Shown: positions 1 to 64,000 of the stretch, piece by piece
Layout: each line of letters opens with the position of its first letter
How positions within the stretch are numbered: the first letter of the stretch is position 1
From: Dehalococcoidia bacterium
Lineage (GTDB): Bacteria; Chloroflexota; Dehalococcoidia; UBA2979
DNA length: 64,000 nt
Assembly (NCBI GenBank): GCA_020845735.1
Contig: JADLFF010000058.1
Span: forward strand, 40,368-104,367
Direction of reading: 5' to 3'
Program-made: the position numbers and the translations under genes
Notes under the pieces: model-generated
Seen by the model: only the letters and a program-made list of their open reading frames with translations
Told to the model about the DNA's origin: nothing
Database searches by the model: none

Positions 1-222
1 GAGTGGAGCGCGCACATGTTCCTCATGTTCGAGCTCGGGCGCCCCGATGTGCTGCCCGTGGGCGACCTCGGCGTGCGCGCCGGCATGCGCGTCGCGTACG
101 GCCTCGAGGCGATGCCTACCCCGAAGGAGGCACGCACCATCGGCGAGCGCTGGGCGCCCTATCGCTCGGTCGGCAGCTGGTACATGTGGCGCGCCATCGA
201 GGGGCTCGTGCCCGAGCTCTAG
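1..222 (+). CDS. DNA-3-methyladenine glycosylase II (AlkA-like), C-terminal fragment truncated by the window start
   Basis: Frame-1 ORF runs off the 5' edge. HhH-GPD-like C-terminal motif ...DVLPVGDLGVRAG...ERWAPYRSVGSWYMWRA. Confidence 0.45.
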   Translation, partial: EWSAHMFLMFELGRPDVLPVGDLGVRAGMRVAYGLEAMPTPKEARTIGERWAPYRSVGSWYMWRAIEGLVPEL

Positions 223-301
223 CGCATCACAGTTGGCGACCGAGCCCGGGCGACCGCGTCCGTATACTGACCGGGCTCTCGCTCAGCCCTCGGAGGACCG
301 C

Positions 302-1420
302 GTGATCGTCGGCACCGTGCGCGAAACCAAGACCGAGGAGTACCGCGTCGCGCTCACGCCGGACGGGGTGGCCGACATCGTCGGCGCGGGCCACCAGGTC
401 CTCGTCGAGGTCGGCTCGGGCGTCGGGTCGAACTACCCCGACGCGGAGTACCGCGAGGCGGGCGCCGAGCTCGTCGCCACGCCGGCCGAGGTCTACGCCC
501 GCGCCGAGCTGATGTGCGAAGTCAAAGAGCCCCAGCCACAGGAGTACGACCTGCTCCGCGAGGGACAGATCCTCTTCACCTACCTGCATCTCGCGGCCGA
601 GCCACACGTCACCGACGCGCTCATCCGCTCGAGGTGCATCGCGATCGGCTACGAGACGGTGCGTCGCGACGACGGATTCCTCCCCCTGCTCGCCCCCATG
701 TCCGAGGTGGCCGGGCGCATGGCCGTCGAGCTGGGCGCGCACTACCTCAAGCGCCCCGGTCCCGGGCGCGGCATGCTCCTCGGGGGGTTGCCGGGCGTGC
801 CGCCCGCCCACGTCGTGATCATGGGTTCAGGGAACGTCGGGAAGAACTCGGTGCGGGCGGCCGTCGGATTCGGTGCGCGCGTCTCGGTCGTCTCCATCGA
901 CGAGAACCAGCTGCGGCACCTCGAGGACGAGTACCAGGGCCGCATCGAGACCGTGCTCGCGAGCCCGCACACGATCGCCTCGGTCGTCGCGGGCGCCGAC
1001 CTCCTCGTAGGGGCCGTGCTCGTCGAGGGCAGGCGCGCCCCGGTCGTCGTCACCCGCGAGATGGTGCGCTCGATGGGGCCCGGCGCCGTGATCGTCGATG
1101 TCGCCGTCGACCAGGGTGGTTGCGTCGAGACCACGCGGCCGACCTCCCACGTGGAGCCGATCTACGTCGAGGAGGGCGTGGTGCACTACGCAGTGCCGAA
1201 CATGCCCGGCGCCGTGCCGCGCACCTCGTCGAGGGCACTTACGGGCCTGACGCTGCCCTACATCCTGCGCGTCGCCAACAAGGGCCTCGCCGTCGCCCTC
1301 GAGGACCCCACGCTCCGCCGAGGCGTCAACACCTACCTCGGGAAGATCACCCACGCCGGCGTCGCCGAGTCGCTCGGCCGGAACTGGACCCCGCTCGACG
1401 AGCTGCTGCCGCGCGGATGA
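302..1420 (+). CDS. ald: alanine dehydrogenase
   Basis: Full-length match to the Ald/PNT fold (VIVGTVRETKTEEYRVALTP..., NAD-binding GxGxxG VIMGSGNVG). GTG start at 302 sits 6 nt after GGAGG. Confidence 0.85.
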   Translation: MIVGTVRETKTEEYRVALTPDGVADIVGAGHQVLVEVGSGVGSNYPDAEYREAGAELVATPAEVYARAELMCEVKEPQPQEYDLLREGQILFTYLHLAAEPHVTDALIRSRCIAIGYETVRRDDGFLPLLAPMSEVAGRMAVELGAHYLKRPGPGRGMLLGGLPGVPPAHVVIMGSGNVGKNSVRAAVGFGARVSVVSIDENQLRHLEDEYQGRIETVLASPHTIASVVAGADLLVGAVLVEGRRAPVVVTREMVRSMGPGAVIVDVAVDQGGCVETTRPTSHVEPIYVEEGVVHYAVPNMPGAVPRTSSRALTGLTLPYILRVANKGLAVALEDPTLRRGVNTYLGKITHAGVAESLGRNWTPLDELLPRG

Positions 1421-2691
1421 GCGAACCGTCGCGCGGGAACGCCCTGTCGAGGCGCATCGCGTTCCTCCGCGAGAACGAGCACCTCGTCGCGATCTCGCTC
1501 TCGACGGTCCTCGTGATGGCGGGCCAGGGCGTGATCGCCCCGGTCCTCCCCCTCTTCGCGAGGGAGTTCGGCGTCGGCACGGCGGTGATCGGCCTGACGC
1601 TGGCCGTGTTCGGCCTCGCGCGGCTGATCCTCAACGTGCCGCTGGGCGCGCTCTCCGACCGCTACGGCCGTCGAGTGCTGCTCGTCGGCGGACCGATCGT
1701 CACCGCGGTCGGCATGGTCGGCTCGGGCTTCGCCCCAACCATCGAGACCCTGCTCGTCTGGCGGTTCGTCGCCGGAGCGGGCTCCTCGATGTACATGACC
1801 GGCGCCATGGTCTACCTGACCGACATCTCCACCTCGGAGACGCGAGCGCGCTTCATCGGCACGAACCAGGGCGCGCTGCTCATCGGAACCGCGATCGGCC
1901 CGGCGGTGGGCGGCATCGTCGCCGAGTACTGGGGGCTGCGCGCGCCGTTCCACGTGGTGGGCGTCGCGGCGCTGTTCGCGGCGGTCTACGCCTGGGCGCG
2001 CCTTCCCGAGACGCGCTCGCTGGGCGCTCAGACGGCGCCGGCAACGCAGCGCTCGACGGGTGACCGCAGCGACTGGATGGCCATGGTCCTGTCGCGGGAC
2101 TTCTTCGCGGTCGGGTTCGTGACCCTGGTGATCTTCCTGACCCGCACGGGATCGAGGCAGACGCTGGTGCCGCTCCTCGGCGAGGACGCACTCGGCCTCA
2201 GCCCCGGGGACCTCGGCGCCATCTTCACCGCGATGTCCGTGATCAACGTGATCCTCCTGACGCCCGCCGCCCTCGCTGCTGACCGGTTCGGGCGCAAGCG
2301 CGTGATCGTGCCGAGCATGCTCGCGCACGCGGTGGGACTCCTGATGTACGCCTCGGCCGACAACGTCACGATGTTCCTGCTGGCGTCGCTCGCGTTGAGC
2401 GTCGCCGCCTCGATGGCGGGGCCGGCGCCGGCTGCCTACGCCGCCGACCTGGCTCCACCCAGCGTCCGAGGCCTGGCGATGGGCCTCTACCGGACGACGG
2501 GCGACATCGGGTTCATGGTCGGCCCGCCGCTGCTGGGAGCCATGGCCGACGCGACGTCGTTTGCGTGGGGACTGACCGCCAACGCAGTCCTCGCCGCCGC
2601 CTCGGCGGTGGCCTTCCTCGTGCTCGCACGGGAGGCAGGGCAGCAGCGTCAGCCACGCGCAGCGGAGGTCTCCACCGCCGCCCGGTCGTGA
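1417..2691 (+). CDS. MFS transporter
   Basis: 12-TM hydrophobic profile with MFS motif GALSDRYGRR. ATG at 1417 overlaps the ald stop (ATGA). Confidence 0.8.
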   Translation: MSEPSRGNALSRRIAFLRENEHLVAISLSTVLVMAGQGVIAPVLPLFAREFGVGTAVIGLTLAVFGLARLILNVPLGALSDRYGRRVLLVGGPIVTAVGMVGSGFAPTIETLLVWRFVAGAGSSMYMTGAMVYLTDISTSETRARFIGTNQGALLIGTAIGPAVGGIVAEYWGLRAPFHVVGVAALFAAVYAWARLPETRSLGAQTAPATQRSTGDRSDWMAMVLSRDFFAVGFVTLVIFLTRTGSRQTLVPLLGEDALGLSPGDLGAIFTAMSVINVILLTPAALAADRFGRKRVIVPSMLAHAVGLLMYASADNVTMFLLASLALSVAASMAGPAPAAYAADLAPPSVRGLAMGLYRTTGDIGFMVGPPLLGAMADATSFAWGLTANAVLAAASAVAFLVLAREAGQQRQPRAAEVSTAARS

Positions 2692-2698
2692 CGAGGCG

Positions 2699-2923
2699 TT
2701 AGACGACGTCCCCGGAGCGGCCGCCGGAGCCCGCGCCACTCCCGAGGTCGGCGAGCATCTCCATGAAGCGCTCGCGCGTGATCTCGCCTCGAGCGTACGC
2801 GCGTCGTGCCAGCTCATCCGCCGAGGCGTCGGCGTTCACCCTCTTGCCGCGGAGCACCTCGCGAGCGAGCCACGTCACCAGCGCCGCCCAGGGCGCCCAG
2901 AGGATCACGATCAGCAACCACAT
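2699..2923 (-). CDS. small membrane protein with C-terminal SHOCT-like domain
   Basis: N-terminal TM helix (MWLLIVILWAPWAALVTWLA) followed by ELARRAYARGEITRERFMEML, typical of SHOCT. Confidence 0.4.
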   Translation of the reverse strand: MWLLIVILWAPWAALVTWLAREVLRGKRVNADASADELARRAYARGEITRERFMEMLADLGSGAGSGGRSGDVV

Positions 2924-3026
2924 GTCGCGCTCCCTCCGTCCACCCATCGAGGGTAGACCGACGGCAGCTCGAGATGTCGGGCAACAGGCCCACCACGGTC
3001 GTGACATTCGTCGGGCCGCAGCCGGG

Positions 3027-3425
3027 CTACAGGAAGCGGGCGGAGGCCGTTCCGTCGAGGAGCACCACGCCGGTGGGGTCCTCGCAGACCACGTCGTACA
3101 CAGCCAGGCCCTCGTGCGCCGACTTCAATGCGGCGCGGCAGGTGACCGAGATCGGGGGAACCGCCGGGGAGCGCCACCGCACCTTGAGCGAGCCCGTGTC
3201 CGCCCAGCGCCTCCCGAAGCCCAGCGTCATCACCTCGGAGACCAGCGCGAGCACCAGCATGCCGTGCGCCACCGGGCGGCCGAACGGGCCCTCCTCCGCC
3301 TCGGGGCTTGGACGGTGGATCGGGTTGGGATCGCGGGCCGCGAGGGCGTACCGGTCCACCATCGACTGGTCGACCAGGCGAGTCAGCGGCTGGATCACCG
3401 GGGGCTCGCCGAGCGGGAGGTTCAC
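3027..3425 (-). CDS. MaoC-like (R)-specific dehydratase, catalytic hotdog subunit (HadB-like)
   Basis: Hydratase-2 motif ...AARDPNPIH... plus GRPVAHGML. GTG start at 3425 overlaps the upstream gene's TGA (GTGA coupling). Confidence 0.65.
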   Translation of the reverse strand: MNLPLGEPPVIQPLTRLVDQSMVDRYALAARDPNPIHRPSPEAEEGPFGRPVAHGMLVLALVSEVMTLGFGRRWADTGSLKVRWRSPAVPPISVTCRAALKSAHEGLAVYDVVCEDPTGVVLLDGTASARFL

Positions 3426-3856
3426 GAGCTGGCTGCTGGCACGCGTGCCGGCAGGACGACCGTGGCGTGCCCCGTGCACACGGTGCGGTCCTCGTAGCGG
3501 AGGTCCAGCCCGACGGTCGTGTACACGGTGCCCGCGCGCTCGGCGCGGCGTTCGACCGCAATCGAGAGGTCCAGCGTCGCGTCGAAGGGCACCACCTCGA
3601 GGAAGTCGAACTCCTGCGCCGAGTGGAACACGCCCTCCGGCAACGGCATCTCGTCCATGAGCGCAGCCAGCGCCAGCGCACCGAGGGCGAGCGGCGGCAC
3701 GATGCCCGGCCAGTGCGCGTCGTCCTCCCCGGTGGCGGCGAGGTAGCGGAGGGCATCCTCGCGGGTCACGGTCACCGTCACGAGGGGCAGCACATCGCCG
3801 GTGCGGACAGCGTGGAAGTCAGTGCTCAGCGGAGACCTCCGAGCGGGCCGAGTCAC
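3422..3856 (-). CDS. non-catalytic hotdog-fold subunit (HadA/HadC-like) paired with the downstream MaoC dehydratase
   Basis: TVTREDALRYLAATGEDDAHW resembles the MaoC N-terminal half but the NPIH box is replaced. GTG at 3856 is the assumed start; a CTG at 3829 is the alternative. It overlaps the hxlR stop. Confidence 0.5.
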   Translation of the reverse strand: MTRPARRSPLSTDFHAVRTGDVLPLVTVTVTREDALRYLAATGEDDAHWPGIVPPLALGALALAALMDEMPLPEGVFHSAQEFDFLEVVPFDATLDLSIAVERRAERAGTVYTTVGLDLRYEDRTVCTGHATVVLPARVPAASS

Positions 3857-4193
3857 GCCGCATGTGGCGTTCCCCCCAGCGCTCGAGGGAGGCGAGCGCC
3901 GCCCCGAGCTCGCGCCCGCGGTCGGTGAGCTCGTACTCGACCCAGGGGGGCATGGTGGCAACGATGTGGCGCGTGACGATGCCCTCGGCCTCCAGGAACG
4001 TCAGGCGGTCGCGGAGCGTGCGCGAGTTGCAGCCACCGATCTCCGCTGCCAGCTCGTTGAATCGGAGCTTCCCTCCGACGAGCTGATAGACGATGTGCGG
4101 GACCCACTTCTGCCCGACGAGGGCAAGGGTCGCGCGAATCGGGCAGTAGGCCCCGTCCGGAGTCGTGGAGAGCTTCGACTCAATCATCTGCAA
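3819..4193 (-). CDS. HxlR-family winged-helix transcriptional regulator
   Basis: CPIRATLALVGQKWVPHIVYQLVGGKLRFNELAAEIGGCNSRTLRDRLTFLEAEGIV is the diagnostic HxlR HTH. Confidence 0.75.
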   Translation of the reverse strand: MQMIESKLSTTPDGAYCPIRATLALVGQKWVPHIVYQLVGGKLRFNELAAEIGGCNSRTLRDRLTFLEAEGIVTRHIVATMPPWVEYELTDRGRELGAALASLERWGERHMRRDSARSEVSAEH

Positions 4194-4236
4194 CCCACGT
4201 TACCGTCCAGCCCCGACCGCGTCGAGCACGGAGTCC

Positions 4237-5685
4237 TTACCAGGGCGCGCCGCCGAGGTAGGCGTGGATCGCATCGGCGGCCGCATGTCCGTGCGCGAGC
4301 GCCGTGACCACAAGGTCCGCGCCGTTCACATTGTCGCCGCCGGCGAACACACCGGGCACGTTGGTCTTCATCGTGTCGTGGTCGACCACGACGCGGTACC
4401 AGCGGTCGCGAACGACCTCGGGGGCGGCGGTGGCCCACTCATCGTCGACGTTGTATCCGATGGCAGTCACGATGGCGCTCGCCGCGATGTCGAACTCGGA
4501 GCCCGGCTGGGGCTCGGGCCGTGCGCGTCCCGTGTCGTCGGGCTCGCCGAGGCGCATCCGCTGACAGCGCAGCGCGCGCACGCGCCCCTGCTCGTCGAGC
4601 AGGACCGCGAGGGGCATCGTGAGGAACTCGAAGCGCACGCCTTCTTCCGCGGCGTGCTGACGCTCCTCGGTGCGCCCCTGCATCTCGCGCTCGGTGCGCC
4701 GGTAGATGAGGGTCACGTCCGGGACGCCGAGGCGGCGCGCCGAGCGCACGCAGTCCATCGAGGTGTCGCCGCCACCGATGACCACCACGCTCTCGAAGGC
4801 GGGCAGCGGGGTGCGCATCTCCTCCGGAAGCTGGTCCGGCTCCAGGTTCGCGCGCACGAGGAACTCCGTCGCCTGGTACACGCCCGGCGCGTCCTCGCCG
4901 GGAATCCCCAGCCGCGAGCCCTCGGACGCGCCGTACCCGAGGAAGACGGCGTCGTACTCCTCGCGCAGCTGCTCGAAGGACAAGTCGGTCCCGATCCGCG
5001 TGCTCGTGCGCACCTCGACACCGAGCTTGCGGAGCTCCTCGAACTTCCGAGCCACCGCAGGCTTGTTCAGCTTGAAGTCGGGAATGCCGTAGAGCAGGAC
5101 CCCGCCCGGCTCGGGCCAGGACTCGAAGATCGTGACGGCGTGTCCGGCGCGCGCGAGGCGTTCGGCACACCCGATGCCCGCGGGCCCGCTACCGACGATC
5201 GCCACGCGCTTGCCGCTCGGCGCCTCGACGGTGTGGTCGGCCGTCCCGTGCTGGCGCTGCCACTCGGTGACGAACACCTCGAGCTTGCCGATGGCCACCG
5301 GCAGGGCGTGCTTGCCGACGACGCAGTGGCCCTCGCACAGGCGCTCCTGAGGACAGAGCCGGCCGCACATCTCCGGCAGCTCACTCGTGGCGCGGAACAC
5401 CTCGGCGCCGCGCTGGAAGTCGCCGTGCTCGAGGAACTGGAACGAACCGGGGATGTCGTTGTGGACCGGACAGGCCTTCTGACAGGGCGCCGCGGGGCAC
5501 TGGATGCAGCGCGTCGCCTCCGCCATCGCCGTCTCCGGGTCGTAGAGCGAGTAGACCTCGTCCCAGTTCCCGAGTCGCGCGTCGGCCGCCTGCTTGCTCG
5601 GGCGGTACGGCGGCACCTGCAGACGAGCCTTACGGTCGACGTTGGGCTTCGGCTGGTTCTCGGGCTGCTCGCCGGCTCGAGTCAC
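4237..5685 (-). CDS. glutamate synthase small-subunit-like NADPH oxidoreductase (GltD family, FeS + FAD/NAD binding)
   Basis: Two Cys clusters (CIQCPAAPCQKACP, CGRLCPQERLCEGHC), Rossmann motifs VAIVGSGPAG and VVVIGGGDTSMD, and C-terminal GVFAGGD. No gltB lies adjacent. Confidence 0.8.
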   Translation of the reverse strand: MTRAGEQPENQPKPNVDRKARLQVPPYRPSKQAADARLGNWDEVYSLYDPETAMAEATRCIQCPAAPCQKACPVHNDIPGSFQFLEHGDFQRGAEVFRATSELPEMCGRLCPQERLCEGHCVVGKHALPVAIGKLEVFVTEWQRQHGTADHTVEAPSGKRVAIVGSGPAGIGCAERLARAGHAVTIFESWPEPGGVLLYGIPDFKLNKPAVARKFEELRKLGVEVRTSTRIGTDLSFEQLREEYDAVFLGYGASEGSRLGIPGEDAPGVYQATEFLVRANLEPDQLPEEMRTPLPAFESVVVIGGGDTSMDCVRSARRLGVPDVTLIYRRTEREMQGRTEERQHAAEEGVRFEFLTMPLAVLLDEQGRVRALRCQRMRLGEPDDTGRARPEPQPGSEFDIAASAIVTAIGYNVDDEWATAAPEVVRDRWYRVVVDHDTMKTNVPGVFAGGDNVNGADLVVTALAHGHAAADAIHAYLGGAPW

Positions 5686-5811
5686 GGGCAGGTCCGTCCT
5701 GTGCGCTCGCCGCGGGCGAGCGCAGTCACGCCTCGATCGCCGAGGCGGCCAGACCTAGCGTACGGATCGCGCGAACGGGCCTCAACCGAGGGAAACCCTC
5801 AAGCCCCGAAT

Positions 5812-6246
5812 TCACGAGCTTTCGCCCCGGACGACGACAAACGTCGAGGAGCCGGTGCCGACGATCCGGTCGTGCTCATCGATGAGCTCCACCGTGCAGT
5901 GATTGAGCAGGCGCCCGCGCCGCGAGACCCGACCAACCGCCCGGAGCGTGTCACCCTCGAACGGTCGCAGCCAGCGGAAGTCGATCTGCCCCGTCACCGC
6001 GCGCTCGCCCGGGACGAGCAGCGTCCGCAGCGCGCCCCCCATCGCCGAGTCCGCGATGACCAGCCAGACGCCACCGTGCACCACCCCGTCGGCGTTGAGG
6101 ACGATATCGGTAACCCGGAGCGTGATCTCGAGCCAGCCCTCGCCCCCTGCTGTTATGTCGAATCCGAGGTGCCCGTAGATCGGGGACACCAGCGACCGCG
6201 GGTAGGCGAGCCAGTCCGGAGCGTCCGCCTCACGAGGTTCCGTCAA
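5812..6246 (-). CDS. PaaI/hotdog-fold acyl-CoA thioesterase
   Basis: HGG motif (NADGVVHGGVWLVIADSAMG). TTG start at 6246 overlaps the permease stop (TTGA). Confidence 0.6.
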   Translation of the reverse strand: MTEPREADAPDWLAYPRSLVSPIYGHLGFDITAGGEGWLEITLRVTDIVLNADGVVHGGVWLVIADSAMGGALRTLLVPGERAVTGQIDFRWLRPFEGDTLRAVGRVSRRGRLLNHCTVELIDEHDRIVGTGSSTFVVVRGESS

Positions 6247-7100
6247 CCTGTGCTCCCCTCGGGACCAACGATCCGCGCGCGCCGCCTCGAGGTCACCACC
6301 GCCACCATAAGGAACGTCGCAGCGCTGGACAGGACGATCGCCGGGCTCACCGCGACGCGCGCGTGGAACGACAGGTGCAGCCCCACCACCGCCGAGGCCA
6401 TCGCCAGCAGCGAGGCGTAGACCATAATCAGCGACAGCCGCCGCACCATGAGGCCCGCCGTCGCCGCGGGGATGATCAGCATCGCATTGACCAGGACGAT
6501 GCCGATCGCCTTCAGCGCGACCACGACGGCGACCGCGACCATCACGAGGATGGCGTACTCGAACAGCGTGGCCCGCACCCCCATCGCCGCAGCGACGGCC
6601 GGGTCGTAGGCCACGATCGCCAGCTCGCGGTAGCAGGCAAGGACAAAGAGGATGAGCGCGGCGGTCAGCAGCCCTGCGGCCACCAGGTCCCCCGCGGAGA
6701 CGCCGAGGATGTTGCCGAAGACGAACGCGGTCAGGTCCGGCGTGTACGACGTCCGCCTCGACAGGATGAGCATGCCGAACGAGAACATCGAGACGAAGAA
6801 GATCCCGATGGCCGTGTCGTAGGAGACCCGCGCGCGCCGCCTCGTGAGTCCCACCCCGAGCGCCGTCACCACCGCCGCGACGAGCGCACCGACCACGACG
6901 CTGCCCCCGGAGACGAACGCGACCGCGACGCCCGCCAGCGTCGAGTGCGCCAGCGCGTCCCCCGAGAACGCGAGGCCCTTGTTCACCACGAACGCCCCGA
7001 CGACGCCCCCCACCAGGCTCACGAGCATGAGCGCCAGGAGCGCCCGGCGCATGAACTCGAACCGGTAGGGCTCGATCAGCCACGCCTCGAGGCCGCCCAC
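6243..7100 (-). CDS. znuB: metal (Zn/Mn) ABC transporter permease, ABC-3 family
   Basis: ZnuB/MntB-like N-terminus EPYRFEFMRRALLA and 8-9 TM segments. GTG at 7100 shares 1 nt with the ATPase TAG. Confidence 0.8.
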   Translation of the reverse strand: MGGLEAWLIEPYRFEFMRRALLALMLVSLVGGVVGAFVVNKGLAFSGDALAHSTLAGVAVAFVSGGSVVVGALVAAVVTALGVGLTRRRARVSYDTAIGIFFVSMFSFGMLILSRRTSYTPDLTAFVFGNILGVSAGDLVAAGLLTAALILFVLACYRELAIVAYDPAVAAAMGVRATLFEYAILVMVAVAVVVALKAIGIVLVNAMLIIPAATAGLMVRRLSLIMVYASLLAMASAVVGLHLSFHARVAVSPAIVLSSAATFLMVAVVTSRRRARIVGPEGSTG

Positions 7101-7966
7101 TAGCGCCGACTCGACTCGGCCCGGGCCGACGCTTGCGGGTAGAACCCGGCGACCTGCACACCGAGTGCGCCCACCGTCACGAGGTGCATGTGGAACGTCT
7201 CGCTGAGGACTTCCGGCGTCAGCACCTCGGCAGGGGGGCCGGCGGCGATGATCTCGCGATTCAGGCACACGGCCTCGTCGCAGGAGCTCATCACGCAGGA
7301 GAGGTCGTGCGTCGCGACGAGAATCGAATTGCCCTCGCGCACCAGGCCATCGAGGATCTCGAGCAACTCGTGCTGAGCGGCGGCGTCCAGCCCGGCGAAC
7401 GGCTCATCGAGGAGGAGCAGGCGCGCGCCTCGCGCGATGGCCCGGGCCATGAGGACGCGGCGACGCTGGCCGCCCGAGAGCTGCCCCGCCTGGCGACCGG
7501 CGAACTCGGCGAGGTTCACGCGCTCGAGGGCCTCGCGAGCGCGGTCGTGGTCCGTGCGGCTCCAGCGCGCGAACGGCCGAAAGCCGTGGTAGCGCCCCAT
7601 CAACACCACATCGAGCACTGAGACCGGGAATCCCCAGTCCACCTCCTCGACCTGGGGCATGTAGGCTATGTCGTCGCGGGCCTCGCGCACCGGCCGCCCG
7701 AACGCGATCGCGTCACCGCGGAGCGGTTCGATCAGGCCCAGGATCGACTTGAACAGCGTGGACTTCCCGGCTCCGTTCGGCCCCACGAGGCCCACCATCT
7801 CCCCGGAGGGCACGACGAACGACACGCCTCGGACGGCAGCCGGCTGCCCGGGATAGCCCGCCCAGAGGTCGCGCACGTCGAGGGCGAGCTCCTTGTGTCG
7901 ATGTTCGGGAGCAAGCGGCTCACGAGCGGGGACGTGCTCGCGGATGGGCGACGACGGAGCCTGCAT
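7100..7966 (-). CDS. znuC: metal ABC transporter ATP-binding protein
   Basis: Walker A GPNGAGKST, signature LSGGQRRR, Walker B LLLLDEP. Confidence 0.85.
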   Translation of the reverse strand: MQAPSSPIREHVPAREPLAPEHRHKELALDVRDLWAGYPGQPAAVRGVSFVVPSGEMVGLVGPNGAGKSTLFKSILGLIEPLRGDAIAFGRPVREARDDIAYMPQVEEVDWGFPVSVLDVVLMGRYHGFRPFARWSRTDHDRAREALERVNLAEFAGRQAGQLSGGQRRRVLMARAIARGARLLLLDEPFAGLDAAAQHELLEILDGLVREGNSILVATHDLSCVMSSCDEAVCLNREIIAAGPPAEVLTPEVLSETFHMHLVTVGALGVQVAGFYPQASARAESSRR

Positions 7967-7975
7967 GGGCGGAGT

Positions 7976-8941
7976 CTACCTCGCCGCTGCCGTACCGAGA
8001 CCAAGTACCAGTGCCTGCCCGTTCGCGCGCATCATCTCTTCGTAGCTGCTCACGCCCTGCCCGAATGCGTCGCTGTAGAGCTCGAGGACGCGCACGTCAG
8101 CCTCGCGCGCGATGCCCTCCAGCACCGCCGAGGAGAACTGCGGCTCCCTGTACACCGCCGGCACGCCCTGCTGGCGCACGAGCGCCACCGTGTCCGCGAC
8201 GTCCCGAGCACTGGGCTCACGGCCGCCCTCTCCGGGCAGGACGCCCGCCACGAGGTCGAACGCGAACGCTCGAGCGAAATACGCAAATGCGTCGTGGAAC
8301 ACGACGATGTTCCGGCGACCAGGCGGAATCGGCTCCAGCATCGATGCCAGTTCCTGCTTGAGGTTGCGGAGGCGTTCGGCGTGCTGCCGAGCGCGCTCGC
8401 GGTACTCCGCGGCCTGCGTCGGATCGGCCGTCGCGAGGCCAGCGCCGATGTTCTCGACGTAGCGGGCCGCGAGGTCCGGGTCGAGCCACATGTGCGGATC
8501 ACCCTCAGCCTCCGCGAGCGCGGGCAACCCGTCCGCAGCCGGCTCGTTCCCGTGCGCCGACCCGCCCTCCCCGTGGTCGGCCGCCAGCGCTGGAATGCCC
8601 TCGGCCGCCACGATCACGGTCGCGTCCTTCCGGCGGTTCTCGGCTACCACCTCGAGCAGGTTCCCCTCGAGGTGGTAGCCGTTCACCACGATGACATCGG
8701 CCCGCGCGATGTCCTGCGCGACCTGCGGCGGTGGCTCGAACGAGTGGGGGTCCGAGCCGGCGGGGATCAGCGCCACGACCTGGGCGTCAGGCCCGGCGGC
8801 GGCACGCACGAACTCCTCGAGGATTGCCGTCGTCGTGACGACCCGGAGCGGGCCCGGCGCCCGTTCGCCCTCCGAGGCGCAACTTGCCCCGAGCACGGCG
8901 AGCAGGGACAACGCCACGGCGAGCGGCCAGTGCTTCCTCAT
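7976..8941 (-). CDS. znuA: metal ABC transporter substrate-binding lipoprotein (ZnuA/TroA family)
   Basis: Signal peptide with lipobox LGASC. His/acidic loop ADHGEGGSAHGNEPAADG is typical of ZnuA. Start at 8941 is preferred (SD GGTGGA); 8962 is the alternative. Confidence 0.75.
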   Translation of the reverse strand: MRKHWPLAVALSLLAVLGASCASEGERAPGPLRVVTTTAILEEFVRAAAGPDAQVVALIPAGSDPHSFEPPPQVAQDIARADVIVVNGYHLEGNLLEVVAENRRKDATVIVAAEGIPALAADHGEGGSAHGNEPAADGLPALAEAEGDPHMWLDPDLAARYVENIGAGLATADPTQAAEYRERARQHAERLRNLKQELASMLEPIPPGRRNIVVFHDAFAYFARAFAFDLVAGVLPGEGGREPSARDVADTVALVRQQGVPAVYREPQFSSAVLEGIAREADVRVLELYSDAFGQGVSSYEEMMRANGQALVLGLGTAAAR

Positions 8942-8976
8942 CGGTTCCACCCGTTGATACATGCTCTCATCTGTAG

Positions 8977-8993
8977 TTGAGACGATATCTCAA
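8977..8993. promoter_or_regulatory. AT-rich inverted repeat TTGAGA-CGATA-TCTCAA upstream of znuA, candidate Fur-family (Zur-like) operator
   Basis: 6-5-6 palindrome inside the only AT-rich stretch of the znuA/AI-2E divergent intergenic region, about 36 nt upstream of the znuA start. Confidence 0.3.
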
Positions 8994-9097
8994 TATGTGG
9001 GAGGAAGACAAGCCGCGAGGCCGAGGAGCGACACCGGTGCAGACAGCGGGCGCTCCGACCGTCATGATCAGCAGGGCGGGCAGGGCAAGGATGACGC

Positions 9098-10222
9098 ATG
9101 ACAAGGGCTCGATGGCGGCTCGCGCTCTGGCTCGGCACAGTCGTGCTCGTGGCATGGATGGTGTGGCAGGCGAGCTCCTCGCTGCTGCCGTTCGCCGTCG
9201 GGGCGATCATCGCGTATGCCCTCGCGCCGCTGGTGGACCGCCTGATCGCGCTGCCGGTGCTGACGAGGGCGAGCGACACGCTGCGCCGAGGCCTGGCGGT
9301 CGGCGTGATCTACCTCGTGCTGGGCGGCGCGTTTGTCTGGCTGAGCTCCGTCGCCCTCGTCGTGGCGGCGAACCAGATCGTCGAGTTCGTGAACACGCTG
9401 CCCCAGACGGTCGATGCCGCGCAGGTGACCGGCACGGCCTGGCTCGAGCGGTACCGCGCACGCGTCCCGGCTGAGGTCCAGGCACAGCTCGAGGGGTACA
9501 TCGACGAGGCCACGGCCGCCGCGACGGCCGCATTCGGGACCATGGCCCGTCGCACCCTGGAGACCGTCACGAGCACGATCGGGCTCATCTTCGGATTCGC
9601 GGTCGTCCCCTTCTTCATGTTCTACGCGATGCGTGATCGTTCCCACGCGCGCGCGGCGGTGCTGAGAGCCAGTCCCCCGGCCACCACCGCCGACGTAGAC
9701 AACCTGCTGCGCATCAGTGACGTGCTCCTCGGGCGGTTCCTCAAGGGACAGCTGCTGCTGGGTCTGGTCGTGGGCAGCGCCGTGGGCATCGGGCTGGGGC
9801 TCCTCGACGTGCCGCTGTCAGTGGGCCTCGCCGTGATCGCGGGTCTGACCGAGCTCGTCCCCGTGATCGGGCCGTGGCTCGGGGCCATTCCCGGCCTGCT
9901 GGTGGTGCTCGCCACGGACCCGGGGAACTTCGTGTGGGTCGCCCTGCTGTACCTCGGGGTGCAGCTTTCCGAGAACTACCTGCTGGTGCCTCGGATCCAG
10001 GGTGGTGCGGTGGAGCTGCATCCGGCGATGGTGCTGGTGCTGCTGGTCGTCTTCGGGGCGGTGATGGGCTTCTGGGGACTCGTGGTGGCCGTGCCGCTCA
10101 CCGCGATCCTGCGCGAGCTCTTCTGGTACGCGGACGCCCGCCTCCGAGGCGTGGAGCCCGCGGCAGCATTCGCCGCGACCCGGGTGGGCCAGGTGCTCAA
10201 CCGTCGAGGAACGCGCGGCTAG
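9098..10222 (+). CDS. AI-2E family transporter (PerM/UPF0118)
   Basis: 8-TM profile with the characteristic C-terminal LVPRIQG...VPL segment. Confidence 0.75.
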   Translation: MTRARWRLALWLGTVVLVAWMVWQASSSLLPFAVGAIIAYALAPLVDRLIALPVLTRASDTLRRGLAVGVIYLVLGGAFVWLSSVALVVAANQIVEFVNTLPQTVDAAQVTGTAWLERYRARVPAEVQAQLEGYIDEATAAATAAFGTMARRTLETVTSTIGLIFGFAVVPFFMFYAMRDRSHARAAVLRASPPATTADVDNLLRISDVLLGRFLKGQLLLGLVVGSAVGIGLGLLDVPLSVGLAVIAGLTELVPVIGPWLGAIPGLLVVLATDPGNFVWVALLYLGVQLSENYLLVPRIQGGAVELHPAMVLVLLVVFGAVMGFWGLVVAVPLTAILRELFWYADARLRGVEPAAAFAATRVGQVLNRRGTRG

Positions 10223-11073
10223 CGGATCATCCCCACCAGCACAACGGGCCGGCCCACCCCCGCCGACCCGCCCTCGGGGGCGACGGCGACCATGATCGTG
10301 CTGGGCTCAATCGTCGAGGTCGGGCGCAGCACCACCTCGGCACTGCCGTGCTCGTCCGGTGTGAAGGTGCCCGCGGAGACCGCGGTCGTGCCCTGCAGCA
10401 ACCAGGCCTGGTAGACGCTGCCGAAGGGCAGCGGGGGCAGGTCCTTCGCGACGACGACGCCCGCGGTCGCGCTCTCGCTCCACACGTAGCGGCCGTGCGC
10501 GTCGTGGCCCGAGGGCGTGGGCAGCAGCGGGCTGTTCCGCGCCTGCGGGTCAGTGGTGACCGCGAGCATCACCTGCTGGCTCTCCTGCGTGTCCTCGATC
10601 TGACGCCGGAGGCCCTCACCGGTGAAGCCGGCGCCCGCCGCTACGACGAGCTGGGCGATCTGCTTCGCGTCCGACTCGACGACGGCTGTCAGCTCGGCGT
10701 TCCGCTGTTCGAGGCGGGTCACGCTCTGCTCCACGCCCCAGCCCCACGCGACGGCGACCAGGCACGCGGCGGCAGCCGCGATCCACCCGGCGAACTCGCG
10801 CACATTCACGCGGCGCCGCTGTCGAGTCTCGCGTCGGGCGGCCTCCATGACGCGCGTCCGCAGGCCGGGATCGGCGCGCCGGAGGGGGACCGAGAGCGAG
10901 ATCAGGTCGACGACCTCGTGGTAGCCACGGAGGTCCTCGGCCGCGCCTCGGTCTGAGCGCACGAGGTCCTCGACAGCCTGCGCATCCGGGCCCGAGAGGG
11001 TCCCGAGGGCGTAGGCCGCCAGCAGCTCCTCGCGTTCCTCAGGTGTCACTTGTCCTCCGTGCCCACCAACCAT
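10219..11073 (-). CDS. anti-sigma factor, RskA-like (N-terminal cytoplasmic domain, one TM, periplasmic domain)
   Basis: EEREELLAAYALGTLSGPDAQAVEDLV N-terminus, single TM WIAAAAACLVAVAWGW, and an extracytoplasmic C-terminal domain. It lies 18 nt downstream of the ECF sigma gene. Confidence 0.6.
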   Translation of the reverse strand: MVGGHGGQVTPEEREELLAAYALGTLSGPDAQAVEDLVRSDRGAAEDLRGYHEVVDLISLSVPLRRADPGLRTRVMEAARRETRQRRRVNVREFAGWIAAAAACLVAVAWGWGVEQSVTRLEQRNAELTAVVESDAKQIAQLVVAAGAGFTGEGLRRQIEDTQESQQVMLAVTTDPQARNSPLLPTPSGHDAHGRYVWSESATAGVVVAKDLPPLPFGSVYQAWLLQGTTAVSAGTFTPDEHGSAEVVLRPTSTIEPSTIMVAVAPEGGSAGVGRPVVLVGMIR

Positions 11074-11090
11074 GCGAGGCGACTCGCCAG

Positions 11091-11729
11091 CTATCCGCTT
11101 CCGAGGAGCGCCCGCAGCTTCTGCATCCCGAGCCGCACCCTCGTCTTCACCGTCCCGAGCGCATCGCCGGTGCGCGCGGCGATCTCCGTCTGCGACAGGC
11201 CCGCGAAGTACGCGAGCTCCAGCACCTCTCGCTGCGCCACCGGCAACTGCTCGAGGGCTGCCCGGACCGCTCGCCGCTCGTCGGCCAGGACGGCCTCCGC
11301 GAGGGGGTCCATGAAGTGCCCCGCGTCGGGGATCTCCGGCAGGCCGTCGTCCTGTGAGTCCTCGACGGCGCGCCTCGTGAGCCGCCGGCGCTCGTCGATG
11401 GCACGGTTCCGTGTCACCGACATCAGCCAGCTCACGAAGCGGCCACGCTCCGGGTTGTACGCCCAGGGCCGCCGCCACAGCCGCAGAAACACCTCCTGCG
11501 TCACATCCTCGGCAAGCTGCCGGTCGAGCAGCACCCGGAGGCCAACCGAGAACACCAGCGACCCGTAGCGGTCGTAGATGGCCTCGAGGGCGCCGATATC
11601 ACCCGCCGCCAGGCCGGACATCAGCTCGTCGTCGGAGGGCTGAGCCGCAGGCCGCGAGGCTACCTCGCCAGAAGGTACGCGACGGAGGGTGGAGCGGATG
11701 CGCGCCGAGGGGACACGAGGCTCAGGCAA
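11091..11729 (-). CDS. ECF-type RNA polymerase sigma factor
   Basis: Region 2 (EDVTQEVFLRLWRR, AWLMSVTRNRAID) and region 4 HTH (REVLELAYFAGLSQTEIAARTGDALGTVKTR). Start may instead be the internal ATG at 11621. Confidence 0.8.
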   Translation of the reverse strand: MPEPRVPSARIRSTLRRVPSGEVASRPAAQPSDDELMSGLAAGDIGALEAIYDRYGSLVFSVGLRVLLDRQLAEDVTQEVFLRLWRRPWAYNPERGRFVSWLMSVTRNRAIDERRRLTRRAVEDSQDDGLPEIPDAGHFMDPLAEAVLADERRAVRAALEQLPVAQREVLELAYFAGLSQTEIAARTGDALGTVKTRVRLGMQKLRALLGSG

Positions 11730-11836
11730 ACCAGGCTGCCTCCGGTGTCGAGGGGCCGCGCGTGAGTCCGCGCGCGATCAGGATACGCCGAAGCCTCATC
11801 GCGCTTGTGAAAGCCATCCCGAGCGAATACTCGACG

Positions 11837-12667
11837 TTATACGAGCAGCCCCGTCGTGAAGAGCAGCCCGCGAGCCATCAACTCCCCCGCGAGCACGCAG
11901 CCCAGCGCCACGTAGAGCAACCCGGTGGCCGACATCATGCCTCGGACGGCCGCAGCCTTCCACGCCAGCGTCGCGAGGACGACCGGGAACACGAGCCCGA
12001 CGCCGACACGGAGCCAGAACGCGGGGTTGGCGACCAGCGCCACCGTGACACTCGAGGCGACCGGCTCCACGCGGGGCGGCATCGCTGCGCCCAGCATCGT
12101 GAGCACGCCGCTCACGATGACGGCGCCCAGCACGAGCAGCGACATCTGCTCGAGCGGCTCTTTCGGCAGGCCCGAGTTGGTCAGGTACCAGTGGCCCCAG
12201 GACATCGCCATCAGCGCCCCGCCGAGGACCGCACCGCCCACGACCAGGCTCGCCAGGGAGCCGGCAAGCGACCACGTCGGCGCCGAGACCAGCCCCCCGA
12301 GGCAGACCAGCGACGCCACCCCGCTCGCACTCGCCAGTGCGCCCGCGAAGACTCGAGGGCCGGCCCCGAGCGCGAAGGACGCCACGAGGTGCGCGGCGAG
12401 CGAGGCCACGAGGGCAAGCAGGCTGGCGCGGAGGGGCAACAGCCAGCCGCTCGCAAGGGCGTAGCCATCGACGTCCGAGGTAGCGGGCACGGTGAGCACG
12501 ATCGTCAGGCCCGCCAGCGCGAGCGGCAGGTTGACGAGGGCGCCCGTCTGGACGTAGCCACGCGTCACCATGCGCCGCGCATCGAAGTACGTGGATACCG
12601 CCACGCCTCCTGCCGCGAGCTCGATGAGCATGATCAGCAGGGTGTAGGGCAGGGCGGCAACGTTCAC
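11837..12667 (-). CDS. integral membrane protein of unknown function, first gene of the ECF sigma operon
   Basis: About 8 predicted TM helices. Start is uncertain: GTG at 12667, or ATG at 12631 or 12781. Confidence 0.45.
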   Translation of the reverse strand: MNVAALPYTLLIMLIELAAGGVAVSTYFDARRMVTRGYVQTGALVNLPLALAGLTIVLTVPATSDVDGYALASGWLLPLRASLLALVASLAAHLVASFALGAGPRVFAGALASASGVASLVCLGGLVSAPTWSLAGSLASLVVGGAVLGGALMAMSWGHWYLTNSGLPKEPLEQMSLLVLGAVIVSGVLTMLGAAMPPRVEPVASSVTVALVANPAFWLRVGVGLVFPVVLATLAWKAAAVRGMMSATGLLYVALGCVLAGELMARGLLFTTGLLV

Positions 12668-12742
12668 GGGACGCCAATCGTATGCAGGCGACCGAGGGGG
12701 AGCAAACCACGATGTCGGGCCGGCCGGCACGGTGCATGGGCG

Positions 12743-12759
12743 GCAATTGCAGCAATTGC
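12743..12759. promoter_or_regulatory. tandem palindromes GCAATTGC-A-GCAATTGC in the divergent intergenic region, candidate operator
   Basis: Two perfect 8-bp palindromes 1 nt apart, AT-containing in a GC-rich spacer between the membrane-protein/ECF operon and the DinB-like gene. A flanking AATCGA...TCGATT inverted repeat lies at 12764..12788. Confidence 0.25.
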
Positions 12760-12804
12760 GGCAAATCGACGCGGTGCGCACATCGATTCGGTGAGGGCGG
12801 GAAT

Positions 12805-13377
12805 ATGATCTCGGTGATGGCGTACTACGAGGACCGGGACACCCTCGAGGAGCGTGAGCAGGCGGTGCGGTACCGCACGCGCCAGTACGGCTCGAACCGG
12901 CGCTGGGTCCTCAAGGCCCTGCGCGAGGTGCCGTACTCGATCGCACGCGAGCTGGACGGCATTCGGGAGCGCGACGCACGCCGCCGGACCGAGGCCGACG
13001 AGTGGTCCATGCTCGAGATCGTGGGATTCCTGCGGGATTCGGAGCGCGAGGACACGGCCGCCGCGCGTGCCATCCTCCGGCGGAACGGAGCGGTGATCGC
13101 GGAGCGCCGCGCGCACTACGGACCGCTCGACGGGGCGTACGACCGCGATGACGTCGAGGGACTCCTCGGGGAGTACTGGGAGCTGCGCGAGGAACTGGTC
13201 TGGCTGCTGCGCGACCGCGAGGACGAGTGGGAACGCGTCGGCGAGCACCCCTATCGAGGCGCGGTCACCCTCGACCGCCTGGTCCACGAGGTGAACGAGC
13301 GGGACCTCGATGTGCTGTGGCGCCTCCAGCGCGTGCGCGATGCCCTCGGGATCGCGCGTCGGCGACGCCGCGAGTAG
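12805..13377 (+). CDS. hypothetical protein, DinB/YfiT-like helical bundle suspected
   Basis: ATG at 12805 preceded by GAGGGCGGG. Acidic helical protein of about 190 aa. Family assignment is weak. Confidence 0.4.
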   Translation: MISVMAYYEDRDTLEEREQAVRYRTRQYGSNRRWVLKALREVPYSIARELDGIRERDARRRTEADEWSMLEIVGFLRDSEREDTAAARAILRRNGAVIAERRAHYGPLDGAYDRDDVEGLLGEYWELREELVWLLRDREDEWERVGEHPYRGAVTLDRLVHEVNERDLDVLWRLQRVRDALGIARRRRRE

Positions 13378-13383
13378 CCCCCG

Positions 13384-14235
13384 TTACGCGTTGCCCGGCG
13401 GGGTCCACGTGATCACGTGCAGCGCACGGCGCATCGCCGGCATCGCGTAGCCACCGCCCTCGACGAGGTAATGCGCGCGGAGGAACGCCTGCATGCGGGC
13501 GTCGCGCTCGGAGCCCGCGAGGAGCCAGCAGATGCGCCGGGCCTGCGTGTACGCGGCTTCCTCGGGAGTGACGCCCGGCGGCTCTGCGGCGATCGTCTGC
13601 ACCGCGCAGGTCCGGCCGAGCGCGCCGAGGACCGCGACGAACTCGCGGGCCGCCGGTAGCGCTGCGATGGGCTCGCCGTGGACGGCCTCGAAGAGCTCCG
13701 ACCACGCGTGCCCCCGGCCGCGGTCGAACAGCACCATCACGCACAGCCTCGAGGCGGCACGCTCCATCCCGTCAATCCAGGCACCGATGTCCGCGATGTC
13801 GTAGACCGCGTTCGCCGACAGCGCCACGTCCCCCGAAGCGGCTGCGTCTGGCCAGGCCCCGGACACGATCTCGAGGTTGGCGAGGCCGGCGTCACGACGG
13901 GCCGCCTCGAGCGTGCTGCGCATCGCCTCGGACGGCTCCACCGCGATCACGCGCCGCACCAGCCCGGCGAGCGGAATGGCGAGGCGCCCGCCACCCGCAC
14001 CGATGTCGATCCAGGTGTCCTCGGCCCGTGCCAGCACCTCGAGGACGGGGAGCTCCTGCGATGGACGAGAGCCGGGCCGGAAGCGCTCGGTCATGGGCGC
14101 GTAGTAGTCGGCGTCCAGGTCGCGCTCCGAGATGCGGCGCACCTGCTCGTTGTCCGCCTCGACGAGCACGCGCCACGCATCGAGGGCGACGCGGGCCTCG
14201 GGTCGCAGGACCGACTCCGCCGTCGCGCGGTCCAT
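13384..14235 (-). CDS. class I SAM-dependent methyltransferase
   Basis: Motif I IDIGAGGGRLA followed by VIAVEPS. Confidence 0.7.
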   Translation of the reverse strand: MDRATAESVLRPEARVALDAWRVLVEADNEQVRRISERDLDADYYAPMTERFRPGSRPSQELPVLEVLARAEDTWIDIGAGGGRLAIPLAGLVRRVIAVEPSEAMRSTLEAARRDAGLANLEIVSGAWPDAAASGDVALSANAVYDIADIGAWIDGMERAASRLCVMVLFDRGRGHAWSELFEAVHGEPIAALPAAREFVAVLGALGRTCAVQTIAAEPPGVTPEEAAYTQARRICWLLAGSERDARMQAFLRAHYLVEGGGYAMPAMRRALHVITWTPPGNA

Positions 14236-14786
14236 CAGATGCCCACGCCGTTCCTGCCGAGGAGCTCCCGGGCCGTGGAGATCTGCCCGAGGTGGCCGTT
14301 GCCGTGCGCGATGAGGACCTGCCCGATCGCCTCCTGGCGCGTCACCTCGCCCCAGGGCCGAACGAGGGTCCGCGCCTGGAGATCGGCGTCTGACATCGCC
14401 TCGATGCGGGCGACCACCGCCGACCTCACGTCACGACCGTACCCGGCGAGCGCGCTCGGCTCGGGGAAGACGAGGGCGTGCGCCACCTCGGGGGCCATGC
14501 CCGTGCCCTGTTCGACCCGCGGAAGCCCCCACGCCTCGTCGAGGCCGTGGACCAGCCACAGCGGCTGTTCGCGGTAGAACACAAAGTGGAGGAGGTTGTC
14601 GGCGCTGCGGAAGACGTGCCACGCCTCCCACCCGATCGAGTTCGAGCGCTCCGAGGCGCGGGCGTGCAGCTCCTCGCGGGAGAGGTCTTCGATCGCGCTC
14701 ACGATGCCATCGAGGGCGCGCGCGCTGAACAGCGCGAGGTACTGCTGCATCGACTGTGGCGCCTCGAGGCCATCGCTGGTGGTCAT
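14235..14786 (-). CDS. DinB-family (DinB_2) metal-dependent protein
   Basis: IGWEAWHV and IAHGNGHLGQI histidine motifs typical of the DinB/YfiT superfamily. ATGA overlap with the upstream gene. Confidence 0.55.
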   Translation of the reverse strand: MTTSDGLEAPQSMQQYLALFSARALDGIVSAIEDLSREELHARASERSNSIGWEAWHVFRSADNLLHFVFYREQPLWLVHGLDEAWGLPRVEQGTGMAPEVAHALVFPEPSALAGYGRDVRSAVVARIEAMSDADLQARTLVRPWGEVTRQEAIGQVLIAHGNGHLGQISTARELLGRNGVGI

Positions 14787-16696
14787 GGCGCGAGCGTAGC
14801 GCCTTCGAGTGAGGCGATGCGGCGCGTGACCTCGGCGGCGATTTCGTAGCGACCGAAGGCCGGCATGATGTAGATGCCGGAGACGTAGGGGAGGCTGCGC
14901 GTCTCCGCGATGTGCTCCAGGGCGATCTGGATGCCCTCGGCGGTGCCGGCCTCACCGGCGCGCTGCATGCGGGAGCGCACCGAGGCGGGCACGACCACCC
15001 CGGCCAGCTCGTTGTGGACGAACTCGGCGTTGCGGTACGAGACGAGCGGCATGATCCCGAGCAGCACCGGCACATCGAGGGGACCGGTCTCGGCGAGGCG
15101 TTCGAAGAACTCGGTCACGCGAGCGGTGTCGTAGACGGGCTGGGTCATCAGGGCGTCAGCGCCCGCGGCGAGCTTCTCGCGTACACGGCGCAGCTCGAGG
15201 TCCACGTCGTCGGCTGTCGGGTTTGCGGCGGCGGCGATCCAGAAGTCGGTGTGCCCACCGATCGAGTTGCCCGCGAAGTCGACGCCCTCGTTCAGACGCT
15301 TGAGCACGCGGATGAAGCCGATCGAGTCGACGTCCCACACCGCCGAGGACTGGGACGCCTCGGGAGGCGGATCCCCACCGAGGGCGATCACGCAGCGCAG
15401 CCCGAGCGCGTGCGCCGAGAGCATGTCGGCCTGCAGCGCCATCAGGTTCCGGTCGCGCGTCGTCTGGTGGATGATCGCCTCGAGGCCCACGCGCTGCTGG
15501 ACGAGCACGCCGAAGCCAAGCGCGCCCATGCGCACGCGCGCCATCGGTGAGTCGCCGATGTTGATCGCGTCGACGCCGGCGTCCTTGAGCATCGCGGCGC
15601 CCTCGAGCGCCTTGCGCGTGGTGACGCCTCGAGGCGGGTCGATCTCCACGGAGACCACGTAGCGGCCCGCGGCGAGCTTGTCGCGCAGACTCTGGGGACG
15701 GGGTTCCGACGCCGGTTCCTCGGACGCGAGGGGCTCCTGCCCGGCACGGGGGACGAAGACCATCTCGGAGGATGGGCGGACCGCGACCTGCACGGCCTGC
15801 ACTGCGCCCGTGACCTCCTCAGCCGTGCGCCCGAGCGCCGTGCGCATCGCACGGACGTGCGCGGGGCCGGTGCCGCAACAACCGCCGATGTAGACCGCCC
15901 CGAGGTCGCGGGCGCGCAGGGCGAAGTCCGCGAAGTAGTCGGGGCTGGCGGGGTACACCAGCGTCGACCCGTGGTGCATCGGCAGGCCCGCGTTTGGCTG
16001 GACCGCGAGCAGCGGATGGGCCGGATCGCGCGCCATCTCCTCGAGCATGTCGAGGGCGGCCTGCGGACCCACGCCGCAGTTGATGCCGACCACGTCCGCC
16101 CCGGCCTCGGCGAGGACACGGGCGATCTCTGCCGGGCGCTCACCTGCGGGCGTCGCGAGGTCGGCGCTGAAGTTCAGCATCGCGACCACGGGGATGTCTG
16201 TGACCGCACGCCCGGCGCGGATCGCCTCGCGGGCCTCACGGAGGCTGGGGAACGTCTCGAGGACGAGGAGGTCCACGCCGCCCTCGACGAGGGCTTCCAC
16301 CTGTTCGCGATGGGCGGCGAACGCCTCGGCGAGCGTCCACGCGCCGAGGGCGAGCTCGCGGCCGATCGGCCCCATCGAGCCGCCGATGAAGAGGGAGTGC
16401 CCGCTGATCTCGCGGGCATCGCGCGCGAGTTTCGCGGCGGCCGTATTCGCGCGGTGGACGCGGTCGGCCAGGCCGTGACGCCCGAGGACGGCGCGGTTGG
16501 CCTCGAAGGTGTTGGTGAGGATGAGACTGGCACCGGCGGCGATGTAGTCCTCGTGGACGCGTCGGACGAGGTCGGGCGCCTCGAGGGCTGCGCACTCGTG
16601 GGGCGCGCGCCAGCCGCGCTCGCGGAGGAGGGTGCCCATGGCGCCGTCGGCGAGGATGGCGCCGCGCTCGACGGCCTCGAGGAAGGGGTGCCGCAT
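14783..16696 (-). CDS. bifunctional homocysteine S-methyltransferase / 5,10-methylenetetrahydrofolate reductase
   Basis: N-terminal Hcy-binding (pterin-independent) domain with the GGCCGT Zn site, and a C-terminal MetF-like TIM barrel (YitJ-type architecture). Confidence 0.8.
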   Translation of the reverse strand: MRHPFLEAVERGAILADGAMGTLLRERGWRAPHECAALEAPDLVRRVHEDYIAAGASLILTNTFEANRAVLGRHGLADRVHRANTAAAKLARDAREISGHSLFIGGSMGPIGRELALGAWTLAEAFAAHREQVEALVEGGVDLLVLETFPSLREAREAIRAGRAVTDIPVVAMLNFSADLATPAGERPAEIARVLAEAGADVVGINCGVGPQAALDMLEEMARDPAHPLLAVQPNAGLPMHHGSTLVYPASPDYFADFALRARDLGAVYIGGCCGTGPAHVRAMRTALGRTAEEVTGAVQAVQVAVRPSSEMVFVPRAGQEPLASEEPASEPRPQSLRDKLAAGRYVVSVEIDPPRGVTTRKALEGAAMLKDAGVDAINIGDSPMARVRMGALGFGVLVQQRVGLEAIIHQTTRDRNLMALQADMLSAHALGLRCVIALGGDPPPEASQSSAVWDVDSIGFIRVLKRLNEGVDFAGNSIGGHTDFWIAAAANPTADDVDLELRRVREKLAAGADALMTQPVYDTARVTEFFERLAETGPLDVPVLLGIMPLVSYRNAEFVHNELAGVVVPASVRSRMQRAGEAGTAEGIQIALEHIAETRSLPYVSGIYIMPAFGRYEIAAEVTRRIASLEGATLAP

Positions 16697-16711
16697 GGTG
16701 GTGCCGGTCGG

Positions 16712-17209
16712 CTAGTCGCGCGCTCGCGACAGGACGAGCACGGCGCCGATGAGGATCAGCATCGACGGCCACCAGATGCGCGCGAGGCCGGACCCGATCA
16801 GGTGGAACATCGGGAACTGGCTCATCAGCGCCAGGCCGCCGACGCCGATCAGGATGACGCCGAGCACGAACGCGCCGTTCGAGTTGCGGAGGCCCGACGC
16901 GACTCGGGGGGCGCCGGTCTGTCCGGAGATGAGCAGCGCCGAGGCGGGCGGGTCCGGCATGATCACCCAGAGCACGACGTAGGCGAGGAGCACGATGCCG
17001 CCGCTGAGCAGCGTCGCGAGCACGAGCCCGAGGCGCACGATGGTCGGGTCGACATCGAAGTAGTCGCCGATGCCAGCGGCAACGCCGCCGACCATGCGGT
17101 CACGGGAGCGCGTCAGCACGCGGACGGGCGGCGCCTGGGGCGGCGGCTCGTCGTGGTTGAAGGAGGACGGGGCGCTGCTCGAAACCGTGTCTTGCATCTG
17201 GGGCTCCAT
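16712..17209 (-). CDS. PspC domain-containing membrane protein
   Basis: LTRSRDRMVGGVAAGIGDYFDVDPTIVRLGLVLATLL is the PspC domain, followed by TM helices. Confidence 0.7.
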   Translation of the reverse strand: MEPQMQDTVSSSAPSSFNHDEPPPQAPPVRVLTRSRDRMVGGVAAGIGDYFDVDPTIVRLGLVLATLLSGGIVLLAYVVLWVIMPDPPASALLISGQTGAPRVASGLRNSNGAFVLGVILIGVGGLALMSQFPMFHLIGSGLARIWWPSMLILIGAVLVLSRARD

Positions 17210-17284
17210 TGCCTCGCAGTCAATCGTACCGTGCAGCGGAGGACGCGAGTACGGGGTTTCCCCTACTCGCGTATCCGTCGAGGT

Positions 17285-17728
17285 TCACGCGCGCTCGCGC
17301 ATCAGGCGCTCGATGGTCTCGTAGTCGGCGTCCGAGATGCGGTGGAGGTTGCCTCGGAAGGCCATGCCGAGCTTCTTCGGGCCGAGCTTGCGCGTCTTGT
17401 CGAGGAGGTCCGTGATCTCGCGGACATCGATGTACGCCGCGGGATCGAGGATGACGACGGGCCTGGTGGGGATGCGGTAGGGGTACTCCTCGCCCTCTTT
17501 CGCCTTCGAGCGGAGGCCGAAGTCCGTGGTGTCCTCGAACATCTCGCCGGTCACCTCGACGATGCCGCCGAAGCGCACGTCGCCGGTGAGGTAGTGGACG
17601 ATGCGGTCGCCGGGGCGCATCTCCGAGGACTGCTTCTGCCTCGAGCCTTTGAAGGCGCAGAGGTCGAAGTTGCGCTCACGGAGGAGCTCGAAGTTGTCCG
17701 GGGAGCCGACGACGATCCACGGTTGCAT
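17285..17728 (-). CDS. EVE (PUA-like) domain protein
   Basis: MQPWIVVGSPDNFELLRERNFDLCAFKG...MRPGDRIVHYLTG has the EVE-domain layout. Confidence 0.55.
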   Translation of the reverse strand: MQPWIVVGSPDNFELLRERNFDLCAFKGSRQKQSSEMRPGDRIVHYLTGDVRFGGIVEVTGEMFEDTTDFGLRSKAKEGEEYPYRIPTRPVVILDPAAYIDVREITDLLDKTRKLGPKKLGMAFRGNLHRISDADYETIERLMRERA

Positions 17729-17854
17729 GGGTCTACCTCGCGAGGTGGCACTTGATTGAAGTTGATTGTGGGGCCGGCTGCAGATTCGGGACTTGATTGA
17801 CTCGATTGATCTGGTTTGACGGATCGACGGATCGATGGGACTGGCCGGGTGGAC

Positions 17855-17884
17855 GAAAACGGGCCCCGCGCGTGCGGGGCCCGT
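17855..17884 (-). terminator. rho-independent terminator downstream of the HesB/IscA gene
   Basis: Perfect 11-bp stem ACGGGCCCCGC/GCGGGGCCCGT with a 4-nt loop, followed on the minus strand by TTTTCG. Confidence 0.55.
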
Positions 17885-17911
17885 TCGATTCGCCTCGGGG
17901 AGCCGAGGTGG

Positions 17912-18322
17912 CTAGTGGCAGGCGCGGGCCTGGCCGCTGCCATCGGCGGTCTGGAAGGACGAGCCACACGCGCACGACGAGGTGGCGTTCGGGTTGTGGA
18001 TGGTGAAGCCGGACTTCATGAGGTCCTCGACGTAGTCGATCTCGGCGCCGGCGACGTACTGCTGTGAGTCGGCGTCGACGAGGATGCGTACGCCCTCGTC
18101 CTCGATGACCGCGTCCCCGGCTTCGGTGTCACTGGCGATGGCCATGCCGTACTGGTAGCCGGAGCAGCCGCCCCCGACGACGAACACGCGCAGGGCGGCG
18201 TCGGCGACGCCGCGGGCCTCGAGGAGGGCTTTCGCCTTCACAGCGGCGCGCGGGGTAATCGAGATGATGGACACCGGCACGGGGGGTGCCGCAACGAGAG
18301 CGTTCAGGTCAAGGGTGGTCAT
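17912..18322 (-). CDS. iron-sulfur cluster insertion/assembly protein, HesB/IscA/ErpA family
   Basis: Conserved cysteines including C-terminal CACGSSF. Has an unusual 13-aa C-terminal tail. Confidence 0.8.
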   Translation of the reverse strand: MTTLDLNALVAAPPVPVSIISITPRAAVKAKALLEARGVADAALRVFVVGGGCSGYQYGMAIASDTEAGDAVIEDEGVRILVDADSQQYVAGAEIDYVEDLMKSGFTIHNPNATSSCACGSSFQTADGSGQARACH

Positions 18323-18680
18323 CCGAGTGCCTTCCCACGGTCCGGATCAGCGGTACATCTGATCATCGGACCGAACACATCCGACTGACACGTTCCGGGG
18401 CCGACGGCACACGCCACGGCAGCGGACTCCCCCAGAGGATAACGAATCGGGGATGGGCTGGCTAGGCGCCGGTGGCGCGGCCCTCGAGAGGGCGCGGCCC
18501 CTCGAGGCGCCTCGAGAGGCCTCGATGGGACGTATTACGGCCCAGGCGGAGCACCTCCGAGGAGATTTCGAAGAAGATTCTTCGCCGGCCGTCGATCCCT
18601 GTCGATCTCGGCGCGTGCCGTTCGTGTAGGTGGCAGCAGTCCGACAGCGGGTCGGACGCGACCCAGGGAGGAATCGAACG

Positions 18681-19040
18681 ATGACCCAGTACATGCTCTC
18701 CGTGTACGGCAGCGATGCCGATATGGCAGCGGTGACGCCGGAAGTGATGCAGCAGATGTACGCGGACGTGGACGCCGTGAACCAGCGGATCAAGGCCGCG
18801 GGCGCATGGGTCTTCGGGGGTGGGCTGCACCCGAGTTCGGCGTCGACCGTGGTGCGCGAACAGGGCAACGAGGTGGTCACCATCGACGGTCCGTACGTCG
18901 AGACCAAGGAGTACCTCGGTGGGTTCTGGATCATCGAGGCGGCCGACCTCGATGCCGCGCTGGCGTGGGCACGCGAGGCGACCGTCGCCTGCCGTGGCCC
19001 AATCGAGGTGCGGCCGTTCCAGGACGAGCCGGAGGCCTAG
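18681..19040 (+). CDS. YCII-related domain protein
   Basis: MTQYMLSVYG...GGFWIIEAADLDAALAWA matches the YCII/DGPF pattern. ATG is preceded by GGGAGG. Confidence 0.7.
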   Translation: MTQYMLSVYGSDADMAAVTPEVMQQMYADVDAVNQRIKAAGAWVFGGGLHPSSASTVVREQGNEVVTIDGPYVETKEYLGGFWIIEAADLDAALAWAREATVACRGPIEVRPFQDEPEA

Positions 19041-19113
19041 GCGTCGCGCGGACGGCTCGGCACGTCCAGCGACCGCCAGCACGCAGAGACCCCGCAACGA
19101 TGAGGAGGGCGAG

Positions 19114-19524
19114 ATGACACAGGACCACATGATCTTCGTGAACCTGGCCGTGGAGAACGCAGCGGCCACGCGCCGCTTCTTCGAGGGGCTGGGGTTCACG
19201 TTCAACGAGCAGTTCCGCGATGAGCACTCGGAGAGCATGCGGGTGAACGACCAGGCGTTCGCGATGTTCCTGGAGCGGGAGAAGTTCCAGGGCTTCACGA
19301 AGAAGGAGCTGACGAACCCGCGCACACAGGTCGAGGTGCTAGTGGCGCTGTCCTGCCCCAGCCGGGAGGCCGTGGACGCGATGGTCAGCGGCGCGCTGGC
19401 CTCGGGAGGCGGCCCGGCGATGCCCGCGCAGGACTACGGGTTCATGTACTCCTCGAGCTTCGAGGACCTCGATGGGCACGTCTGGGAGGTGATGTGGATG
19501 GACCCGGCGCACGTCCAGAGCTGA
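19114..19524 (+). CDS. VOC (glyoxalase/bleomycin-resistance) family protein
   Basis: IFVNLAVENAAATRRFFEGLGF...DGHVWEV. ATG is preceded by GAGGAGGG. Confidence 0.7.
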   Translation: MTQDHMIFVNLAVENAAATRRFFEGLGFTFNEQFRDEHSESMRVNDQAFAMFLEREKFQGFTKKELTNPRTQVEVLVALSCPSREAVDAMVSGALASGGGPAMPAQDYGFMYSSSFEDLDGHVWEVMWMDPAHVQS

Positions 19525-19584
19525 GGCGCTGAGCTGAAGCACCGAGCCGACGCGGGGCGACCGGGCACTGGGGACGACTCAGCC

Positions 19585-20832
19585 GTGACCGTAACCGCGA
19601 GCGACATCGAGCGCGCGTTCCGAGCCGAATCGGGGCGCGCGGTCGCCTCGCTGATTCGCACCTTCGGGGACGTTGACCTCGCCGAGGAGTCGGTGCAGGA
19701 CGCCTTCGAGATCGCGCTGCGGCGGTGGCCCGAGACCGGACTGCCGCCGAGCGTGCCCGGTTGGATCATCACCACTGCTCGCAACCGGGCGGTCGACTGG
19801 GTCCGTCGCGAGGGGACGCGCGAGCAGCGCCAGCGAGAGGCCGTCCGACTGGCCTCGCAGACCGCGCCATCGAGGTCGGACGAGCAGGAGGAGGACGCGG
19901 TGGACGACGACCGCCTCCGCCTGATGTTCACCTGCTGCCACCCTGCCCTCGCGGCCGAGGCGCAGGTGGCGCTCACGCTTCGCCTCGTGGCCGGCCTGCA
20001 CACCGGGGAGATCGCGCGGGCGTTCCTGACCTCGGAAGCGACGATGGCGCAGCGCCTCGTGCGGGCGAAGCAGAAGATCCGGGCGGCGCGGATCCCCTAC
20101 CGCGTGCCGGAGGAGGCGGAGCTGCCCGGACGGCTGCGCTCCGTCCTGGCCGTGGTCTACCTCGTGTTCAACGAGGGGTACCTCGCGACGAGCGGCGAGG
20201 ACCTCGCACGCGGGGAGCTGTGCGCCGAGGCGATCCGCCTCGCGCGCGTCCTCGACGGGCTGATGCCGAACGAGCCCGAGGTGAAGGGCCTGCTCGCGCT
20301 GCTGCTGCTGGCCGAGGCGCGCCGGCCGGCGCGGGCAGCGCTCGATGGGTCGCTGGTGCGCCTTGCCGACCAGGACCGCGCGCTCTGGAACCGGGCGCTC
20401 ATCGAGGAGGGCCACGACCTCGTGCGGTGGTGCCTGCGCGTGAACCGGCCGGGCGTGTTCCAGCTGCAGGCGGCAATCGCCGCCGTACACACCGACGCGC
20501 CGACGGCCAATGAGACGGACTGGCGCCAGGTCGTCGCGCTGTACGACCAGCTCTACGCCATGCAGCCGACGGCCGTCGTGGCGTTGAATCGCGCCGTCGC
20601 GGTGGGCGAGCGGGACGGGGCAGCCTCGGCGCTGGCGATCGTGGATGGGCTCGCGCTCGAGCGGTACCACCTCTGGCACGCGGCGCGCGGCGACCTCCTC
20701 GAGCGGCTGGGACGCCTGGATGAGGCGCGCGCGGCGTTCGGTGAGGCGGCCTCGCTGGCGACGAACGAGGCCGAGCGTCGCTACCTCGAGATGCGCGTGG
20801 GCGCGCTCGGGCAGGCGGGGCCGACGAGGTGA
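19585..20832 (+). CDS. ECF sigma factor with long C-terminal extension (YCII-associated type)
   Basis: Sigma region 2 and region 4 within the first ~200 aa, then a ~220 aa helical C-terminal domain. GTG start. Sits immediately downstream of the YCII and VOC genes. Confidence 0.7.
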
Positions 20833-20839
20833 GCCGGGG

Positions 20840-21580
20840 TCAGGCCAGCGGCACCATCGGCTGCGCGGGTGCGGCCGGGACCGGCGTGGGCTCGAGGCGG
20901 TAGCCCGCCAGCGAGTCGCCGGGGAGCACGCTCGAGGGGAGCGTCGTGACCCGCACGCCGAGCAGGCGCTCGAGCAAGCGGCGGTCGTGCTCGCAGCCCG
21001 CGGAGGCGGCGTGGGTGGTCGGTGGCGGCGCCTCGGTGCGTTCGGTCACGCGCAGACAGGGACAGCCGCGCCCCACGAGGTCGACCGCGCCGTCGCTCCC
21101 CGCCTCGCGGGCCGGGATGACCTCGAAGTCGATGCCTTCCTCGGCAAGGAGGGCGGCAGCGCGCCGGGCGCGGTCCTCAAGGGTGCCGCCGCGGAGTCGC
21201 GAGGCGTACTCGAGGGCGAGCCGGTCAGCCATGCGGTCGAACACCAGGCCAGCGAGCGCGCGGCCGTCGCGCCCCTCGGTCTCCCGAGTGTCGAGGGAGA
21301 GGATCTCGTCGAGCAGCCGGTGGGTGAGGCGGACGTAGTGGTGGGGGAAGAGGTCGGCGCCCGCCTCGGTGAGGAAGAACACGTGCCTCGGGCGGCCGGT
21401 GCGGCCCTTCGACTGCTGGATGGTGACGTGGCCGTCGCGCAGGAGCACATCGAGGTGGCGGCGCACGGTGGCGCCCGCGAGACCCACGTCGGCGGCGAGC
21501 TGGTCGATCGTGGCGCCGTCGGAGCGGCGGAGGATGGCGAGGATGCGCTCGCGGGTGGTTTCGACTCGGGCGTTGGTCAT
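20840..21580 (-). CDS. winged-helix transcriptional regulator with C-terminal Cys cluster, SufR-like
   Basis: N-terminal HTH (ERILAILRRSDGATIDQLAADVGLAGATVRRHLDVL) and C-terminal CPC...C cysteines. Divergent from a cysteine desulfurase gene. Confidence 0.45.
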   Translation of the reverse strand: MTNARVETTRERILAILRRSDGATIDQLAADVGLAGATVRRHLDVLLRDGHVTIQQSKGRTGRPRHVFFLTEAGADLFPHHYVRLTHRLLDEILSLDTRETEGRDGRALAGLVFDRMADRLALEYASRLRGGTLEDRARRAAALLAEEGIDFEVIPAREAGSDGAVDLVGRGCPCLRVTERTEAPPPTTHAASAGCEHDRRLLERLLGVRVTTLPSSVLPGDSLAGYRLEPTPVPAAPAQPMVPLA

Positions 21581-21725
21581 GGGCTGGCGTCGCGTTCCCT
21601 CGGCCTCACGCCGCATCACGTTCATGTCGGTGATTTCAGGTTAGGCGTGCGGCCTCGAGAGGGTCAAGGTTTTGATCGGAGAGTGAGAAAAAGTAAGGCG
21701 CCGGTTCCGAGGGCTACCCTGCCCC

Positions 21726-22145
21726 ATGCGAGCGTGGGCTGTTCTCCTGCTCTGCATGGTGTGGGCCGGTTGCTCGTCGGCGGACCCTTTCACGTCTTCG
21801 CCGGCGCTTCGCGCTGAGTTCCTCGAGCCATCGGGCGGGGAGATCGCCATCTGGAGGGCCAGGAGCGCACCGGCGAGCCTCGACGTGGGCGACTCGATGT
21901 ACTTCAAACTGCTGCACTGCGGCCTCCTGTCACCCATCGACGTGGACGGGAGCCTGTGGGATCCCCGTACGGCACACGACGGAAGCGGCGGCGCGCTGAG
22001 CGACGAGCAGAGCGACGAACTCGTGAACGGCACGCCGGGGACGTTCACGCTGCGCGCGCCGGACCTCGCGGAGTTCCGAACGACCCTCGGCGCGGTGGTG
22101 CAGCTGCATCGCGTGGAGGCACGCGCGTATCGAGGGTGCTCGTGA
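21726..22145 (+). CDS. predicted lipoprotein, unknown function
   Basis: Signal peptide with lipobox WAGC, no recognisable domain. Upstream region is AT-rich. Confidence 0.45.
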   Translation: MRAWAVLLLCMVWAGCSSADPFTSSPALRAEFLEPSGGEIAIWRARSAPASLDVGDSMYFKLLHCGLLSPIDVDGSLWDPRTAHDGSGGALSDEQSDELVNGTPGTFTLRAPDLAEFRTTLGAVVQLHRVEARAYRGCS

Positions 22146-22226
22146 TCGGGTCGGACGGCGCGGCGTGACGGACGCCCTCGGCGGTGAGCGCGCATAGGAT
22201 CGTGGTGCGTGCGAGCGGAGGCGGGC

Positions 22227-23447
22227 ATGACGAGCGACGGACGGGCCCGGGTGTACCTCGATCATGCGGCAACGACGCGGCCGGACGAGCGCGTCATCGA
22301 GGCGATGCTGCCGTACCTCCGTGAGCGCTGGCACAACCCCTCGTCGATCTACATCGAGGCGCAGGCCGCGCGGCGCGCCATCGACGAGGCGCGCGAGACC
22401 GTCGCGGAGCTGCTGGGCGCGCGTCCCGAGGAGATCGTGTTCACCTCGGGGGGGTCAGAGTCCGACAACCTGGCGCTGCGCGGGGTGATGGACGCCTCGA
22501 GGGGGCGCGGGCGGCACCTCGTGACGAGCGCCGTCGAGCACCACGCCGTCCTCGACACCGCCGAGCAGCTGGGCCGCGAGGGCGCCGCGGTCACCCTCGT
22601 GGGGGTGGATGGCGAGGGACGCGTGAGCGCCGAGGCGGTGGCCGCTGCCGTGCGGGACGACACCGTCCTCGTCAGTGTCATGCACGCCAACAACGAGGTG
22701 GGGGCGATCAACGACCTCGCCTCGATCGGCTGGGCCGTCCGCGAGCGGAACCCGCGCGCGGTGGTGCACACCGACGCGGTGCAGAGCGCCGCGCACCTCG
22801 CCCTCGACGTGGACCGCCTCGGCGTGGACCTCCTCACGATGACCGCGCACAAGCTGTACGGGCCTCGAGGAGCGGGCGTGCTGTACGTGCGCACCGGGAC
22901 GCCGCTCGCGCCGCAGATCATCGGCGGTGGGCAGGAGCGCGAACGCCGCGCCGGCACCGAGAACACGGCTGCCATCGTGGGCCTCGCGACGGCCATGCGC
23001 CTCGCGCACGAGGAGCGCGAGACCGACCTCGCACGCGACCGCGCCCTGCAGGCGCGCCTCCTCGAGGAGTTGCCGCGGCGCATCCCGCTGCTCGGGATCA
23101 CCGGGCCGCGTGACGCCTCGCAGCGGCTGCCGGGCAACGTGTCGGTGGTCGTGGGGTTCGTCGAAGGGGAGTCGATCCTGCTGGCGCTGGACCTTGCGGG
23201 CGTGGCTGCCTCGAGCGGGTCGGCGTGCACCACGGGCTCCGTGGAGCCGAGCCACGTGCTCGTGGCGATGGGCGTGCCGCCCGACCTCGCGAGGGGGTCG
23301 CTGCGCCTCACGCTGGGACGTGAGAACAGCGAGGCGGACGTCGAGCGCCTGCTGAGCGTCCTGCCGCCGATCGTGGAGCGGATGCGCGCGCTCTCGCCGG
23401 TACGCGTCGAGGCGCCCCCGGAGTGGGCGCCCTGGCTCGTGAGCTGA
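22227..23447 (+). CDS. cysteine desulfurase (NifS/IscS class I)
   Basis: PLP lysine TMTAHKLYGPRG and active-site loop SSGSACT. Confidence 0.85.
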   Translation: MTSDGRARVYLDHAATTRPDERVIEAMLPYLRERWHNPSSIYIEAQAARRAIDEARETVAELLGARPEEIVFTSGGSESDNLALRGVMDASRGRGRHLVTSAVEHHAVLDTAEQLGREGAAVTLVGVDGEGRVSAEAVAAAVRDDTVLVSVMHANNEVGAINDLASIGWAVRERNPRAVVHTDAVQSAAHLALDVDRLGVDLLTMTAHKLYGPRGAGVLYVRTGTPLAPQIIGGGQERERRAGTENTAAIVGLATAMRLAHEERETDLARDRALQARLLEELPRRIPLLGITGPRDASQRLPGNVSVVVGFVEGESILLALDLAGVAASSGSACTTGSVEPSHVLVAMGVPPDLARGSLRLTLGRENSEADVERLLSVLPPIVERMRALSPVRVEAPPEWAPWLVS

Positions 23448-23553
23448 GGGGGCCCGGGCTCCGGGATCGTGGATTCGTGCCCCTCGATGACGGCTGGCCC
23501 TTCGACAGGCTCAGGGCGAACGGGGGAGAGCGGACTCAGGGCAAACGGGCCTC

Positions 23554-25011
23554 CTAGCGTGCAGGCGCGCAGGCGGAGGCGTCGAGGGTCTGGGACGCTG
23601 AGCCGCGGACCGTGCAGGTGATGCGGGGCTGACCAGCCTCGATGACCGTGACGGTGACCGTCACCGGGTGGTCGGGCGTCGTGTGGAGACAGGAGTCGGG
23701 CGCGGCCGAGTTGTGACTCCAGCGCACCGAGACACCGCTCTGGGTCCATGGCCCTCGAGGCGTCCCGCACGCCTCACCGGCCAGGCGCCACTCGTAGGTG
23801 AGCGCGTCGCCGTCGGGGTCGAAGGCACCGATTGCGTAGGTGGTCACCGGAGTGGCGAGGGAGACCGTGATCACCTCGACGACCGGGGGACGGTTGGTCG
23901 CGGCCGCGGGAGCGGCAGTCGCCGAACCGGTGCCGGGGTCGCCCTGGGCGCTGGCGGGGACACCGACCAGCACGCCGCCCGGCGACTCGGCCGCGGGAGT
24001 CTCCGGGCCGTCGGGTGTGAGGAACGGCAAGGTCCCGAGGAGCAGCAGCCCCACGAGGGGGACGAGCGCGAGCGCGACCAGCTGCCGCTTCGAGAAGCGG
24101 GAGGCGTGCTCGCCGGGCACGAGGATCGCCTTCTGGGACTCCTCGGCGGTGCAGGGGTGCGGATCGCCTGCGGGCCGCCACTCCTCGACCTCCTCGAGCT
24201 CGATGCGCTCGTCCCAGAAGGTGCGGAGGGACGACCAGCCCTCGTTGAGGAGGTCGCCCGCGAGGTTCCGCGCGCCGCCAGACATCCAGACCGCGAAGCC
24301 CGTCGAGAGCTGGAAGACCAGGTAGCCCCAGCCGAGGGCGCCCATGAAGCGAGCGGCACCGCTGGTGACCGCGGCTGCTCGGCTCAGCGTGGCCGCCGAG
24401 GCCGCGGGCGTCCCGGCCGTCCCGAACACGGCCGCGAAATCGCCGGTCGCCGCGGCCGCCGAGGCGGACTCGAAGGCGGCGGCGTTGGCAGCGCTGGCGC
24501 CGAGTGACTGGCTCGCGACCCCGGAGGCGACGGCCGTGCCGTCGATCGCGAAGTCGACGCTGGTGCCGCCGAAGCCGGTGAAGAACTCGTAGTAGGACTC
24601 CTGCGTCTGGTTGATGAGCCAGACCTCGTAGCGCTGGAGCTCCTCGTAGGCGTTCTCGACGAACTTCCTGACGCGGTACTTCTGCTCCATCCAGCAGACG
24701 TTGCCACGTCGCCGCGTGACGAACTCGCCGAGCGGCGTGGCCTCCTCGGAGTAGTGGTCGTACTGAGGACGGCGCTCGGCGCGATAGGTGTTGAACCACC
24801 GCGTCTCGGTCGAGTAGGTGACGGACTTGCCGAACCAGTAGAAGGGGTTGATGTACTTCAGCGTGTCGGCAGTGCCTGTCGAGGCGGACTCGGGGTCGAA
24901 CTCGCTGCCGATTTGCTTCCCGCGGTCGCCGAGCTGGGGGTAGCCGTACTGCAGACTCGGCGCGCCGGGCGCTGGAGGTGGCATGTTGGGGAGCTGGGTC
25001 GGCTTCGGCAT
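23554..25011 (-). CDS. single-pass membrane protein with an aromatic-rich cytoplasmic domain, Ala/Ser-rich linker and PKD/Ig-like extracellular domain; function unknown
   Basis: Pro-rich N-terminus, then a Y/W/F-rich segment (KYINPFYWFGKSVTY...ESYYEFFTGFGG), TM LVALALVPLVGLLLLGTLPFL, then DPDGDALTYEW in a beta-rich C-terminal domain. Start is uncertain (25011 or 24984). The upstream part of this ORF conflicts with the NuoB gene on the opposite strand. Confidence 0.45.
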   Translation of the reverse strand: MPKPTQLPNMPPPAPGAPSLQYGYPQLGDRGKQIGSEFDPESASTGTADTLKYINPFYWFGKSVTYSTETRWFNTYRAERRPQYDHYSEEATPLGEFVTRRRGNVCWMEQKYRVRKFVENAYEELQRYEVWLINQTQESYYEFFTGFGGTSVDFAIDGTAVASGVASQSLGASAANAAAFESASAAAATGDFAAVFGTAGTPAASAATLSRAAAVTSGAARFMGALGWGYLVFQLSTGFAVWMSGGARNLAGDLLNEGWSSLRTFWDERIELEEVEEWRPAGDPHPCTAEESQKAILVPGEHASRFSKRQLVALALVPLVGLLLLGTLPFLTPDGPETPAAESPGGVLVGVPASAQGDPGTGSATAAPAAATNRPPVVEVITVSLATPVTTYAIGAFDPDGDALTYEWRLAGEACGTPRGPWTQSGVSVRWSHNSAAPDSCLHTTPDHPVTVTVTVIEAGQPRITCTVRGSASQTLDASACAPAR

Positions 25012-25261
25012 GGCGGTCTCGCAGTGACTCGATGTCCCGCGGGCAATCCCGCAGGGTTCCCGGGGGCATCCCGGGGGCGCAGCGCCCTCGGAATGACAAT
25101 CGCGATGACACGACCGTACTGACGGACGGGGGCCGCGGGGATCGGGAAGCTCCCGGAATTTGCGGGCCTCGGTGGGCCCGGATAGGATGCGGGGTGCTGC
25201 GAGCGGGACGCTGACCGGAGCGTTCGACGGCCTCGATGCGGCGCGGGCAACGGACGTGGCG

Positions 25262-25981
25262 ATGACGATGACTGACCCCACTGGTGCAAGCCACTCGCAT
25301 GGCCAGCGGTCGATTCCGCTGCTGTACCAGGACCTGAACCCCTCGGCGGCGGCGCTGTCGCTGGAGGAGGAGGTCCAGAAGAACGTCCTTCTGACCTCGG
25401 TGGACGGGCTGCTGAACTGGGCGCGGTCCTCGAGCCTGTGGCCCGCGATGTTCGGGCTGGCGTGTTGCGCCATCGAGATGATCGCCACGGCGACCTCGAG
25501 GTATGACATCGCGCGGTTTGGTTCCGAGGTGTTCCGCGCGTCGCCTCGGCAGGCGGACCTGATGATCGTGGCGGGGACGGTGACCTGGAAGATGGCGCCG
25601 GCGGTGCGCCGCGTGTACCTCCAGATGGCCGAGCCGCGCTGGGTGATCTCGATGGGTGGGTGCGCGATCATGGGCGGCCCGTTCGCGTTCGGGTACTCGG
25701 TGCTGCCGGGCGTGAACCTGATTACCCCCGTGGACGTGTACGTGCCGGGGTGCCCGCCTCGACCTGAGTCGCTCCTCCAGGGGCTGATGCTGCTGCAGGA
25801 CAAGATTCGCCATCACGGCTTGAGCGGAGACCGAGGTCGCCCGGAGCCGGATGGTGATTTCTCTCGTTATCTGCCCGAGGGGGACCCGATCCGGCGCGAG
25901 CTGGAGTCGCTGTTCCCGCCGTACGCGGGCCTCGATGACCCGAACCGCCTGGTCGGGGGGCACCCGCTGGCGCGCCAGTAG
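25262..25981 (+). CDS. NuoB-like [4Fe-4S] protein (NADH-quinone oxidoreductase subunit B / hydrogenase small-subunit family), orphan
   Basis: Diagnostic [19 protein letters not shown] and VPGCPPRPE motifs, plus a ~60-aa C-terminal extension. No other nuo genes within 25 kb. Confidence 0.7.
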
Positions 25982-26129
25982 CGGGTAGGGGACGCCTCGA
26001 GGGGTGCGGGCGCGGACCTGCCGGGGCCCGGACGCGGGGCAACGGCCACATTCAGATTCCATGCATCGGTGCCGACCCTCATAGGGACGGCAGGGAATGC
26101 GTCCTCGGACGCGCCGGAGGCATGGACGC

Positions 26130-27017
26130 ATGGTCGCTGCAAGGCGAGCAGAAGAGCAGCCGTTCGACTACCCGTCCCTCGAGGAGCTTGCGGCGCGCGT
26201 CGCGACGCTGCGACCGGTCTCGGGGGTGGCTGTCCGTGTGCTCGCGCTCACCGAGGAGCAGTCGATCTCGGCGAATGAGCTTGCCGATGTGATGTCGGCG
26301 GACCAGGCGCTGTCCGCGAAGATGCTGCGGATGGCGAACTCGGCGTACTACGGGCACGCGAGGCGGATCAGCACCGTCCGAGATGCCGTGGTGCTCCTCG
26401 GCAGCCGCACGGTGCGGTCGGCGGTGCTGGTCTCGACGGTGATGAACCGAGCGAGCCACGACGGGCTCATCGAGCGGTACGACTTCTGGCGGTACTGCGT
26501 CGGGGTGGGGATCATCGCCGGGCCGGCCGCGCAGCGCGTGCGCCTGGACCGGCACCAGGCGTTCACCGCAGGCGTCCTGCACGCGATCGGACTGCTGGCG
26601 CTGGACCAGCAGGCGCCGGACCTCCTCGGTGATGCGCTTTCGCTGGCGCAGGAGGGTGGCATCTCGCTGCGCGAGGCGGAGCTGGCGCTGTTCGGGTACA
26701 CCGACTCAGACCTCGGGAGGCTGCTGGCACGGCAGTGGAACTTCCCGGACGACCTCGTGGAGGCGATCGGTGCGTGGCCGCAGCCGCCGGAGACGCAGCC
26801 GGGCACGCTCGCCGAGGTGTTGCACCACTCGCGAAACCTGGCGGCGGCGTGCGGGTTGCCGGACGGCCTCGAGCATCCGCGCGGATCGGCGGTGCCGACC
26901 GAGGTGCCGGAGATCTGGTTGCAGCCGCCGTGGTCCGCAGCGCTGGGCTCCCTCGGTGGGGTACAGGGGATCATCGAGAAGTCCGACTCCTTCGTCGAGG
27001 CGACGCTCCTCGGATAG
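26130..27017 (+). CDS. HDOD domain signalling protein
   Basis: LPVSGVAVRVLALTEEQSISANELADVMSADQALSAKMLRMANSAYYG matches HDOD. Confidence 0.65.
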   Translation: MVAARRAEEQPFDYPSLEELAARVATLRPVSGVAVRVLALTEEQSISANELADVMSADQALSAKMLRMANSAYYGHARRISTVRDAVVLLGSRTVRSAVLVSTVMNRASHDGLIERYDFWRYCVGVGIIAGPAAQRVRLDRHQAFTAGVLHAIGLLALDQQAPDLLGDALSLAQEGGISLREAELALFGYTDSDLGRLLARQWNFPDDLVEAIGAWPQPPETQPGTLAEVLHHSRNLAAACGLPDGLEHPRGSAVPTEVPEIWLQPPWSAALGSLGGVQGIIEKSDSFVEATLLG

Positions 27018-27099
27018 GGGTGCTGGCGGGGTCGCAACGCCCACCGGGACGCTACCCTTGGCCGGACCCTGCTCGATGTTTCTTTCCGAGGGCGCCACG

Positions 27100-27267
27100 A
27101 TGACGACTCCACCTGCCGAGCCAGCCGCTCCCCCGTGCCAGTGCGGACACGCGCGGGCGGCGCATAAGGACGGGACGGCGAACTGTTCACGCTGTCCGTC
27201 CTCGGGCGTGTGGGTGGACTCGATGGCCGCCTGGGTGTTCCCCTGCGACCAGTACCAGCCTCGATAG
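27100..27267 (+). CDS. possible small Cys-rich protein (55 aa), speculative
   Basis: In-frame ATG at 27100 (alternative 27076) in the HDOD/nhaA spacer. Product contains CQCGH...CSRC...C. No RBS or homology support. Confidence 0.15.
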   Translation: MTTPPAEPAAPPCQCGHARAAHKDGTANCSRCPSSGVWVDSMAAWVFPCDQYQPR

Positions 27268-27325
27268 CCGGGCCGATGGCTGACGAGGCGCGCCTGCGCG
27301 CGACCGTTCCCTCCCGCCTCACACG

Positions 27326-28684
27326 ATGAGCGCCCAGCGTCACGCGGGCGCGCCGCGGCTGAGGGCGCTCGTGCGCCCGATTGTGCAGCCGGTGCAGGAG
27401 TTCATCGCGACCGAGGCGTCGGGTGGGCTGCTGCTGATGATCGCGGCCGCCCTCGCGATCGCCTGGGCGAACTCGCCGTGGTCCGAGGCGTATCACCACC
27501 TGCTCGAGCGCCACATCGTGGTCGACGCGGGGTTCTACCGCGTCGACGAGTCGGTGCACTGGTGGGTGAACGACGTCGCGATGGTCGTGTTCTTCTTCCT
27601 GATGGGGCTGGAGATCAAGCGCGAGCTCGTGATCGGCGAGCTGAACTCGGTGCGGCGTGCGCTGGTGCCGCTGGTCGCGGCGGCCGGTGGCATGGTGATC
27701 CCCGCGCTGATCTTCCTCGCGGTGGTGCGTGACCCCGAGGCGGCCCGGGGCTGGGGCGTGCCGATCGCGACGGACATTGCGTTCGCCCTCGGGGTGGCGA
27801 CGCTGCTCGGGCCGCGGGTGCCGATCGGCCTCAAGGTGCTGCTCCTCGGCATCGCGATCTTCGACGACCTCGGGGCGGTGGCGGTGATCGCGATCTTCTA
27901 CGCGGGCGACGTCGCGTTCGAGCCGCTGCTGACGGCGGCCGCGATCCTCGGGCTCACGTATGCCATCCAGCGGGTCGGGGTGCGCGACATCCCGGTCTAC
28001 GTAGCCCTCGGCGTGATGGCGTGGATGGCGGTCGTCGAGTCAGGCGTGCACCCGACGACGGTGGGCGTGGCGATGGGACTCCTCACGCCGTGGCACTCGT
28101 GGAGCGAGCCCCGCGAGTTCGTCGGGGAGGCGCGGGAGATCTTGCGCTCGATCGAGGCGGAGTCGCAGGCCGGGAGCGAGACGACGCGGCGGCATCACCA
28201 CGCGGTGGCCGTGAGTCGCCTCCGGCGCCTGCACGACGCGAGCATGGCGCCCCTCGATCGGCTGGAGCACGCGCTGAACCCGTGGGTGGCGTACGGCATC
28301 CTGCCCCTGTTCGCGTTCGCGAATGCGGGCGTTGACCTGCGAGGGGACGCGCTCGGCCTCGCGGCCACCGCGCCGCTGACGTGGGGCGTCGCGCTGGGCC
28401 TGCTGATCGGGAAGCCGCTGGGGATTGCCCTCGGAGCTGCCGTGGCGGTGCGCCTCGGTGCGGAGTTGCCCTCGGGAGTGCGCTGGCCGGGCATCCTCGG
28501 CATGGGGATGCTGGCGGGGATCGGGTTTACCGTGGCGCTGTTCGTCGCGCAGCTGTCGTACCCGACGGCGGCACTGCTCGCCGAGGCCAAGGTCGGCATC
28601 TTCGCCGGATCGCTGGTCAGCGGCGTGCTGGGTTACGTCATCCTCAGCCGGCTGTCGACGCACAACGGCACCACCGAGGCGTAA
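27326..28684 (+). CDS. nhaA: Na+/H+ antiporter NhaA
   Basis: Full-length NhaA pattern (FFFLMGLEIKRE, IATDIAFALG, DDLGAV). Confidence 0.85.
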   Translation: MSAQRHAGAPRLRALVRPIVQPVQEFIATEASGGLLLMIAAALAIAWANSPWSEAYHHLLERHIVVDAGFYRVDESVHWWVNDVAMVVFFFLMGLEIKRELVIGELNSVRRALVPLVAAAGGMVIPALIFLAVVRDPEAARGWGVPIATDIAFALGVATLLGPRVPIGLKVLLLGIAIFDDLGAVAVIAIFYAGDVAFEPLLTAAAILGLTYAIQRVGVRDIPVYVALGVMAWMAVVESGVHPTTVGVAMGLLTPWHSWSEPREFVGEAREILRSIEAESQAGSETTRRHHHAVAVSRLRRLHDASMAPLDRLEHALNPWVAYGILPLFAFANAGVDLRGDALGLAATAPLTWGVALGLLIGKPLGIALGAAVAVRLGAELPSGVRWPGILGMGMLAGIGFTVALFVAQLSYPTAALLAEAKVGIFAGSLVSGVLGYVILSRLSTHNGTTEA

Positions 28685-28750
28685 GGCGCCCTCGCGCCTT
28701 GATGCCTCGGTGCTGCCGGTTGAGGCCTCGGTGGGTCGTGCGGAACGGGG

Positions 28751-29185
28751 CTAGACGCCGACCGCTACCCTCGCCGGCTCGCGCACGCTGAGGTTCAGCT
28801 TCGAGATGATCTCGACGCTGGAGAGCGTGTTGCAGATCGGGCAGGTGCAGGCGAGGGCCTCGAGCTCATCGCGGTGCGCGAGGATGGCCGGGTCCTCCAC
28901 CTCGAGGTCGAGGGTGACGTCGATCTTCACGACGCGCGACGGGTTCTGGGCCATCGTCGCCTCGAGGTCCGCCTCGGCGCGGGTGACCGCGACGTCCTTC
29001 AGCAGCGGCTGGTTGAGGAGCGCCCCGAGCGTGCAGTTGCCGAGGGCGACGAGCAGCAGCTCGGTGGAGGTGTAGCCGACCATGCCGTCATCGAGAGTCT
29101 CGCGGACGTTGACGATGGCGCGGCCGCCGCGCGTGGTGAAGAGGATGCGCTTGCGGTCCTGGTAGTCGGCGTGCACGTGAGCCAT
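28751..29185 (-). CDS. OsmC/Ohr family peroxiredoxin-like protein
   Basis: Paired cysteines LGNCTLG and ACTCPICNT. ATG at 29185 is preceded by GAGGAGG. Confidence 0.75.
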   Translation of the reverse strand: MAHVHADYQDRKRILFTTRGGRAIVNVRETLDDGMVGYTSTELLLVALGNCTLGALLNQPLLKDVAVTRAEADLEATMAQNPSRVVKIDVTLDLEVEDPAILAHRDELEALACTCPICNTLSSVEIISKLNLSVREPARVAVGV

Positions 29186-29325
29186 TGGGGCCTCCTCGGT
29201 GGTGTGGGTTCGCGGGGCAAGCATACGCGTTTTCGGAACGCCCCGAGGAGTGAGCGGGCGCGTATCCTCGGGGGCGCGCGTTGAGGCATTGAGTTGACGC
29301 GTTGAGTTGAGCCGCGGGAGGCGCC

Positions 29326-29937
29326 ATGGAGTCGTACTACATCGAGCCCGTGGAGCCGGTGCTCCGGCGGTTCGTGGAGGACGTTCGCAACATCGTGGCG
29401 CGCGAGGCGCCGGGACGTGGGCGCCTCGATGCGTTGCGTGCCCCCGTCGAGCAGCTGCTCGTGGATCCGAGCTGGATCCAGCCGCACTTCCTCGAGCCCG
29501 TGCCCGGCACTACGGCCACCTGGGCCGTGTACCGCAGCCAGGACCCCGACCTGTGCATCTTCACGATGGTGGTGCCGCCGCTCAACGCGACCAAGGTGCA
29601 CAACCACCTTGCCGATGGCTGGGTGGGGCTGGTGCAGGGCGGCCAGATCGAGCGGCAGTTCCGCCGCTTCGATGACGGATCGCGGCCGGGATTCGCGGAC
29701 GTGCGCAAGATCTCGGAGCTCCCGATTCGCCTCGGGGAGATCACGTCGATCGAGACGCCTGACGCCGACATCCACCAGATCGTGACCACGTCGCGGGAGG
29801 CCTCGGTGTCACTGCATGTGCTGTGCAACGACCTCGGCACGGTGGAGCGGCAGACGTTCGAGCCGGAGGAGCAGCGGGCGACGACCTTCGTCTCGGGCTA
29901 CACGAACGTCGACGGGGCATCGGCGATCGGGCGGTAG
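29326..29937 (+). CDS. cupin-fold protein, cysteine dioxygenase type I-like
   Basis: Cupin His motif KVHNHLADGWVGLVQGGQIE and a length typical of bacterial CDO/3-mercaptopropionate dioxygenase homologues. Confidence 0.45.
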   Translation: MESYYIEPVEPVLRRFVEDVRNIVAREAPGRGRLDALRAPVEQLLVDPSWIQPHFLEPVPGTTATWAVYRSQDPDLCIFTMVVPPLNATKVHNHLADGWVGLVQGGQIERQFRRFDDGSRPGFADVRKISELPIRLGEITSIETPDADIHQIVTTSREASVSLHVLCNDLGTVERQTFEPEEQRATTFVSGYTNVDGASAIGR

Positions 29938-30000
29938 GGACGGGGAGGCCCGTCGCAGCCCTCACCCTGGCGACATCGAACTGACGATCCTGAACACAAC

Positions 30001-30024
30001 GAAGCCCCGTATTCACGGGGCTTC
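30001..30024 (+). terminator. stable hairpin GAAGCCCCG-TATTCA-CGGGGCTTC downstream of the cupin gene
   Basis: 9-bp perfect stem with a 6-nt AT-rich loop, 64 nt after the cupin stop. No U-tract follows. Confidence 0.35.
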
Positions 30025-30457
30025 ATCGCCTCGACGGACGACATCGAGGGGGCGACAGGGGCCGACACGGGCGCTTCCGAGCTAGGCTCGGGTGACCGGG
30101 GCGAACCTCTGACCGGGAGGTCATCAGTGTGCCGACCCCTTGGCGACTGAGACTACGCACCGAACGACACGGACGGAGCACCCGAAAGTCGCCCCAGACG
30201 TGGCCGAACGTCCTGAAACGGAGGTGACCCGGACCAGGGGCTGCGTCGACGGCGGACGTGCCGGGCGCCGTCGACACGGGTCATGGACCTCGACCTCGAG
30301 CGGCCGGGCGAGCCCGGCCCCGGGCTCATCGTCGGGCGCGCACTCGAGGGCTCACCGCGATCCGACCGGGTGACGACTCGACATCGAGGTGCTGAGCGAC
30401 GCTCCTATACTCGACGACCGACCGGGACGCGACGCGGGACGACGCGGAGGTGCGCGC

Positions 30458-31558
30458 ATGGCGACGACAGTGATGGTCACGCTGGGCACGAGGAAAGGCG
30501 TCTTCCTCTACTCGAGCGATGCGAGCCGCGACCGCTGGCAGCTGACGGGGCCGTTCCTCGCCGGGCAGGACGTGAACCACGCGACCATCGACGTGCGCAC
30601 GGGCGTCCTCTATGCGACGGGCAACGACCCCTGGTTCGGACCGCGCGTGGCGATCTCGAGGGACATGGGTGCGACGTGGCACGACGCGCAGCGCAGCCCG
30701 CACTTCGCCGAGGGCTCGCCGCTGGGCTCAGTGGCGCGGTTGTGGCGCATCGAGCCCGGGCGAGCCTCGGAGGCCGGCCGGCTGTGGTGTGGCGTCGACC
30801 CGGGGGCGCTATTCCGCTCGGATGACGGCGGCGAGACCTGGGACGAGGTGGAGGGCCTCAGTCAGCACCCCACGCGCGAGGAGTGGTTCCCGGGCAACGG
30901 CGGGCTGATCACGCACTCGATTGTGCTGGACCCGACGCGGACCGAGCGCATGTGGGTGGGGATGTCGGCGCCGAGCGTGTTCAGGTCGGACGACGGTGGC
31001 GCCTCGTGGCGCGCGGCGAACGACGGCATCCGCAACGGCTACGTGCGCTACGACCCCAGCGTCGAGGAGTTCCCTGAGCTCGGGCAGTGCGTGCACCACG
31101 TGGTCTACTCCGCGCGGCAGGACCGGCTGTACGCGCAGGTGCACTGGGGCACCGTGCGCAGCGACGACGGCGGCGACCACTGGGTCGACATCACGGCCGG
31201 GCTGCCCTCGGACTTTGGGATGGTGATCGCGGCGCACCCGCGGAACGCCGACGTGGCGTACGTGGCACCCCTCGTGGGCGGCGAGTTCCGCGTGCCGCCC
31301 GAGGGCAAGCTGCGGGTGTACCGGACCTCGGACGCCGGGGCGAGCTGGGAGCCCCTCACGCGCGGGCTGCCGCAGGAGGGGGCGTTCATGGGCACGTACC
31401 GCGAGGGGATGGCGATCGACCGCCTCGACCCGGCGGGCGTCTACCTCGGGACGAACACCGGGCAGCTGTACGTGAGCGCCGACGAGGGTGAGAGCTGGCG
31501 CGAGCTGACCTCGAACCTGCCGCCGATCTCCTCGGTGAGCGTGACCGTCCTCGAGTAG
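30458..31558 (+). CDS. BNR/Asp-box repeat protein (sortilin/Ycf48-like beta-propeller)
   Basis: Six Asp-box repeats (SRDMGATW, SDDGGETW, SDDGGASW, SDDGGDHW, SDAGASW, ADEGESW). ATG at 30458 follows GGAGG. Confidence 0.7.
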   Translation: MATTVMVTLGTRKGVFLYSSDASRDRWQLTGPFLAGQDVNHATIDVRTGVLYATGNDPWFGPRVAISRDMGATWHDAQRSPHFAEGSPLGSVARLWRIEPGRASEAGRLWCGVDPGALFRSDDGGETWDEVEGLSQHPTREEWFPGNGGLITHSIVLDPTRTERMWVGMSAPSVFRSDDGGASWRAANDGIRNGYVRYDPSVEEFPELGQCVHHVVYSARQDRLYAQVHWGTVRSDDGGDHWVDITAGLPSDFGMVIAAHPRNADVAYVAPLVGGEFRVPPEGKLRVYRTSDAGASWEPLTRGLPQEGAFMGTYREGMAIDRLDPAGVYLGTNTGQLYVSADEGESWRELTSNLPPISSVSVTVLE

Positions 31559-31567
31559 CGCGGGCCG

Positions 31568-33253
31568 CTACTCCGGTTCGAGCCGGCGACGCGACGACAG
31601 CGCGGCGGGAGCCGGCCCGAGGGGTGGCGGCACCGAGGCGATCGCGTCGCGGGTGGCGCCGAACACGTGGTCGCGGCCGACGAGGTCGAGGAGGCCGAAG
31701 CGGTCCATCACCTCGAGGACGTTGGGGGGTGCGGCGGAGATCAGCGTGCGGCGGTTGCGCCGCTGGCGGTGCTCGATCACGCCCTCGAGGGTGAGCAGGC
31801 CGGTGGAGTCGATGTCGTGCACGTCCTTCATGCGCAGGACCAGCGTTTCGTACTCGGAGCCCCAGAGCTCGTACTCGAAGGCCGCGGCGCTGTGGAAGGA
31901 GAGCAGGCCCTGCACGGTGAACACCTTGACGTCGGGACGGCTCTGGATGAGGTCGCTGAGCTCCGGGGACACCTCCTGGATGCGCCCGGTGGCATCGGGC
32001 AGTAGCTCCTGTGCCGCGGGCAGCGCGATGAGCTTGCGCAGGAGCAGCCCCACCGAGACCGCCACGCCGAACCCGATCGCGTAGGTCAGGTCGAAGAAGA
32101 CCGTGATCAGGATCGTCGAGACGAGCACGACGAGATCGCCGCGTGGCGCGCGGCGCAGCAGCCGGGTGACCTCGGGCACCTCGGCGATGTTCCAGGCGAC
32201 GACGATCAGCACGGCGGCGAGCGCGGCCAGGGGGATCATGCCGGCCCACGGTGCGAGGAGCAGCGTGGCGCCGAGGACGGTGAGCGAGTGCGTCATCGCG
32301 GAGACGCGCGAGGTGGCGCCGCTGCGGATCCCCGTGGCCGTGCGTGCGATCGCGGCCGTGGCGGGCATGCCGCCCATCATCGGAGAGACGATGTTCGCGA
32401 GGCCCTGCCCCAGCAGCTCGCGATCCGGGTCGTGGCGGACCTCGGCGTTGGCGAGCCCGTCGGCCACCATGGCGCTGAGGAGCGACTCGACGGCGCCGAG
32501 CACGGCGACGGAGGCGCTCGCGGGGAGCAGCGTGGCGGCCGTGGCGAGATCGAAGAAGCCGAGGGTGGGCAGCGGCAGCGCGCCGGAGAGCTCGCCGTAG
32601 CGATCCGCGAGCGTGGGGGTGTCGATCCCCAGGAGCGGGACGGCCGCGCCCGCGCCGAGGAGCAGCGCAAGGGGGCCGGGGACGCGTCGGAGGCCGCGCA
32701 GCCGGGGCCACATGACCAGCAGCGCGATCGAGGCCAGGCCGAGGAGTGGCGTCGTCATCGAGACGGTCGACAGGTGCTCGATGGTGTCGAGGGCCCGCTC
32801 GTGGAAGTGCTCGAGGCCGGGGTTCGTGCCGCTGACCGCGAGGAAGGCGTTGAGCTGACCGAAGGCGAGCACGATCGCGATCCCGGCGGTGAAGCCCGTC
32901 ACCACCAGGCCGGGCATGAAGCGCATCACCCGGCCGAACTTGAGCATGCTCATGGCGACCAGCAGCAGCCCGGACATGACTGCGACCATCGGGAGTGCCT
33001 GGGCGCCGTGGACGATGACGACGTGCGACAGGATCGGCACGAGCGCGGCGGTCGGCCCCGTGACGTTGAACTCGGAGCCACCGAAGGCAGCCGCGACGAA
33101 GCCCGCAAAGGCCGCCGTGTACAGGCCGACGATCGGGCTGACGCCGACCGCGACCGCGAGGGCGAGGGAGAGCGGCAACGCAACGATGCCGACCACGAGC
33201 CCGGAGGCGACGTTCTTCGAGAGGTCGATACGGGAGACAGAGCGGGCAGCCAT
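31568..33253 (-). CDS. SulP family anion transporter with C-terminal STAS domain
   Basis: SulP transmembrane core plus a STAS domain (VLRMKDVHDIDSTGLLTLEGV). Confidence 0.85.
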   Translation of the reverse strand: MAARSVSRIDLSKNVASGLVVGIVALPLSLALAVAVGVSPIVGLYTAAFAGFVAAAFGGSEFNVTGPTAALVPILSHVVIVHGAQALPMVAVMSGLLLVAMSMLKFGRVMRFMPGLVVTGFTAGIAIVLAFGQLNAFLAVSGTNPGLEHFHERALDTIEHLSTVSMTTPLLGLASIALLVMWPRLRGLRRVPGPLALLLGAGAAVPLLGIDTPTLADRYGELSGALPLPTLGFFDLATAATLLPASASVAVLGAVESLLSAMVADGLANAEVRHDPDRELLGQGLANIVSPMMGGMPATAAIARTATGIRSGATSRVSAMTHSLTVLGATLLLAPWAGMIPLAALAAVLIVVAWNIAEVPEVTRLLRRAPRGDLVVLVSTILITVFFDLTYAIGFGVAVSVGLLLRKLIALPAAQELLPDATGRIQEVSPELSDLIQSRPDVKVFTVQGLLSFHSAAAFEYELWGSEYETLVLRMKDVHDIDSTGLLTLEGVIEHRQRRNRRTLISAAPPNVLEVMDRFGLLDLVGRDHVFGATRDAIASVPPPLGPAPAALSSRRRLEPE

Positions 33254-33420
33254 CGTACTCGATTCAGTAGGCCCAACTCCCTGCTATTCGTACTCCGCCT
33301 CCGTGTACGTTCAAGGCACAAATGTGTTGAGCAGCAAGACGGCGCATCTGTTCCACGGTGTGGTGTCCCACGGTGTGGCCGCGTGTGACCTCGAAGCCGT
33401 GGGGGTTACGTGAACCCGAG

Positions 33421-33909
33421 CTAGACGCGGAAGATCGAGCCCACCACGAGGCCGATGATCGTCGCGATCCCGCCGATCACGAGGAGTTCCGTCGCGCTGC
33501 GCATCGCGGAGCGGCTCACGAGCTTGCCCTTTACGTAGCCCACGACAAAGAGCGCGACGAACGCGCCTCCGATGCTGACATAGCGCGCGAGCGGCTGACT
33601 GAGGACGATCGTCGGCACGACGGGGACCATCCCGGCGAGGAAGTACGACGCGAACATGATCAGCGCGCCGACGACGAGGTTGTCGCTGTGGGCATTCGAT
33701 TCGAGCTGGTGAGCGGCCTTCTCGGAGGTGTACTGGCCGGCCGCCATCGATGAGGCCTCGACCATGACGGCGACGAGCGCCGCCATGACGATGACCGTCT
33801 TGTCCTCGATGCCCGCGCTGATGCCGGCGACCACGCCGGTCGTCGAGACGATGCCGTCCTGCAGACCGAACAGACCGCTGCGGAGGTACGCCTCGTTGAT
33901 CTTGAGCAT
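33421..33909 (-). CDS. VIT1/CCC1 family membrane protein (short form)
   Basis: LFGLQDGIVSTTGVVAGI signature with TM helices. No N-terminal ferritin-like domain. Confidence 0.6.
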   Translation of the reverse strand: MLKINEAYLRSGLFGLQDGIVSTTGVVAGISAGIEDKTVIVMAALVAVMVEASSMAAGQYTSEKAAHQLESNAHSDNLVVGALIMFASYFLAGMVPVVPTIVLSQPLARYVSIGGAFVALFVVGYVKGKLVSRSAMRSATELLVIGGIATIIGLVVGSIFRV

Positions 33910-33981
33910 CGCCGCGATTCTAAGCGCGCGGTCCTCGAGCAGCCCGGGAGGAACGGCCCTCGGGCGGGGTGACCGCGAACG

Positions 33982-35316
33982 TCACACCTGGCGGGTCTCG
34001 AGGTCGGCGGGGACGAGCCGTGGGGGCGCGGCCTCGACGGGCTGGGGACGCCTCGGCGGGCGTGCGAAGAAGACCAGCAGCGCGCCGAGGGCGAACGCGC
34101 TGAGGGAGACCGTCCACACGGCGCTCGGTGCGAACGCGTCGAGGAGGTAGCCGTAGAGCGGCGCGCCGATGCCGGACGCGGCGATCGAGACGGGCAGCGT
34201 GACGCCTCGGAGGGCGCCCACCGACTGCACGCCGAAGTAGTTGGGCCAGACGAGGTTGTTCAGGGTGATGAAGCCGCCGGCGGCCGCGCCCCAGAGGAAG
34301 TTGTGGGCGAGGATCGTGTACGCCTCGCCGTTGCTGACGATCATCGGCACGATCGAGAGGGCGAGCCCGCCGAAGCCGACCACGCCCAGGTAGCGCACGG
34401 GCACGCGGTCGCCCAGCGACCCGAAGACCATGAGCGAGAACACCACCGTGAGGGGGTCGAGCGCCGTCCCCAGGCCGACCAGCGCGGGCGACATCCCGAG
34501 GTCCGTCCAGTAGTGGACGCGGTGCACGAGCGTGCCGGTGAGCGCCACCCCGGTGCAGCCGAGGGCCGCGAGCAGCAGCCACATCGCGGGCGTGCGGAGT
34601 GCCTCGCGGACGGACCACTGCTCGTGGGTGGCAATCGCCGAGGGGCGACTCAGGGCCGCCGTGAGGTCAAGGGGCTGGTCCGCGCCGTCCGGGTGGAGGC
34701 CCATGTCCTCGGGGGCGCGCCGGACGAAGAGGATGCTCACCCCGGCGATGCCCACGGCCACCACGAGCCCGAAGAGGGCGTAGGTCGTGCGCCAGTCGAA
34801 CGCCTCGATGAGGGCCTGCGTGGCCGGGATCGCGACCGTGGTGCCCGCGGCCATGCCCGTGGTGGCGACGGCGAGCGCGCGGCCTCGCCTGAGCACGAAC
34901 CACCTCGCGAGGGGCACCTGCGTCAGGAGCTGGCCCGCGGGGCCACCGAAGCCCGCAAAGCCGGTGAGGGCGAAGAGCGCGTAGACGAGCCAGAGGCTGT
35001 GGACGAAGGAGAGCGCCATCATCGTGATCCCGGCGAGGAGGCCGCAGGCGGCGCCGAGCCACCTCGTGCCGTGGCGGTCGATGAGGACGCCGAGCAGCGG
35101 CCCGGCGAGGCCCGCGGTGACGAGTCGGAGGGTGAGCGACCAGGAGAGCGCGCTGGTGCTGACGCCCAGGTCCTCGCTCATGGGGCCGATGAAGAACGAG
35201 AAGATGACCGGGTTGAGCGTGGAGCTCAGGAGGTTGATCGCGAGGGCGCTCGCGACCATGACCCAGCCATAGAAGAAGCGCCCGCCGATGAGACGAATCA
35301 GCACGGGATCGCGCAA
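33982..35316 (-). CDS. MFS transporter
   Basis: 12 TM segments with an MFS loop motif VLIDRHGTRW. Confidence 0.75.
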   Translation of the reverse strand: MRDPVLIRLIGGRFFYGWVMVASALAINLLSSTLNPVIFSFFIGPMSEDLGVSTSALSWSLTLRLVTAGLAGPLLGVLIDRHGTRWLGAACGLLAGITMMALSFVHSLWLVYALFALTGFAGFGGPAGQLLTQVPLARWFVLRRGRALAVATTGMAAGTTVAIPATQALIEAFDWRTTYALFGLVVAVGIAGVSILFVRRAPEDMGLHPDGADQPLDLTAALSRPSAIATHEQWSVREALRTPAMWLLLAALGCTGVALTGTLVHRVHYWTDLGMSPALVGLGTALDPLTVVFSLMVFGSLGDRVPVRYLGVVGFGGLALSIVPMIVSNGEAYTILAHNFLWGAAAGGFITLNNLVWPNYFGVQSVGALRGVTLPVSIAASGIGAPLYGYLLDAFAPSAVWTVSLSAFALGALLVFFARPPRRPQPVEAAPPRLVPADLETRQV

Positions 35317-35446
35317 CCGTTCACGGGACCTCGAGTCCAGTGCACGCCTCGAGAGGGCGGAGCCGTCCGGTCGGGGCTGACGAGGGTCGCATCATACCGC
35401 GAGGCGCGGTTGACCTCGAATGGCCGCGGGGAGCGTCGAGGGCGGC

Positions 35447-36040
35447 TTACCAGAGGTCGCCGTCGCGCAGCTCGAGGTAGATGTCGGCGTCCTCGAAGGC
35501 AGCGCGGTGCGACTGCGCGTGCGGGGTGAAGAAGCCCATCAGGGTGCGCTTGTCCATGGAGTCGGCGCGGAAGGGGCGCCCTCGGGAGCCGCCGACGACC
35601 ACCGTCGAGGGCATCAGCTCCCAGCCCCGGGCGACGTAGAAGGGCGCGAGCGGCGTGTCGCAGGTGAACACCCCGAGGTCGATGCCCGCCGCCGCGATCC
35701 GCTCGCGCGCCGCCGTGACGAGTCGGCCGGCGTAGCCGCGACGCTGGTGCGCGCGATGCGTGGCGACCGCGCTCAGTCCTGCGGCCGTGTACGGGACGCC
35801 GGCGTGCTCGATGGTCTTCGTGGGGATAGCGAGGTAGGCCACGACCTCGCCCTTGACGCGGAGCAGCATGCACTCGGGCGTGTTCCGCGGGTCGTGCAGC
35901 GGACGGGACAGGCGCTCCTCGAGCGACCGGCCGGACGGCCATGCCGCCTCGAGGATCTGGAGCGCCGCGCGCTTCAGGTCGGGGGGCAGTGCTGCCTGCG
36001 GGTAGCTGAGGATCTCGTGCAGCTCTTGCAACTCGTCCAC
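35447..36040 (-). CDS. GNAT family N-acetyltransferase
   Basis: Acetyl-CoA binding motif RAHQRRGYAGRLV. Confidence 0.6.
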   Translation of the reverse strand: MDELQELHEILSYPQAALPPDLKRAALQILEAAWPSGRSLEERLSRPLHDPRNTPECMLLRVKGEVVAYLAIPTKTIEHAGVPYTAAGLSAVATHRAHQRRGYAGRLVTAARERIAAAGIDLGVFTCDTPLAPFYVARGWELMPSTVVVGGSRGRPFRADSMDKRTLMGFFTPHAQSHRAAFEDADIYLELRDGDLW

Positions 36041-36117
36041 GTGCCGCCTCCGGCGCGCAGGCTAGCAGGACCAGCGGCGCGCGCGACCGCACGACCGGTC
36101 GCACTCCACCGTGGGCG

Positions 36118-36660
36118 TCAGGGGGCGGGCACGACCAGCATCGTGACCCGCAGTTCGCGCGGAGTGGCGCCCTCGAGTCGGTAGGTGATCTCCCAGCAGC
36201 CGGGCGTGGGGAAGGTGATGCCGACCACCTGCAACCCCTCGGGGCCGTAGCCCGCAGGGATGTGGAACGTGGCCGGCGGTGCGGCGCCATCGAGGCGACG
36301 CGCCGAGGCGGACACCTGGCCTGCCACGAGCCGGACGACAAAGGCGCGGTCCTCGAGAGGGGCGGCGCCTCGAGGCAGGGTCACCCAGAGGGCGTCGTTG
36401 CCCGCCATGGAGAGGTTGGCGCGCACGACCTCGGGGTGACTGGAGCCGCTGAGGATGGGGCGTGCGGCGTCGGCGGGAACCTCCTCGGGCGGAACGGCGC
36501 GGGTGACGGGACACGCCTCGGACGTGGGGACCTGCACCAGCGGCGGCGTGGCCATGGAGGCAACCGCGGTCGGTGTGCTCCTCGCGACCGGCGGAGCCAC
36601 CTCGGAGCAGGCGGATGCGAGCAGGAGGAACGCGCACATCGAGGAGGTGAGCAGCTTCAC
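36118..36660 (-). CDS. predicted lipoprotein, unknown function
   Basis: GTG start at 36660, signal peptide with lipobox LLLASAC. Confidence 0.45.
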   Translation of the reverse strand: MKLLTSSMCAFLLLASACSEVAPPVARSTPTAVASMATPPLVQVPTSEACPVTRAVPPEEVPADAARPILSGSSHPEVVRANLSMAGNDALWVTLPRGAAPLEDRAFVVRLVAGQVSASARRLDGAAPPATFHIPAGYGPEGLQVVGITFPTPGCWEITYRLEGATPRELRVTMLVVPAP

Positions 36661-36726
36661 CCTCGCAGCGTAGTGCCTGACGGACCCGTGCCCCTGCACG
36701 TCGGCGCCCGTGCCGCGCCCCCCACC

Positions 36727-37296
36727 TCAGACGAACGCGCTGGCAATCGTGAGGAGGCCGAAGATGACGAAGAGCGCCGCGGCGACCTGGCCGATGCGTC
36801 GCTGCGGCAGCTGCCGCCGCAGCGCGAGGCCCACCGCGACGGCCAGCGCATCGGCGAGCACCATGCCGGCGGTCGAACCGAGCCACACGCCGACCCAGTC
36901 GGGGTTGCTGCCGGCGAGGGAGACCGTGGCCAGCTGGGTCTTGTCGCCAAGCTCCGAGATGAAGAAGGCCACCGCGACGATGCCCAGGGCGCCGAGGTAG
37001 CGGGTGGGGCGCTCGCGCGTGTCATCCTCGTCGATGGTGTCGCCTCGGAGGCTCCACCAGGCGAAGCCGACGAAGGACGCGCCGACGAGCACGCGGAGGA
37101 CGCGGTCATCGAGGACACCGTCGAGTGCTCGGCCTGCGCCGACCGACCCCAGGTGCACGAGGAGCGTCGCGAGGGTGACGCCGGCGAGGACGACCCACCA
37201 GCGATAGCGCGTGGCGAAGGAGAGCGCGACGAGCTGGGACTTGTCACCGAGCTCGGCCACGAAGATGAGCAGTGTGGACAGTGCAAACGCGGACAC
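36727..37296 (-). CDS. UPF0016 (GDT1/TMEM165) family putative cation:H+ antiporter
   Basis: Duplicated E-x-G-D-K-[ST] motifs (ELGDKSQL and ELGDKTQL) in a 6-TM protein. Confidence 0.75.
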   Translation of the reverse strand: MSAFALSTLLIFVAELGDKSQLVALSFATRYRWWVVLAGVTLATLLVHLGSVGAGRALDGVLDDRVLRVLVGASFVGFAWWSLRGDTIDEDDTRERPTRYLGALGIVAVAFFISELGDKTQLATVSLAGSNPDWVGVWLGSTAGMVLADALAVAVGLALRRQLPQRRIGQVAAALFVIFGLLTIASAFV

Positions 37297-37579
37297 GAGG
37301 CACCCCTCTGTCTATCAGTGGAGTGCTGCGTGGGGTCTCGGGGCTTCCGGGGGAGCGGAGCGCACCTCGACCCGTCACGCAGCACGGCGTGATTGGGCCG
37401 AGAGTCTCGTCCGCCCCGGGGAGGGGCCGCGCTGCCGCCCTCGATGGAGGGAGCATGTCGACAGGCGCGAGGTGGACTACTCCCCCTCAGTGCCTCGAGT
37501 GAAGGGCACGCAGGGGTGCGTGTGCCAGTGCCGAACGACCTGACGCACGGGCACGACTCGTGCACTTGCGTACTGGTGA

Positions 37580-37599
37580 TGTAGAACTTGTGTGCTACA
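37580..37599. promoter_or_regulatory. candidate SOS (LexA) box TGTAGAAC-TTGT-GTGCTACA upstream of imuB
   Basis: Imperfect Cheo-type palindrome GAAC-N4-GTGC (7/8 arms), about 100 nt upstream of the imuB start, in the divergent intergenic region. Confidence 0.3.
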
Positions 37600-37700
37600 C
37601 TCCCTCGGCTTGCGGGGGTAGTGATATGTCTCCACATCCGCCGATGTCGGCGCGGACTCGTGGGTTGCGCCCTCCTGCACCCACTTCCGAGGGCCAGGTC

Positions 37701-38909
37701 ATGCAGGCCGGGCCGCCCGAGCGCTGGTACGCGTGCCTCGCCGTGCCCTCGCTGGCCCTCGCGCAGGTGCTGGCGGAGCAGCCGGAGCTCCGAGGCAGCC
37801 CGCTGGCGATCTCGGACGAGGCGGGCGTGCGGGTGGCCGACGCCACCTCGGAGGCCACGCACCGAGGCGTGCGCGCGGGGATGACGCTCCGCGAGGCCGT
37901 GGCGCTCTGTCCTCGGCTGGCCGTGCTCGAGCCGCGCCCCGCGCGCGTGCGGCGCATCGCCGACCAGCTCGTGGAGGGTGCCGCCTCGGTGAGCCCGCTG
38001 ATCGAGGAGGCCGAGCCGGGCGTCGTGTTCGCAGACCTGCGCGGACTGGCGTCGCTCTACCCGGAGCGCGGGGCGATCGAGGCGGCGCTGCTCGCCTCGG
38101 CGCCCGGGGTGCTCGAGCCGCGCGTGGGCGTGGCGGGTGAGCGCTTCACCTCGTGGGCGGCCGCGCGCAGCGCCGAGCCCGGCACGTGGGTGCGCGTGGA
38201 GCCCGGGCAGAGCGCGGCGTTCCTCGCGAGGCGGCCCGCGGACTGGCTGCCCCTCGACGCGGAGACGCTGCGCCGGCTGCGCCTCCTCGGCATCCACACC
38301 GTCGGCGAGTTCGCGGCGCTGCCGGGCCCTGCGGTGCAGGCGCAGTTCGGGCCCCCGGGACGGCGCGCGTGGCTCGCGGCGCGCGGGCGGGATCCCGAGC
38401 CGGTGCGCCCTCGGCCGCCCGCGGTGGAGCGCGTGGTGGAGCACGTGCAGTCGCTGCCGCCGCTGATCAGCCGCGAGGCGATCCTCCTCGGTGCGCGGCA
38501 ATTGCTGAGGCGGGCGCTGCGGCAGCCTCGAGCGGTGGGGCGCTTCGTGCGGCTCGTGCGGCTCTCGGCGGTGGGCGAGGAGGGCCAGGTGTGGGAGCGC
38601 CTCCACACGCTGCGCGAGCCGGCCAACGACGAGTACCAGCTCTGGATCATCGTGCAGACCCAGTTCGAGTACGCGGAGTTGCCGGGGCCGATCGCCGAGC
38701 TGGAGCTCGAGCTGGGCGGGCTGACCGCGGAGACGGGCCGCCAGCCGGGGCTGTTCGTGGACCACATGCGGCGACGTGAGCAACTCGAGGAGATGGTGCG
38801 GCACCTCCGAGTGCGGTTCGGGCACTCGCCGGTGGCGCAGGTGGTGGAGGTGGAGCCGTGGAGTCGACTGCCGGAGCGCCGCTACGCGCTCATGGACTAC
38901 GAGCCCTAG
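37701..38909 (+). CDS. imuB: ImuB, Y-family DNA polymerase-like protein of the mutagenesis cassette
   Basis: Y-family N-terminus (WYACLAVPSLALAQVL...GMTLREA...) without catalytic acidic residues. Located directly upstream of dnaE2. ATG at 37701 follows GAGGG. Confidence 0.75.
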   Translation: MQAGPPERWYACLAVPSLALAQVLAEQPELRGSPLAISDEAGVRVADATSEATHRGVRAGMTLREAVALCPRLAVLEPRPARVRRIADQLVEGAASVSPLIEEAEPGVVFADLRGLASLYPERGAIEAALLASAPGVLEPRVGVAGERFTSWAAARSAEPGTWVRVEPGQSAAFLARRPADWLPLDAETLRRLRLLGIHTVGEFAALPGPAVQAQFGPPGRRAWLAARGRDPEPVRPRPPAVERVVEHVQSLPPLISREAILLGARQLLRRALRQPRAVGRFVRLVRLSAVGEEGQVWERLHTLREPANDEYQLWIIVQTQFEYAELPGPIAELELELGGLTAETGRQPGLFVDHMRRREQLEEMVRHLRVRFGHSPVAQVVEVEPWSRLPERRYALMDYEP

Positions 38910-39154
38910 GGCAGCCTCGGCCGGTGGAGGTGGCCCTCGAGGGGGGGCGCCCGGCGCGGGTGACCGTGGAGCGCTCGCGAGTCGCGCGCGTGTTCGAGGT
39001 GGAGGGGGTGCAGGAGGTCTGGCGCGTGGCCGAGGCGTGGTGGCGGGAGGTGCCGGTGCGGCGCACGTACTACCAGGTGGTGGTGGACGGCGGCCGCGCG
39101 CTGACGCTGTTCCAGGACGAGGAGAGTGGTCGGTGGTACGAGCAGCGGTACTGA
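38858..39154 (+). CDS. small protein (98 aa) encoded in an alternative frame overlapping the imuB 3' end; function unknown
   Basis: GTG at 38858, 7 nt after GGAGG (GGTGGTGGAGGTGGAGCC). Overlaps the last 52 nt of imuB. Trp/Tyr-rich C-terminus (WRVAEAWWREV...RWYEQRY). Confidence 0.45.
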   Translation: MESTAGAPLRAHGLRALGQPRPVEVALEGGRPARVTVERSRVARVFEVEGVQEVWRVAEAWWREVPVRRTYYQVVVDGGRALTLFQDEESGRWYEQRY

Positions 39155-39770
39155 GTGTGGACGCGCCTTCGGCGCGGAGTCCCGCCCATCACCTCCATGC
39201 GAGGGGCTACGCCCCTCGCGCTCCCGCTCGGTCAGTCGCAGCGGCCGGCGTCAGGACAGAGCGCGACTTCAGCATCGGAGTGTGGACGCGCCTTCGGCGC
39301 GACTGCCCGCCCACCCACCCCTTTTTCAGTGGGGGCTCCGCCCCCACACCCCCAGGCGTGCCGACCTCGAACTTCGCGAGCGAACGACCTTCGAGGTCGA
39401 CGCGCCTTCGCGGCGCCCCGGCCGCCCGCCCCCCATCGGGCTCGGAGTGCGGGGTGTCCACGGGCTCTGTGCAGTTCGCTACGAGACCGGAGTTGTGGAC
39501 GCGCCTCCGGCGCGGTGTCCCACTCACCCACCCCGTTCATGCGAGGGGCTGTGCTCCTCGCGCTCCCGCTCGGTCAGTTTCAGCCGCCGGGGCAAGAATG
39601 GAGCGCAGACCTCAGCATCGGGGAAGTTGTGGACACACTCCGGCGCGACTGCGCCCACCCATCCCCTTGCTCCGTGGGGGCTTCGCCACCTCCCGCAGAA
39701 GTCGACGCACGAGTCCCATCGTGACGCGACCGACCCGGCTGGCATCACACGCTGGCCACGATGAGGGTGC
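39155..39770. repeat. hairpin-dense tandemly duplicated intergenic repeat array (A-B-A'-B', ~330 bp duplication) between the imuB region and dnaE2
   Basis: 22-mer GTGTGGACGCGCCTTCGGCGCG occurs at 39155 and 39279, with variants at 39486 and 39624. Unit A 39155..39280 is ~80% identical to 39486..39620. Multiple perfect hairpins (CGCGCC-TTC-GGCGCG, GAGGGGC-TAC-GCCCCTC, GTGGGGGC-TCC-GCCCCCAC, CGACCTCGAA...TTCGAGGTCG). Confidence 0.6.
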
Positions 39771-42700
39771 GTGATGGTTGAGGGCTGGCCGCGGGTGCGG
39801 TCGAACGATCACTTCTGCGGGCCGGGCACCGAGGGCGCGCACCACCGTCACGAGCACGGGGCGACCTCGAGGGGGCGGTGGGATGCGTTCGCGGCGGAGC
39901 GCGTCGAGCTCGAGCAGCTCGTGGCGAACGACACGCCGAGGTCGATGGCGCCTCGCGATCCGCTGGCGCCGATCGGCCTCGAGGTGCTGGACGGCACGCC
40001 GTACGTCGAGCTGCACCTGCACTCGAACTACTCCCTCCTCGAGGGTGCGTCACGCATCGGCGAGCTGGTGTGGACGGCGGCCGAGCAGGGCCATCGCGCG
40101 CTCGCGCTGACGGACCACAACGGCATGTACGGGGCGATGGAGTTCGCGCGCGCGGCAAAGGAGGCGAGCCTCCGCCCGATCACCGGCCTCGAGCTGACGG
40201 TCGCCGAGGGAAAGGCGGGAGCGGAGCGCTCGCACGTGACGCTGCTGGCCGAGAACAAGCGCGGCTACTCGAACCTGTGCCGGCTCTCGAGCATCGCGTT
40301 CGGGCTCGCCGAGACGGGGGCGAAGGAGAAGGAGGCGCGCCGCCTCGATCCGTGGGTACCCCTCGAGGAGCTGGCGCGCCACGCCGAGGGGTTGATCGTG
40401 CTGACAGGCTGCCGCGAGAGCCGCCTCGCGAGACTGGTGCAGGAGGGGCGGGGCGACCGCGCCGAGGCGTGGCTGCGCCGCCTCGTGGCATGGTTCGGCG
40501 TCGAGAGCGTCTTCGTCGAGCTGCAGGACAACCTCGTCTTCGGCGACCGGCCTCGGAACCACGCGCTGGTCGCGCTCGCCGAGGTGGTCAGCGTGGGCGT
40601 GGTGGGCACGGGCAACGTGCACTACCACGAGCCCGACCGGCACCGGCTGCAGGACGTGATGACGGCGATCCGCGTGCGGAAGTCGCTGGACGACTCGCAT
40701 CGGGAGCGGCGGGCGAACGCGGAGTTCTACCTGCGCTCACCCCTCGAGCAGGCGGCGCGCTTCGAGGAGTACCACCCGGAGGCCGCGCGCAACAGCGTCC
40801 GCATCGCGCGCCGGTGCGCGTTCGACCTGACCGAGGACCTGGGCTACCGGCTGCCCGAGCCGGCCTCGGCGAACGGGCGCACGGCAATCGAGGAGCTGGC
40901 GGTGGTGTGCCGTGCGCGCCTCGAGGGGCGGTACGCGGGGAGGCGGCGGCGCTACCTCGATGCCGCGCGCGAGCGGCTGGAACACGAGCTGGGGCTGATC
41001 GAGCGCCACCGCCTCGCGGGGTTCTTCCTCATCTACCACCAGATCTTCAACCTCGCGAGAGAAGTGGCGCGCGAGGTGCGCGGCGAGGGCAGCGCTCGGC
41101 AGTTCGCGAACCTGCCGCCGGGTCGCGGGCGCGGATCCTCGGTCGCCTCGATCGTCTGTTACCTGATCGGGCTGTCGCACATCGACCCGATCGCGAACCG
41201 GCTGACGATCGGGCGCTTCCTCAACGAGGAGATGCGCACCTTCCCGGACATCGACCTCGACTTTGCGCGCGACATCCGGCGGGTCCTCATCGAGCGGGTC
41301 TACGAGGTGTGGGGCAAGGAGCACGCGGCGCTCGTCGCGATCTTCCCCACGTACCGCCTCAAGAGCGCGCTGCGTGACATCGGCAAGGCGCTGGGGCTGC
41401 CGGCCGCGGAGATCGACCGGCTGGCGAAGCGCTCGAGTCCGCACGACGGCATCGAGCAGATCCCGGAGGAGCTGGCGCGCCATCCCGAGTACGCCGACCG
41501 CCTCGAGGCGCGGGCGTGGCGCGACCTCGCGGAGCTGTCGATCCAGCTCGCGGGGTTCCCGCGGCACATGTCGCAGCACGTGGGCGGGATGGTGATCTCC
41601 TCGGAGCCGCTCATCGACTACGTGCCGTGCCAGCCGGCGGCGTGGCCGAATCGCTACCTGTGCCACTGGGACAAGGACAGCATCGACGACGCGCGGATGG
41701 TGAAGATCGACTTCCTCGGACTGGGGATGCTCTCGGTCGTCGAGGAGACGATGGAGCTGATCGTCGAGGAGGGCCACACGCAGGTCGACCTCTCGACGAT
41801 CGCGTTCGACGACGCAGCGGTGTACGACGACATCTGCCGAGGCGACACGGTGGGGGTGTTCCAGATCGAGTCGCGGGCGCAGATCGCGATGCTGCCACGG
41901 ACGCAGCCGCGCAGCCTCGAGGACCTGACCGTGCAGGTCTCGATCGTGCGGCCGGGGCCGATTGTCGGTGGGGCGGTGAACCCGTACGTGCGGGAGCGCG
42001 AGAAGCAGCGCCGCCTCGGCGCCGCGTACCGGCCTCCCGAGGTGCATGCGTGTGTGAACGAGGTGCTCGACGAGACCCTCGGCGTGGTGCTGTTCCAGGA
42101 GCAGGTCGTCGAGGTAGCTCGGCGGATGGGAGGCTTCACGGCTGGGGAGGCGGAGCAGTTCCGCCGCGCGATGAGTCGCAAGCGCTCACTGGAGGTGATG
42201 CAGCGCTACGAGGAGCACTTCATGGCGGGCGCCCTCGAGCGGGGAGTGGAGCCCGCGATGGCGGAGCGGATGTTCAAGAACCTGCTGGGGTTCGCGGAGT
42301 TCGGCTTCCCGAAGAGCCACGGGGCGGCGTTCGGTCTGCTCGCGTACCAGACGACGTGGCTCAAGCGGTACTACCCGGCGCCGTTCTTCTGCGCGCTGTT
42401 CAACAACCAGCCGATGGGCTTCTACCCGCCGCACGTGCTGACGAACGACGCGAAACGCCACGACCTGGAGGTGCGCCGGCCCGACCTCAACCTGAGCGAC
42501 GCGCGCTGCACGGTGGAGCCCTCGACGCTGGCGCGCGGCGCGATCCGGGTGGGGCTGGGCTACGTGCGCAGCGTGGGCGAGGTGGCCGGCGCGCACATCG
42601 AGGCGGAGCGCCGTCGCGAGGGGCCGTACACGTCGCTGTTCAACCTCGTGCAGCGCACGGGGATCAGCCGGCAGGCGGTGGAAGCCCTCGTGCGGGTGGG

Positions 42701-43277
42701 GGCGTGCGACGACTTCGGGCTCAATCGCCGCGAGCTGCTCTGGCAGCTGGGGCTGTTCTGGGGCGGGATGCAGCAGGCGGCGCTGAGCGTGCCTCGAGAG
42801 CGGCAGTTGCGCCTCCCACTGACGACGGAGCAGGACGAGGTGTCACTCGTCGACTTCGACGCCTACCAGCGGATGACGGCGGACTACGAGCTGCTGTCGC
42901 TCTCGCCGGACAGCCACCCGATGCAGTTCATGCGGGGCGCCCTCGGGGAGGGCGTGGCCTCGAGTCGGCACCTGCGCGCGATCCCCGGCGGGAGCCAGGT
43001 GGACGTCGCGGGCCTGGTGGTGTGCCGCCAGCGGCCGATGACGGCGAAGGGGATCATCTTCCTGCTGCTGGAGGACGAGTTCGGGATGATCAACGTGCTG
43101 GTGAGCAAGGAGCTCTCCGAGCGCTTCCGCGACCACATCCGGACGGCGCCGTTCGTGCGGGTGCGCGGGGTCCTCGAGGAGCGGATGGGGGAGCAGCGGA
43201 CGCTGGTGGCCTCGCAGCTCTGGGAACTCGTCCCCTCCCAGATGTTCCGCACGCCCCACGGCAAGTCGTGGGGCTAG
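39771..43277 (+). CDS. dnaE2: error-prone DNA polymerase DnaE2 (ImuC)
   Basis: PHP domain start YVELHLHSNYSLLEGAS, pol III alpha core GFFLIYHQI and FPDIDLDF, and a C-terminal OB-fold region. About 70-aa N-terminal leader as in actinobacterial DnaE2. Confidence 0.9.
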   Translation: MMVEGWPRVRSNDHFCGPGTEGAHHRHEHGATSRGRWDAFAAERVELEQLVANDTPRSMAPRDPLAPIGLEVLDGTPYVELHLHSNYSLLEGASRIGELVWTAAEQGHRALALTDHNGMYGAMEFARAAKEASLRPITGLELTVAEGKAGAERSHVTLLAENKRGYSNLCRLSSIAFGLAETGAKEKEARRLDPWVPLEELARHAEGLIVLTGCRESRLARLVQEGRGDRAEAWLRRLVAWFGVESVFVELQDNLVFGDRPRNHALVALAEVVSVGVVGTGNVHYHEPDRHRLQDVMTAIRVRKSLDDSHRERRANAEFYLRSPLEQAARFEEYHPEAARNSVRIARRCAFDLTEDLGYRLPEPASANGRTAIEELAVVCRARLEGRYAGRRRRYLDAARERLEHELGLIERHRLAGFFLIYHQIFNLAREVAREVRGEGSARQFANLPPGRGRGSSVASIVCYLIGLSHIDPIANRLTIGRFLNEEMRTFPDIDLDFARDIRRVLIERVYEVWGKEHAALVAIFPTYRLKSALRDIGKALGLPAAEIDRLAKRSSPHDGIEQIPEELARHPEYADRLEARAWRDLAELSIQLAGFPRHMSQHVGGMVISSEPLIDYVPCQPAAWPNRYLCHWDKDSIDDARMVKIDFLGLGMLSVVEETMELIVEEGHTQVDLSTIAFDDAAVYDDICRGDTVGVFQIESRAQIAMLPRTQPRSLEDLTVQVSIVRPGPIVGGAVNPYVREREKQRRLGAAYRPPEVHACVNEVLDETLGVVLFQEQVVEVARRMGGFTAGEAEQFRRAMSRKRSLEVMQRYEEHFMAGALERGVEPAMAERMFKNLLGFAEFGFPKSHGAAFGLLAYQTTWLKRYYPAPFFCALFNNQPMGFYPPHVLTNDAKRHDLEVRRPDLNLSDARCTVEPSTLARGAIRVGLGYVRSVGEVAGAHIEAERRREGPYTSLFNLVQRTGISRQAVEALVRVGACDDFGLNRRELLWQLGLFWGGMQQAALSVPRERQLRLPLTTEQDEVSLVDFDAYQRMTADYELLSLSPDSHPMQFMRGALGEGVASSRHLRAIPGGSQVDVAGLVVCRQRPMTAKGIIFLLLEDEFGMINVLVSKELSERFRDHIRTAPFVRVRGVLEERMGEQRTLVASQLWELVPSQMFRTPHGKSWG

Positions 43278-43349
43278 CCCTCGGCGCCACGCACGCCTCG
43301 AGGGTTGGCGCTGTGGACGGGTGAGGGGCGCCCGCGTAGCCTGCTCGAT

Positions 43350-43424
43350 GGGCCCGTAGCTCAGCGGTAGAGCAGAGGACTTTTAATCCTTCGGTCCAGG
43401 GTTCGAATCCCTGCGGGCCTACCA
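43350..43424 (+). tRNA. tRNA-Lys (anticodon UUU), CCA encoded
   Basis: Cloverleaf: acceptor GGGCCCG/CGGGCCT, D-arm GCTC-AGCGGTA-GAGC, anticodon arm GAGGA-CTTTTAA-TCCTT, T-arm CAGGG-TTCGAAT-CCCTG, then A+CCA. Confidence 0.85.
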
Positions 43425-43431
43425 GTGCGAC

Positions 43432-45114
43432 TCAGTCGGGCAGTAGCCGATCCGACATGAGCCCGCCGCTGGCCTCGAGACCGCGGAGATCGAAGATCAC
43501 GACCTCGTCATTCTCGTAGACCGGCGTGTAGCCGGAGCGGCCGCGCAACTCCTCGGCGAGGACGGCGCAGCAGTCCTCACGTAGCGAGGGCCTCGGGACT
43601 TCCTTGAACACGAAGACGTAGTCGGGGCGTCTCCAGCGGACGAACCACTCCTCGATGCACTGCGCCGAGTCGGCGTCCTGCTTCAGACAGCGCCCCGCCT
43701 CGCGGTTGGCGAGCCAGCGCGGGTAGTAGGCCCCTGCGACCCATTCGTAGCCTGGCACGGTCGTGACGCTACGTCGCTCGGAAAGTGCGGGGAACCACTC
43801 GAGGCCCGGCTCCCATGCCTGAGCATGCATCACGAGGAACGTGCTCTCCGGCGGCGTGCTCTCGCGCGCCCACTCCATCGCCTGACGCTGCGGCGCGGAG
43901 AGTGCCGCGGCAAGGCCCGCCACGACCGGAGCCTGCACACCGAGGAAGGCGCCCACCAGGACGAAGCCGGTGAACAACACCGACGTCGGCATGCGACTGA
44001 GTACGCCCACCGACATCGCCCCCCGGGACGCCTCGAATCGCCGCCACGCCTCGGCCATACCGAGACCGGCGAGCAACGCGACCGGGACCGCCGACATCTG
44101 GTGCTCGCCTCGGATCTGGATGGTGAAGACAGCAGCCAACACCAGTGGTGCGAAGTACTCGCGTCTGCGGAGTGAATGGTAGATGCCGAACACAGCGAAC
44201 GCGCTGAACACAGGGAACAGCTCGCCGCCCCAGATCGGAATGAAGAGACGAACGACGACGCCACCGGGAACGAAGACCTGCGTACTTCCGTCGAGGACCG
44301 CGCCAAACACCTCGAAGCCGTGTTGCTGGACAACGGGGACCCACCACACCGCGGCAACGAGGACTGAGGCCAGGCCGGCAGCCATCGAAGCGACGGTCGC
44401 GCGCCGTGTCCGCCCCAGAGTCAGCAGGAGCGCAAGCGAACCGTGCGCCCCGAACAACGACCAGTCTGTGTGCGAGAGAAGCAGCAGGCCGCCTGCAAGC
44501 ATGGCTCCGGCCAGGTACCGCACACGGTACGTCTGGTAGTACCGCGCCAGAGTCGCGAGCAGCAGCATCGCGAACAGACAACCGAGGGAACGCGTCAGCC
44601 CTCCGCCCGCGGCCTGCCAGGCGTACGTGCCGGGAAGACTGGCGAACGCGGCGGTGCTGAGCCAGGCGACGCGCGGCTCCGAGGTCACGGAGTGGGCAAG
44701 CCAGGCGAACGCGGCGACCGCGAGCGCGCAGACAATCGCGGGCTGCAGCCAGAGGAAATCGAGCACCGGAATACCCGTGATCGATGAGAGGAACCCCACC
44801 TCGTAGAACGCGAGCGGTGGGTACGCGAATGGGATCTGACCTCCGTCGTACGACGCAAACGCGGGGAGGCGGAACCCATTCAACTGCAGGTCACGAATCA
44901 TGAGGTAGAAGAGCCCGCCGTCGAGACGTGGGAAGTCGGTGGACACGGCCCAGCCGATCCGAATCACCGCGCCGAGGGCGATGGCGAGCAGGGTGGGGGC
45001 GTAGCGGCGTGCCCATGCTCCTCGAGGGGTGGGGGCGGGGAACGGGAGGATGCGCGCGCCCTCGAGGGGTGACGGCTGCACGGCACGCTGACGCACGACC
45101 CCTCCTCGTGTCAT
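43432..45114 (-). CDS. polytopic membrane protein with C-terminal soluble domain, GT-C-type glycosyltransferase suspected
   Basis: About 11 TM helices followed by a ~170-aa extracytoplasmic domain with conserved Cys pairs. Architecture resembles PMT/ArnT-like enzymes. Confidence 0.4.
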   Translation of the reverse strand: MTRGGVVRQRAVQPSPLEGARILPFPAPTPRGAWARRYAPTLLAIALGAVIRIGWAVSTDFPRLDGGLFYLMIRDLQLNGFRLPAFASYDGGQIPFAYPPLAFYEVGFLSSITGIPVLDFLWLQPAIVCALAVAAFAWLAHSVTSEPRVAWLSTAAFASLPGTYAWQAAGGGLTRSLGCLFAMLLLATLARYYQTYRVRYLAGAMLAGGLLLLSHTDWSLFGAHGSLALLLTLGRTRRATVASMAAGLASVLVAAVWWVPVVQQHGFEVFGAVLDGSTQVFVPGGVVVRLFIPIWGGELFPVFSAFAVFGIYHSLRRREYFAPLVLAAVFTIQIRGEHQMSAVPVALLAGLGMAEAWRRFEASRGAMSVGVLSRMPTSVLFTGFVLVGAFLGVQAPVVAGLAAALSAPQRQAMEWARESTPPESTFLVMHAQAWEPGLEWFPALSERRSVTTVPGYEWVAGAYYPRWLANREAGRCLKQDADSAQCIEEWFVRWRRPDYVFVFKEVPRPSLREDCCAVLAEELRGRSGYTPVYENDEVVIFDLRGLEASGGLMSDRLLPD

Positions 45115-45205
45115 TCGGTGGGCGCTTACGGAGACTCGACCAGCGTGCCAGCCTCGAGAAGGACCGGGGATGAGGGACGACCCGTAGCCCGCGCCGTGCG
45201 CGTCC

Positions 45206-46546
45206 CTAGGTCTTCGCGGCGCCCTCGGGGTTGCCGCGCACGATGACGAACGAGAGGGCGATGCCGAGGGCGAGCGCGCCACTGCCGACGAGCAGCGCCT
45301 GCCGGTCCATGAAGAACGCGAGGGCGACCGCGCCTCCGAGACCGACAAGCGCGGGAAGCGGCGCGGGACCAATCGAGGGGCCCGCGCGGAACGGACGAGG
45401 CCACTCGGGGTGGATCATGCGGAGGCGGATGAGCGCGGAGTTCACGACGACGAAGAGCGTGAAGACCGCGAAGTTCGTGACCTGGGCCACGAAGCCAATG
45501 TCGCCGCTGAGGGCGAAGACGAGCGCGACCGTCGTTGCGAGGGCGATCGCCACCCACGGTGTTCCTCGACGGGCCCATACTCGCCCGAAGACCGGGGGCA
45601 ACATCCCTCGACGGGCCATGCCGTACATCGCGCGCGGCCCCGTTGCGAGCAACAGGAGCACCGTGTTGAACGTCGCGAAGAGCGCGATGAGCGAGAGGGC
45701 GTCGGCCAGCCGGTCGGACGACTCCGCGCGAACCACCTCGGCGAGCGGCGCGTCCACCGAGGCGAGCGTCTGCCATGGCACCACCGACACCGCGACCGCC
45801 GCGACGAGCACGTAGATCACCGTCGTCACCGCGACGGCGATCAGCAGGGCGCGCGGGATGTTCCTGGTGGGATCGCGCACCTCCTCGGAGAGCGTGGCGA
45901 TCTCCTCGAACCCCTCATAGGCGAAGAACACGAGGGCGGCCGCGGCGAGCAGCCCGGTGGCGCCGTCGTGCACCTCGAGGAGGTTGACGGAGCCCAGGTG
46001 CGGCAGGCCGACGAGGATCACCACGATCAGCCCGCTCGCCTCGATGGCGGCGAAAATACTCGCGAGGCCCACCGTCTCGGAGACACCGAGCAGCACGATC
46101 ACCGCGCAGAGCAGCACGACCACCACGGCGATGACCGTCGGCGACACATCGATGTAGCCGGCGAGGTACCTCGCGAAGCCGAGGGCGACGGCGGGGGCCG
46201 CCACGGCGTTGACGGCGACGTCCATCCACCCCGTCACGAAGCCCACTCGAGGGCCGAACGCGACGCGGGCATAGGCGGATGCGGCGCCGGCCTCGGGGAG
46301 CAGTGCGGTCAGCTCCGCGTACGCGAGGCCCGTCCCGGCTGCGAGCAGGGCACCGACGAGGAAGGCGAGCCACACCCCGTTCCCCGCCACGCCCGCTGCC
46401 TCGCCAATGAGGACGTAGATCCCCGCGCCGAGGACGATGCCGATGCCGGACGCGGACGCACCGAGCAAGCCGATGCGACGCTGGAGCTGGCCCGCGGCGG
46501 GTTGCTCGACGGTCACGGGCGGGACACCTTGCTCATCGTTGCTCAT
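45206..46546 (-). CDS. APC superfamily amino acid permease
   Basis: 12-TM profile with an APC signature region (GIGIVLGAGIYVLIGEAAG). Confidence 0.8.
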   Translation of the reverse strand: MSNDEQGVPPVTVEQPAAGQLQRRIGLLGASASGIGIVLGAGIYVLIGEAAGVAGNGVWLAFLVGALLAAGTGLAYAELTALLPEAGAASAYARVAFGPRVGFVTGWMDVAVNAVAAPAVALGFARYLAGYIDVSPTVIAVVVVLLCAVIVLLGVSETVGLASIFAAIEASGLIVVILVGLPHLGSVNLLEVHDGATGLLAAAALVFFAYEGFEEIATLSEEVRDPTRNIPRALLIAVAVTTVIYVLVAAVAVSVVPWQTLASVDAPLAEVVRAESSDRLADALSLIALFATFNTVLLLLATGPRAMYGMARRGMLPPVFGRVWARRGTPWVAIALATTVALVFALSGDIGFVAQVTNFAVFTLFVVVNSALIRLRMIHPEWPRPFRAGPSIGPAPLPALVGLGGAVALAFFMDRQALLVGSGALALGIALSFVIVRGNPEGAAKT

Positions 46547-46703
46547 CACCGCCAGAGTATGTTGCCCATCCGTGGATGGGGCATGTTGAGGGGTGGGTGG
46601 CTCGTCGCGGTGCACCTCGCGGAGGAGACCGGATCTGACAGAGAGTTGCGAAACTCAGCGCACCGCCCATCGATGGCCCGCACTAGTGTGAGGACACGGC
46701 GCC

Positions 46704-47516
46704 ATGATGGCGCTGTGGATAACAGAGCAGGGAGTGCTGGTGCAGACCGAGCAGCTTGTCCTGGCCGTCGACGACGAACCAGCCTCGCTGCGAGTCGTGA
46801 AGATCTGCCTCCGCGAGGAGGGGTTCCGGGTCCTCACGGCAGGCTCCGCTGACGAGGCGCTCCGCCTCGCGGAGCAGTACCGGCCGGACGTCGCCGTCCT
46901 CGATGTGATGATGCCGGGCACCGACGGCCTTGAGTTGATGCGCGAGCTGCGCGCGCGCAGCAGCCTGCCGGTGATCCTGCTCACGGGACGCTCGGGCGAT
47001 CGAGACAAGGTGAACGGCCTCGACCTCGGGGCCGACGACTACCTTGTCAAGCCGTTCAACCCGGAGGAGCTGGGAGCGCGGGTGCGCGCGGTGCTGCGAC
47101 GGAGCACGGCGAGCGTGCATCCACCGCAGATCGTGCAGGTCGGCGACCTGGAGATCGACCTCGACCGGCGCCTCGTGAAGCGCGGGGGCGAGCTGATCGC
47201 GCTCACGCGCACGGAGTGGATGCTGCTGCACCACCTAGCCGCGAACCCGGGCAAGGTCATGCTCAACACCGAGCTGCTCACGAAGGTCTGGGGCACCGAG
47301 TACCGCGAGGACTTCCAGTACCTGCGTGTGTGGGTCTCTCGCCTGCGGAGAAAGCTCGGCGACTTTGAGCTGATCCGGACGTTCCAGGGCATCGGCTACA
47401 TGCTCGTCCTCCAGCCCGGCGAAGGTGACGAGGCACGCGTGCTCGTCGAGAGCCGGGACGAGCTGCCGGAAGCTGAGACGATCACTGAGCCCGCGCCCAT
47501 CACTCGAGCAAGCTGA
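46704..47516 (+). CDS. OmpR/KdpE-family response regulator
   Basis: Receiver domain (VLAVDDEP...VAVLDVMMPG...) plus winged-helix output domain (YLRVWVSRLRRKLG). Confidence 0.85.
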   Translation: MMALWITEQGVLVQTEQLVLAVDDEPASLRVVKICLREEGFRVLTAGSADEALRLAEQYRPDVAVLDVMMPGTDGLELMRELRARSSLPVILLTGRSGDRDKVNGLDLGADDYLVKPFNPEELGARVRAVLRRSTASVHPPQIVQVGDLEIDLDRRLVKRGGELIALTRTEWMLLHHLAANPGKVMLNTELLTKVWGTEYREDFQYLRVWVSRLRRKLGDFELIRTFQGIGYMLVLQPGEGDEARVLVESRDELPEAETITEPAPITRAS

Positions 47517-47691
47517 GCGGGCTTCGTGGACCGGCGATAGCGGCCGGCGTCCTCGGCATGGCTCCCTGTCCGATGATTATGTATTGACACCTCGGGGTAA
47601 CGTGTCTGGAGGACATGGAGTCGTTGCCGCCCTCGCACGCGCGATACGTGCATTGACGGGCACACGGAATCGGCGAGGGAGCGCTGCACGC

Positions 47692-49173
47692 ATGGATGAC
47701 GCCCCCACGCGCGTCCTCGAGTCTGCGATCGCCGACGCCGCTGCACCACTCCTGGTCGTCGCCGAGGGAGGCCCTGTCCTCGCGGCCAACGAGGCGTTTC
47801 GGGCGACGTTTGGCGCACCGCCGGACGACCTCGATGGGTTGCGCCTGCTGAGCGCGGAGCCGGTGAGCGACGACGCCTCGAGTGTCGACCTCCCGGCGCT
47901 GTTGCGCGAGGCGAAGCCGGCGAGCGGCATCGCGCTGCTGCGAACTATCAACGGTGAGCCTGTCAGGACCGGTTACAGCGTCACGCCCCTCGGTGAAGGC
48001 GCGCCGTACCACGGCGCCATCCTCGCGCTGCAGCCCCTGGAGGCTCCGTCGCTGACCCCCGAGCCTGCCTTCACCGCCCTCGCCGAGTCGGCGCCGTGCA
48101 TCGCGTGGGTCGCGTCAGTCGATGGTGCCGTGCTGTTCCGCAATCGCGAGTGGGACGCGGGCGGACCGGTCGGGCCGACCTCTGCCCCACTGACGGCGCT
48201 CCATCCTGACGACATCGAGCGTTGCCGCGGCCTCTGGGAGTCGGCGCTGCGCGAGGGCGTGATGTACGAGGCGGTCGCGCGGCATCGGGTGGACGACACC
48301 TATCGCGAGTTCCTGACGCGCGCGGCGCCCCTGACGAACGAGATCGGTGAGGTCGTCGCCTGGTTCGGAACCACCACCGACCTCGAGCCGGTGAACGCGG
48401 TCGAGCGGTCGAGCGGCGAGCGGGGGGACGGCGAGGGGGGCGGTGACCGCGAGAGCAAGACCGTCCTCGCGGTCGCGTCGCACGAGCTGCGCGCACCCCT
48501 CGCGGTGCTGCGCGGGATGGCGCAGATCACCCGCCGGCGCTCGGAGCAGCAGCAGTTGAGTGACCGCGAGCTGCGGGAGGCCCTCGCGATGATCGAGGGA
48601 CAGGCCGACCGAACGTTGCTGCTCGTCGAGCAACTCCTCGACCACGCACGCCTCGGTGTGGGGAAGCTCGAGCTCCAGCGCGGCAAGTGCGACGTGACGA
48701 ACCTCGTGCGCGGCGTGGTCGACCGCGTGAACGCAGCGCACGAAGGACGGGTCATCGAGGTGCGGGCCGCGGGGCCGGTGACGGCGAGTGTCGACGCGCC
48801 ACGCATCGAGCAGGTGCTGATGAACCTCCTCGACAACGCGATCAAGTTCAGCCCGGCCGACAGTCGCATCGACGTCCGGGTGGTCCGCGTCGTGAGTGGC
48901 GAGGACGAGGTCGCCGAGATCGCCGTCCGCGACCGCGGTCGGGGGATTCCGGTGAGTGAGCGCTCGCTGATCTTCGAGCGCTTCCACCAGGTGACGAGCG
49001 ACGACGCCTCGAAGGGGATGGGCCTCGGACTGGCGATCTGCAAGGAGATCGTGGAGCTGCACGGCGGGACGCTCTCGGTGGGTACGCCGCGCGGCGGAGG
49101 TGCTCGCTTTGTCGTGCGCCTGCCCGTGACGCAGCCGGCGGAGCTGCAGCGGCCGCACGGGGCGAGTCGCTAG
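47692..49173 (+). CDS. cytoplasmic PAS-domain sensor histidine kinase
   Basis: No TM segments. PAS-like regions, H-box VASHELRAPLAVL, N-box MNLLDNAIKFS, G1 RDRGRGIP, G2 GMGLGLAICK. Confidence 0.8.
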   Translation: MDDAPTRVLESAIADAAAPLLVVAEGGPVLAANEAFRATFGAPPDDLDGLRLLSAEPVSDDASSVDLPALLREAKPASGIALLRTINGEPVRTGYSVTPLGEGAPYHGAILALQPLEAPSLTPEPAFTALAESAPCIAWVASVDGAVLFRNREWDAGGPVGPTSAPLTALHPDDIERCRGLWESALREGVMYEAVARHRVDDTYREFLTRAAPLTNEIGEVVAWFGTTTDLEPVNAVERSSGERGDGEGGGDRESKTVLAVASHELRAPLAVLRGMAQITRRRSEQQQLSDRELREALAMIEGQADRTLLLVEQLLDHARLGVGKLELQRGKCDVTNLVRGVVDRVNAAHEGRVIEVRAAGPVTASVDAPRIEQVLMNLLDNAIKFSPADSRIDVRVVRVVSGEDEVAEIAVRDRGRGIPVSERSLIFERFHQVTSDDASKGMGLGLAICKEIVELHGGTLSVGTPRGGGARFVVRLPVTQPAELQRPHGASR

Positions 49174-49183
49174 CGGGACCGGA

Positions 49184-49561
49184 CTACCGAGGAGGCAACT
49201 GCCGCCGCACTGCATCGAGCATGCGGTCCACGTCGACGGGCTTGACGAGCCGCTCTGCGGCCCACGGCAACTCATCGAGGGACGCCACGACATCGGCGGA
49301 GAGCACGACGAGGGGGGCCGGGGCTGCCGTGCGCGCTCGGTACTCCCGAGCGAACGTGCTGCCGGTCATGCCGGGCATGTGCAGGTCGAGCAGGATGACA
49401 TCGGGCTGTGGAGCGCCGTCCGTGCCGAGCCAGGACAGGGCGCTGGCTGCGTCCTGGGTCGTGACGACCTGGAAGCCTTCGCCCTCGAACAATGCTCTTG
49501 CAACTCGACACATTCCGGGGTCATCGTCGATGACCAGAATGAGACTCGGCGTATGATCCAT
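49184..49561 (-). CDS. single-domain CheY-like response regulator
   Basis: LILVIDDDP...VILLDLHMPGMTG...LVVLSA...KP receiver motifs; no output domain. Confidence 0.75.
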   Translation of the reverse strand: MDHTPSLILVIDDDPGMCRVARALFEGEGFQVVTTQDAASALSWLGTDGAPQPDVILLDLHMPGMTGSTFAREYRARTAAPAPLVVLSADVVASLDELPWAAERLVKPVDVDRMLDAVRRQLPPR

Positions 49562-50408
49562 GCACTCTTCCGGCTCGAGGGGTGCACGGGGGCACCCGCG
49601 ATTTACGGATTATAGAGTGCGGCGCGGCGCGACCGCGGTCAGGGAGACTCACACGAACGGACTCGTCGACGGGGACCTGCCGGACCACCGAGTCATTGCC
49701 AGCGCGCCATCGACGGAGGCAGCCGATCGCGAAGAGCTGCTGGCGCGCGGCGCCCACGAACTCCTGAATCCACTTGCCAATGTCCTGGGCTTCGCGCACG
49801 TGCTCAACCGGCTGGCGGCGAACCGCCCGGCCGACTGGAGCCCCGAGTCTCGCACCAGCATCTCGATGCTGGTGAGCGAGGCGGAGCGGCTGAAGACCGT
49901 GAGCGAGGCCTTTGTGGAGCTGCTGCGCCTGCGTGACGGCGTGTTCCGCCTCGCGACGAGCGACGTGGAGGTGGACGCGCTGGTCCACGAGGAGGTGCGA
50001 GCGCTGGGGCGCCGCTGGCCCGGTGTGCGCATCAACGAGGAGTACGGCGAGACGACCGCCGTGCTCCGCACCGACGAGGTGCGCTTGCGCTTCGTGATCC
50101 GCGCCATCCTCGACAGTGCGGCGCGGTCGCTATCGGGAGCGCCGGGGCGCGTGAGCGTGTCGCGGTCACCGATCGGTGGGGCGCGCATCGGTGTGCGGGT
50201 GCCGGTGCTCGAGGCGCAGGCGGCGGCCCTCATTGTCGGTGGGGGGTTCGACGACCCGGCGCTGGACGAGGAGCTCGCCGGTGACCTGGACCTCGCTTCT
50301 GCGGTGACGCGGAAGATCGCGCGCCACCTCGGGCTTTCGATCGCGCTGGTGCGGCAGGCCGGCCAGGTGGGCGCCGACATGGTGATCTCGATCCCGCCCT
50401 CGGTCTGA
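49560..50408 (+). CDS. degenerate histidine kinase-like protein (H-box retained, ATP-lid motifs eroded)
   Basis: H-box GAHELLNPLANVLGF is present. The N-box is replaced by RAILDSAARS (both Asn lost), there is no DxGxG G1 box, and only an HLGLSIAL remnant of G2. True start is probably downstream of 49560, for example GTG at 49617. Confidence 0.5.
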   Translation: MHSSGSRGARGHPRFTDYRVRRGATAVRETHTNGLVDGDLPDHRVIASAPSTEAADREELLARGAHELLNPLANVLGFAHVLNRLAANRPADWSPESRTSISMLVSEAERLKTVSEAFVELLRLRDGVFRLATSDVEVDALVHEEVRALGRRWPGVRINEEYGETTAVLRTDEVRLRFVIRAILDSAARSLSGAPGRVSVSRSPIGGARIGVRVPVLEAQAAALIVGGGFDDPALDEELAGDLDLASAVTRKIARHLGLSIALVRQAGQVGADMVISIPPSV

Positions 50409-50481
50409 CGCGGTGGGCTGAGGGGTGGGGCGGCCCTGCCGAGGGCGGCACGCCTCCTCGAACGTCCTCGACTGGTGCTGC

Positions 50482-51693
50482 CTAGAACGGTGTTTCGACC
50501 GGGCGTCGTGCGTTCACGCCTCGGACGACGGCCACGCCGGTGACCACCACGACGGCGAGCATGGCCACGAGGCCAACGATCACCGACAGCCATGCGGGGC
50601 CGGCGGACAGCGCGGGCGGCGGCTCGTCGGGAGTGGTGGCGAAGGCCTCGAGGCGTTGCACCGTGGCAGGGGCGTGCCCCGAAGTGTAGTCGGCGAGCAC
50701 CTCGAGGGCGCGCGTGCCGAGCTTGCCGCTGGGCTCGATCTGCGTGTTCTCGTCGAACTCGTTCCAGCTGATGATGCCGAGTGCGTCCGGCCGAGACTCC
50801 AGTGCCGTGTCGATGGCCTCGATGAACGTGCGCCCCTCGAAGCGATCGATGACACGCGTGGCGCCGAGGAGGGACGCGTCGAAGCCCGGCGCGGCCGGAG
50901 CGATCCACATCCCCTTGCCGACCGCCTCGCGGAGGCTGAGCAGCCGCGCGACGTGCGCCTCGCGGCGGCTCGGATCGGCGGACGACCAGTAGTAGGCGTT
51001 GCCATCGAGGACGGACGCGACTCGCGCGTAGCCGTCGGCGTCGCGCTCGGATCCGAGCAGCAGCATGCCGAGGGGCTGCCCCGGGTCGCTGGGATCGCGC
51101 GGGTGCGCCAGGCGGTGCTGTCCGGAGAGGATCGTGAGGTCATCGAGCGAGTACTCCCACGTGCCGTCGATGATCACGAGGGGCTGGCCGAACACATCGA
51201 AGACCGGGTCGCGTGCCCAGCGCTCGGCGAAGAAGTCAAGGTCCGCAGCGACCTGGGCGATGGACACCGGACGGCGGTTCTCATCGAGAGCCGCGTAGTG
51301 GATCGCGAGCTTGAAGTTCTGGGAGCGCGCTTCCTGCACGAGCAGGTCGAGCGCGTGGTTGAGCACCTCGTTGGAGTGCCAGTGGACGATGAACGCGCGG
51401 ACCCCGGCGTCCCGGGCCATGCGAATGTGCTCTCGAATGGCCTCGGGGGAATCGCTGGTGTAGCGGCCGAGGGCGGGGATGTCACGCTTGTGCTGCCACC
51501 ACGACTCGTTGGTGTGGGAGATGAAGTAGTAGGCCATGACGGGCACGTTCACGCGCGCCTGCTCGACAGGACGGGGCGGGGCGTCGGGCCGAGGCGCACG
51601 TGCCGCCATCGAGGGGCGCAGGGTCACGGCGCAGACGGCGACGGCCACCGTGACCGCGACGAGAACGAACGCGGCGCGCCCGGCGCTAGGCAC
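50482..51693 (-). CDS. membrane-anchored glycoside hydrolase, GH99 (endo-alpha-mannosidase)-like
   Basis: N-terminal signal anchor. YYFISHT...LGRYTSDSPEAIREHIRMARDAGVRAFIVHWH resembles the GH99 block around the catalytic region. C-terminal TM helix. Confidence 0.4.
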   Translation of the reverse strand: MPSAGRAAFVLVAVTVAVAVCAVTLRPSMAARAPRPDAPPRPVEQARVNVPVMAYYFISHTNESWWQHKRDIPALGRYTSDSPEAIREHIRMARDAGVRAFIVHWHSNEVLNHALDLLVQEARSQNFKLAIHYAALDENRRPVSIAQVAADLDFFAERWARDPVFDVFGQPLVIIDGTWEYSLDDLTILSGQHRLAHPRDPSDPGQPLGMLLLGSERDADGYARVASVLDGNAYYWSSADPSRREAHVARLLSLREAVGKGMWIAPAAPGFDASLLGATRVIDRFEGRTFIEAIDTALESRPDALGIISWNEFDENTQIEPSGKLGTRALEVLADYTSGHAPATVQRLEAFATTPDEPPPALSAGPAWLSVIVGLVAMLAVVVVTGVAVVRGVNARRPVETPF

Positions 51694-53038
51694 TGGCGGG
51701 CTCCACTCGAGTGGCCCTCCTGAGGCTCAGCGCGGTCAGCACGCCCGCTGCGACGACCGCACCGCCATAGAGGAGGTACGTCGGGAGATAGGACGAGCGC
51801 GTCACGGTCTCCCGGCGCGTGCTCGAGAGGAAGACCGGGGACCTCGGTGGCACGGTGAAGTCGAGAGCCTCGCGAATGCTGTTCGCCCGCGCATCCCGGG
51901 TGGCGAGCGGTTGCAGGTCCCAGTTCTCCTCGATGAAGCGCAGGAACGAGGTGAAGTCGAGCTCTGTGTGGTCCACCACGCCCTCGCGAGCGTAGGCCGA
52001 GACGAGGAGCGCGGGGACTCGGAACCCGTAGCCGTCGCGGTCGACCTCCGGCGGAGCGACGTGGTCGTACCAGCCTCCGGCGCTGTCGTAGGTCCAGGCG
52101 AACGCAGCCGTCTCCCAGTACCGCGAGCGCATGAGCGTCGTGACGAGGTTGCGCACCAGCGACTGCCCCGCGGCGATGCTGCCCGGCGGGTGTTCACTCG
52201 AGCTGGCCGGGACCACATAGGCGACGTTCGGGAGCGAACCGCGCTCGAGGTCGGCGAAGTACTCGGAGAGGTCGACGATGCGCCCGTTGAGGACGGGGTC
52301 GTCGAGGAAGCGATCGATGGCGAGGAGCGGCACCCAGGAGACCTGTGCACGGCGGTTCGGGGGCGCGCTCGCGAGCGTGCGGTAGGTGACGGAGGGGTCG
52401 TAGTCCTCGACGTAGACCTTCCACGACACGCCGGCCTGGCTGAGGCGGTCGAAGATCGTGGGGATGTTGGCGGGCACCCCTCGAGGCGGAACGGCGTCGA
52501 GACCGGCGCTCGTCCCGGCCATCCAGAACATGTGGTTGGCGAAGCTGCCGCCCGTCGACGACTGGAAGAAGCGATCGAAGAGCACGAAGTTGTCGGCGAC
52601 GTTCCAGTAGTACGGGATGTCCTCCCCGTCGTAGTGGCCCATCGTGGGGTGCACCGTCGAGCCGGGCTGGAGCGCGGCCGCCACGAACCCGTTCATCTGG
52701 CCGTCGCGGAACTGCGCGCGGAACGCGGCGGCATCGTGGGGGAGGTCACGCGCAGGACTCATGCCCAGGCGGAACGGACGGACACACTCCGAGTCCGCGC
52801 GATCCGGCGCGATGGGCACGCAGGTGTCACGCGGGACACCATCGGCGCCGGGGTAGGAGCCGAAGTAGTTGTCGAACGAGTGGTTCTGCTGCATGAGGAC
52901 GATGAAGTGCTCGATGGGTGTGCGCGGTGGGCGGGCGGCCTGCGCGTCGGCCGGGCTCGCCTCGGGAGGAGCGAGCAGCACGACCGCCGCAAGCGTCGTG
53001 ACCAGCAGCACGAGGGCGAGCCTGACCGCGGCCGGCAT
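51686..53038 (-). CDS. phosphoesterase family protein (phospholipase C / AcpA acid phosphatase family), membrane anchored
   Basis: IEHFIVLMQQNHSFDNYFGSYPGADG is the PF04185 signature. Signal peptide and a C-terminal TM helix. Confidence 0.7.
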   Translation of the reverse strand: MPAAVRLALVLLVTTLAAVVLLAPPEASPADAQAARPPRTPIEHFIVLMQQNHSFDNYFGSYPGADGVPRDTCVPIAPDRADSECVRPFRLGMSPARDLPHDAAAFRAQFRDGQMNGFVAAALQPGSTVHPTMGHYDGEDIPYYWNVADNFVLFDRFFQSSTGGSFANHMFWMAGTSAGLDAVPPRGVPANIPTIFDRLSQAGVSWKVYVEDYDPSVTYRTLASAPPNRRAQVSWVPLLAIDRFLDDPVLNGRIVDLSEYFADLERGSLPNVAYVVPASSSEHPPGSIAAGQSLVRNLVTTLMRSRYWETAAFAWTYDSAGGWYDHVAPPEVDRDGYGFRVPALLVSAYAREGVVDHTELDFTSFLRFIEENWDLQPLATRDARANSIREALDFTVPPRSPVFLSSTRRETVTRSSYLPTYLLYGGAVVAAGVLTALSLRRATRVEPASA

Positions 53039-54846
53039 CAGGGCCGCACCTCGTAGACGATGGTGATCGGGAAGGTCGTGCGCTCGCCCGCGGTCAGCCG
53101 CTCACCCTCGAAGCGGTAGATCTCGCGAGCGTTGTAGCGCTCCGCGTAGGCCAGGAGCCGGTCTGCCTCGCCGGGGAACGCCTCGGCGGAGTACGTGTCC
53201 CAGACGATGTACTGCAGGGCCGACTGGCGAATCAGCAGGTCCGGGTTCTCGTTGGGGCGGTCGTCCGAGGTGGCGAGCGGCGCGGACGAGGTGAGCCCGA
53301 GCGTCTCGCGCTGCGCGTAGAACTCGAGGACTCCGGCAAACGCACGGTCCGTGGTGAGCAGCGCTGCGCCCGGCGGAACGTGCTCCCCGATCCACCTCGC
53401 CGTGTCGCGCCCACCGATGATACCGGGGACGTGGGCCGAACCGGCGATGTTGGGCGCCATGCCGAGCAGGATCGCCGTCGAGATGGCGAGCACACCGAGG
53501 CCCACGGCCGACACCGCCATCTCTGTGGTGGGTGCGAGCTCGCGGCCCACGAGGCGTGGGAGCTCGGCGAGTGCGCGCGCGGCGAGGACCGCGAGGGGAG
53601 GCGCGATGCCGGCGAGGTCGGCGAAGGTCCGGTCGGGCCACGCGAGCAGGAGTGCGGACGGCACGACGATCCAGAGCCCGAGGAGCACCTCCCGCCAGGT
53701 GCGCCGACGCCTCGCGAGGACGGCCGTGCCGACCGCGCCGAGCAGCACGGTGAGGCCGAACGCGGGAACCACCTCGCCCAGCTGGAGGTACCAGGGACGG
53801 CCGGAGCCGAGCAGGGCGCGCACGATCGAGCCGGCCCAGAGGGGCCCCTGGCCGGAGAGCCCGTAGGCCAGCGGCAGGACGAAGCCGAACGACCCCACGA
53901 TCGCGAAGGCACCGACGAGCGTGCCTCGACTGATGGACGTCCAGCGACGATGCGACACGAACAGGAAGAAGACGGGGACGTAGGCGATCGAGGAGGCATC
54001 GGTGAGCAGCGCCAGGCCGAGGCAGACCGCGCCGACGGTGACCCACGGCCCGCGCTCGGTGGAGGCGAACCGGGCGACGGCCGCGAGGCTGAGCGTGACC
54101 CAGAGCGCCGCCAGCACCTCGGGGCCCACCGCGCGCGACGCGATGACGTGGTAGGGCATCAGCGCCAGCAGCAACGCCGCGAGGGTCGCCTCGCGCGCTC
54201 CCCACATGCTGCGCGCGACAGCGTACGTCGCGAGCGCAGTCACGACGCCGATCGCTGCGACCAGCAGCCGCGCGACGATGTCGTGGGCGCCGAAGACCGC
54301 GAACAGGCCTCCCAGCACGAGCTGGAAGAGCTGCGCCTCGCCTCGGGCGGATGGGAACAGCTGCGCGAGCGCGCCGCTTCCGAGGAGCGAGCCCGCCTCG
54401 CCGGCGGTTGCCGCCTCGGTCGCGTCGAGGCCAATCGCGCCGAGTCCCCAGACACGCAGGTAGAGCGCCGTGAGCGCACCCGCTGCGAGCAGCGCGGCCG
54501 CCACCGGCTGAGCGCGCAGGCGCTCGAGGATGGCGGGCGCAGGAGGCGGGGGCGCAACGACGGTCGCCTCGCCCGAGGCTGTGCGCGGTGCACCGCGCGC
54601 GGCTGCGGCATCGATGTTGACGCCCCAGCGACTCGCCCGGGATTCCGGTGGCTCTGGCGGGTTGATTTGTGCGCTCAGGCTCTGAGTATCCGTTCTGATG
54701 TCATCCCGACGTCTCAGCGAATAGTGCTCAGGAGCTGCAAGAGTCGAACGGTCCCGAGGCGGCGAATGTGCTCGTCGGATTCGCGCTGGCGATTCCGCAC
54801 AGTGTAGATAGCTACTCACAGTCGCGCACTGGTGGAGAAGACCCAC
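53038..54846 (-). CDS. glycosyltransferase family 39-like (PMT/ArnT-type) polytopic membrane protein
   Basis: Polytopic, with a D-ATEA-containing first loop (YLRVWGLGAIGLDATEAATAGEAG) and a C-terminal soluble domain. Stop overlaps the phosphoesterase start. N-terminal boundary is uncertain. Confidence 0.5.
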   Translation of the reverse strand: MGLLHQCATVSSYLHCAESPARIRRAHSPPRDRSTLAAPEHYSLRRRDDIRTDTQSLSAQINPPEPPESRASRWGVNIDAAAARGAPRTASGEATVVAPPPPAPAILERLRAQPVAAALLAAGALTALYLRVWGLGAIGLDATEAATAGEAGSLLGSGALAQLFPSARGEAQLFQLVLGGLFAVFGAHDIVARLLVAAIGVVTALATYAVARSMWGAREATLAALLLALMPYHVIASRAVGPEVLAALWVTLSLAAVARFASTERGPWVTVGAVCLGLALLTDASSIAYVPVFFLFVSHRRWTSISRGTLVGAFAIVGSFGFVLPLAYGLSGQGPLWAGSIVRALLGSGRPWYLQLGEVVPAFGLTVLLGAVGTAVLARRRRTWREVLLGLWIVVPSALLLAWPDRTFADLAGIAPPLAVLAARALAELPRLVGRELAPTTEMAVSAVGLGVLAISTAILLGMAPNIAGSAHVPGIIGGRDTARWIGEHVPPGAALLTTDRAFAGVLEFYAQRETLGLTSSAPLATSDDRPNENPDLLIRQSALQYIVWDTYSAEAFPGEADRLLAYAERYNAREIYRFEGERLTAGERTTFPITIVYEVRP

Positions 54847-54942
54847 ACAGATTCCGCGAGGGCGGATGCGCCACCGGTCTGCGACGAGTACTCGACGCTT
54901 CGATGGTTAGAGTGGATGCAACTCGGGTGCGGGAAGGTCTGT

Positions 54943-55926
54943 ATGAGGGCGATCATACTCGCCGGTGGCGAAGGCACGAGGCTGCGCCCGCTCACCACAT
55001 CGTTGCCGAAGCAGCTGGTCCCGGTCCTCAATCGGCCGTTCATCGAGTACCAGTTGCGCTACCTGTTGCGCCACGACGTGACGGAGGTCACCCTCGCGCT
55101 CACGAGGAACGCGCACAGCGAGCGACTGCGGGCCGCCCTCGGTGACCGTGCGCACGGCATCGACATTCGCTACGCGTACGAGGAGCAGCCGCTTGGATCG
55201 GGCGGTGCGATTGCCGGGGCTGCGGCCGGTTGGACCGAGCCCTTCCTCGTGTGCAACGGCGACATCGTGACGGACGTCGACATGAGCGCGCTGATCGAGG
55301 CGCATCGGGCGGCACGTGCCGAGCTCACCCTGTTCTTGCAGCCCGTCGAGAACCCGTCCGCGTACGGCGTCGTGGCTCTGAACGACAGCAGCGAGGTCAC
55401 ACGATTCGTCGAGAAGCCCGCTCCCGGCACCGAGCCGTCAAACCTCGTGAACGCCGGGATCTGGCTGTTCGAGGCGCATCTCCTGCAGGAGATGACGGCG
55501 ACGCGCGCGAACCAGGTCGAGAAGGAGCTCTTCCCGACGCTCGCCTCCTCGGGGCGGCGAGTCCTGGGGTACCAGGCGCCCACGCCGGCCTACTGGCGCG
55601 ACATCGGCACGCCGCGGACCTACCTCGAGGCGAACATCGACGCGCTGCTCGGCCGCGTGAGCGGCCTCGAGACCACCGGCTCGCGCGATGGCCACATGCT
55701 CCCGAGCGACATCGAGGTCCACACGACCGCCACGGTGCGGCACGCGGTGGTCGGCGCGCGCAGCGTCCTCGAGGCGGGTGTGCATGTCGAGTCGTCCGTG
55801 CTCTGGGAGCGCGTGCGCGTCGGCGAGGGCGCGATCGTGCGCGACAGCGTCCTGGCCTCGGATGTGGTGATCTCGCCCGGTGCGGTCGTCGAGGGCCAGA
55901 CGCTCGGCGAGGGCGAGCGCGTCTAG
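54943..55926 (+). CDS. mannose-1-phosphate guanylyltransferase (NDP-sugar pyrophosphorylase with C-terminal LbH domain)
   Basis: MRAIILAGGEGTRLRPLT...LPK nucleotidyltransferase signature, plus a hexapeptide-repeat C-terminus. Confidence 0.8.
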   Translation: MRAIILAGGEGTRLRPLTTSLPKQLVPVLNRPFIEYQLRYLLRHDVTEVTLALTRNAHSERLRAALGDRAHGIDIRYAYEEQPLGSGGAIAGAAAGWTEPFLVCNGDIVTDVDMSALIEAHRAARAELTLFLQPVENPSAYGVVALNDSSEVTRFVEKPAPGTEPSNLVNAGIWLFEAHLLQEMTATRANQVEKELFPTLASSGRRVLGYQAPTPAYWRDIGTPRTYLEANIDALLGRVSGLETTGSRDGHMLPSDIEVHTTATVRHAVVGARSVLEAGVHVESSVLWERVRVGEGAIVRDSVLASDVVISPGAVVEGQTLGEGERV

Positions 55927-56029
55927 CCTCCAGCGTCCGGCCTTGATCCCCCTGGCGCCTCGCCTCAGCGCCTAATCGTCACGACTCGGACGGCGCGTAC
56001 CCTGCTCGGTCTGCCGGGTCGGGCCGCCG

Positions 56030-57067
56030 TCAGTGGACCGCGGGGACGCGGACCATGTCCTTCTTGAACCGCTCGAGGGCGGACGTGTCGGCAGGGTCGA
56101 CACCGCTCATCGCGGCCAGCTCCCAGGACAGCCAGTCGCCGAGGACGGCTCCGCGCAGCATCACGTCCAGCGGGGTCACCCCGGGCACGAGCACCCGCTC
56201 GTAGGCGACGCCGTGCTCGCGGAGGAGTTGCTCGGTGAGATCGACGCGGCGGCGGGCGCGCTCGTTCGACAGCTCGGAGTCGAGGAGCATCGCGACGATC
56301 GCGTCGGCGTGCCGGTCGGTGAGTGCCAGCAGGAAGTTGTGGTTGATCTCCGGGATCTCTCCGAAGAACGCCACGCGCTTCGAGTTCTCGTTGATCTGGC
56401 TCGCCCAGCGGCGTGCGACCGGAACCAGGTGCTCCGCGCCCACGACGAAGGGAATCCGGTCGGCGAGGGGTGGAGCGAGGACCGTGGCGAAGGCGCGCAG
56501 GACCGGCGCCTGCTCCTCCAGCGCAGCGAGGGCCGCCTCCGCGTCCCCCTCGTACGCCGGAGTCAGCCCCATGCGCGTGAGCAGCGCGAGCACCGGCAGG
56601 AAGCCGAACTCCCAGGCCGTCCGCGGAGGGCCATCGCAGTGGTACTCGATCACGTCGGCGCCGAGGGAGACGGCCAGCTCGGTGATGGCACCACCCGTGC
56701 TCACGATGAGCTTGCGGGCGCTGCGCGCCTCGCGGGACTGGAGCGCGAAGAGCGTCTCCTCCGTGTTGCCGGAGAACGAGCTGGCGATAACGAGCGTGTC
56801 CTCGTCGCACGGTGGGAGGACGTAGTCGCGCACGACCTCGACGGGGAGCACGTGACGGAGGGCGGCGCGGAGGAAGTCGGCGCCGATGGCGGACCCACCC
56901 ATGCCGACGACGACGATTCGCCTCGGCAGGACCGAGGTGGGCGAGAGGGCACGGTCCCCGAGTGCCCAGGCATCGCGGGCCTCGGCGGGGAATCGCTGGA
57001 TGCGCGATTCCATGACCTCGATGCCGGCGCGCATGTCGATACCTGGACGCGGCTCGCTGATGACCAA
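56030..57067 (-). CDS. bifunctional phosphoglucose/phosphomannose isomerase (SIS domain)
   Basis: SIS motif VVVGMGGSAIGADF, a second SIS-like half, and the typical PGI/PMI length. Confidence 0.65.
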   Translation of the reverse strand: MVISEPRPGIDMRAGIEVMESRIQRFPAEARDAWALGDRALSPTSVLPRRIVVVGMGGSAIGADFLRAALRHVLPVEVVRDYVLPPCDEDTLVIASSFSGNTEETLFALQSREARSARKLIVSTGGAITELAVSLGADVIEYHCDGPPRTAWEFGFLPVLALLTRMGLTPAYEGDAEAALAALEEQAPVLRAFATVLAPPLADRIPFVVGAEHLVPVARRWASQINENSKRVAFFGEIPEINHNFLLALTDRHADAIVAMLLDSELSNERARRRVDLTEQLLREHGVAYERVLVPGVTPLDVMLRGAVLGDWLSWELAAMSGVDPADTSALERFKKDMVRVPAVH

Positions 57068-57264
57068 CGGGACCCCCCATCGCCGTTCGCATGTGCGATG
57101 CTAGGTGTTGTCCCCTGACGGGAGTGGAACACCCCGGCGCGGCGTCTCTCAGAGCCCTTTCAACAGCAGCCGGCAACATCGACGCGGCGTGACGGTGTTC
57201 GTCCGCGTGCGGAGCGGCTAGCATCTAGGCTTCCGCAGGATGCCTGAATCACCCAGGGAGCGGG

Positions 57265-57951
57265 ATGCCTCCTCGCCAGCTTCTTCCGATGGCCATCACG
57301 CTGTTCGCGATGGCGTGCGGACTCGGCGCCATCGAGGCAAGCCGGGTGGGTGATGCGCACCTCGCGCTGCGCCTGATCCTGCTGGCCGCGATTGCGGACG
57401 GCGTGGATGGGACCGTCGCGCGCCGCCTCGGTGTAGCGGGGGCATTCGGCGGCGAGCTGGACTCCCTGTCCGACATCATTGCGTTTGGCGTTGCGCCAGC
57501 GTTCCTCTTCTCGGGCGTGTATGGCGAGGTGTTCGCGCCGCTCCGGCTGATCCTCGTGATTGTGTTTGTGGGAGCGGGCGCGTTCCGCCTCGCGAGGTTC
57601 CACGTCCTGCCGAGCGGGCCGTACTTCGTCGGCCTGCCGATCCCGAGCGCCGGCATCCTGCTGGCGGCGAGCGTCGCGGGGCCGTTCACGCCGAATCCCG
57701 TCGTCGCGGGCGGCATCGCGGTCGCGCTCGCGGCGCTGATGGTCAGCAAGCACCCGTTCCCCACGTTCGCACAGTGGCGGAAGGCGCTCCTCGGGGCGCT
57801 GGTCGCCTCGGCGGCGCTGATTGCGATCTGGCCTTCGGGCGAGGCGCTGGCCATCGCCTCGCTGGCCGTGATCGCGAGCTACGTGCTGTGGGGCTTCGCG
57901 GTGGAGCTCATCGGCGGTGACGAGGCCTCGATGGGACGGACCCGCGCATGA
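57265..57951 (+). CDS. pssA: CDP-diacylglycerol--serine O-phosphatidyltransferase (CDP-alcohol phosphatidyltransferase family)
   Basis: DGVDGTVARRLGVAGAFGGELDSLSD matches D-G-x2-A-R-x8-G-x3-G-x3-D. Confidence 0.75.
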   Translation: MPPRQLLPMAITLFAMACGLGAIEASRVGDAHLALRLILLAAIADGVDGTVARRLGVAGAFGGELDSLSDIIAFGVAPAFLFSGVYGEVFAPLRLILVIVFVGAGAFRLARFHVLPSGPYFVGLPIPSAGILLAASVAGPFTPNPVVAGGIAVALAALMVSKHPFPTFAQWRKALLGALVASAALIAIWPSGEALAIASLAVIASYVLWGFAVELIGGDEASMGRTRA

Positions 57952-58544
57952 CCGGCCGGACCGAGACCGCACTCGCGCGCTGGGACTTCCTGAAGGCCTA
58001 CGTCAGGGACTGGCACACAGTCGGCGCCGTCGCCCCGACCAGCCGCGCGGTTGCGCGGAAGATGGCCACCCTCGGAGGGGTGCAGTACGCCCGGGCGATC
58101 GCCGAGTTCGGGCCGGGGACCGGCGCGATCACCGGGGAGCTCCTCGCGGCGCTGCCTGCCGACGGGCGCATGTGGGCGTTCGAGGTCTACGAGCCGTTCG
58201 TCGAGCACCTGCGGGAGCACGTGCACGACTCGCGGTTCACGCTGCTGCAGCGTTCCGCCGCCGACATCGGTGAGATTCGCCGCGCCGAGGTGCCGGGCGG
58301 CTTCGATGCCGTGATCTCCTCGATTCCGTTCAGCCTGATCGGCCCGGACGGGACGCGCGAGATCGTGCGCGCGGTCGCCGAGAACCTGCGGCCCGGGGGC
58401 ATGTTCGTCGCGCTGCAGTACCACCCGACGTTCCTGCGGCCCTACCTGCTGGAGGAGTTCGAGCAGGTGCGCCGGAACCCGTACCCCTGGAACATCCCCC
58501 CCACCCTGCTGCTGACCGGGCGAGGCGTCCGACGGCGGACGTAG
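57948..58544 (+). CDS. class I SAM-dependent methyltransferase, phospholipid N-methyltransferase (PmtA)-like
   Basis: VAPTSRAVARKMA...EFGPGTGAITGEL motif I. ATGA-coupled to pssA and followed by psd. Confidence 0.5.
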   Translation: MTGRTETALARWDFLKAYVRDWHTVGAVAPTSRAVARKMATLGGVQYARAIAEFGPGTGAITGELLAALPADGRMWAFEVYEPFVEHLREHVHDSRFTLLQRSAADIGEIRRAEVPGGFDAVISSIPFSLIGPDGTREIVRAVAENLRPGGMFVALQYHPTFLRPYLLEEFEQVRRNPYPWNIPPTLLLTGRGVRRRT

Positions 58545-58588
58545 GCGACCCTCGGTGGCGGGCGTGGTCCGAGGGCGCGCCCCTGCTC

Positions 58589-59200
58589 ATGGGGTGCGCC
58601 GCGGCGTCGTTACTCGGCCTGCGCGTGGCGCGTCCCGCCGCACTCCTCGGGCTCGCCGCGTTCGCGGGTGTGGCGTTCGCCTTCCGCGACCCCGAGCGCG
58701 ACGTCGTGCATCAGCCGGACGTCGCCCTCGCACCCGGCGACGGGCGCGTCCTCCACGTGGCCACGGTGTACGACGAGTTCTGGGAGACCGAACTCCTCGA
58801 GGTGGGCATCTTCCTCGCGCTGTGGAACGTGCACGTGCAGCGAGCACCTCTCGATGGACGTGTCGTCGCGCAGCGTCGGAAGGCGGGCGGCTACCGGCCC
58901 GCGATGACGGCCGCCGCGACGCACGGGAACAACCAGCTCGCGACGTACCTCCGCACCCCTGCCGGGCCGTGCACCGTGACGCAGATCAGCGGCATCGCGG
59001 CGCGACGCATCGTGTCGTGGATCGGCGAGGGTGAGGAGCTCGCGCAGGGTGAGCGGATGGGCATGATCAAGTTCGGGTCGCAGGTCACGCTGCGCGTGCC
59101 CTCGAGCTCCCGCCTGCTCGTCGACGTAGGTGACCAGGTGCGCGCGGGGATCACGCCGCTGGCGCGCCTGCCCCGCCTCGACGGTACGGACGAGGCGTGA
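58589..59200 (+). CDS. psd: phosphatidylserine decarboxylase (short archaeal-type proenzyme)
   Basis: N-terminal TM anchor and an FGS self-cleavage motif (GMIKFGSQVTL). Confidence 0.7.
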   Translation: MGCAAASLLGLRVARPAALLGLAAFAGVAFAFRDPERDVVHQPDVALAPGDGRVLHVATVYDEFWETELLEVGIFLALWNVHVQRAPLDGRVVAQRRKAGGYRPAMTAAATHGNNQLATYLRTPAGPCTVTQISGIAARRIVSWIGEGEELAQGERMGMIKFGSQVTLRVPSSSRLLVDVGDQVRAGITPLARLPRLDGTDEA

Positions 59201-59239
59201 CCGGTCGCCCGAGGCGGACAGCCCGGTCATGCACGTCGG

Positions 59240-60529
59240 TCACTCGTTGCGGTCGAAGATGATGCGGTCCTGACACAGCTCCCGGATGTGGGACTCGTCG
59301 ACACCGAAGTCGCGCAGGACCTCGACCGAGTGCTCGCCGAGGGCGGGCGCTGATCGAGGGGTGGCGGTGGGTGTCTCGGACATCTTGAGGATCGGTCCGA
59401 CGACGCGTTGCGGCCCGGTCACGCTGTGCTCGAGGTGGGTGATCATCCCGTCCGCGAGCACCTGCGGGTCTTCGGCCAGCTCCTCGGGGACGCGCACCGC
59501 CGAGACGGGCACGCCCGCCTGGTCGAAGTCCGCGACCCACTCATCGGCGGTGCGGGTGAGGAATTTCGCGCGAATGATGCGCTTCCACTCGGCGGCTGCT
59601 GCTACCTGCTGCGGGTCCTGCGCGTTGTAGTTCGGGTCGGCGTCGTAGTTCTCGTCGATCGCGAGCACGCGGCGCATCGCATCGCGATTGGCGCGGGTCA
59701 GCGCGCCGAGGACCACCGCGCCACCCTTCGCGCGATAGGCGCCGTAGTAGAGGCGGAAGGCGGCGGCGAGCTGGGCGCCGGTCCGGCGTGCCTCGAGGAT
59801 CTCCTCCCACGTGCCGCCCTCGGAGCGGATGTGCTCGACGCGGCCCATCATCGGGTCGCGCAGGATCGAGTCGTGCACGGGCTCGCGCATCACCGTCGCG
59901 CCGAGGAGTGAGAGGGACGAGCGGAGCAGCGAGGTGGTGAGGAACTGGCCCTTGCCCGTCTGCGCGCGATGGAAGAGCGCCGCGCTGATCCCCATGGCCG
60001 CGGCGATCCCCGAGGCGATATCGGCGATGGGGGAGGCGATCAGGTTGGGGGCGCCGTCGTCGTCGACCTTCTCATCGAGGGCCATGAGGCCGGAGTAGGC
60101 CTGCGCGACGATGTCCGAGCCCGCACGGAACTTCTCGGGGCCCTCGTCACCGAAGCCCGTGTTCTGCCAGTACACGAGGTCGGGGCGAATGCCGCTGAGC
60201 GTCTGGTAGTCGATGCGCAGCCGCTCGGCGACGCCGAGGCGGTAGTTGATCGAGACCACATCGGTGCGTGGGGTGAGCTTCCAGATCAGCTCCTGGCCGC
60301 GCGGGTTGCTGAGGTCAACGACGAGGCTGCGCTTGCCTCGGTTGAGCGCCTGGAAGCCCTTGCTCTCGCCGGGCACCACCGAGCCGCTGCGGCGGGTCTG
60401 CTCGCCCTCGAGGGGTTCGATCTTGATGACGTCCGCGCCCATGTCGGCGAGGTGCATGCCGCAGACCGGCGCGGCCACGATCTGCGAGAACTCGAGGACA
60501 CGAATCCCGGCGAGTGGTCCGGTCGCCAC
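59240..60529 (-). CDS. CoA transferase family III (CaiB/BaiF/Frc-like)
   Basis: N-terminal LAGIRVLEFSQIVAAPVCGMHLADMGADVIKIEP and a central Asp-containing catalytic region. Confidence 0.8.
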   Translation of the reverse strand: MATGPLAGIRVLEFSQIVAAPVCGMHLADMGADVIKIEPLEGEQTRRSGSVVPGESKGFQALNRGKRSLVVDLSNPRGQELIWKLTPRTDVVSINYRLGVAERLRIDYQTLSGIRPDLVYWQNTGFGDEGPEKFRAGSDIVAQAYSGLMALDEKVDDDGAPNLIASPIADIASGIAAAMGISAALFHRAQTGKGQFLTTSLLRSSLSLLGATVMREPVHDSILRDPMMGRVEHIRSEGGTWEEILEARRTGAQLAAAFRLYYGAYRAKGGAVVLGALTRANRDAMRRVLAIDENYDADPNYNAQDPQQVAAAAEWKRIIRAKFLTRTADEWVADFDQAGVPVSAVRVPEELAEDPQVLADGMITHLEHSVTGPQRVVGPILKMSETPTATPRSAPALGEHSVEVLRDFGVDESHIRELCQDRIIFDRNE

Positions 60530-60622
60530 AGCTTGCCTCCTCCGACTGCATCCGTCATCACCTCGTACGTGGTGGGGATGGTAACGGCCGGGGGGCGTTC
60601 TGGCGCGGCGTCTCCTATCGCA

Positions 60623-62233
60623 CTATCGAGCGGCAGCGTCCTTGATGGACACCGCCTGTCCGTCGCGGACCTGGCCCTGGCCGACGACGACCACCTGCTC
60701 GCCGCGCGTGAGGCCCTCGACGATCTCGACGCTCTCGGCGGAGGTCAGACCGGGGGTGACCGGTCGCAGCGCCGCCTTGTTGTCCCGGATCACGAGGACG
60801 GCGGGCTTGCCCTCGTTGGTCGTCGTCATTGCCTGCGCCGGGACGAGCAGCGCACCGTCCTTCTGAGCGGTCACGATCGTCACGGCGGCGTACATGCCCG
60901 GCTTGAGCAGGCGCTCCGGGTCGTCGGCGCGGACCTTGATCTCGAAGGTGTGCGTGCGCGCATCGCCGGTTGGCGCCAGCGAGGCGACTCGAGCCTTGAA
61001 CGTCCTGCCCGGGTACGCACCGACCGTGAGCTCCGCGGGGATACCCGCCTTGATCTCGTTGAGGCGGGCCTCGTCGACGGTGAGCGCCACCTCGATGTCG
61101 TTGGCGACGAGCGAGACGACCGGCACGCCCGGGTTCACGAGCCCACCCACCTCGACGAGCACGGAGGCAACGACGCCGTCGAACGGCGCGCGGATCGTCG
61201 TGTCGTCGACGGCGATCCGCGCGAGCTCGGCAGCCGCGGACGCCTGCGAGATGCCCGCCTGCACACCGGCCATGTCGCCGTCCGAGTAGGGCTGGAGGGC
61301 CTTCTCGACGCCTGCGCGCGCCTGGTCCACACCCGAGCGCGCGGCGGCGAGGTCGGCGGTGGTGGGGTTCAGCAGCGTCTGCCGTCGGGTGCGGGCCACC
61401 TCGAGGGCGGCGCGAGCGCTCTCTTCGCCGGAGATCGCGTTGATCAGCGCGCCGTTCGCCTCGAGGATGCCGATGACGCGCTGTCCGAGCGGCCCCAGGG
61501 GGTCGGTGAACCGCGACGAGAGCGACTCCTCGAGGTCCTTGATCTGCGCCTGGTTCAGCGGCAATTCGTCGACCGAGCCGCAGTCGATGCCGAACTTGAG
61601 GTAGGCGTCGCAGTAGAGCCAGATCTGCGCGGTCAGTGCGGAGCGCGCGCGCTCCTGCGCGCCCTGTGCGCCCTCGACCTGGTTCTCCGCGGTGAGGACG
61701 GCCGTGTCCGCCTCGCGGCGCGCGGCGTCCGTGGGGAAGACCAGCTGGTTGTAGCGCTGCTCGGCAGCCGTGAGGCCGGAGCGCGCCGCCTCGATGTCGG
61801 TCGGCTTCACCGAGCCGGTCAGTGACAGGCCGCGTGCCTGTGCGGCCGCGACCGCCGCCTCGGCCTGCCGGAGCTGGGCGCGCTGCACGGCGGAGTCGAG
61901 CACGACGAGCGCATCGCCGGCCCGCACGACGCTGCCGACGTCCACCGGCCGCTGGAGGACCTGCCCGGACGTACGAGCGGCGATGCTCGCCTGGTGTGAC
62001 GCGTCCACGTTCCCCGAGTAGGTGAGCGTGGAGCGGATCGGGCCGGTCTGCGCCTCGGCGGCCTGCACGGGGACCGCGACCGCCTCCTGCGCGCCGACGG
62101 ACGTCGTGGGGCTGGCCCCACCGCCCCGCGAGAAGAGCGCCACGAGGGCGATCGCGAGGATGCCGAGGCCGGCGAGGAACAGCAACCCGCGCGTGCGCCC
62201 GGGACGAGCTCGGTTCAGGGTGGCGGCAGTCAT
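60623..62233 (-). CDS. efflux RND periplasmic adaptor (membrane fusion protein, HlyD family)
   Basis: N-terminal TM anchor, a very long coiled-coil hairpin, then beta-barrel and MP domains (IRAPFDGVVA...). Confidence 0.7.
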   Translation of the reverse strand: MTAATLNRARPGRTRGLLFLAGLGILAIALVALFSRGGGASPTTSVGAQEAVAVPVQAAEAQTGPIRSTLTYSGNVDASHQASIAARTSGQVLQRPVDVGSVVRAGDALVVLDSAVQRAQLRQAEAAVAAAQARGLSLTGSVKPTDIEAARSGLTAAEQRYNQLVFPTDAARREADTAVLTAENQVEGAQGAQERARSALTAQIWLYCDAYLKFGIDCGSVDELPLNQAQIKDLEESLSSRFTDPLGPLGQRVIGILEANGALINAISGEESARAALEVARTRRQTLLNPTTADLAAARSGVDQARAGVEKALQPYSDGDMAGVQAGISQASAAAELARIAVDDTTIRAPFDGVVASVLVEVGGLVNPGVPVVSLVANDIEVALTVDEARLNEIKAGIPAELTVGAYPGRTFKARVASLAPTGDARTHTFEIKVRADDPERLLKPGMYAAVTIVTAQKDGALLVPAQAMTTTNEGKPAVLVIRDNKAALRPVTPGLTSAESVEIVEGLTRGEQVVVVGQGQVRDGQAVSIKDAAAR

Positions 62234-62302
62234 CTGGTCTTTCCCCCGGTCATTGCGCGACGCGGTGATGGCGTCGGTGGATATCAGTCGAATCGTCGAA
62301 GG

Positions 62303-64000
62303 TCACGAACCGTCGCCTGCCGAGTCGCCCGCCTGCACGACCTGCCTCGGCGGCCGCTGCGGGAACAGGGCGAGGATGCCGGTGAACGACAGGATCCGGA
62401 CGACCAGGCCCGGCACCGAATCGAAGAGCGAGTAGACGACCGGGATGAGCAGCAGCGTCAGAGCCGTCGAGGAGATGACGCCGCCGAGGACCGTGGCCGC
62501 GAGTGGCGCTCGGATCTCGGTGCCCTCGCCGAGGCCGAGCGCCGTCGGGAAGAGCGCGAGCGCGATGGTGATGCTGGTCATGAGGATCGGGCGCAGACGG
62601 GCCGGGCCCGCCTCGATGAGCGCGTCGTGCGTGGTCATCCCGCGCTCGCGGTTGTGGTTCGCGCGGTCGACCAGCAGGATGCCGTTCTTGATCGCGAGGC
62701 CGACGAGCAGGATGAGGCCGATCATCGAGAACACGCTGAAGGTGTAGTCGAAGATCAGCAGACCGAACATCGCCCCCGCCACCGCCACCGGCAAGGAGAA
62801 CAGGATGACGAGAGGATGGGTGAACGAGTTGTAGAGCACGGCCATGAGGAGGTAGGCGAGGAGAATCGAGGCGCCGAGCGCCTTGAACAGGTCACCGAAC
62901 GCCTCGGCCTGGTCCTCACCGCCACCGGCCAGCTCGACCGTGTAGCCGGGAGGCGCGTCCTTGAGGATCGCCTCGATGGCCGCGTTGACCGCGGGGAGGA
63001 CCTGGCTGAGGACCGTGTCTCCCGAGAGGTCGGCGCCCACCGTGACGACGCGCTCACGGTCGAACCGACTGATCTGCGCGGGACCGGAGACCTCCGCGAT
63101 CGTCGCGACCTGGCGCAGCAGGACCGTCTGGCCGGTCGCCGTCTGCACGGGGAGCTCGCCCAGCCGTTGCACATCGACGCGCGCGTCCGACGCGAGTTGC
63201 AGCCGGACGTCCTGCAGCGTCCCGTCCTCTTTCTGGAACTTGGTCGCGACCACGCCGGCGAAGGCGCTGCGGACACTGAGGCCGAGCGACGCCGCGTTCA
63301 CCCCGAGGTCGGAGGCCCGCTGCGCGTCCACGCGAATCGATAGCTGGGGCTGGCCGGTGGGAGCCCCGTTGCTCACGTTGATCAGGCCCGGCACCTGCTC
63401 GAGGGCTGTCTGTGCCTCGTTCGCCAGCGAGGTCAGCGTGTCGAACTCGGGGCCGCTGATCCGGATGGCAGCGGGCTGCTGGTCGGCGCCGGGGCCGCCG
63501 CCCTGTACGCCCGCGGTGACCTTGGCCCCCGGGACGGACTTCAGGCGGGCACGCGCATCCTCGAGGATGTCGAAGACACTGCGGCGTCCGGTGTCCAGCG
63601 GCTCGAGCTCGACGACCGCGGTGCCGAAGCGGGACTGCCCGCCCCCGCCGCCGAGCAGGCTCACGCCCACCGAGGCGGTCACGCGCTCGACCTCGGGGAT
63701 GTCGAGCAGCGTCTGCTCGACGTTGCTCATGATGCGGTCATGGGCGTCGAGGGAGGTCCCCGGGGGGGCCTCGGTGCTGACGATGAAGAAGCCGTCATCG
63801 GAGGTCGGCACGAACTCGACGGCCACGAGCCCGGTCGCCACGAGGGCGACCCCGGCGATGAGCGAGACGAACGCGCCGATGCACACGACCAGGCGATGCC
63901 GGAGGGACCACACGAGCGTCGACCGGTAGGCCTGCTCGAGGCGTTCGAAGTGGTGGTCCCACCACCGTCCGAAGCGCTGGATCATCCCGTCGCCCGACTT
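62303..64000 (-). CDS. RND efflux permease (HAE1/AcrB family), C-terminal half; gene continues beyond the window end
   Basis: FGRWWDHHFERLEQAYRSTLVWSLRH corresponds to the AcrB region near residue 500. The frame stays open to position 64000, so the N-terminal ~500 aa lie outside the window. Confidence 0.8.
   Translation of the reverse strand, partial: KSGDGMIQRFGRWWDHHFERLEQAYRSTLVWSLRHRLVVCIGAFVSLIAGVALVATGLVAVEFVPTSDDGFFIVSTEAPPGTSLDAHDRIMSNVEQTLLDIPEVERVTASVGVSLLGGGGGQSRFGTAVVELEPLDTGRRSVFDILEDARARLKSVPGAKVTAGVQGGGPGADQQPAAIRISGPEFDTLTSLANEAQTALEQVPGLINVSNGAPTGQPQLSIRVDAQRASDLGVNAASLGLSVRSAFAGVVATKFQKEDGTLQDVRLQLASDARVDVQRLGELPVQTATGQTVLLRQVATIAEVSGPAQISRFDRERVVTVGADLSGDTVLSQVLPAVNAAIEAILKDAPPGYTVELAGGGEDQAEAFGDLFKALGASILLAYLLMAVLYNSFTHPLVILFSLPVAVAGAMFGLLIFDYTFSVFSMIGLILLVGLAIKNGILLVDRANHNRERGMTTHDALIEAGPARLRPILMTSITIALALFPTALGLGEGTEIRAPLAATVLGGVISSTALTLLLIPVVYSLFDSVPGLVVRILSFTGILALFPQRPPRQVVQAGDSAGDGS

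Follow-up and report, generated by a model that had tools for sequence, protein, structure and literature searches.

What can a histidine-kinase-like protein contribute to a signalling cluster once its ATP-binding motifs have been lost, and how might phosphoryl groups move among its neighbours? This question is raised by a four-gene cluster in a 64,000-nucleotide stretch of DNA (hereafter the window) from the metagenome-assembled genome of an uncultured Dehalococcoidia bacterium (Chloroflexota), in which an OmpR-type response regulator (RR), a PAS histidine kinase (HK), a stand-alone receiver (REC) and the kinase-like protein (pHK) are encoded side by side. Kinase-dead relatives of histidine kinases, such as Spo0B, ChpT, PhyT, RedE, RetS, and DivL, serve as hubs that make networks from linear two-component pairs, and the pHK family represents an independent, recent instance in a poorly studied phylum. 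With four small, soluble partners, adjacent genes, and a natural variant that has lost both REC and the His, the cluster offers a compact model for the change from kinase to phosphotransferase or phosphatase, and it also suits the question of whether kinase and phosphatase functions can be divided between paralogues. Its general impact is limited, because the pHK family has few members, all of them from uncultured Chloroflexota.

The four genes described in an earlier note on this DNA were all confirmed, positions included, with Pfam types corresponding to a response regulator, a PAS histidine kinase, a minus-strand receiver, and a HisKA protein. The features of the locus, with the evidence on which each is based, are as follows:

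46740..47516, plus strand: RR, OmpR family, receiver and winged-helix DNA-binding domain, from its probable start (Pfam, orthologue starts, Shine-Dalgarno context, dN/dS)
47692..49173, plus strand: HK, soluble PAS-PAS-HisKA-HATPase_c kinase, from its probable start (Pfam, orthologue alignment, box coordinates, no membrane helix)
49184..49561, minus strand: REC, stand-alone receiver, 125 aa (Pfam, orthologue alignments, AF2 model)
49562..49666, no strand: control region separating the divergent REC and pHK genes, conserved (DNA comparisons across lineages)
49617..50408 as annotated (ORF from ATG 49560), plus strand: pHK, predicted kinase-dead histidine-kinase-like protein (Pfam, GenBank, dN/dS)
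49704..49934, plus strand: DHp hairpin of pHK, helices at residues 30-69 and 76-106 (AF2 model, family alignment)
49956..50393, plus strand: pseudo-CA domain of pHK (alignments with intact kinases and ZraS, fold matches to CA domains)

The arrangement proved to be conserved in related genomes: the order RR-HK-REC-pHK is kept in three of four deep lineages, and in the fourth REC has been lost and RR, HK, and pHK are intact. The position of pHK beside the same genes is maintained across lineages even though its own identity is only about 60%. About 10 protein clusters among 5.8 billion belong to the pHK family, every one of them from Chloroflexota metagenome assemblies. The cluster is rare and conserved, and it resembles multi-component phosphorelays already known, as a new example rather than a new principle. 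Transmembrane prediction gave a membrane helix in none of the four proteins.

The RR reading frame (46704-47516, plus strand) matches Response_reg (1.3e-30) and Trans_reg_C (5.1e-19) in Pfam, with dN/dS of 0.07-0.09 in close pairs. Its orthologues start at VQTEQLVLAVDDEP, and the conserved start is probably GTG 46740, with AGGGAG ahead of it, rather than the ATG at 46704 that opens the frame.

The HK reading frame (47425-49173, plus strand; dN/dS 0.22-0.28) contains two PAS regions followed by HisKA (6.6e-12) and HATPase_c (5.7e-30, 104 bits), and its start is probably ATG 47692, which has GAGGGAG 9 nt upstream. The catalytic boxes, already judged intact from the single sequence, are likewise intact in the orthologue alignment: SHELRAPL (H, 48478-48501), NLLDNAIKF (N), DRGRGI (G1), FERF (F), and GMGLGL (G2). 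The Pfam scan gives PAS, HisKA, and HATPase_c without Response_reg, so HK has no fused receiver and is not a hybrid kinase. In HisKA kinases, Thr or Asn at His+4 is necessary for phosphatase activity whereas kinase activity does not need it, and phosphatase activity depends only modestly on the His itself (PMC3510030). In the orthologue alignment, this position of HK is Ala in the window and in L004, Gly in L003 and L001, and Thr in L006/7. Ala or Gly is therefore found in three of the four lineages, compared with 2% of related kinases (3 of 132, the other 129 having Thr, Ser, or Asn), frequencies possibly biased since these 132 sequences were fetched with the pHK profile.

REC matches Response_reg alone (1.1e-16), is modelled by AF2 in the canonical (beta-alpha)5 fold (pLDDT 90.5), and evolves with dN/dS of 0.17-0.22. 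Its active site (D12/D13, the phospho-acceptor D59, S88, and K107-P108) is intact and conserved in orthologue alignments, alpha4 is short, and the aromatic switch position of beta5 is occupied by Arg (Arg104) in all orthologues, a replacement that is compatible with the Rec_inter class without defining membership (PMC9981736). No FATGUY-like motif was found in beta4 and the next loop of REC or its orthologues, beta4 reading PLVVLSADV.

Motif loss, fold, and selection in pHK

The only Pfam match of pHK is HisKA (9.9e-08, 32.4 bits against a cut-off of 26.9), HATPase_c giving no match even at E<=1. The H box GAHELLNPL lies at 49749-49775 and includes His47 (codon at 49755), Glu48, and Asn51. Motif loss was read from alignments with the nearest real kinases (A3) and with ZraS, which bear out the earlier note's account of a retained H box combined with loss of the N-box asparagine pair and of G1, and which extend it to the F and G2 boxes; the boxes are truly absent and had not been overlooked. 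The N box NLLxNAxKY has become RAILDSAARS (50100-50129), with one Asn changed to Ala and the other to Ser; DxGxG of G1 has given way to a 4-residue deletion (VRV----PVLE) within the remnant VRVPVLEAQ (50193-50219); the F box is gone, leaving LIVGGGFD (50229-50252); and GxGLGL of G2 reads AGDLDLA (remnant AGDLDLAS, 50277-50300). All four boxes are degenerate in every family member aligned. Since every ATP-binding motif has been lost, pHK is predicted to be unable to autophosphorylate. An assignment as a catalytically active HisKA/HATPase_c kinase was rejected: the H-box His is present, but N, G1, F, G2, and any HATPase_c match are absent.

The AF2 model of pHK is confident, and its C-terminal domain still has the kinase fold; no hydrophobic segment was found in the protein (maximum KD19 1.38). 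The best PDB matches are to the kinase region of RetS, with DivL also high: a profile search returned 7n0e_B and 6dk7 at E of about 1e-4, and Foldseek returned 6dk7 (E 8.6e-13) and 4q20 (E 1.1e-10), these matches being generic kinase cores with TM of about 0.5-0.6. It is shown by these data that pHK descends from a HisKA kinase and has kept the dimerisation and receiver-docking hairpin with the catalytic face H-E-x-x-N. No likeness of pHK to the neighbouring HK was found beyond the family level, the two sharing 26% identity over the DHp, compared with 30-37% between pHK and other kinases.

The loss of all ATP motifs, an unclear start codon, and discordant annotations (180 to 263 aa) might suggest that pHK is what is left of a duplicated kinase gene, decaying and without function. 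Against this, dN/dS is 0.09-0.17 for close pairs, below that of the catalytic HK and still 0.17 in the REC-less lineage; no lineage has a disrupted reading frame, and the indels found upstream of the His are multiples of three; the structural model is confident; and the neighbourhood has outlasted the divergence of the protein itself. pHK is under strong purifying selection and is no pseudogene, nor is it the frame-shifted relic that had initially been considered. Decay is thus extremely improbable, being effectively refuted by dN/dS, the intact frame, and the conserved position. That the role goes beyond that of a simple HK-RR pair is well founded, because the ATP machinery has been lost, pHK is selected, and the four-gene arrangement is conserved.

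The pattern of conservation also bears on this role. H-E-L/V-L-N is invariant in pHK wherever REC exists, while the REC-less lineage has Q-E-L-L-S/N, His47 being replaced by Gln in pHK clusters P0008/P0009/P0011; the joint loss of REC and the His represents a single evolutionary event, recorded in three clusters from several samples. Alpha1 of pHK and alpha1 of RR are nearly invariant across lineages, and those of HK and REC are variable, although such specificity-residue comparisons are suggestive only.

Proposed phosphoryl handling by pHK

The reading preferred here, with a probability of roughly 45%, is that pHK acts on receivers, dephosphorylating RR~P and exchanging phosphoryl groups with REC through His47, and that it would in this way complement a phosphatase-poor HK. 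HK would be the sole ATP-dependent phosphodonor, phosphorylating RR directly as well as REC, and in most lineages it lacks the Thr or Asn at His+4 that phosphatase activity requires. The receiver-directed activity missing from HK would be supplied by pHK, which would dock RR~P and strip its phosphoryl group by one of two routes, either Asn51-dependent, His-independent hydrolysis or back-transfer to His47 followed by exchange with Asp59 of REC. If RR~P is handled by pHK as proposed, REC and pHK would therefore constitute a phosphate shunt or a second input setting the RR~P level; the role of phosphate sink earlier assigned to REC is one possibility among several, and either direction of flow between REC and RR is compatible with the sequences. 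In the REC-less His-to-Gln lineage, only a His-independent function (RR binding or dephosphorylation) would be left, and direct HK-to-RR transfer must operate there, because RR, HK, and pHK are all intact.

Of the three mechanisms offered for pHK in the earlier note, phosphatase and phosphotransfer activity are favoured over anti-kinase activity by the joint loss of REC and the His and by the loss of Thr or Asn at His+4 from HK while pHK keeps its Asn. The argument from a phosphatase-poor kinase is not universal, because HK of L006/L007 has Thr at His+4. CrdS needs Glu at His+1 to act as a kinase but not to act as a phosphatase; the conservation of this Glu in pHK, where a phosphatase would not need it, argues against a pure phosphatase.

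The anti-kinase alternative, which appears improbable, holds that pHK is an allosteric pseudokinase whose His takes part in no chemistry, with either a RetS-like DHp heterodimer blocking trans-autophosphorylation of HK or a DivL-like DHp sensing REC~P and informing HK. RetS is the best PDB match by both sequence and Foldseek, DivL ranks high, one lineage dispenses with the His, and each mode has precedents, in that RetS inhibits GacS by forming a DHp-DHp heterodimer with it (PMC8498467), DivL has been repurposed from a kinase into a reader of DivK~P (PMC4211667), and the ChrS pseudokinase, which has no CA domain, heterodimerises with HrrS (PMC9491836). However, the structural matches are to generic cores, the low DHp identity between pHK and HK gives no sign of a common dimer interface, and pHK has neither the signalling PAS domains of DivL nor the sensor and receivers that RetS carries. 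The strict retention of H-E-x-x-N where REC exists, and the loss of the His together with REC, also suggest phosphochemistry and not binding alone.

The same co-loss also speaks for a linear relay of the Spo0F/Spo0B type, in which HK would phosphorylate REC only, His47 of a dimeric pHK phosphotransferase would receive the group and pass it to RR, and no significant direct HK-to-RR transfer would take place. Three lineages conserve a cluster with every part of a His-Asp-His-Asp chain; as HK is no hybrid kinase, the part of intermediary would fall to a free REC; REC has the appearance of a passive intermediary (PMC9981736), since its active site is intact, its beta5 switch position is Arg, and it has no output domain; and the kinase-derived Spo0B, ChpT, and PhyT, with dead CA domains, act in this manner (PMC5898713, PMC3433190). 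This relay is nevertheless rather unlikely: RR lies next to HK in the same orientation, in the manner of a cognate pair, the REC-less lineage retains RR, HK, and pHK under purifying selection, for which the relay would need a rewiring step, the loss of the phosphatase residue from HK is left unexplained, and REC has no FATGUY motif of the kind present in the intermediaries SdrG, MrrA, and CckA-Rec (PMC9981736).

A further proposal, also rather unlikely, is that of a naturally split bifunctional kinase, in which two activities usually combined in one HisKA protein would have been parted between two polypeptides, a PAS kinase deficient in phosphatase activity and an H-E-x-x-N protein that is kinase-dead. 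REC would gate the phosphatase subunit by phosphoryl exchange with its His, and the receiver-less His-to-Gln lineage would be the minimal form. In addition, translation of pHK might begin at an ACG, a non-canonical start that is conserved.

Comparison with known systems

The closest precedents are PhyT/SdrG, RedCDEF, Spo0F/Spo0B, and ChpT. PhyT (PhyP) resembles pHK in being kinase-derived, with its His kept and a degenerate ATPase domain; its partners are a single-domain receiver (SdrG) and a terminal regulator, as at the pHK locus, its gene lies at the locus of the regulator, and the kinases of the system also phosphorylate the regulator directly in vitro (PMC5898713). First held to be a phosphatase, PhyT was later shown to be a phosphotransferase that passes phosphoryl groups from SdrG to PhyR, which it also binds, within the Pak-SdrG-PhyT-PhyR pathway of the alphaproteobacterial general stress response (PMC5898713). 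In contrast to the soluble pHK, which has no sensor domain and a HisKA-type HExxN (HELLN) motif, PhyT has a membrane anchor, a periplasmic domain, and an HRxxN (HWE/HisKA_2-type) DHp; SdrG has the FATGUY motif that REC does not; and the terminal regulator is PhyR rather than an OmpR-type protein. No specific sequence kinship between pHK and PhyT was found.

The RedCDEF "four-component" system of Myxococcus xanthus combines, in a cluster, a real kinase, a non-autophosphorylating kinase-like protein (RedE), and two regulators, one of them a single-domain receiver; RedE takes a phosphoryl group from the receiver protein RedD and is a phosphatase for the single-domain RedF (PMC2755868). The present cluster, itself conserved, corresponds to it in gene content. 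The absence of autophosphorylation was assayed for RedE, whereas for pHK it is predicted from the loss of ATP motifs; RedD is a dual receiver without a DNA-binding domain, whereas the second regulator here is an OmpR-type transcription factor; and the gene order and the phylum are different.

Spo0B and ChpT share with pHK a His-bearing helical hairpin and a C-terminal CA-like alpha/beta domain without ATP binding, the hairpin being present in the AF2 model of pHK, its CA motifs lost, and a conserved REC gene adjoining. HK is comparable to KinA, a soluble multi-PAS kinase paired with a free single-domain receiver, and the targets of ChpT are an OmpR-family regulator along with a single-domain receiver. 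Pfam includes models of the Spo0B and ChpT types (SPOB_a/SPOB_ab, HPTransfase); the scan of pHK at E<=1 gave HisKA only, with no match to either, and the closest structural similarity of pHK is not to ChpT. ChpT receives from a hybrid kinase carrying a fused receiver, which HK does not have; a further difference is that the His of pHK is replaceable in one lineage.

RetS and DivL are kinase-like modulators of another kinase's pathway that do not signal by autophosphorylation, and DivL has a single-domain receiver (DivK) as its partner. DivL differs in its PAS domains and in having Tyr in place of the His. The sensor domain of RetS is of the 7TMR-DISMED2 type and is accompanied by two receiver domains, whereas pHK is a bare DHp with a pseudo-CA domain and, in most clusters, a retained His, so only its kinase core is RetS-like.

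The REC/pHK control region and the start of pHK

Within the divergent control region, ATTATA at 49609-49614 reads TATAAT on the REC strand, a Shine-Dalgarno-like AGGGAG lies at 49641-49646, and the 14-mer ACGAACGGACTCGT at 49653-49666 is invariant across lineages, with one copy in the window and one per related locus. A search for conserved RNA structure in this region found none.

The real start of pHK is uncertain and is possibly at or near 49653, since DNA comparisons across lineages show a conserved reading frame only from that position on. The earlier note had pointed to an ATG at 49560 overlapping the REC gene and to GTG 49617 as a candidate. A 2-nt overlap with the REC ATG does exist between the open reading frames, but ATG 49560 is not a conserved start; GTG 49617 fits the close relatives, but in the next relative it does not share the reading frame and lies behind an in-frame TAG. 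Automatic annotations differ on this start, and GenBank MCC6237403.1 is called from GTG 49617 (263 aa). The GenBank annotation of the locus also contains errors, pHK being named "HAMP domain-containing histidine kinase" and the receiver being truncated.

Gene content and loss of ATP-binding motifs

Four two-component genes lie between 46.7 and 50.4 kb of the window, which has a G+C content of about 70%, and encode an OmpR-family response regulator (RR), a soluble PAS histidine kinase (HK), a stand-alone receiver (REC) and a kinase-dead HisKA protein (pHK). The REC and pHK proteins correspond to GenBank entries MCC6237402.1 and MCC6237403.1 from a metagenome-assembled genome (Dehalococcoidia, Chloroflexota).

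Features of the signalling cluster and its flank (L numbers denote related loci with pHK orthologues)
From GTG 46740 (most likely start): RR, OmpR family; Pfam Response_reg 1.3e-30, Trans_reg_C 5.1e-19
From ATG 47692 (most likely start): HK, two PAS regions, HisKA and HATPase_c (104 bits); H, N, G1, F and G2 boxes all intact
48478-48501: HK H box, Ala at His+4; Gly in two other lineages
49184-49561, minus strand: REC, 125 aa, receiver domain only; D12/D13, D59, S88 and K107 intact
49562-49666: REC-pHK intergenic region; also L004 3581-3689, L006 4711-4815, L007 about 5830-5936, L012 1-25
49560-50408: pHK open reading frame; Pfam HisKA only, 32.4 bits (cut-off 26.9)
50482-53038, minus strand: downstream neighbourhood, GH99-like and Phosphoesterase-family protein; related loci L004, L006, L008 and L012

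No membrane helix is predicted in any of the four proteins, and the AF2 model of REC displays the canonical (beta-alpha)5 fold with a pLDDT of 90.5. For pHK, the Pfam scan returned no HATPase_c match even at E<=1; alignments with its nearest intact relatives (A3) and ZraS nevertheless demonstrate that its C-terminal half is homologous to the ATP-binding (CA) domain. The N box reads RAILDSAARS where intact kinases have NLLxNAxKY, a four-residue deletion takes out the DxGxG of the G1 box, the F box is absent, and the G2 box is GDLDLA instead of GxGLGL. The earlier note, which had described a degenerate kinase next to a CheY-like receiver, was correct in its observation, and the loss of ATP-binding motifs extends to all four boxes.

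Selection on pHK is strong, with dN/dS values for close pairs of 0.13, 0.087 and 0.17, lower than those of the catalytic HK (0.28, 0.23) and REC (0.22, 0.17) and near those of RR (0.09, 0.07). pHK is a real gene; the dN/dS values, together with a conserved reading frame, rule out the frame-shifted pseudogene that had been considered earlier, and the idea that pHK persists as a dead relic is extremely improbable, being excluded by the selection acting on it. A recent tandem duplication of the adjacent HK was also rejected as the origin of pHK, as the identity between the two is 26% (31.6 bits) versus 30-37% (73-89 bits) to unrelated GAF/PAS kinases, all with intact ATP motifs.

Rarity, gene order and the lineage without the receiver

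The pHK family is rare, comprising 10 clusters among 5.8 billion proteins, three representatives at E<1e-30 in a search of 1.84 billion, and members in 2 of 185,579 species genomes, both Chloroflexota metagenome-assembled genomes. The metagenome scan revealed no further lineages, its two extra contigs belonging to the same species group and the others encoding ordinary kinases. Short proteins consisting of a dimerisation hairpin and a CA domain among the distant matches (P0018, P0022, P0033 and others) all carry intact ATP motifs and fall outside the family. Four deep lineages can be distinguished, with approximately 60% identity between their pHK proteins, and a check of the four-gene arrangement in related genomes, as had been suggested, found the order RR, HK, REC (opposite strand), pHK in three of them (window/L004/L012, L006/L007/L008 and L003). 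In L003, RR and HK are no longer adjacent but separated by an insertion (2049-3749) comprising a Big_7/metallophosphoesterase gene and, on the opposite strand, a small open reading frame, while REC and pHK keep their position.

The conserved downstream neighbours include the GH99-like protein and the phosphoesterase, to which the loci of relatives add a PMT_2 glycosyltransferase, a sugar-nucleotidyl transferase and a PGI-like protein, as well as a CDP-alcohol phosphatidyltransferase. This conservation suggests an envelope-glycan context, and the downstream genes may represent a regulon for envelope glycan or lipid synthesis.

The fourth lineage (loci L001 and L010 and protein entry P0011) has RR, HK and pHK on one strand, HK and pHK lying only about 95 nt apart, and the REC gene is absent from its cluster. 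It is in exactly this lineage that the phospho-acceptor His of pHK is replaced by Gln (GAQELLS/NPL), in three clusters from several samples, while its pHK is still under purifying selection (dN/dS 0.17). The joint loss points to a functional tie between the pHK His and REC, a correlation based on one event, since the genome, metagenome and representative searches yielded no further lineages. Conservation of pHK in a lineage devoid of both would imply a second role independent of either, and HK must there serve RR directly.

Proposed phosphate flow and comparison with known systems

In HisKA kinases, the Thr or Asn at His+4 is needed for phosphatase but not kinase activity, and the His itself adds only modestly to the former (Willett and Kirby, PMC3510030). 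The H-E-x-x-N motif of pHK is kept everywhere, apart from a Ser replacing Asn in one Gln variant. The corresponding HK position is Ala in the window and L004, Gly in L003 and L001, and Thr in L006/7; among 132 related kinases it is T/S/N in 129 (98%) and A/G in 3 (2%), frequencies that may be biased, as the sample was fetched with the pHK profile. HKs with Ala or Gly at His+4 are accordingly predicted from this residue to have weak or no phosphatase activity. Helix alpha1 is almost invariant across lineages in pHK, where it is the receiver-docking helix, and in RR, and is variable in HK and REC.

From the domain content, motif loss, synteny, selection and co-loss, which constitute what is established for the cluster, we infer all phosphoryl-transfer steps of a division of labour, or shunt, which is tentatively favoured at a probability of roughly 45%. 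The PAS kinase would be the sole ATP-using phosphodonor, phosphorylating RR directly and REC as well, whereas pHK, unable to use ATP, would dock receiver domains and take phosphate off RR~P, either by an Asn51-dependent hydrolysis or by moving it back onto His47 and exchanging it with Asp59 of REC. The shunt would account for the conservation of H-E-x-x-N and the decay of HK His+4, for the co-loss of His and REC, and, with no need for rewiring, for the viability of the lineage that lacks REC. The leading alternative, a linear relay resembling KinA-Spo0F-Spo0B-Spo0A, matches the parts list and also a REC that lacks the aromatic switch residue and has a conserved Arg104 (cf. PMC9981736), but under it the REC-less lineage would have had to be rewired, and the HK-RR adjacency is left unexplained; this relay is rather unlikely. 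A RetS- or DivL-like anti-kinase, for which it speaks that these two proteins are the top structural matches of pHK, is more doubtful still, given that pHK lacks the domains they use and that its retained catalytic face would be unexplained. The branched phosphorelay proposed in the earlier note was a reasonable but hedged interpretation, which the comparative data appear to narrow towards a receiver-directed phosphatase or phosphotransfer protein.

By analogy, the cluster would be functionally closest to Pak-SdrG-PhyT-PhyR and RedCDEF. PhyT, a kinase whose ATPase domain is degenerate and which was initially called a phosphatase, was later found to bind the regulator and to hand it phosphate taken from a single-domain receiver (PMC5898713); RedE of the Myxococcus RedCDEF system, kinase-like and unable to autophosphorylate, obtains phosphate from a receiver and acts as a phosphatase towards the single-domain RedF (PMC2755868). 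pHK is not of the PhyT type, as it is soluble and has an HExxN rather than an HRxxN motif. Spo0B and ChpT are similar to pHK in architecture, but its structure is nearer to true kinases, and the Pfam scan, matching HisKA only, gives no evidence for membership in either family. We class pHK as an independently degenerated HisKA kinase that would serve as the non-ATP hub of a four-component system, the cluster being a rare, lineage-restricted case of a known design, with a natural variant.

Translation starts, the divergent control region and annotation

The ATG at 49560, previously noted for its overlap with the divergent gene, overlaps the REC ATG by 2 nt, yet is not a conserved start. The reading frame upstream of 49653 is unconserved: the window and L004 differ there by a 2-nt indel, L004 has an in-frame TAG upstream of the 49653 equivalent, and L006 lacks any in-frame ATG, GTG or TTG ahead of the His. 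From 49653 on, the intervals to the His codon (88, 85, 82, 82 and 91 nt) differ by multiples of three. The DNA at 49562-49666 is better conserved than the following coding sequence. It contains ATTATA at 49609-49614, a perfect TATAAT on the REC strand, and a Shine-Dalgarno-like AGGGAG at 49641-49646. Next come a 6-nt spacer, which is variable, and the 14-mer ACGAACGGACTCGT, which is invariant, third codon positions included, and unique in each locus.

The GTG at 49617, the earlier candidate and GenBank's choice, is a possible start for this genome, although it would adjoin or enter the putative REC -10 box. The lack of a canonical in-frame start before the His in L004 and L006 makes a non-canonical start or an overlapping operator possible; ACG 49653 and CTG 49677 are alternative candidate starts, and the conserved block of the 14-mer might double as an operator. 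In L003 and L001, pHK begins at a normal GTG or ATG, 10-13 codons ahead of the His or Gln. For the pHK leader, the covariation term from RNAalifold was positive (unfavourable) and no helix was convincing, and neither the 14-mer nor GACTC-N9-GACTC recurs beyond chance within the window as a repeated operator. A sigma-70 consensus scan gave a single match, which falls within the start of the REC coding sequence, and detected no terminators.

The GenBank annotation looks wrong for both REC (49184-49561, minus strand) and pHK (49617-50408, plus strand). The REC entry MCC6237402.1 is a 109-aa protein starting from Met17, by which the conserved acidic D12/D13 pocket is cut off, and MCC6237403.1 is named a "HAMP domain-containing histidine kinase", although the protein contains no HAMP domain and no ATPase domain. 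A 646-aa open reading frame at 43432-45372 (minus strand) has many hydrophobic segments and no Pfam match at E<=0.001; as it overlaps the 3' end of an amino-acid permease open reading frame, the long extension at its N-terminus is unlikely to be real. The C-terminus of RR (47400-47516), 3' of the winged-helix domain, is an acidic and variable tail some 35 residues long, whose end, RAS, is kept in six of six orthologues.

Follow-up and report, generated by a model that had tools for sequence, protein, structure and literature searches.

A putative reduced derivative of a conserved envelope glycosylation cluster in a Dehalococcoidia bacterium

We analysed a five-gene locus within a 64-kb stretch of DNA (the window) from a Dehalococcoidia MAG (Chloroflexota). 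All five genes are real, third-position GC being 0.85-0.90 in every ORF (that of gene D counted from 54832), and the domain calls made in a preliminary description of this DNA were upheld for each of them (Table 1). As that description stated, three minus-strand genes overlap translationally: genes C and B share 1 nt, with the stop codon of the GT-C gene and the start codon of the phosphoesterase gene lying in cccTGATGccg, and genes B and A share 8 nt, where the phosphoesterase stop overlaps the GTG start of the GH99-like gene (GTGCCTAG). Genes D and E are convergent, the PGI/PMI gene being on the minus strand. GC falls to 0.66 in the region between genes C and D, where no sigma-70-like or terminator-like match was seen and an Rfam search gave no match. 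This region would lengthen if gene C begins further downstream.

Table 1. Genes and intergenic feature of the locus, with window coordinates and the basis of each assignment
Feature	Position	Strand	Basis
Gene A, GH99-like protein, 403 aa	50482..51693	-	Pfam PF16317, fold, catalytic residues
Gene B, PF04185 phosphoesterase (AcpA/PLC superfamily), 450 aa	51686..53038	-	Pfam
Gene C, GT-C membrane protein, PMT_2/PMT type	53038..54846	-	Pfam, AF2, Foldseek; start uncertain
C-D intergenic region, divergent, presumed promoter region	54847..54942		Sequence read; GC drop
Gene D, sugar-1-phosphate nucleotidyltransferase with C-terminal LbH	54943..55926	+	Pfam, PDB; ORF open from 54832
Gene E, SIS-domain bifunctional PGI/PMI-like protein	56030..57067	-	Pfam bact-PGI_C, SIS

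The GH99-like assignment of gene A was upheld by four lines of evidence. The protein scores 60.9 bits against Pfam Glyco_hydro_99 (PF16317; gathering score 33), a profile of its family finds BtGH99 (4acy) in the PDB with E=3.5e-20, and the top 36 Foldseek matches of its AF2 model (pLDDT 80.8) are all GH99. Residues E312, E315 and Y235 align with E333, E336 and Y252 of BxGH99, and their equivalents are kept in 79/80, 79/80 and 80/80 orthologues, respectively; judged from this alignment, gene A retains the complete GH99 Glu/Glu/Tyr catalytic set. It shares with known GH99 enzymes the general base, the general acid, the active-site Tyr and the fold (TM up to 0.71), but is just 15-22% identical to them, and its own subfamily stands apart, comprising ~395 clusters at 50% identity. 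A hydrophobic signal or anchor is predicted at the N-terminus, ahead of the (beta/alpha)8 domain, and, unlike in known GH99 enzymes, a predicted TM helix at the C-terminus would tether the protein to the cytoplasmic membrane; this anchor is predicted in 67 of 76 orthologues. Whereas known GH99 enzymes act in a Golgi pathway or belong to a polysaccharide utilisation locus, gene A lies in a biosynthetic-looking operon. Its dN/dS relative to the related locus L087 is 0.13.

Gene B matches Pfam Phosphoesterase (PF04185) with 246.7 bits (gathering score 23), its closest solved relative is AcpA (2d1g, 4.4e-31), and it scores far under the NCBIfam cutoffs for PC_PLC and acid_phos_Burk. With the AcpA/PlcH-type phosphoesterases (Francisella AcpA, Pseudomonas PlcH and M. 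tuberculosis PlcA-D) it has in common the full-length domain, the Ser nucleophile (Ser165) and most phosphate-binding residues, but it differs from them in its C-terminal TM anchor, in its partnership with GT-C and GH99-like genes and, in the window, in the exchange of two metal ligands (E to Q, D to S). Specifically, Gln51 and Ser319 replace AcpA E43 and D387, positions at which Glu and Asp are kept in 49 of 68 orthologues, and the metal site is non-canonical, with 2 of 4 metal-ligand residues lost. Because Gln and Ser are still able to ligate metal, gene B may be active with an altered metal preference. A hydrophobic segment forms a predicted N-terminal signal or anchor and a TM helix ends the protein (predicted in 56/67 orthologues), so that the membrane anchoring claimed earlier for both A and B agrees with TM prediction. 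The dN/dS of gene B is 0.075.

The earlier assignment of gene C to GT39, a name that NCBI also gives the protein, stood in its Pfam matches and weakened at the level of fold. Gene C could start at GTG 54846, GTG 54819 or NCBI's GTG 54504, the last giving 488 aa, and encodes ~12 TM helices followed by a C-terminal extracytoplasmic alpha/beta domain. It passes Pfam PMT_2 (51.7 bits, gathering 26.1) and PMT (29.2, gathering 22.7), and its sequence is faintly PMT-like, as its best PDB matches are Pmt4 and Pmt1 with E about 1e-4 to 1e-5 over TM3-6 only. The AF2 model (pLDDT 83.3, pTM 0.86) is nearer to ALG12 (TM 0.68/0.70), ArnT (0.65/0.61) and OST, with AglB/STT3 giving the best Foldseek E-values and Pmt4 ranking 27th. 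The GT39 PMTs (yeast Pmt1/2/4, M. tuberculosis Rv1002c and Streptomyces Pmt with Ppm1) thus share with gene C the two Pfam matches, and the gene C family has loop-1 DE and loop-2 R-x4-D motifs resembling theirs, with GDP-mannose supply genes near gene C; the Pfam search, however, detected no PMT_4TMC domain, and a MIR domain is also absent.

The window protein departs from its own family at both loops. The loop-1 motif N-[ST]-D-E occurs in 69 of the 73 orthologues covering it and reads D-A-T-E in the window, which places Thr43 where PMTs have their essential Asp, while the loop-2 R-x4-D motif (74/75 orthologues) has Glu at the Asp position. The loop-1 Asp is the only residue for which an essential role in PMTs has been shown: in MtPMT, D74A and D74N abolish activity, and D74E and D176E restore very little of it (PMC12331936). 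Gene C might still be active, as D41, two residues upstream, could substitute for the lost Asp. Its dN/dS is 0.17, calculated over the C-terminal 346 aa, a span that lies outside the catalytic loops.

Gene D matches Pfam NTP_transferase (162 bits) and, at its C-terminus, left-handed beta-helix (LbH) models, and most likely begins at ATG 54943 (MRAIILAGG), the point with which the first residue of solved homologues aligns. Its best PDB matches are mannose-1-phosphate guanylyltransferases (8yre, 1e-40; GMPPB 7d72, 1e-38), with the next enzyme class weaker by ten orders of magnitude, and its top NCBIfam model is man1P_GTase_Rv (245.6 bits, under the cutoff of 440). By these matches it is probably a GMPPB/Rv3264c-like mannose-1-phosphate guanylyltransferase; the divergent GDP-mannose gene of the preliminary description is kept as a nucleotidyltransferase, of GMPPB type by best PDB match and with its start moved. 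The adjacent SIS-type PGI/PMI was correctly recognized, as gene E scores 125 bits against Pfam bact-PGI_C and 31 bits against SIS, and 198 and 185 bits against the NCBIfam PGI/PMI models, all under cutoff. Gene D is divergent to gene C in loci L001, L007, L088 and L089, gene E adjoins gene D in the last three of these, and in L088 the E-D pair stands beside a full cluster; one distant locus (L004) has a ManC-type gene within the cluster. Because the window clade has a GMPPB-type guanylyltransferase and a PGI/PMI beside the cluster, the proposed mannose link is plausible, the sugar being read from these genes and from what distant GH99 relatives (15-22% identity) act on.

The GH99-like protein is encoded in 461 species genomes, and the same neighbours were present at the five homologue loci looked up (44-51% identity). 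In a tblastn survey of 86 loci, most of those with sufficient flanks carry F-C-B-G-A on one strand, and most of the 80 loci fetched have the gene order GT2+GtrA synthase (F), GT-C (C), phosphoesterase (B), Ig-like protein (G) and GH99-like protein (A); the ManC-type gene of L004 lies between F and C. The C-B-A trio is strongly co-conserved across Chloroflexota and Actinomycetota, and beyond the five genes nothing recurs in >15 surveyed loci. Kibdelosporangium, Lentzea, Amycolatopsis decaplanina and Thermalbibacter longus are culturable organisms that carry the cluster. Single predicted fusion proteins B-A and G-A also exist (P0140, P0139, P0141, P0143, P0147). F joins a GT2 polyprenyl-phosphate-sugar synthase, whose best matches are polyprenyl-phosphate glycosyltransferases such as PgfS, ArnC, AglJ and PpgS, to a GtrA-type TM domain (PF04138 GtrA_DPMS_TM) and a cytoplasmic P-loop domain. 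As F is found in most fetched loci, the "ppm1" that the preliminary description proposed to look for sits within the cluster in relatives; it is absent from the 64-kb window. A polyprenyl-phosphate-mannose synthase could be encoded elsewhere in the genome. Two expectations of that description thus hold, gene A belonging to GH99 and the trio being co-conserved, while its comparison with actinobacterial O-mannosylation and LM/LAM was the wrong frame because the genome is of Chloroflexota.

The full cluster resembles the three-component GtrA/GtrB/GT-C systems (Shigella Gtr, B. subtilis CsbB/GtcA/YfhO and mycobacterial PpgS/Rv3632/Rv3779) in that its GT2 synthase carries a GtrA-type TM domain in the same polypeptide and is directly followed by a GT-C. 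The logic is also shared: the lipid carrier is charged inside, and the sugar is transferred outside. The full cluster differs from any described system of this type by three additional co-conserved extracytoplasmic proteins (PF04185, Ig-like and GH99-like) and by the P-loop domain on the synthase, and the window differs further in lacking the synthase/flippase gene and the catalytic Asp of the GT-C. In the exopolysaccharide operon for cellulose, BcsA/BcsB/BcsZ/BcsG, a synthase comes together with a glycosidase in the periplasm and a phosphotransferase of the alkaline-phosphatase superfamily. By analogy, the cluster may represent a like mix of membrane glycosyltransferase, Ig-like/carbohydrate-binding periplasmic protein, endo-glycosidase and Ser-nucleophile phospho-enzyme on the outer side of the membrane, but its parts have no homology to those of Bcs and its donor would be a lipid-phosphate sugar rather than a nucleotide sugar. 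A literature search found no publication describing the cluster, in keeping with the earlier suggestion of an uncharacterised remodelling system, although the window itself is reduced, without F, G and the loop-1 Asp of gene C.

The window, L007, L087 and L008 retain C-B-A and L089 only C-A, whereas L088, from the window's own clade and with the same synteny, has the full cluster and canonical motifs. The reduced forms are monophyletic with L088 as sister in a neighbour-joining tree calculated without support values. Of the orthologues that cover the motif, four, all of them reduced members, lack the loop-1 Asp of gene C and the remaining 69 have it, and its loss coincides exactly with that of F. 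A has intact catalytic residues in the window and in L007, L087 and L089; L008 has lost those of both A and B, including the B nucleophile. Relative to a relative at 87-92% identity, genes A, B and C have dN/dS values of 0.07-0.17, indicating purifying selection. Because the loop Asps of gene C are changed, ligands of B are lost and F is absent, the window holds a reduced, functionally shifted derivative and not an intact mannosylation-plus-remodelling operon.

From the observed gene content, synteny, residue states and selection, we infer a sugar, an acceptor and a series of biochemical steps for the ancestral form, F, C, B, G, A. In the full system, D would make GDP-mannose, with E supplying mannose-6-phosphate; F would load the sugar onto polyprenyl phosphate and aid its flipping across the membrane; C would pass it on, at the membrane surface, to an acceptor outside the cytoplasm; and the product would be bound and processed by B, G and A, ecto-proteins tethered to the membrane, with A working as a retaining endo-alpha-mannosidase or transglycosidase and B as a phosphodiester hydrolase or phospho-group transferase. 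In the window lineage, F and G would have been deleted while C lost its catalytic Asp and B two metal ligands. We regard this account, its mechanism and present function included, as slightly favoured on balance.

Alternatively, the system could be intact, with a GT39 enzyme O-mannosylating proteins or lipoglycans from polyprenyl-phosphate-mannose, the GH99-like and PLC-like proteins remodelling the product and a carrier-lipid synthase encoded elsewhere. The Pfam scores and NCBI name of gene C, the adjoining GDP-mannose supply genes, purifying selection on all three genes and the intact catalytic set of A are consistent with this, but the Thr and Glu in the loops of gene C, the effects of the D74 and D176 substitutions on MtPMT, the lack of a detected PMT_4TMC domain, the exact match between Asp and F loss, and a fold no nearer PMTs than ALG12, ArnT or OST make it unlikely. 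In a minority of loci (L003, L006 and L088), the cluster is closely followed downstream by additional Metallophos, CBM96 and PF04185 genes, and the presence of such genes at several full loci hints at a phosphate-related role outside the glycosylation model. The locus might accordingly be a phosphate-scavenging or membrane-lipid remodelling island, in which the PLC-like ecto-enzyme and related phosphoesterases free phosphate or head groups from phospholipids or phosphoglycans under two-component control while the GT-C and GH99-like proteins supply or trim phosphorus-free replacement glycoconjugates; in the window clade, synteny extends to a two-component system and to a HisKA-only protein weakly similar to PhoR/PnpS, and a neighbouring head-group operon comprises PssA, an N-methyltransferase and Psd. 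That reading is decidedly improbable, however, as it is B that degenerates (ligands in the window, nucleophile in L008, the whole gene in L089) whereas C and A are retained, the matches to regulators are unspecific (RpaB, MtrA and PhoB score alike), the extra phosphoesterases are not general and the lipid operon is syntenic in a narrow clade only.

Stepwise gene loss (F and G, then B in L089) and the loss of catalytic residues in L008 could also mean that the three genes are becoming pseudogenes, but no ORF is disrupted, translational coupling persists, dN/dS is low and A keeps its catalytic residues in four loci, which leaves such decay very unlikely. Characterised bacterial GH99 enzymes break down yeast mannan (PMC6001782), and A is predicted to be extracytoplasmic; a catabolic locus for foreign alpha-mannan, like those of the Bacteroides GH99 endo-mannanases, is nevertheless the least probable of these readings, as the conserved unit contains no sugar transporters, exo-mannosidases or catabolic genes, and A is tethered to the membrane of its own cell and, in the surveyed loci, invariably accompanied by GT2 and GT-C genes of biosynthetic type.

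Returning to the reduced derivative of a glycosylation cluster, the most likely present function of the window operon, judged from its sequence, would be an A-centred module for glycan trimming or turnover, with C, and perhaps B, as its membrane partners in a non-canonical or non-catalytic role.

Three overlapping minus-strand genes in the window, which encode a GH99-like protein (A), a PF04185 phosphoesterase (B) and a PMT_2/PMT-type GT-C protein (C), are a degenerate version of a five-gene cluster, F-C-B-G-A, in which F is a predicted GT2 polyprenyl-phosphate-sugar synthase with a GtrA-type transmembrane (TM) domain and G is an Ig-like protein. The preliminary description recognized five genes here, namely the trio, the sugar-1-phosphate nucleotidyltransferase gene D and the SIS-type PGI/PMI-like gene E, and their presence is confirmed by gene overlaps, by GC3 values of 0.85-0.90 (typical of coding sequence in this ~70% GC region) and by Pfam matches that exceed the curated thresholds for all five proteins. 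The stop codon of C and the start codon of B have one base in common (cccTGATGccg), and the stop codon of B overlaps the GTG start of A by 8 nt (GTGCCTAG). E is convergent with D, whose start is most likely the ATG at 54943; candidate starts for C are 54846, 54819 and 54504, the last being NCBI’s choice. A scan of positions 50300-57300 for promoter and terminator consensus sequences found none, and an Rfam search of the whole window returned a single tRNA. In both A and B, a hydrophobic segment is predicted at the N terminus and a TM helix at the C terminus, and the C-terminal anchor recurs in 67 of 76 A orthologues and 56 of 67 B orthologues. We set aside the idea that this helix and its basic tail form a sortase-type sorting signal, as the conserved FDSS sequence located 15-20 residues before the helix is unlike known signals.

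Features of the window and of related loci (positions in related loci follow each locus’s own numbering)
Feature	Locus	Position	Strand	Remark
ImuB-like (IMS family) gene, then DnaE2-like error-prone DNA polymerase III alpha	window	37560-43277	+	mutagenesis cassette
tRNA gene	window	43350-43421		Rfam
646-aa ORF	window	43432-45372	-	adjoins tRNA
OmpR-type response regulator	window	46704-47516	+	
PAS histidine kinase	window	47425-49173	+	
HisKA-only protein	window	49560-50408	+	282 aa
Gene A	window	50482-51693	-	GH99-like, GTG start
Gene B	window	51686-53038	-	PF04185 phosphoesterase
Gene C	window	53038-54846	-	PMT_2/PMT GT-C
Gene D	window	54943-55926	+	sugar-1-phosphate nucleotidyltransferase
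Gene E	window	56030-57067	-	SIS-type PGI/PMI-like
PssA-like CDP-alcohol phosphatidyltransferase	window	57265-57951	+	head-group operon
Methyltransferase, phospholipid/ornithine-lipid N-methyltransferase-like	window	57948-58544	+	head-group operon
Phosphatidylserine decarboxylase	window	58589-59200	+	head-group operon
F or following gene, ~380-aa domain with TDTGKTTT	L003	913-3261		
F or following gene, ~380-aa domain with TDTGKTTT	L043	2557-4926		
F or following gene, ~380-aa domain with TDTGKTTT	L088	3652-4791		
Extra downstream genes	L003	9352-17182		
Extra downstream genes	L006	9445-13161		
Extra downstream genes	L088	11309-13918 and 17319-18827		

The known GH99 enzymes function in the processing of N-glycans or the breakdown of mannan and act on alpha-mannosides. 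The assignment of A to this family is borne out by its score against Glyco_hydro_99 (PF16317; 60.9 bits, gathering score 33), by a profile of 20 homologues searched against the PDB (BtGH99, E=3.5e-20; BxGH99, 5e-14; human MANEA, 3e-13), and by its predicted fold and catalytic residues. In the AlphaFold (AF2) model of A (pLDDT 80.8), the (beta/alpha)8 fold superposes on solved GH99 structures, which occupy ranks 1-36 of a Foldseek search of the PDB (TM 0.61-0.71, target-normalised) ahead of GH71, with sequence identities of just 15-22%. HMM alignment pairs E312, E315 and Y235 of A with E333, E336 and Y252 of BxGH99, which are the general base acting on the 2-OH, the general acid and a conserved active-site tyrosine, respectively (PMC6001782); these positions are kept in 79/80, 79/80 and 80/80 orthologues. 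Because the catalytic residues align and are conserved, A, as judged from its sequence, possesses the GH99 catalytic apparatus and belongs to a distant subfamily, comprising ~395 clusters (50% identity) at E<=1e-30 of the 5,221 found at E<=1e-3. In the related locus L008 (identical to L001; 51% identity), both catalytic glutamates of A are gone, replaced by Gly and Asp, and the ORF is intact.

Gene C was initially described as GT39-type, and NCBI names its product a ‘glycosyltransferase family 39 protein’. Matches to PMT_2 (51.7 bits, gathering 26.1) and PMT (PF02366; 29.2 bits, gathering 22.7) sustain part of this assignment, but the loop-1 and loop-2 aspartates of PMTs are replaced, and neither a PMT_4TMC nor a MIR domain is found by Pfam at E<=0.01. 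A phmmer search of the PDB with the single sequence produced no match, and the C profile reached Pmt4 (3.6e-5) and Pmt1 (1.1e-4) over TM3-6 only. The AF2 model (pLDDT 83.3, pTM 0.86) has a clear GT-C fold, followed by a soluble alpha/beta domain formed by the C-terminal 120 aa; in Foldseek, ALG12 (0.68/0.70) and ArnT (0.65/0.61) have the top TM-scores and AglB/STT3 the best E-values, with Pmt4 at rank 27 (TM 0.49/0.50). Since the similarity to PMTs is confined to TM3-6 and the fold is nearest to ALG12, ArnT and OST, GT39 membership is not established and ‘PMT_2-type GT-C’ is the safe label. Among PMT residues, only the loop-1 aspartate, Asp74 in the PMT of M. tuberculosis, has definitely been proven essential: D74A and D74N abolish activity, and D74E has marginal activity. 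For loop 2 of this enzyme, neither D176A nor D176N is active, and D176E is weak, nearly inactive (PMC12331936). Of the 73 orthologues that span the corresponding loop-1 motif of C, 69 have N-[ST]-D-E, and the four exceptions are exactly the members of reduced clusters: the window (DATE), L007 (DSRE), L008 (NHAE) and L089 (GPTE). Loop 1 in the window reads G-L-D-A-T-E, which places Thr43 at the essential-Asp position. The loop-2 motif R-x4-D is present in 74/75 orthologues, with Glu in the window alone (R138 then E143).

B matches PF04185 over almost its entire length (246.7 bits, profile positions 1-355 of 356), and its Ser165, which is kept in 66/68 orthologues, aligns with the nucleophile Ser175 of AcpA. 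The domain and nucleophile thus agree with its description as a PLC-like phosphoesterase, but the metal-ligand set and the equivalog models do not. Residues E43, N44, D386 and D387 of Francisella AcpA (2d1g), which we take to be its metal-binding residues, align with Q51, N52, D318 and S319 in the window; the canonical E-N-D-D set is kept in 49/68 orthologues, and an actinobacterial subclade displays parallel E-to-S and D-to-S/G changes. Neither TIGR03396 (phosphocholine-specific PLC; 160 bits, cutoff 580) nor TIGR03397 (Burkholderia-type acid phosphatase; 170 bits, cutoff 363) gives an equivalog-level match, and the labels ‘phospholipase C’ and ‘GT39 family protein’ attached to such genes are not proven activities. 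In L008, the B nucleophile is also replaced by Gly in an intact ORF, and A and B of this locus are possibly pseudo-enzymes.

The product of D contains an NTP_transferase domain (Pfam, 162 bits) and a C-terminal left-handed beta-helix (LbH), and its best PDB matches, 8yre (1e-40), 7x8j (1.2e-40) and GMPPB 7d72 (1e-38), are all mannose-1-phosphate guanylyltransferases; the next class, UGPase, follows at 1e-30, so that mannose specificity is ten orders of magnitude ahead. Architecture and PDB matches therefore favor the proposed GDP-mannose pyrophosphorylase, of the GMPPB/Rv3264c type, but D scores 245.6 bits against NCBIfam man1P_GTase_Rv, below the cutoff of 440, and for this reason its sugar specificity is one that we infer. 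E, compared with the bifunctional PGI/PMI family (PRK08674/TIGR02128), contains bact-PGI_C (125 bits) and SIS domains in Pfam and scores below cutoff against all NCBIfam PGI/PMI models (the best being 198, cutoff 471, and 185.5, cutoff 213.9). The E-D pair adjoins the cluster throughout the window clade, and F and C of L004, a distant locus, have a ManC-type gene between them; from this context, mannose is our best guess for the sugar.

The A-B-C trio is conserved together in related genomes; lack of such conservation would have counted against the preliminary description. All five homologue neighbourhoods inspected (44-51% identity) have the order GT-C, PF04185, GH99-like, usually with an Ig-like gene before the last, and in most a ~780-aa GT2 + GtrA_DPMS_TM protein precedes the GT-C. 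Scanning one genome per species identified relatives in 461 genomes; the majority are Chloroflexota (Anaerolineae, Chloroflexia, Dehalococcoidia, Thermomicrobia and Limnocylindria), with Actinomycetota also represented (Lentzea, Kibdelosporangium, Amycolatopsis decaplanina, Umezawaea, Thermoleophilia, Gaiellaceae and Acidimicrobiales), as well as one member of the Trueperaceae. Among 86 loci surveyed by tblastn, F-like sequence adjoins the cluster in ~70, and most of the loci with enough flank have F-C-B-G-A, in this order, on a single strand. As all-against-all clustering of the ORFs from 80 loci revealed nothing beyond these five genes that recurs in >15 loci, F-C-B-G-A is a conserved unit. 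Fusions of G to A (P0139, P0141, P0143 and P0147) and of B to A (P0140) as single predicted proteins support joint action of the ecto-proteins. The GT2 domain of F best matches polyprenyl-phosphate glycosyltransferases (PgfS, ArnC, AglJ and PpgS), and the ppm1-like synthase sought in the preliminary description is therefore, in these relatives, a member of the cluster itself. At its C terminus, F carries a cytoplasmic P-loop domain of ~380 aa that faintly resembles HPr kinase (HPr-kinase-C)/ScmC; in some loci this domain, within F or in the gene after it, carries a Walker-A-like TDTGKTTT motif. G was also considered as a Ser/Thr/Pro-rich O-mannosylation acceptor, a role that was rejected because just 3/59 orthologues contain such a stretch. 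Downstream of several full clusters lie additional genes (metallophosphatase, CBM96, PF04185 and GH99-like), which hint at a phosphate-containing substrate. Locus L043, deposited as ‘Rhodococcus rhodnii NRRL B-16535’, is nearly identical in protein to L044 of Kibdelosporangium aridum DSM 43828, and the R. rhodnii label may be wrong. A literature search found no publication on this gene set, and F-C-B-G-A is an uncharacterised, widespread and self-contained envelope cluster, each biochemical step of which is deduced.

The window and its closest relatives contain a reduced form of this cluster. Searching the 64-kb window with F and G of L088 (F1, F2 and G) by relaxed tblastn (E<=1) gave no credible match, and neither a GT2 nor a GtrA domain is present in the other window ORFs scanned. 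In L088, whose A protein is 57% identical, a full set with canonical motifs (F split in two, followed by C, B, G and A) is flanked as in the window by E, by D in divergent orientation and by the HisKA and two-component genes. The C-B-A arrangement of the window recurs in L007, L087 and L001/L008, and L089 retains C-A only. In a neighbour-joining tree (without support values), the reduced forms are monophyletic and L088 falls in the sister group. Decay towards pseudogenes would account for the lost genes and motifs; comparison with L087 (87-92% amino-acid identity), however, yields dN/dS values of 0.13 (A), 0.075 (B) and 0.17 (C, over its C-terminal 346 aa), which are low, and the three genes are therefore maintained by selection. 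An intact PMT-type system with its synthase encoded elsewhere was also considered. The GT-C aspartate is missing in exactly those members that have lost the synthase, and the GT-C gene remains under purifying selection, which suggests that the GT-C protein of the reduced clade has a further role, a non-catalytic one, as a pseudo-glycosyltransferase.

In the full cluster, we envisage that GDP-mannose would be synthesized in the cytoplasm, F would load the sugar onto polyprenyl phosphate with its GtrA-type domain aiding flipping, and C would move the sugar to an acceptor at the outer face of the membrane, where B, G and A, tethered alongside C, would bind and process the product. This scheme resembles Gtr-type three-component glycosylation, to which the full cluster adds three conserved ecto-proteins present in no described system, whereas the window is without an adjacent GT2 synthase and GtrA-type flippase. 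With F and G lost, the catalytic Asp of C missing and the metal site of B altered, A is the sole canonical enzyme remaining in the window, where its probable role is the trimming or turnover of an envelope glycan containing alpha-mannosides, and C, perhaps with B, could serve as its non-canonical partners. Mannan catabolism, another established setting of GH99 enzymes, was weighed as an alternative. The possible mannan or mannoprotein remodelling system of the preliminary description is thus partly supported overall; its actinobacterial frame of comparison is not directly applicable, as the genome belongs to the Chloroflexota. A more ambitious proposal, to which we give little credence, is that F-C-B-G-A serves Chloroflexota and some Actinomycetota as a machinery for envelope assembly not described before, in which a lipid-phosphate-linked mannose donor would be used to build a membrane-proximal glycan; A, as a retaining enzyme, would be a transglycosylase and B, with its Ser nucleophile, a phospho-group transferase or ligase (LCP- or BcsG-like), together attaching or decorating the glycan instead of degrading it, and C of the window clade would be a catalytically dead, selected pseudo-glycosyltransferase that scaffolds A.

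A phosphate or lipid remodelling island is a further, less likely reading of the region, suggested by the extra Metallophos, CBM96 and PF04185 genes in some loci and by the adjoining PssA, N-methyltransferase and Psd operon. These three phospholipid head-group genes also flank E-D-C-A in L089, and their proximity may be relevant to the PLC-like B or may be a coincidence. On the other side, just beyond A, the two-component and HisKA-only genes are syntenic in L087, L088 and L089. The matches of this system do not single out PhoPR, since RpaB, MtrA and PhoB obtain similar scores; the PhoR, PnpS and MtrA matches of these genes are likewise generic. Farther out, the mutagenesis cassette is unrelated to the cluster, and the 646-aa ORF beside the tRNA gene has coding-like GC3 and no match in Pfam or NCBIfam.

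Chloroflexota envelopes are poorly understood, and we know of no glycoconjugate pathway to which F-C-B-G-A has been assigned. Found in over 400 species, the five-gene cluster offers a concrete and testable way into these envelopes, and culturable carriers are available in Kibdelosporangium, Lentzea, Amycolatopsis decaplanina and Thermalbibacter longus. The cluster unites a lipid-linked-sugar transferase with GH99-like and PLC-like enzymes that are both tethered at the outer face of the membrane, and so extends GH99 into a biosynthetic-looking context. The reduced clade represents a natural experiment, in which loss of the synthase is matched by loss of the GT-C aspartate in a gene that is still under selection.
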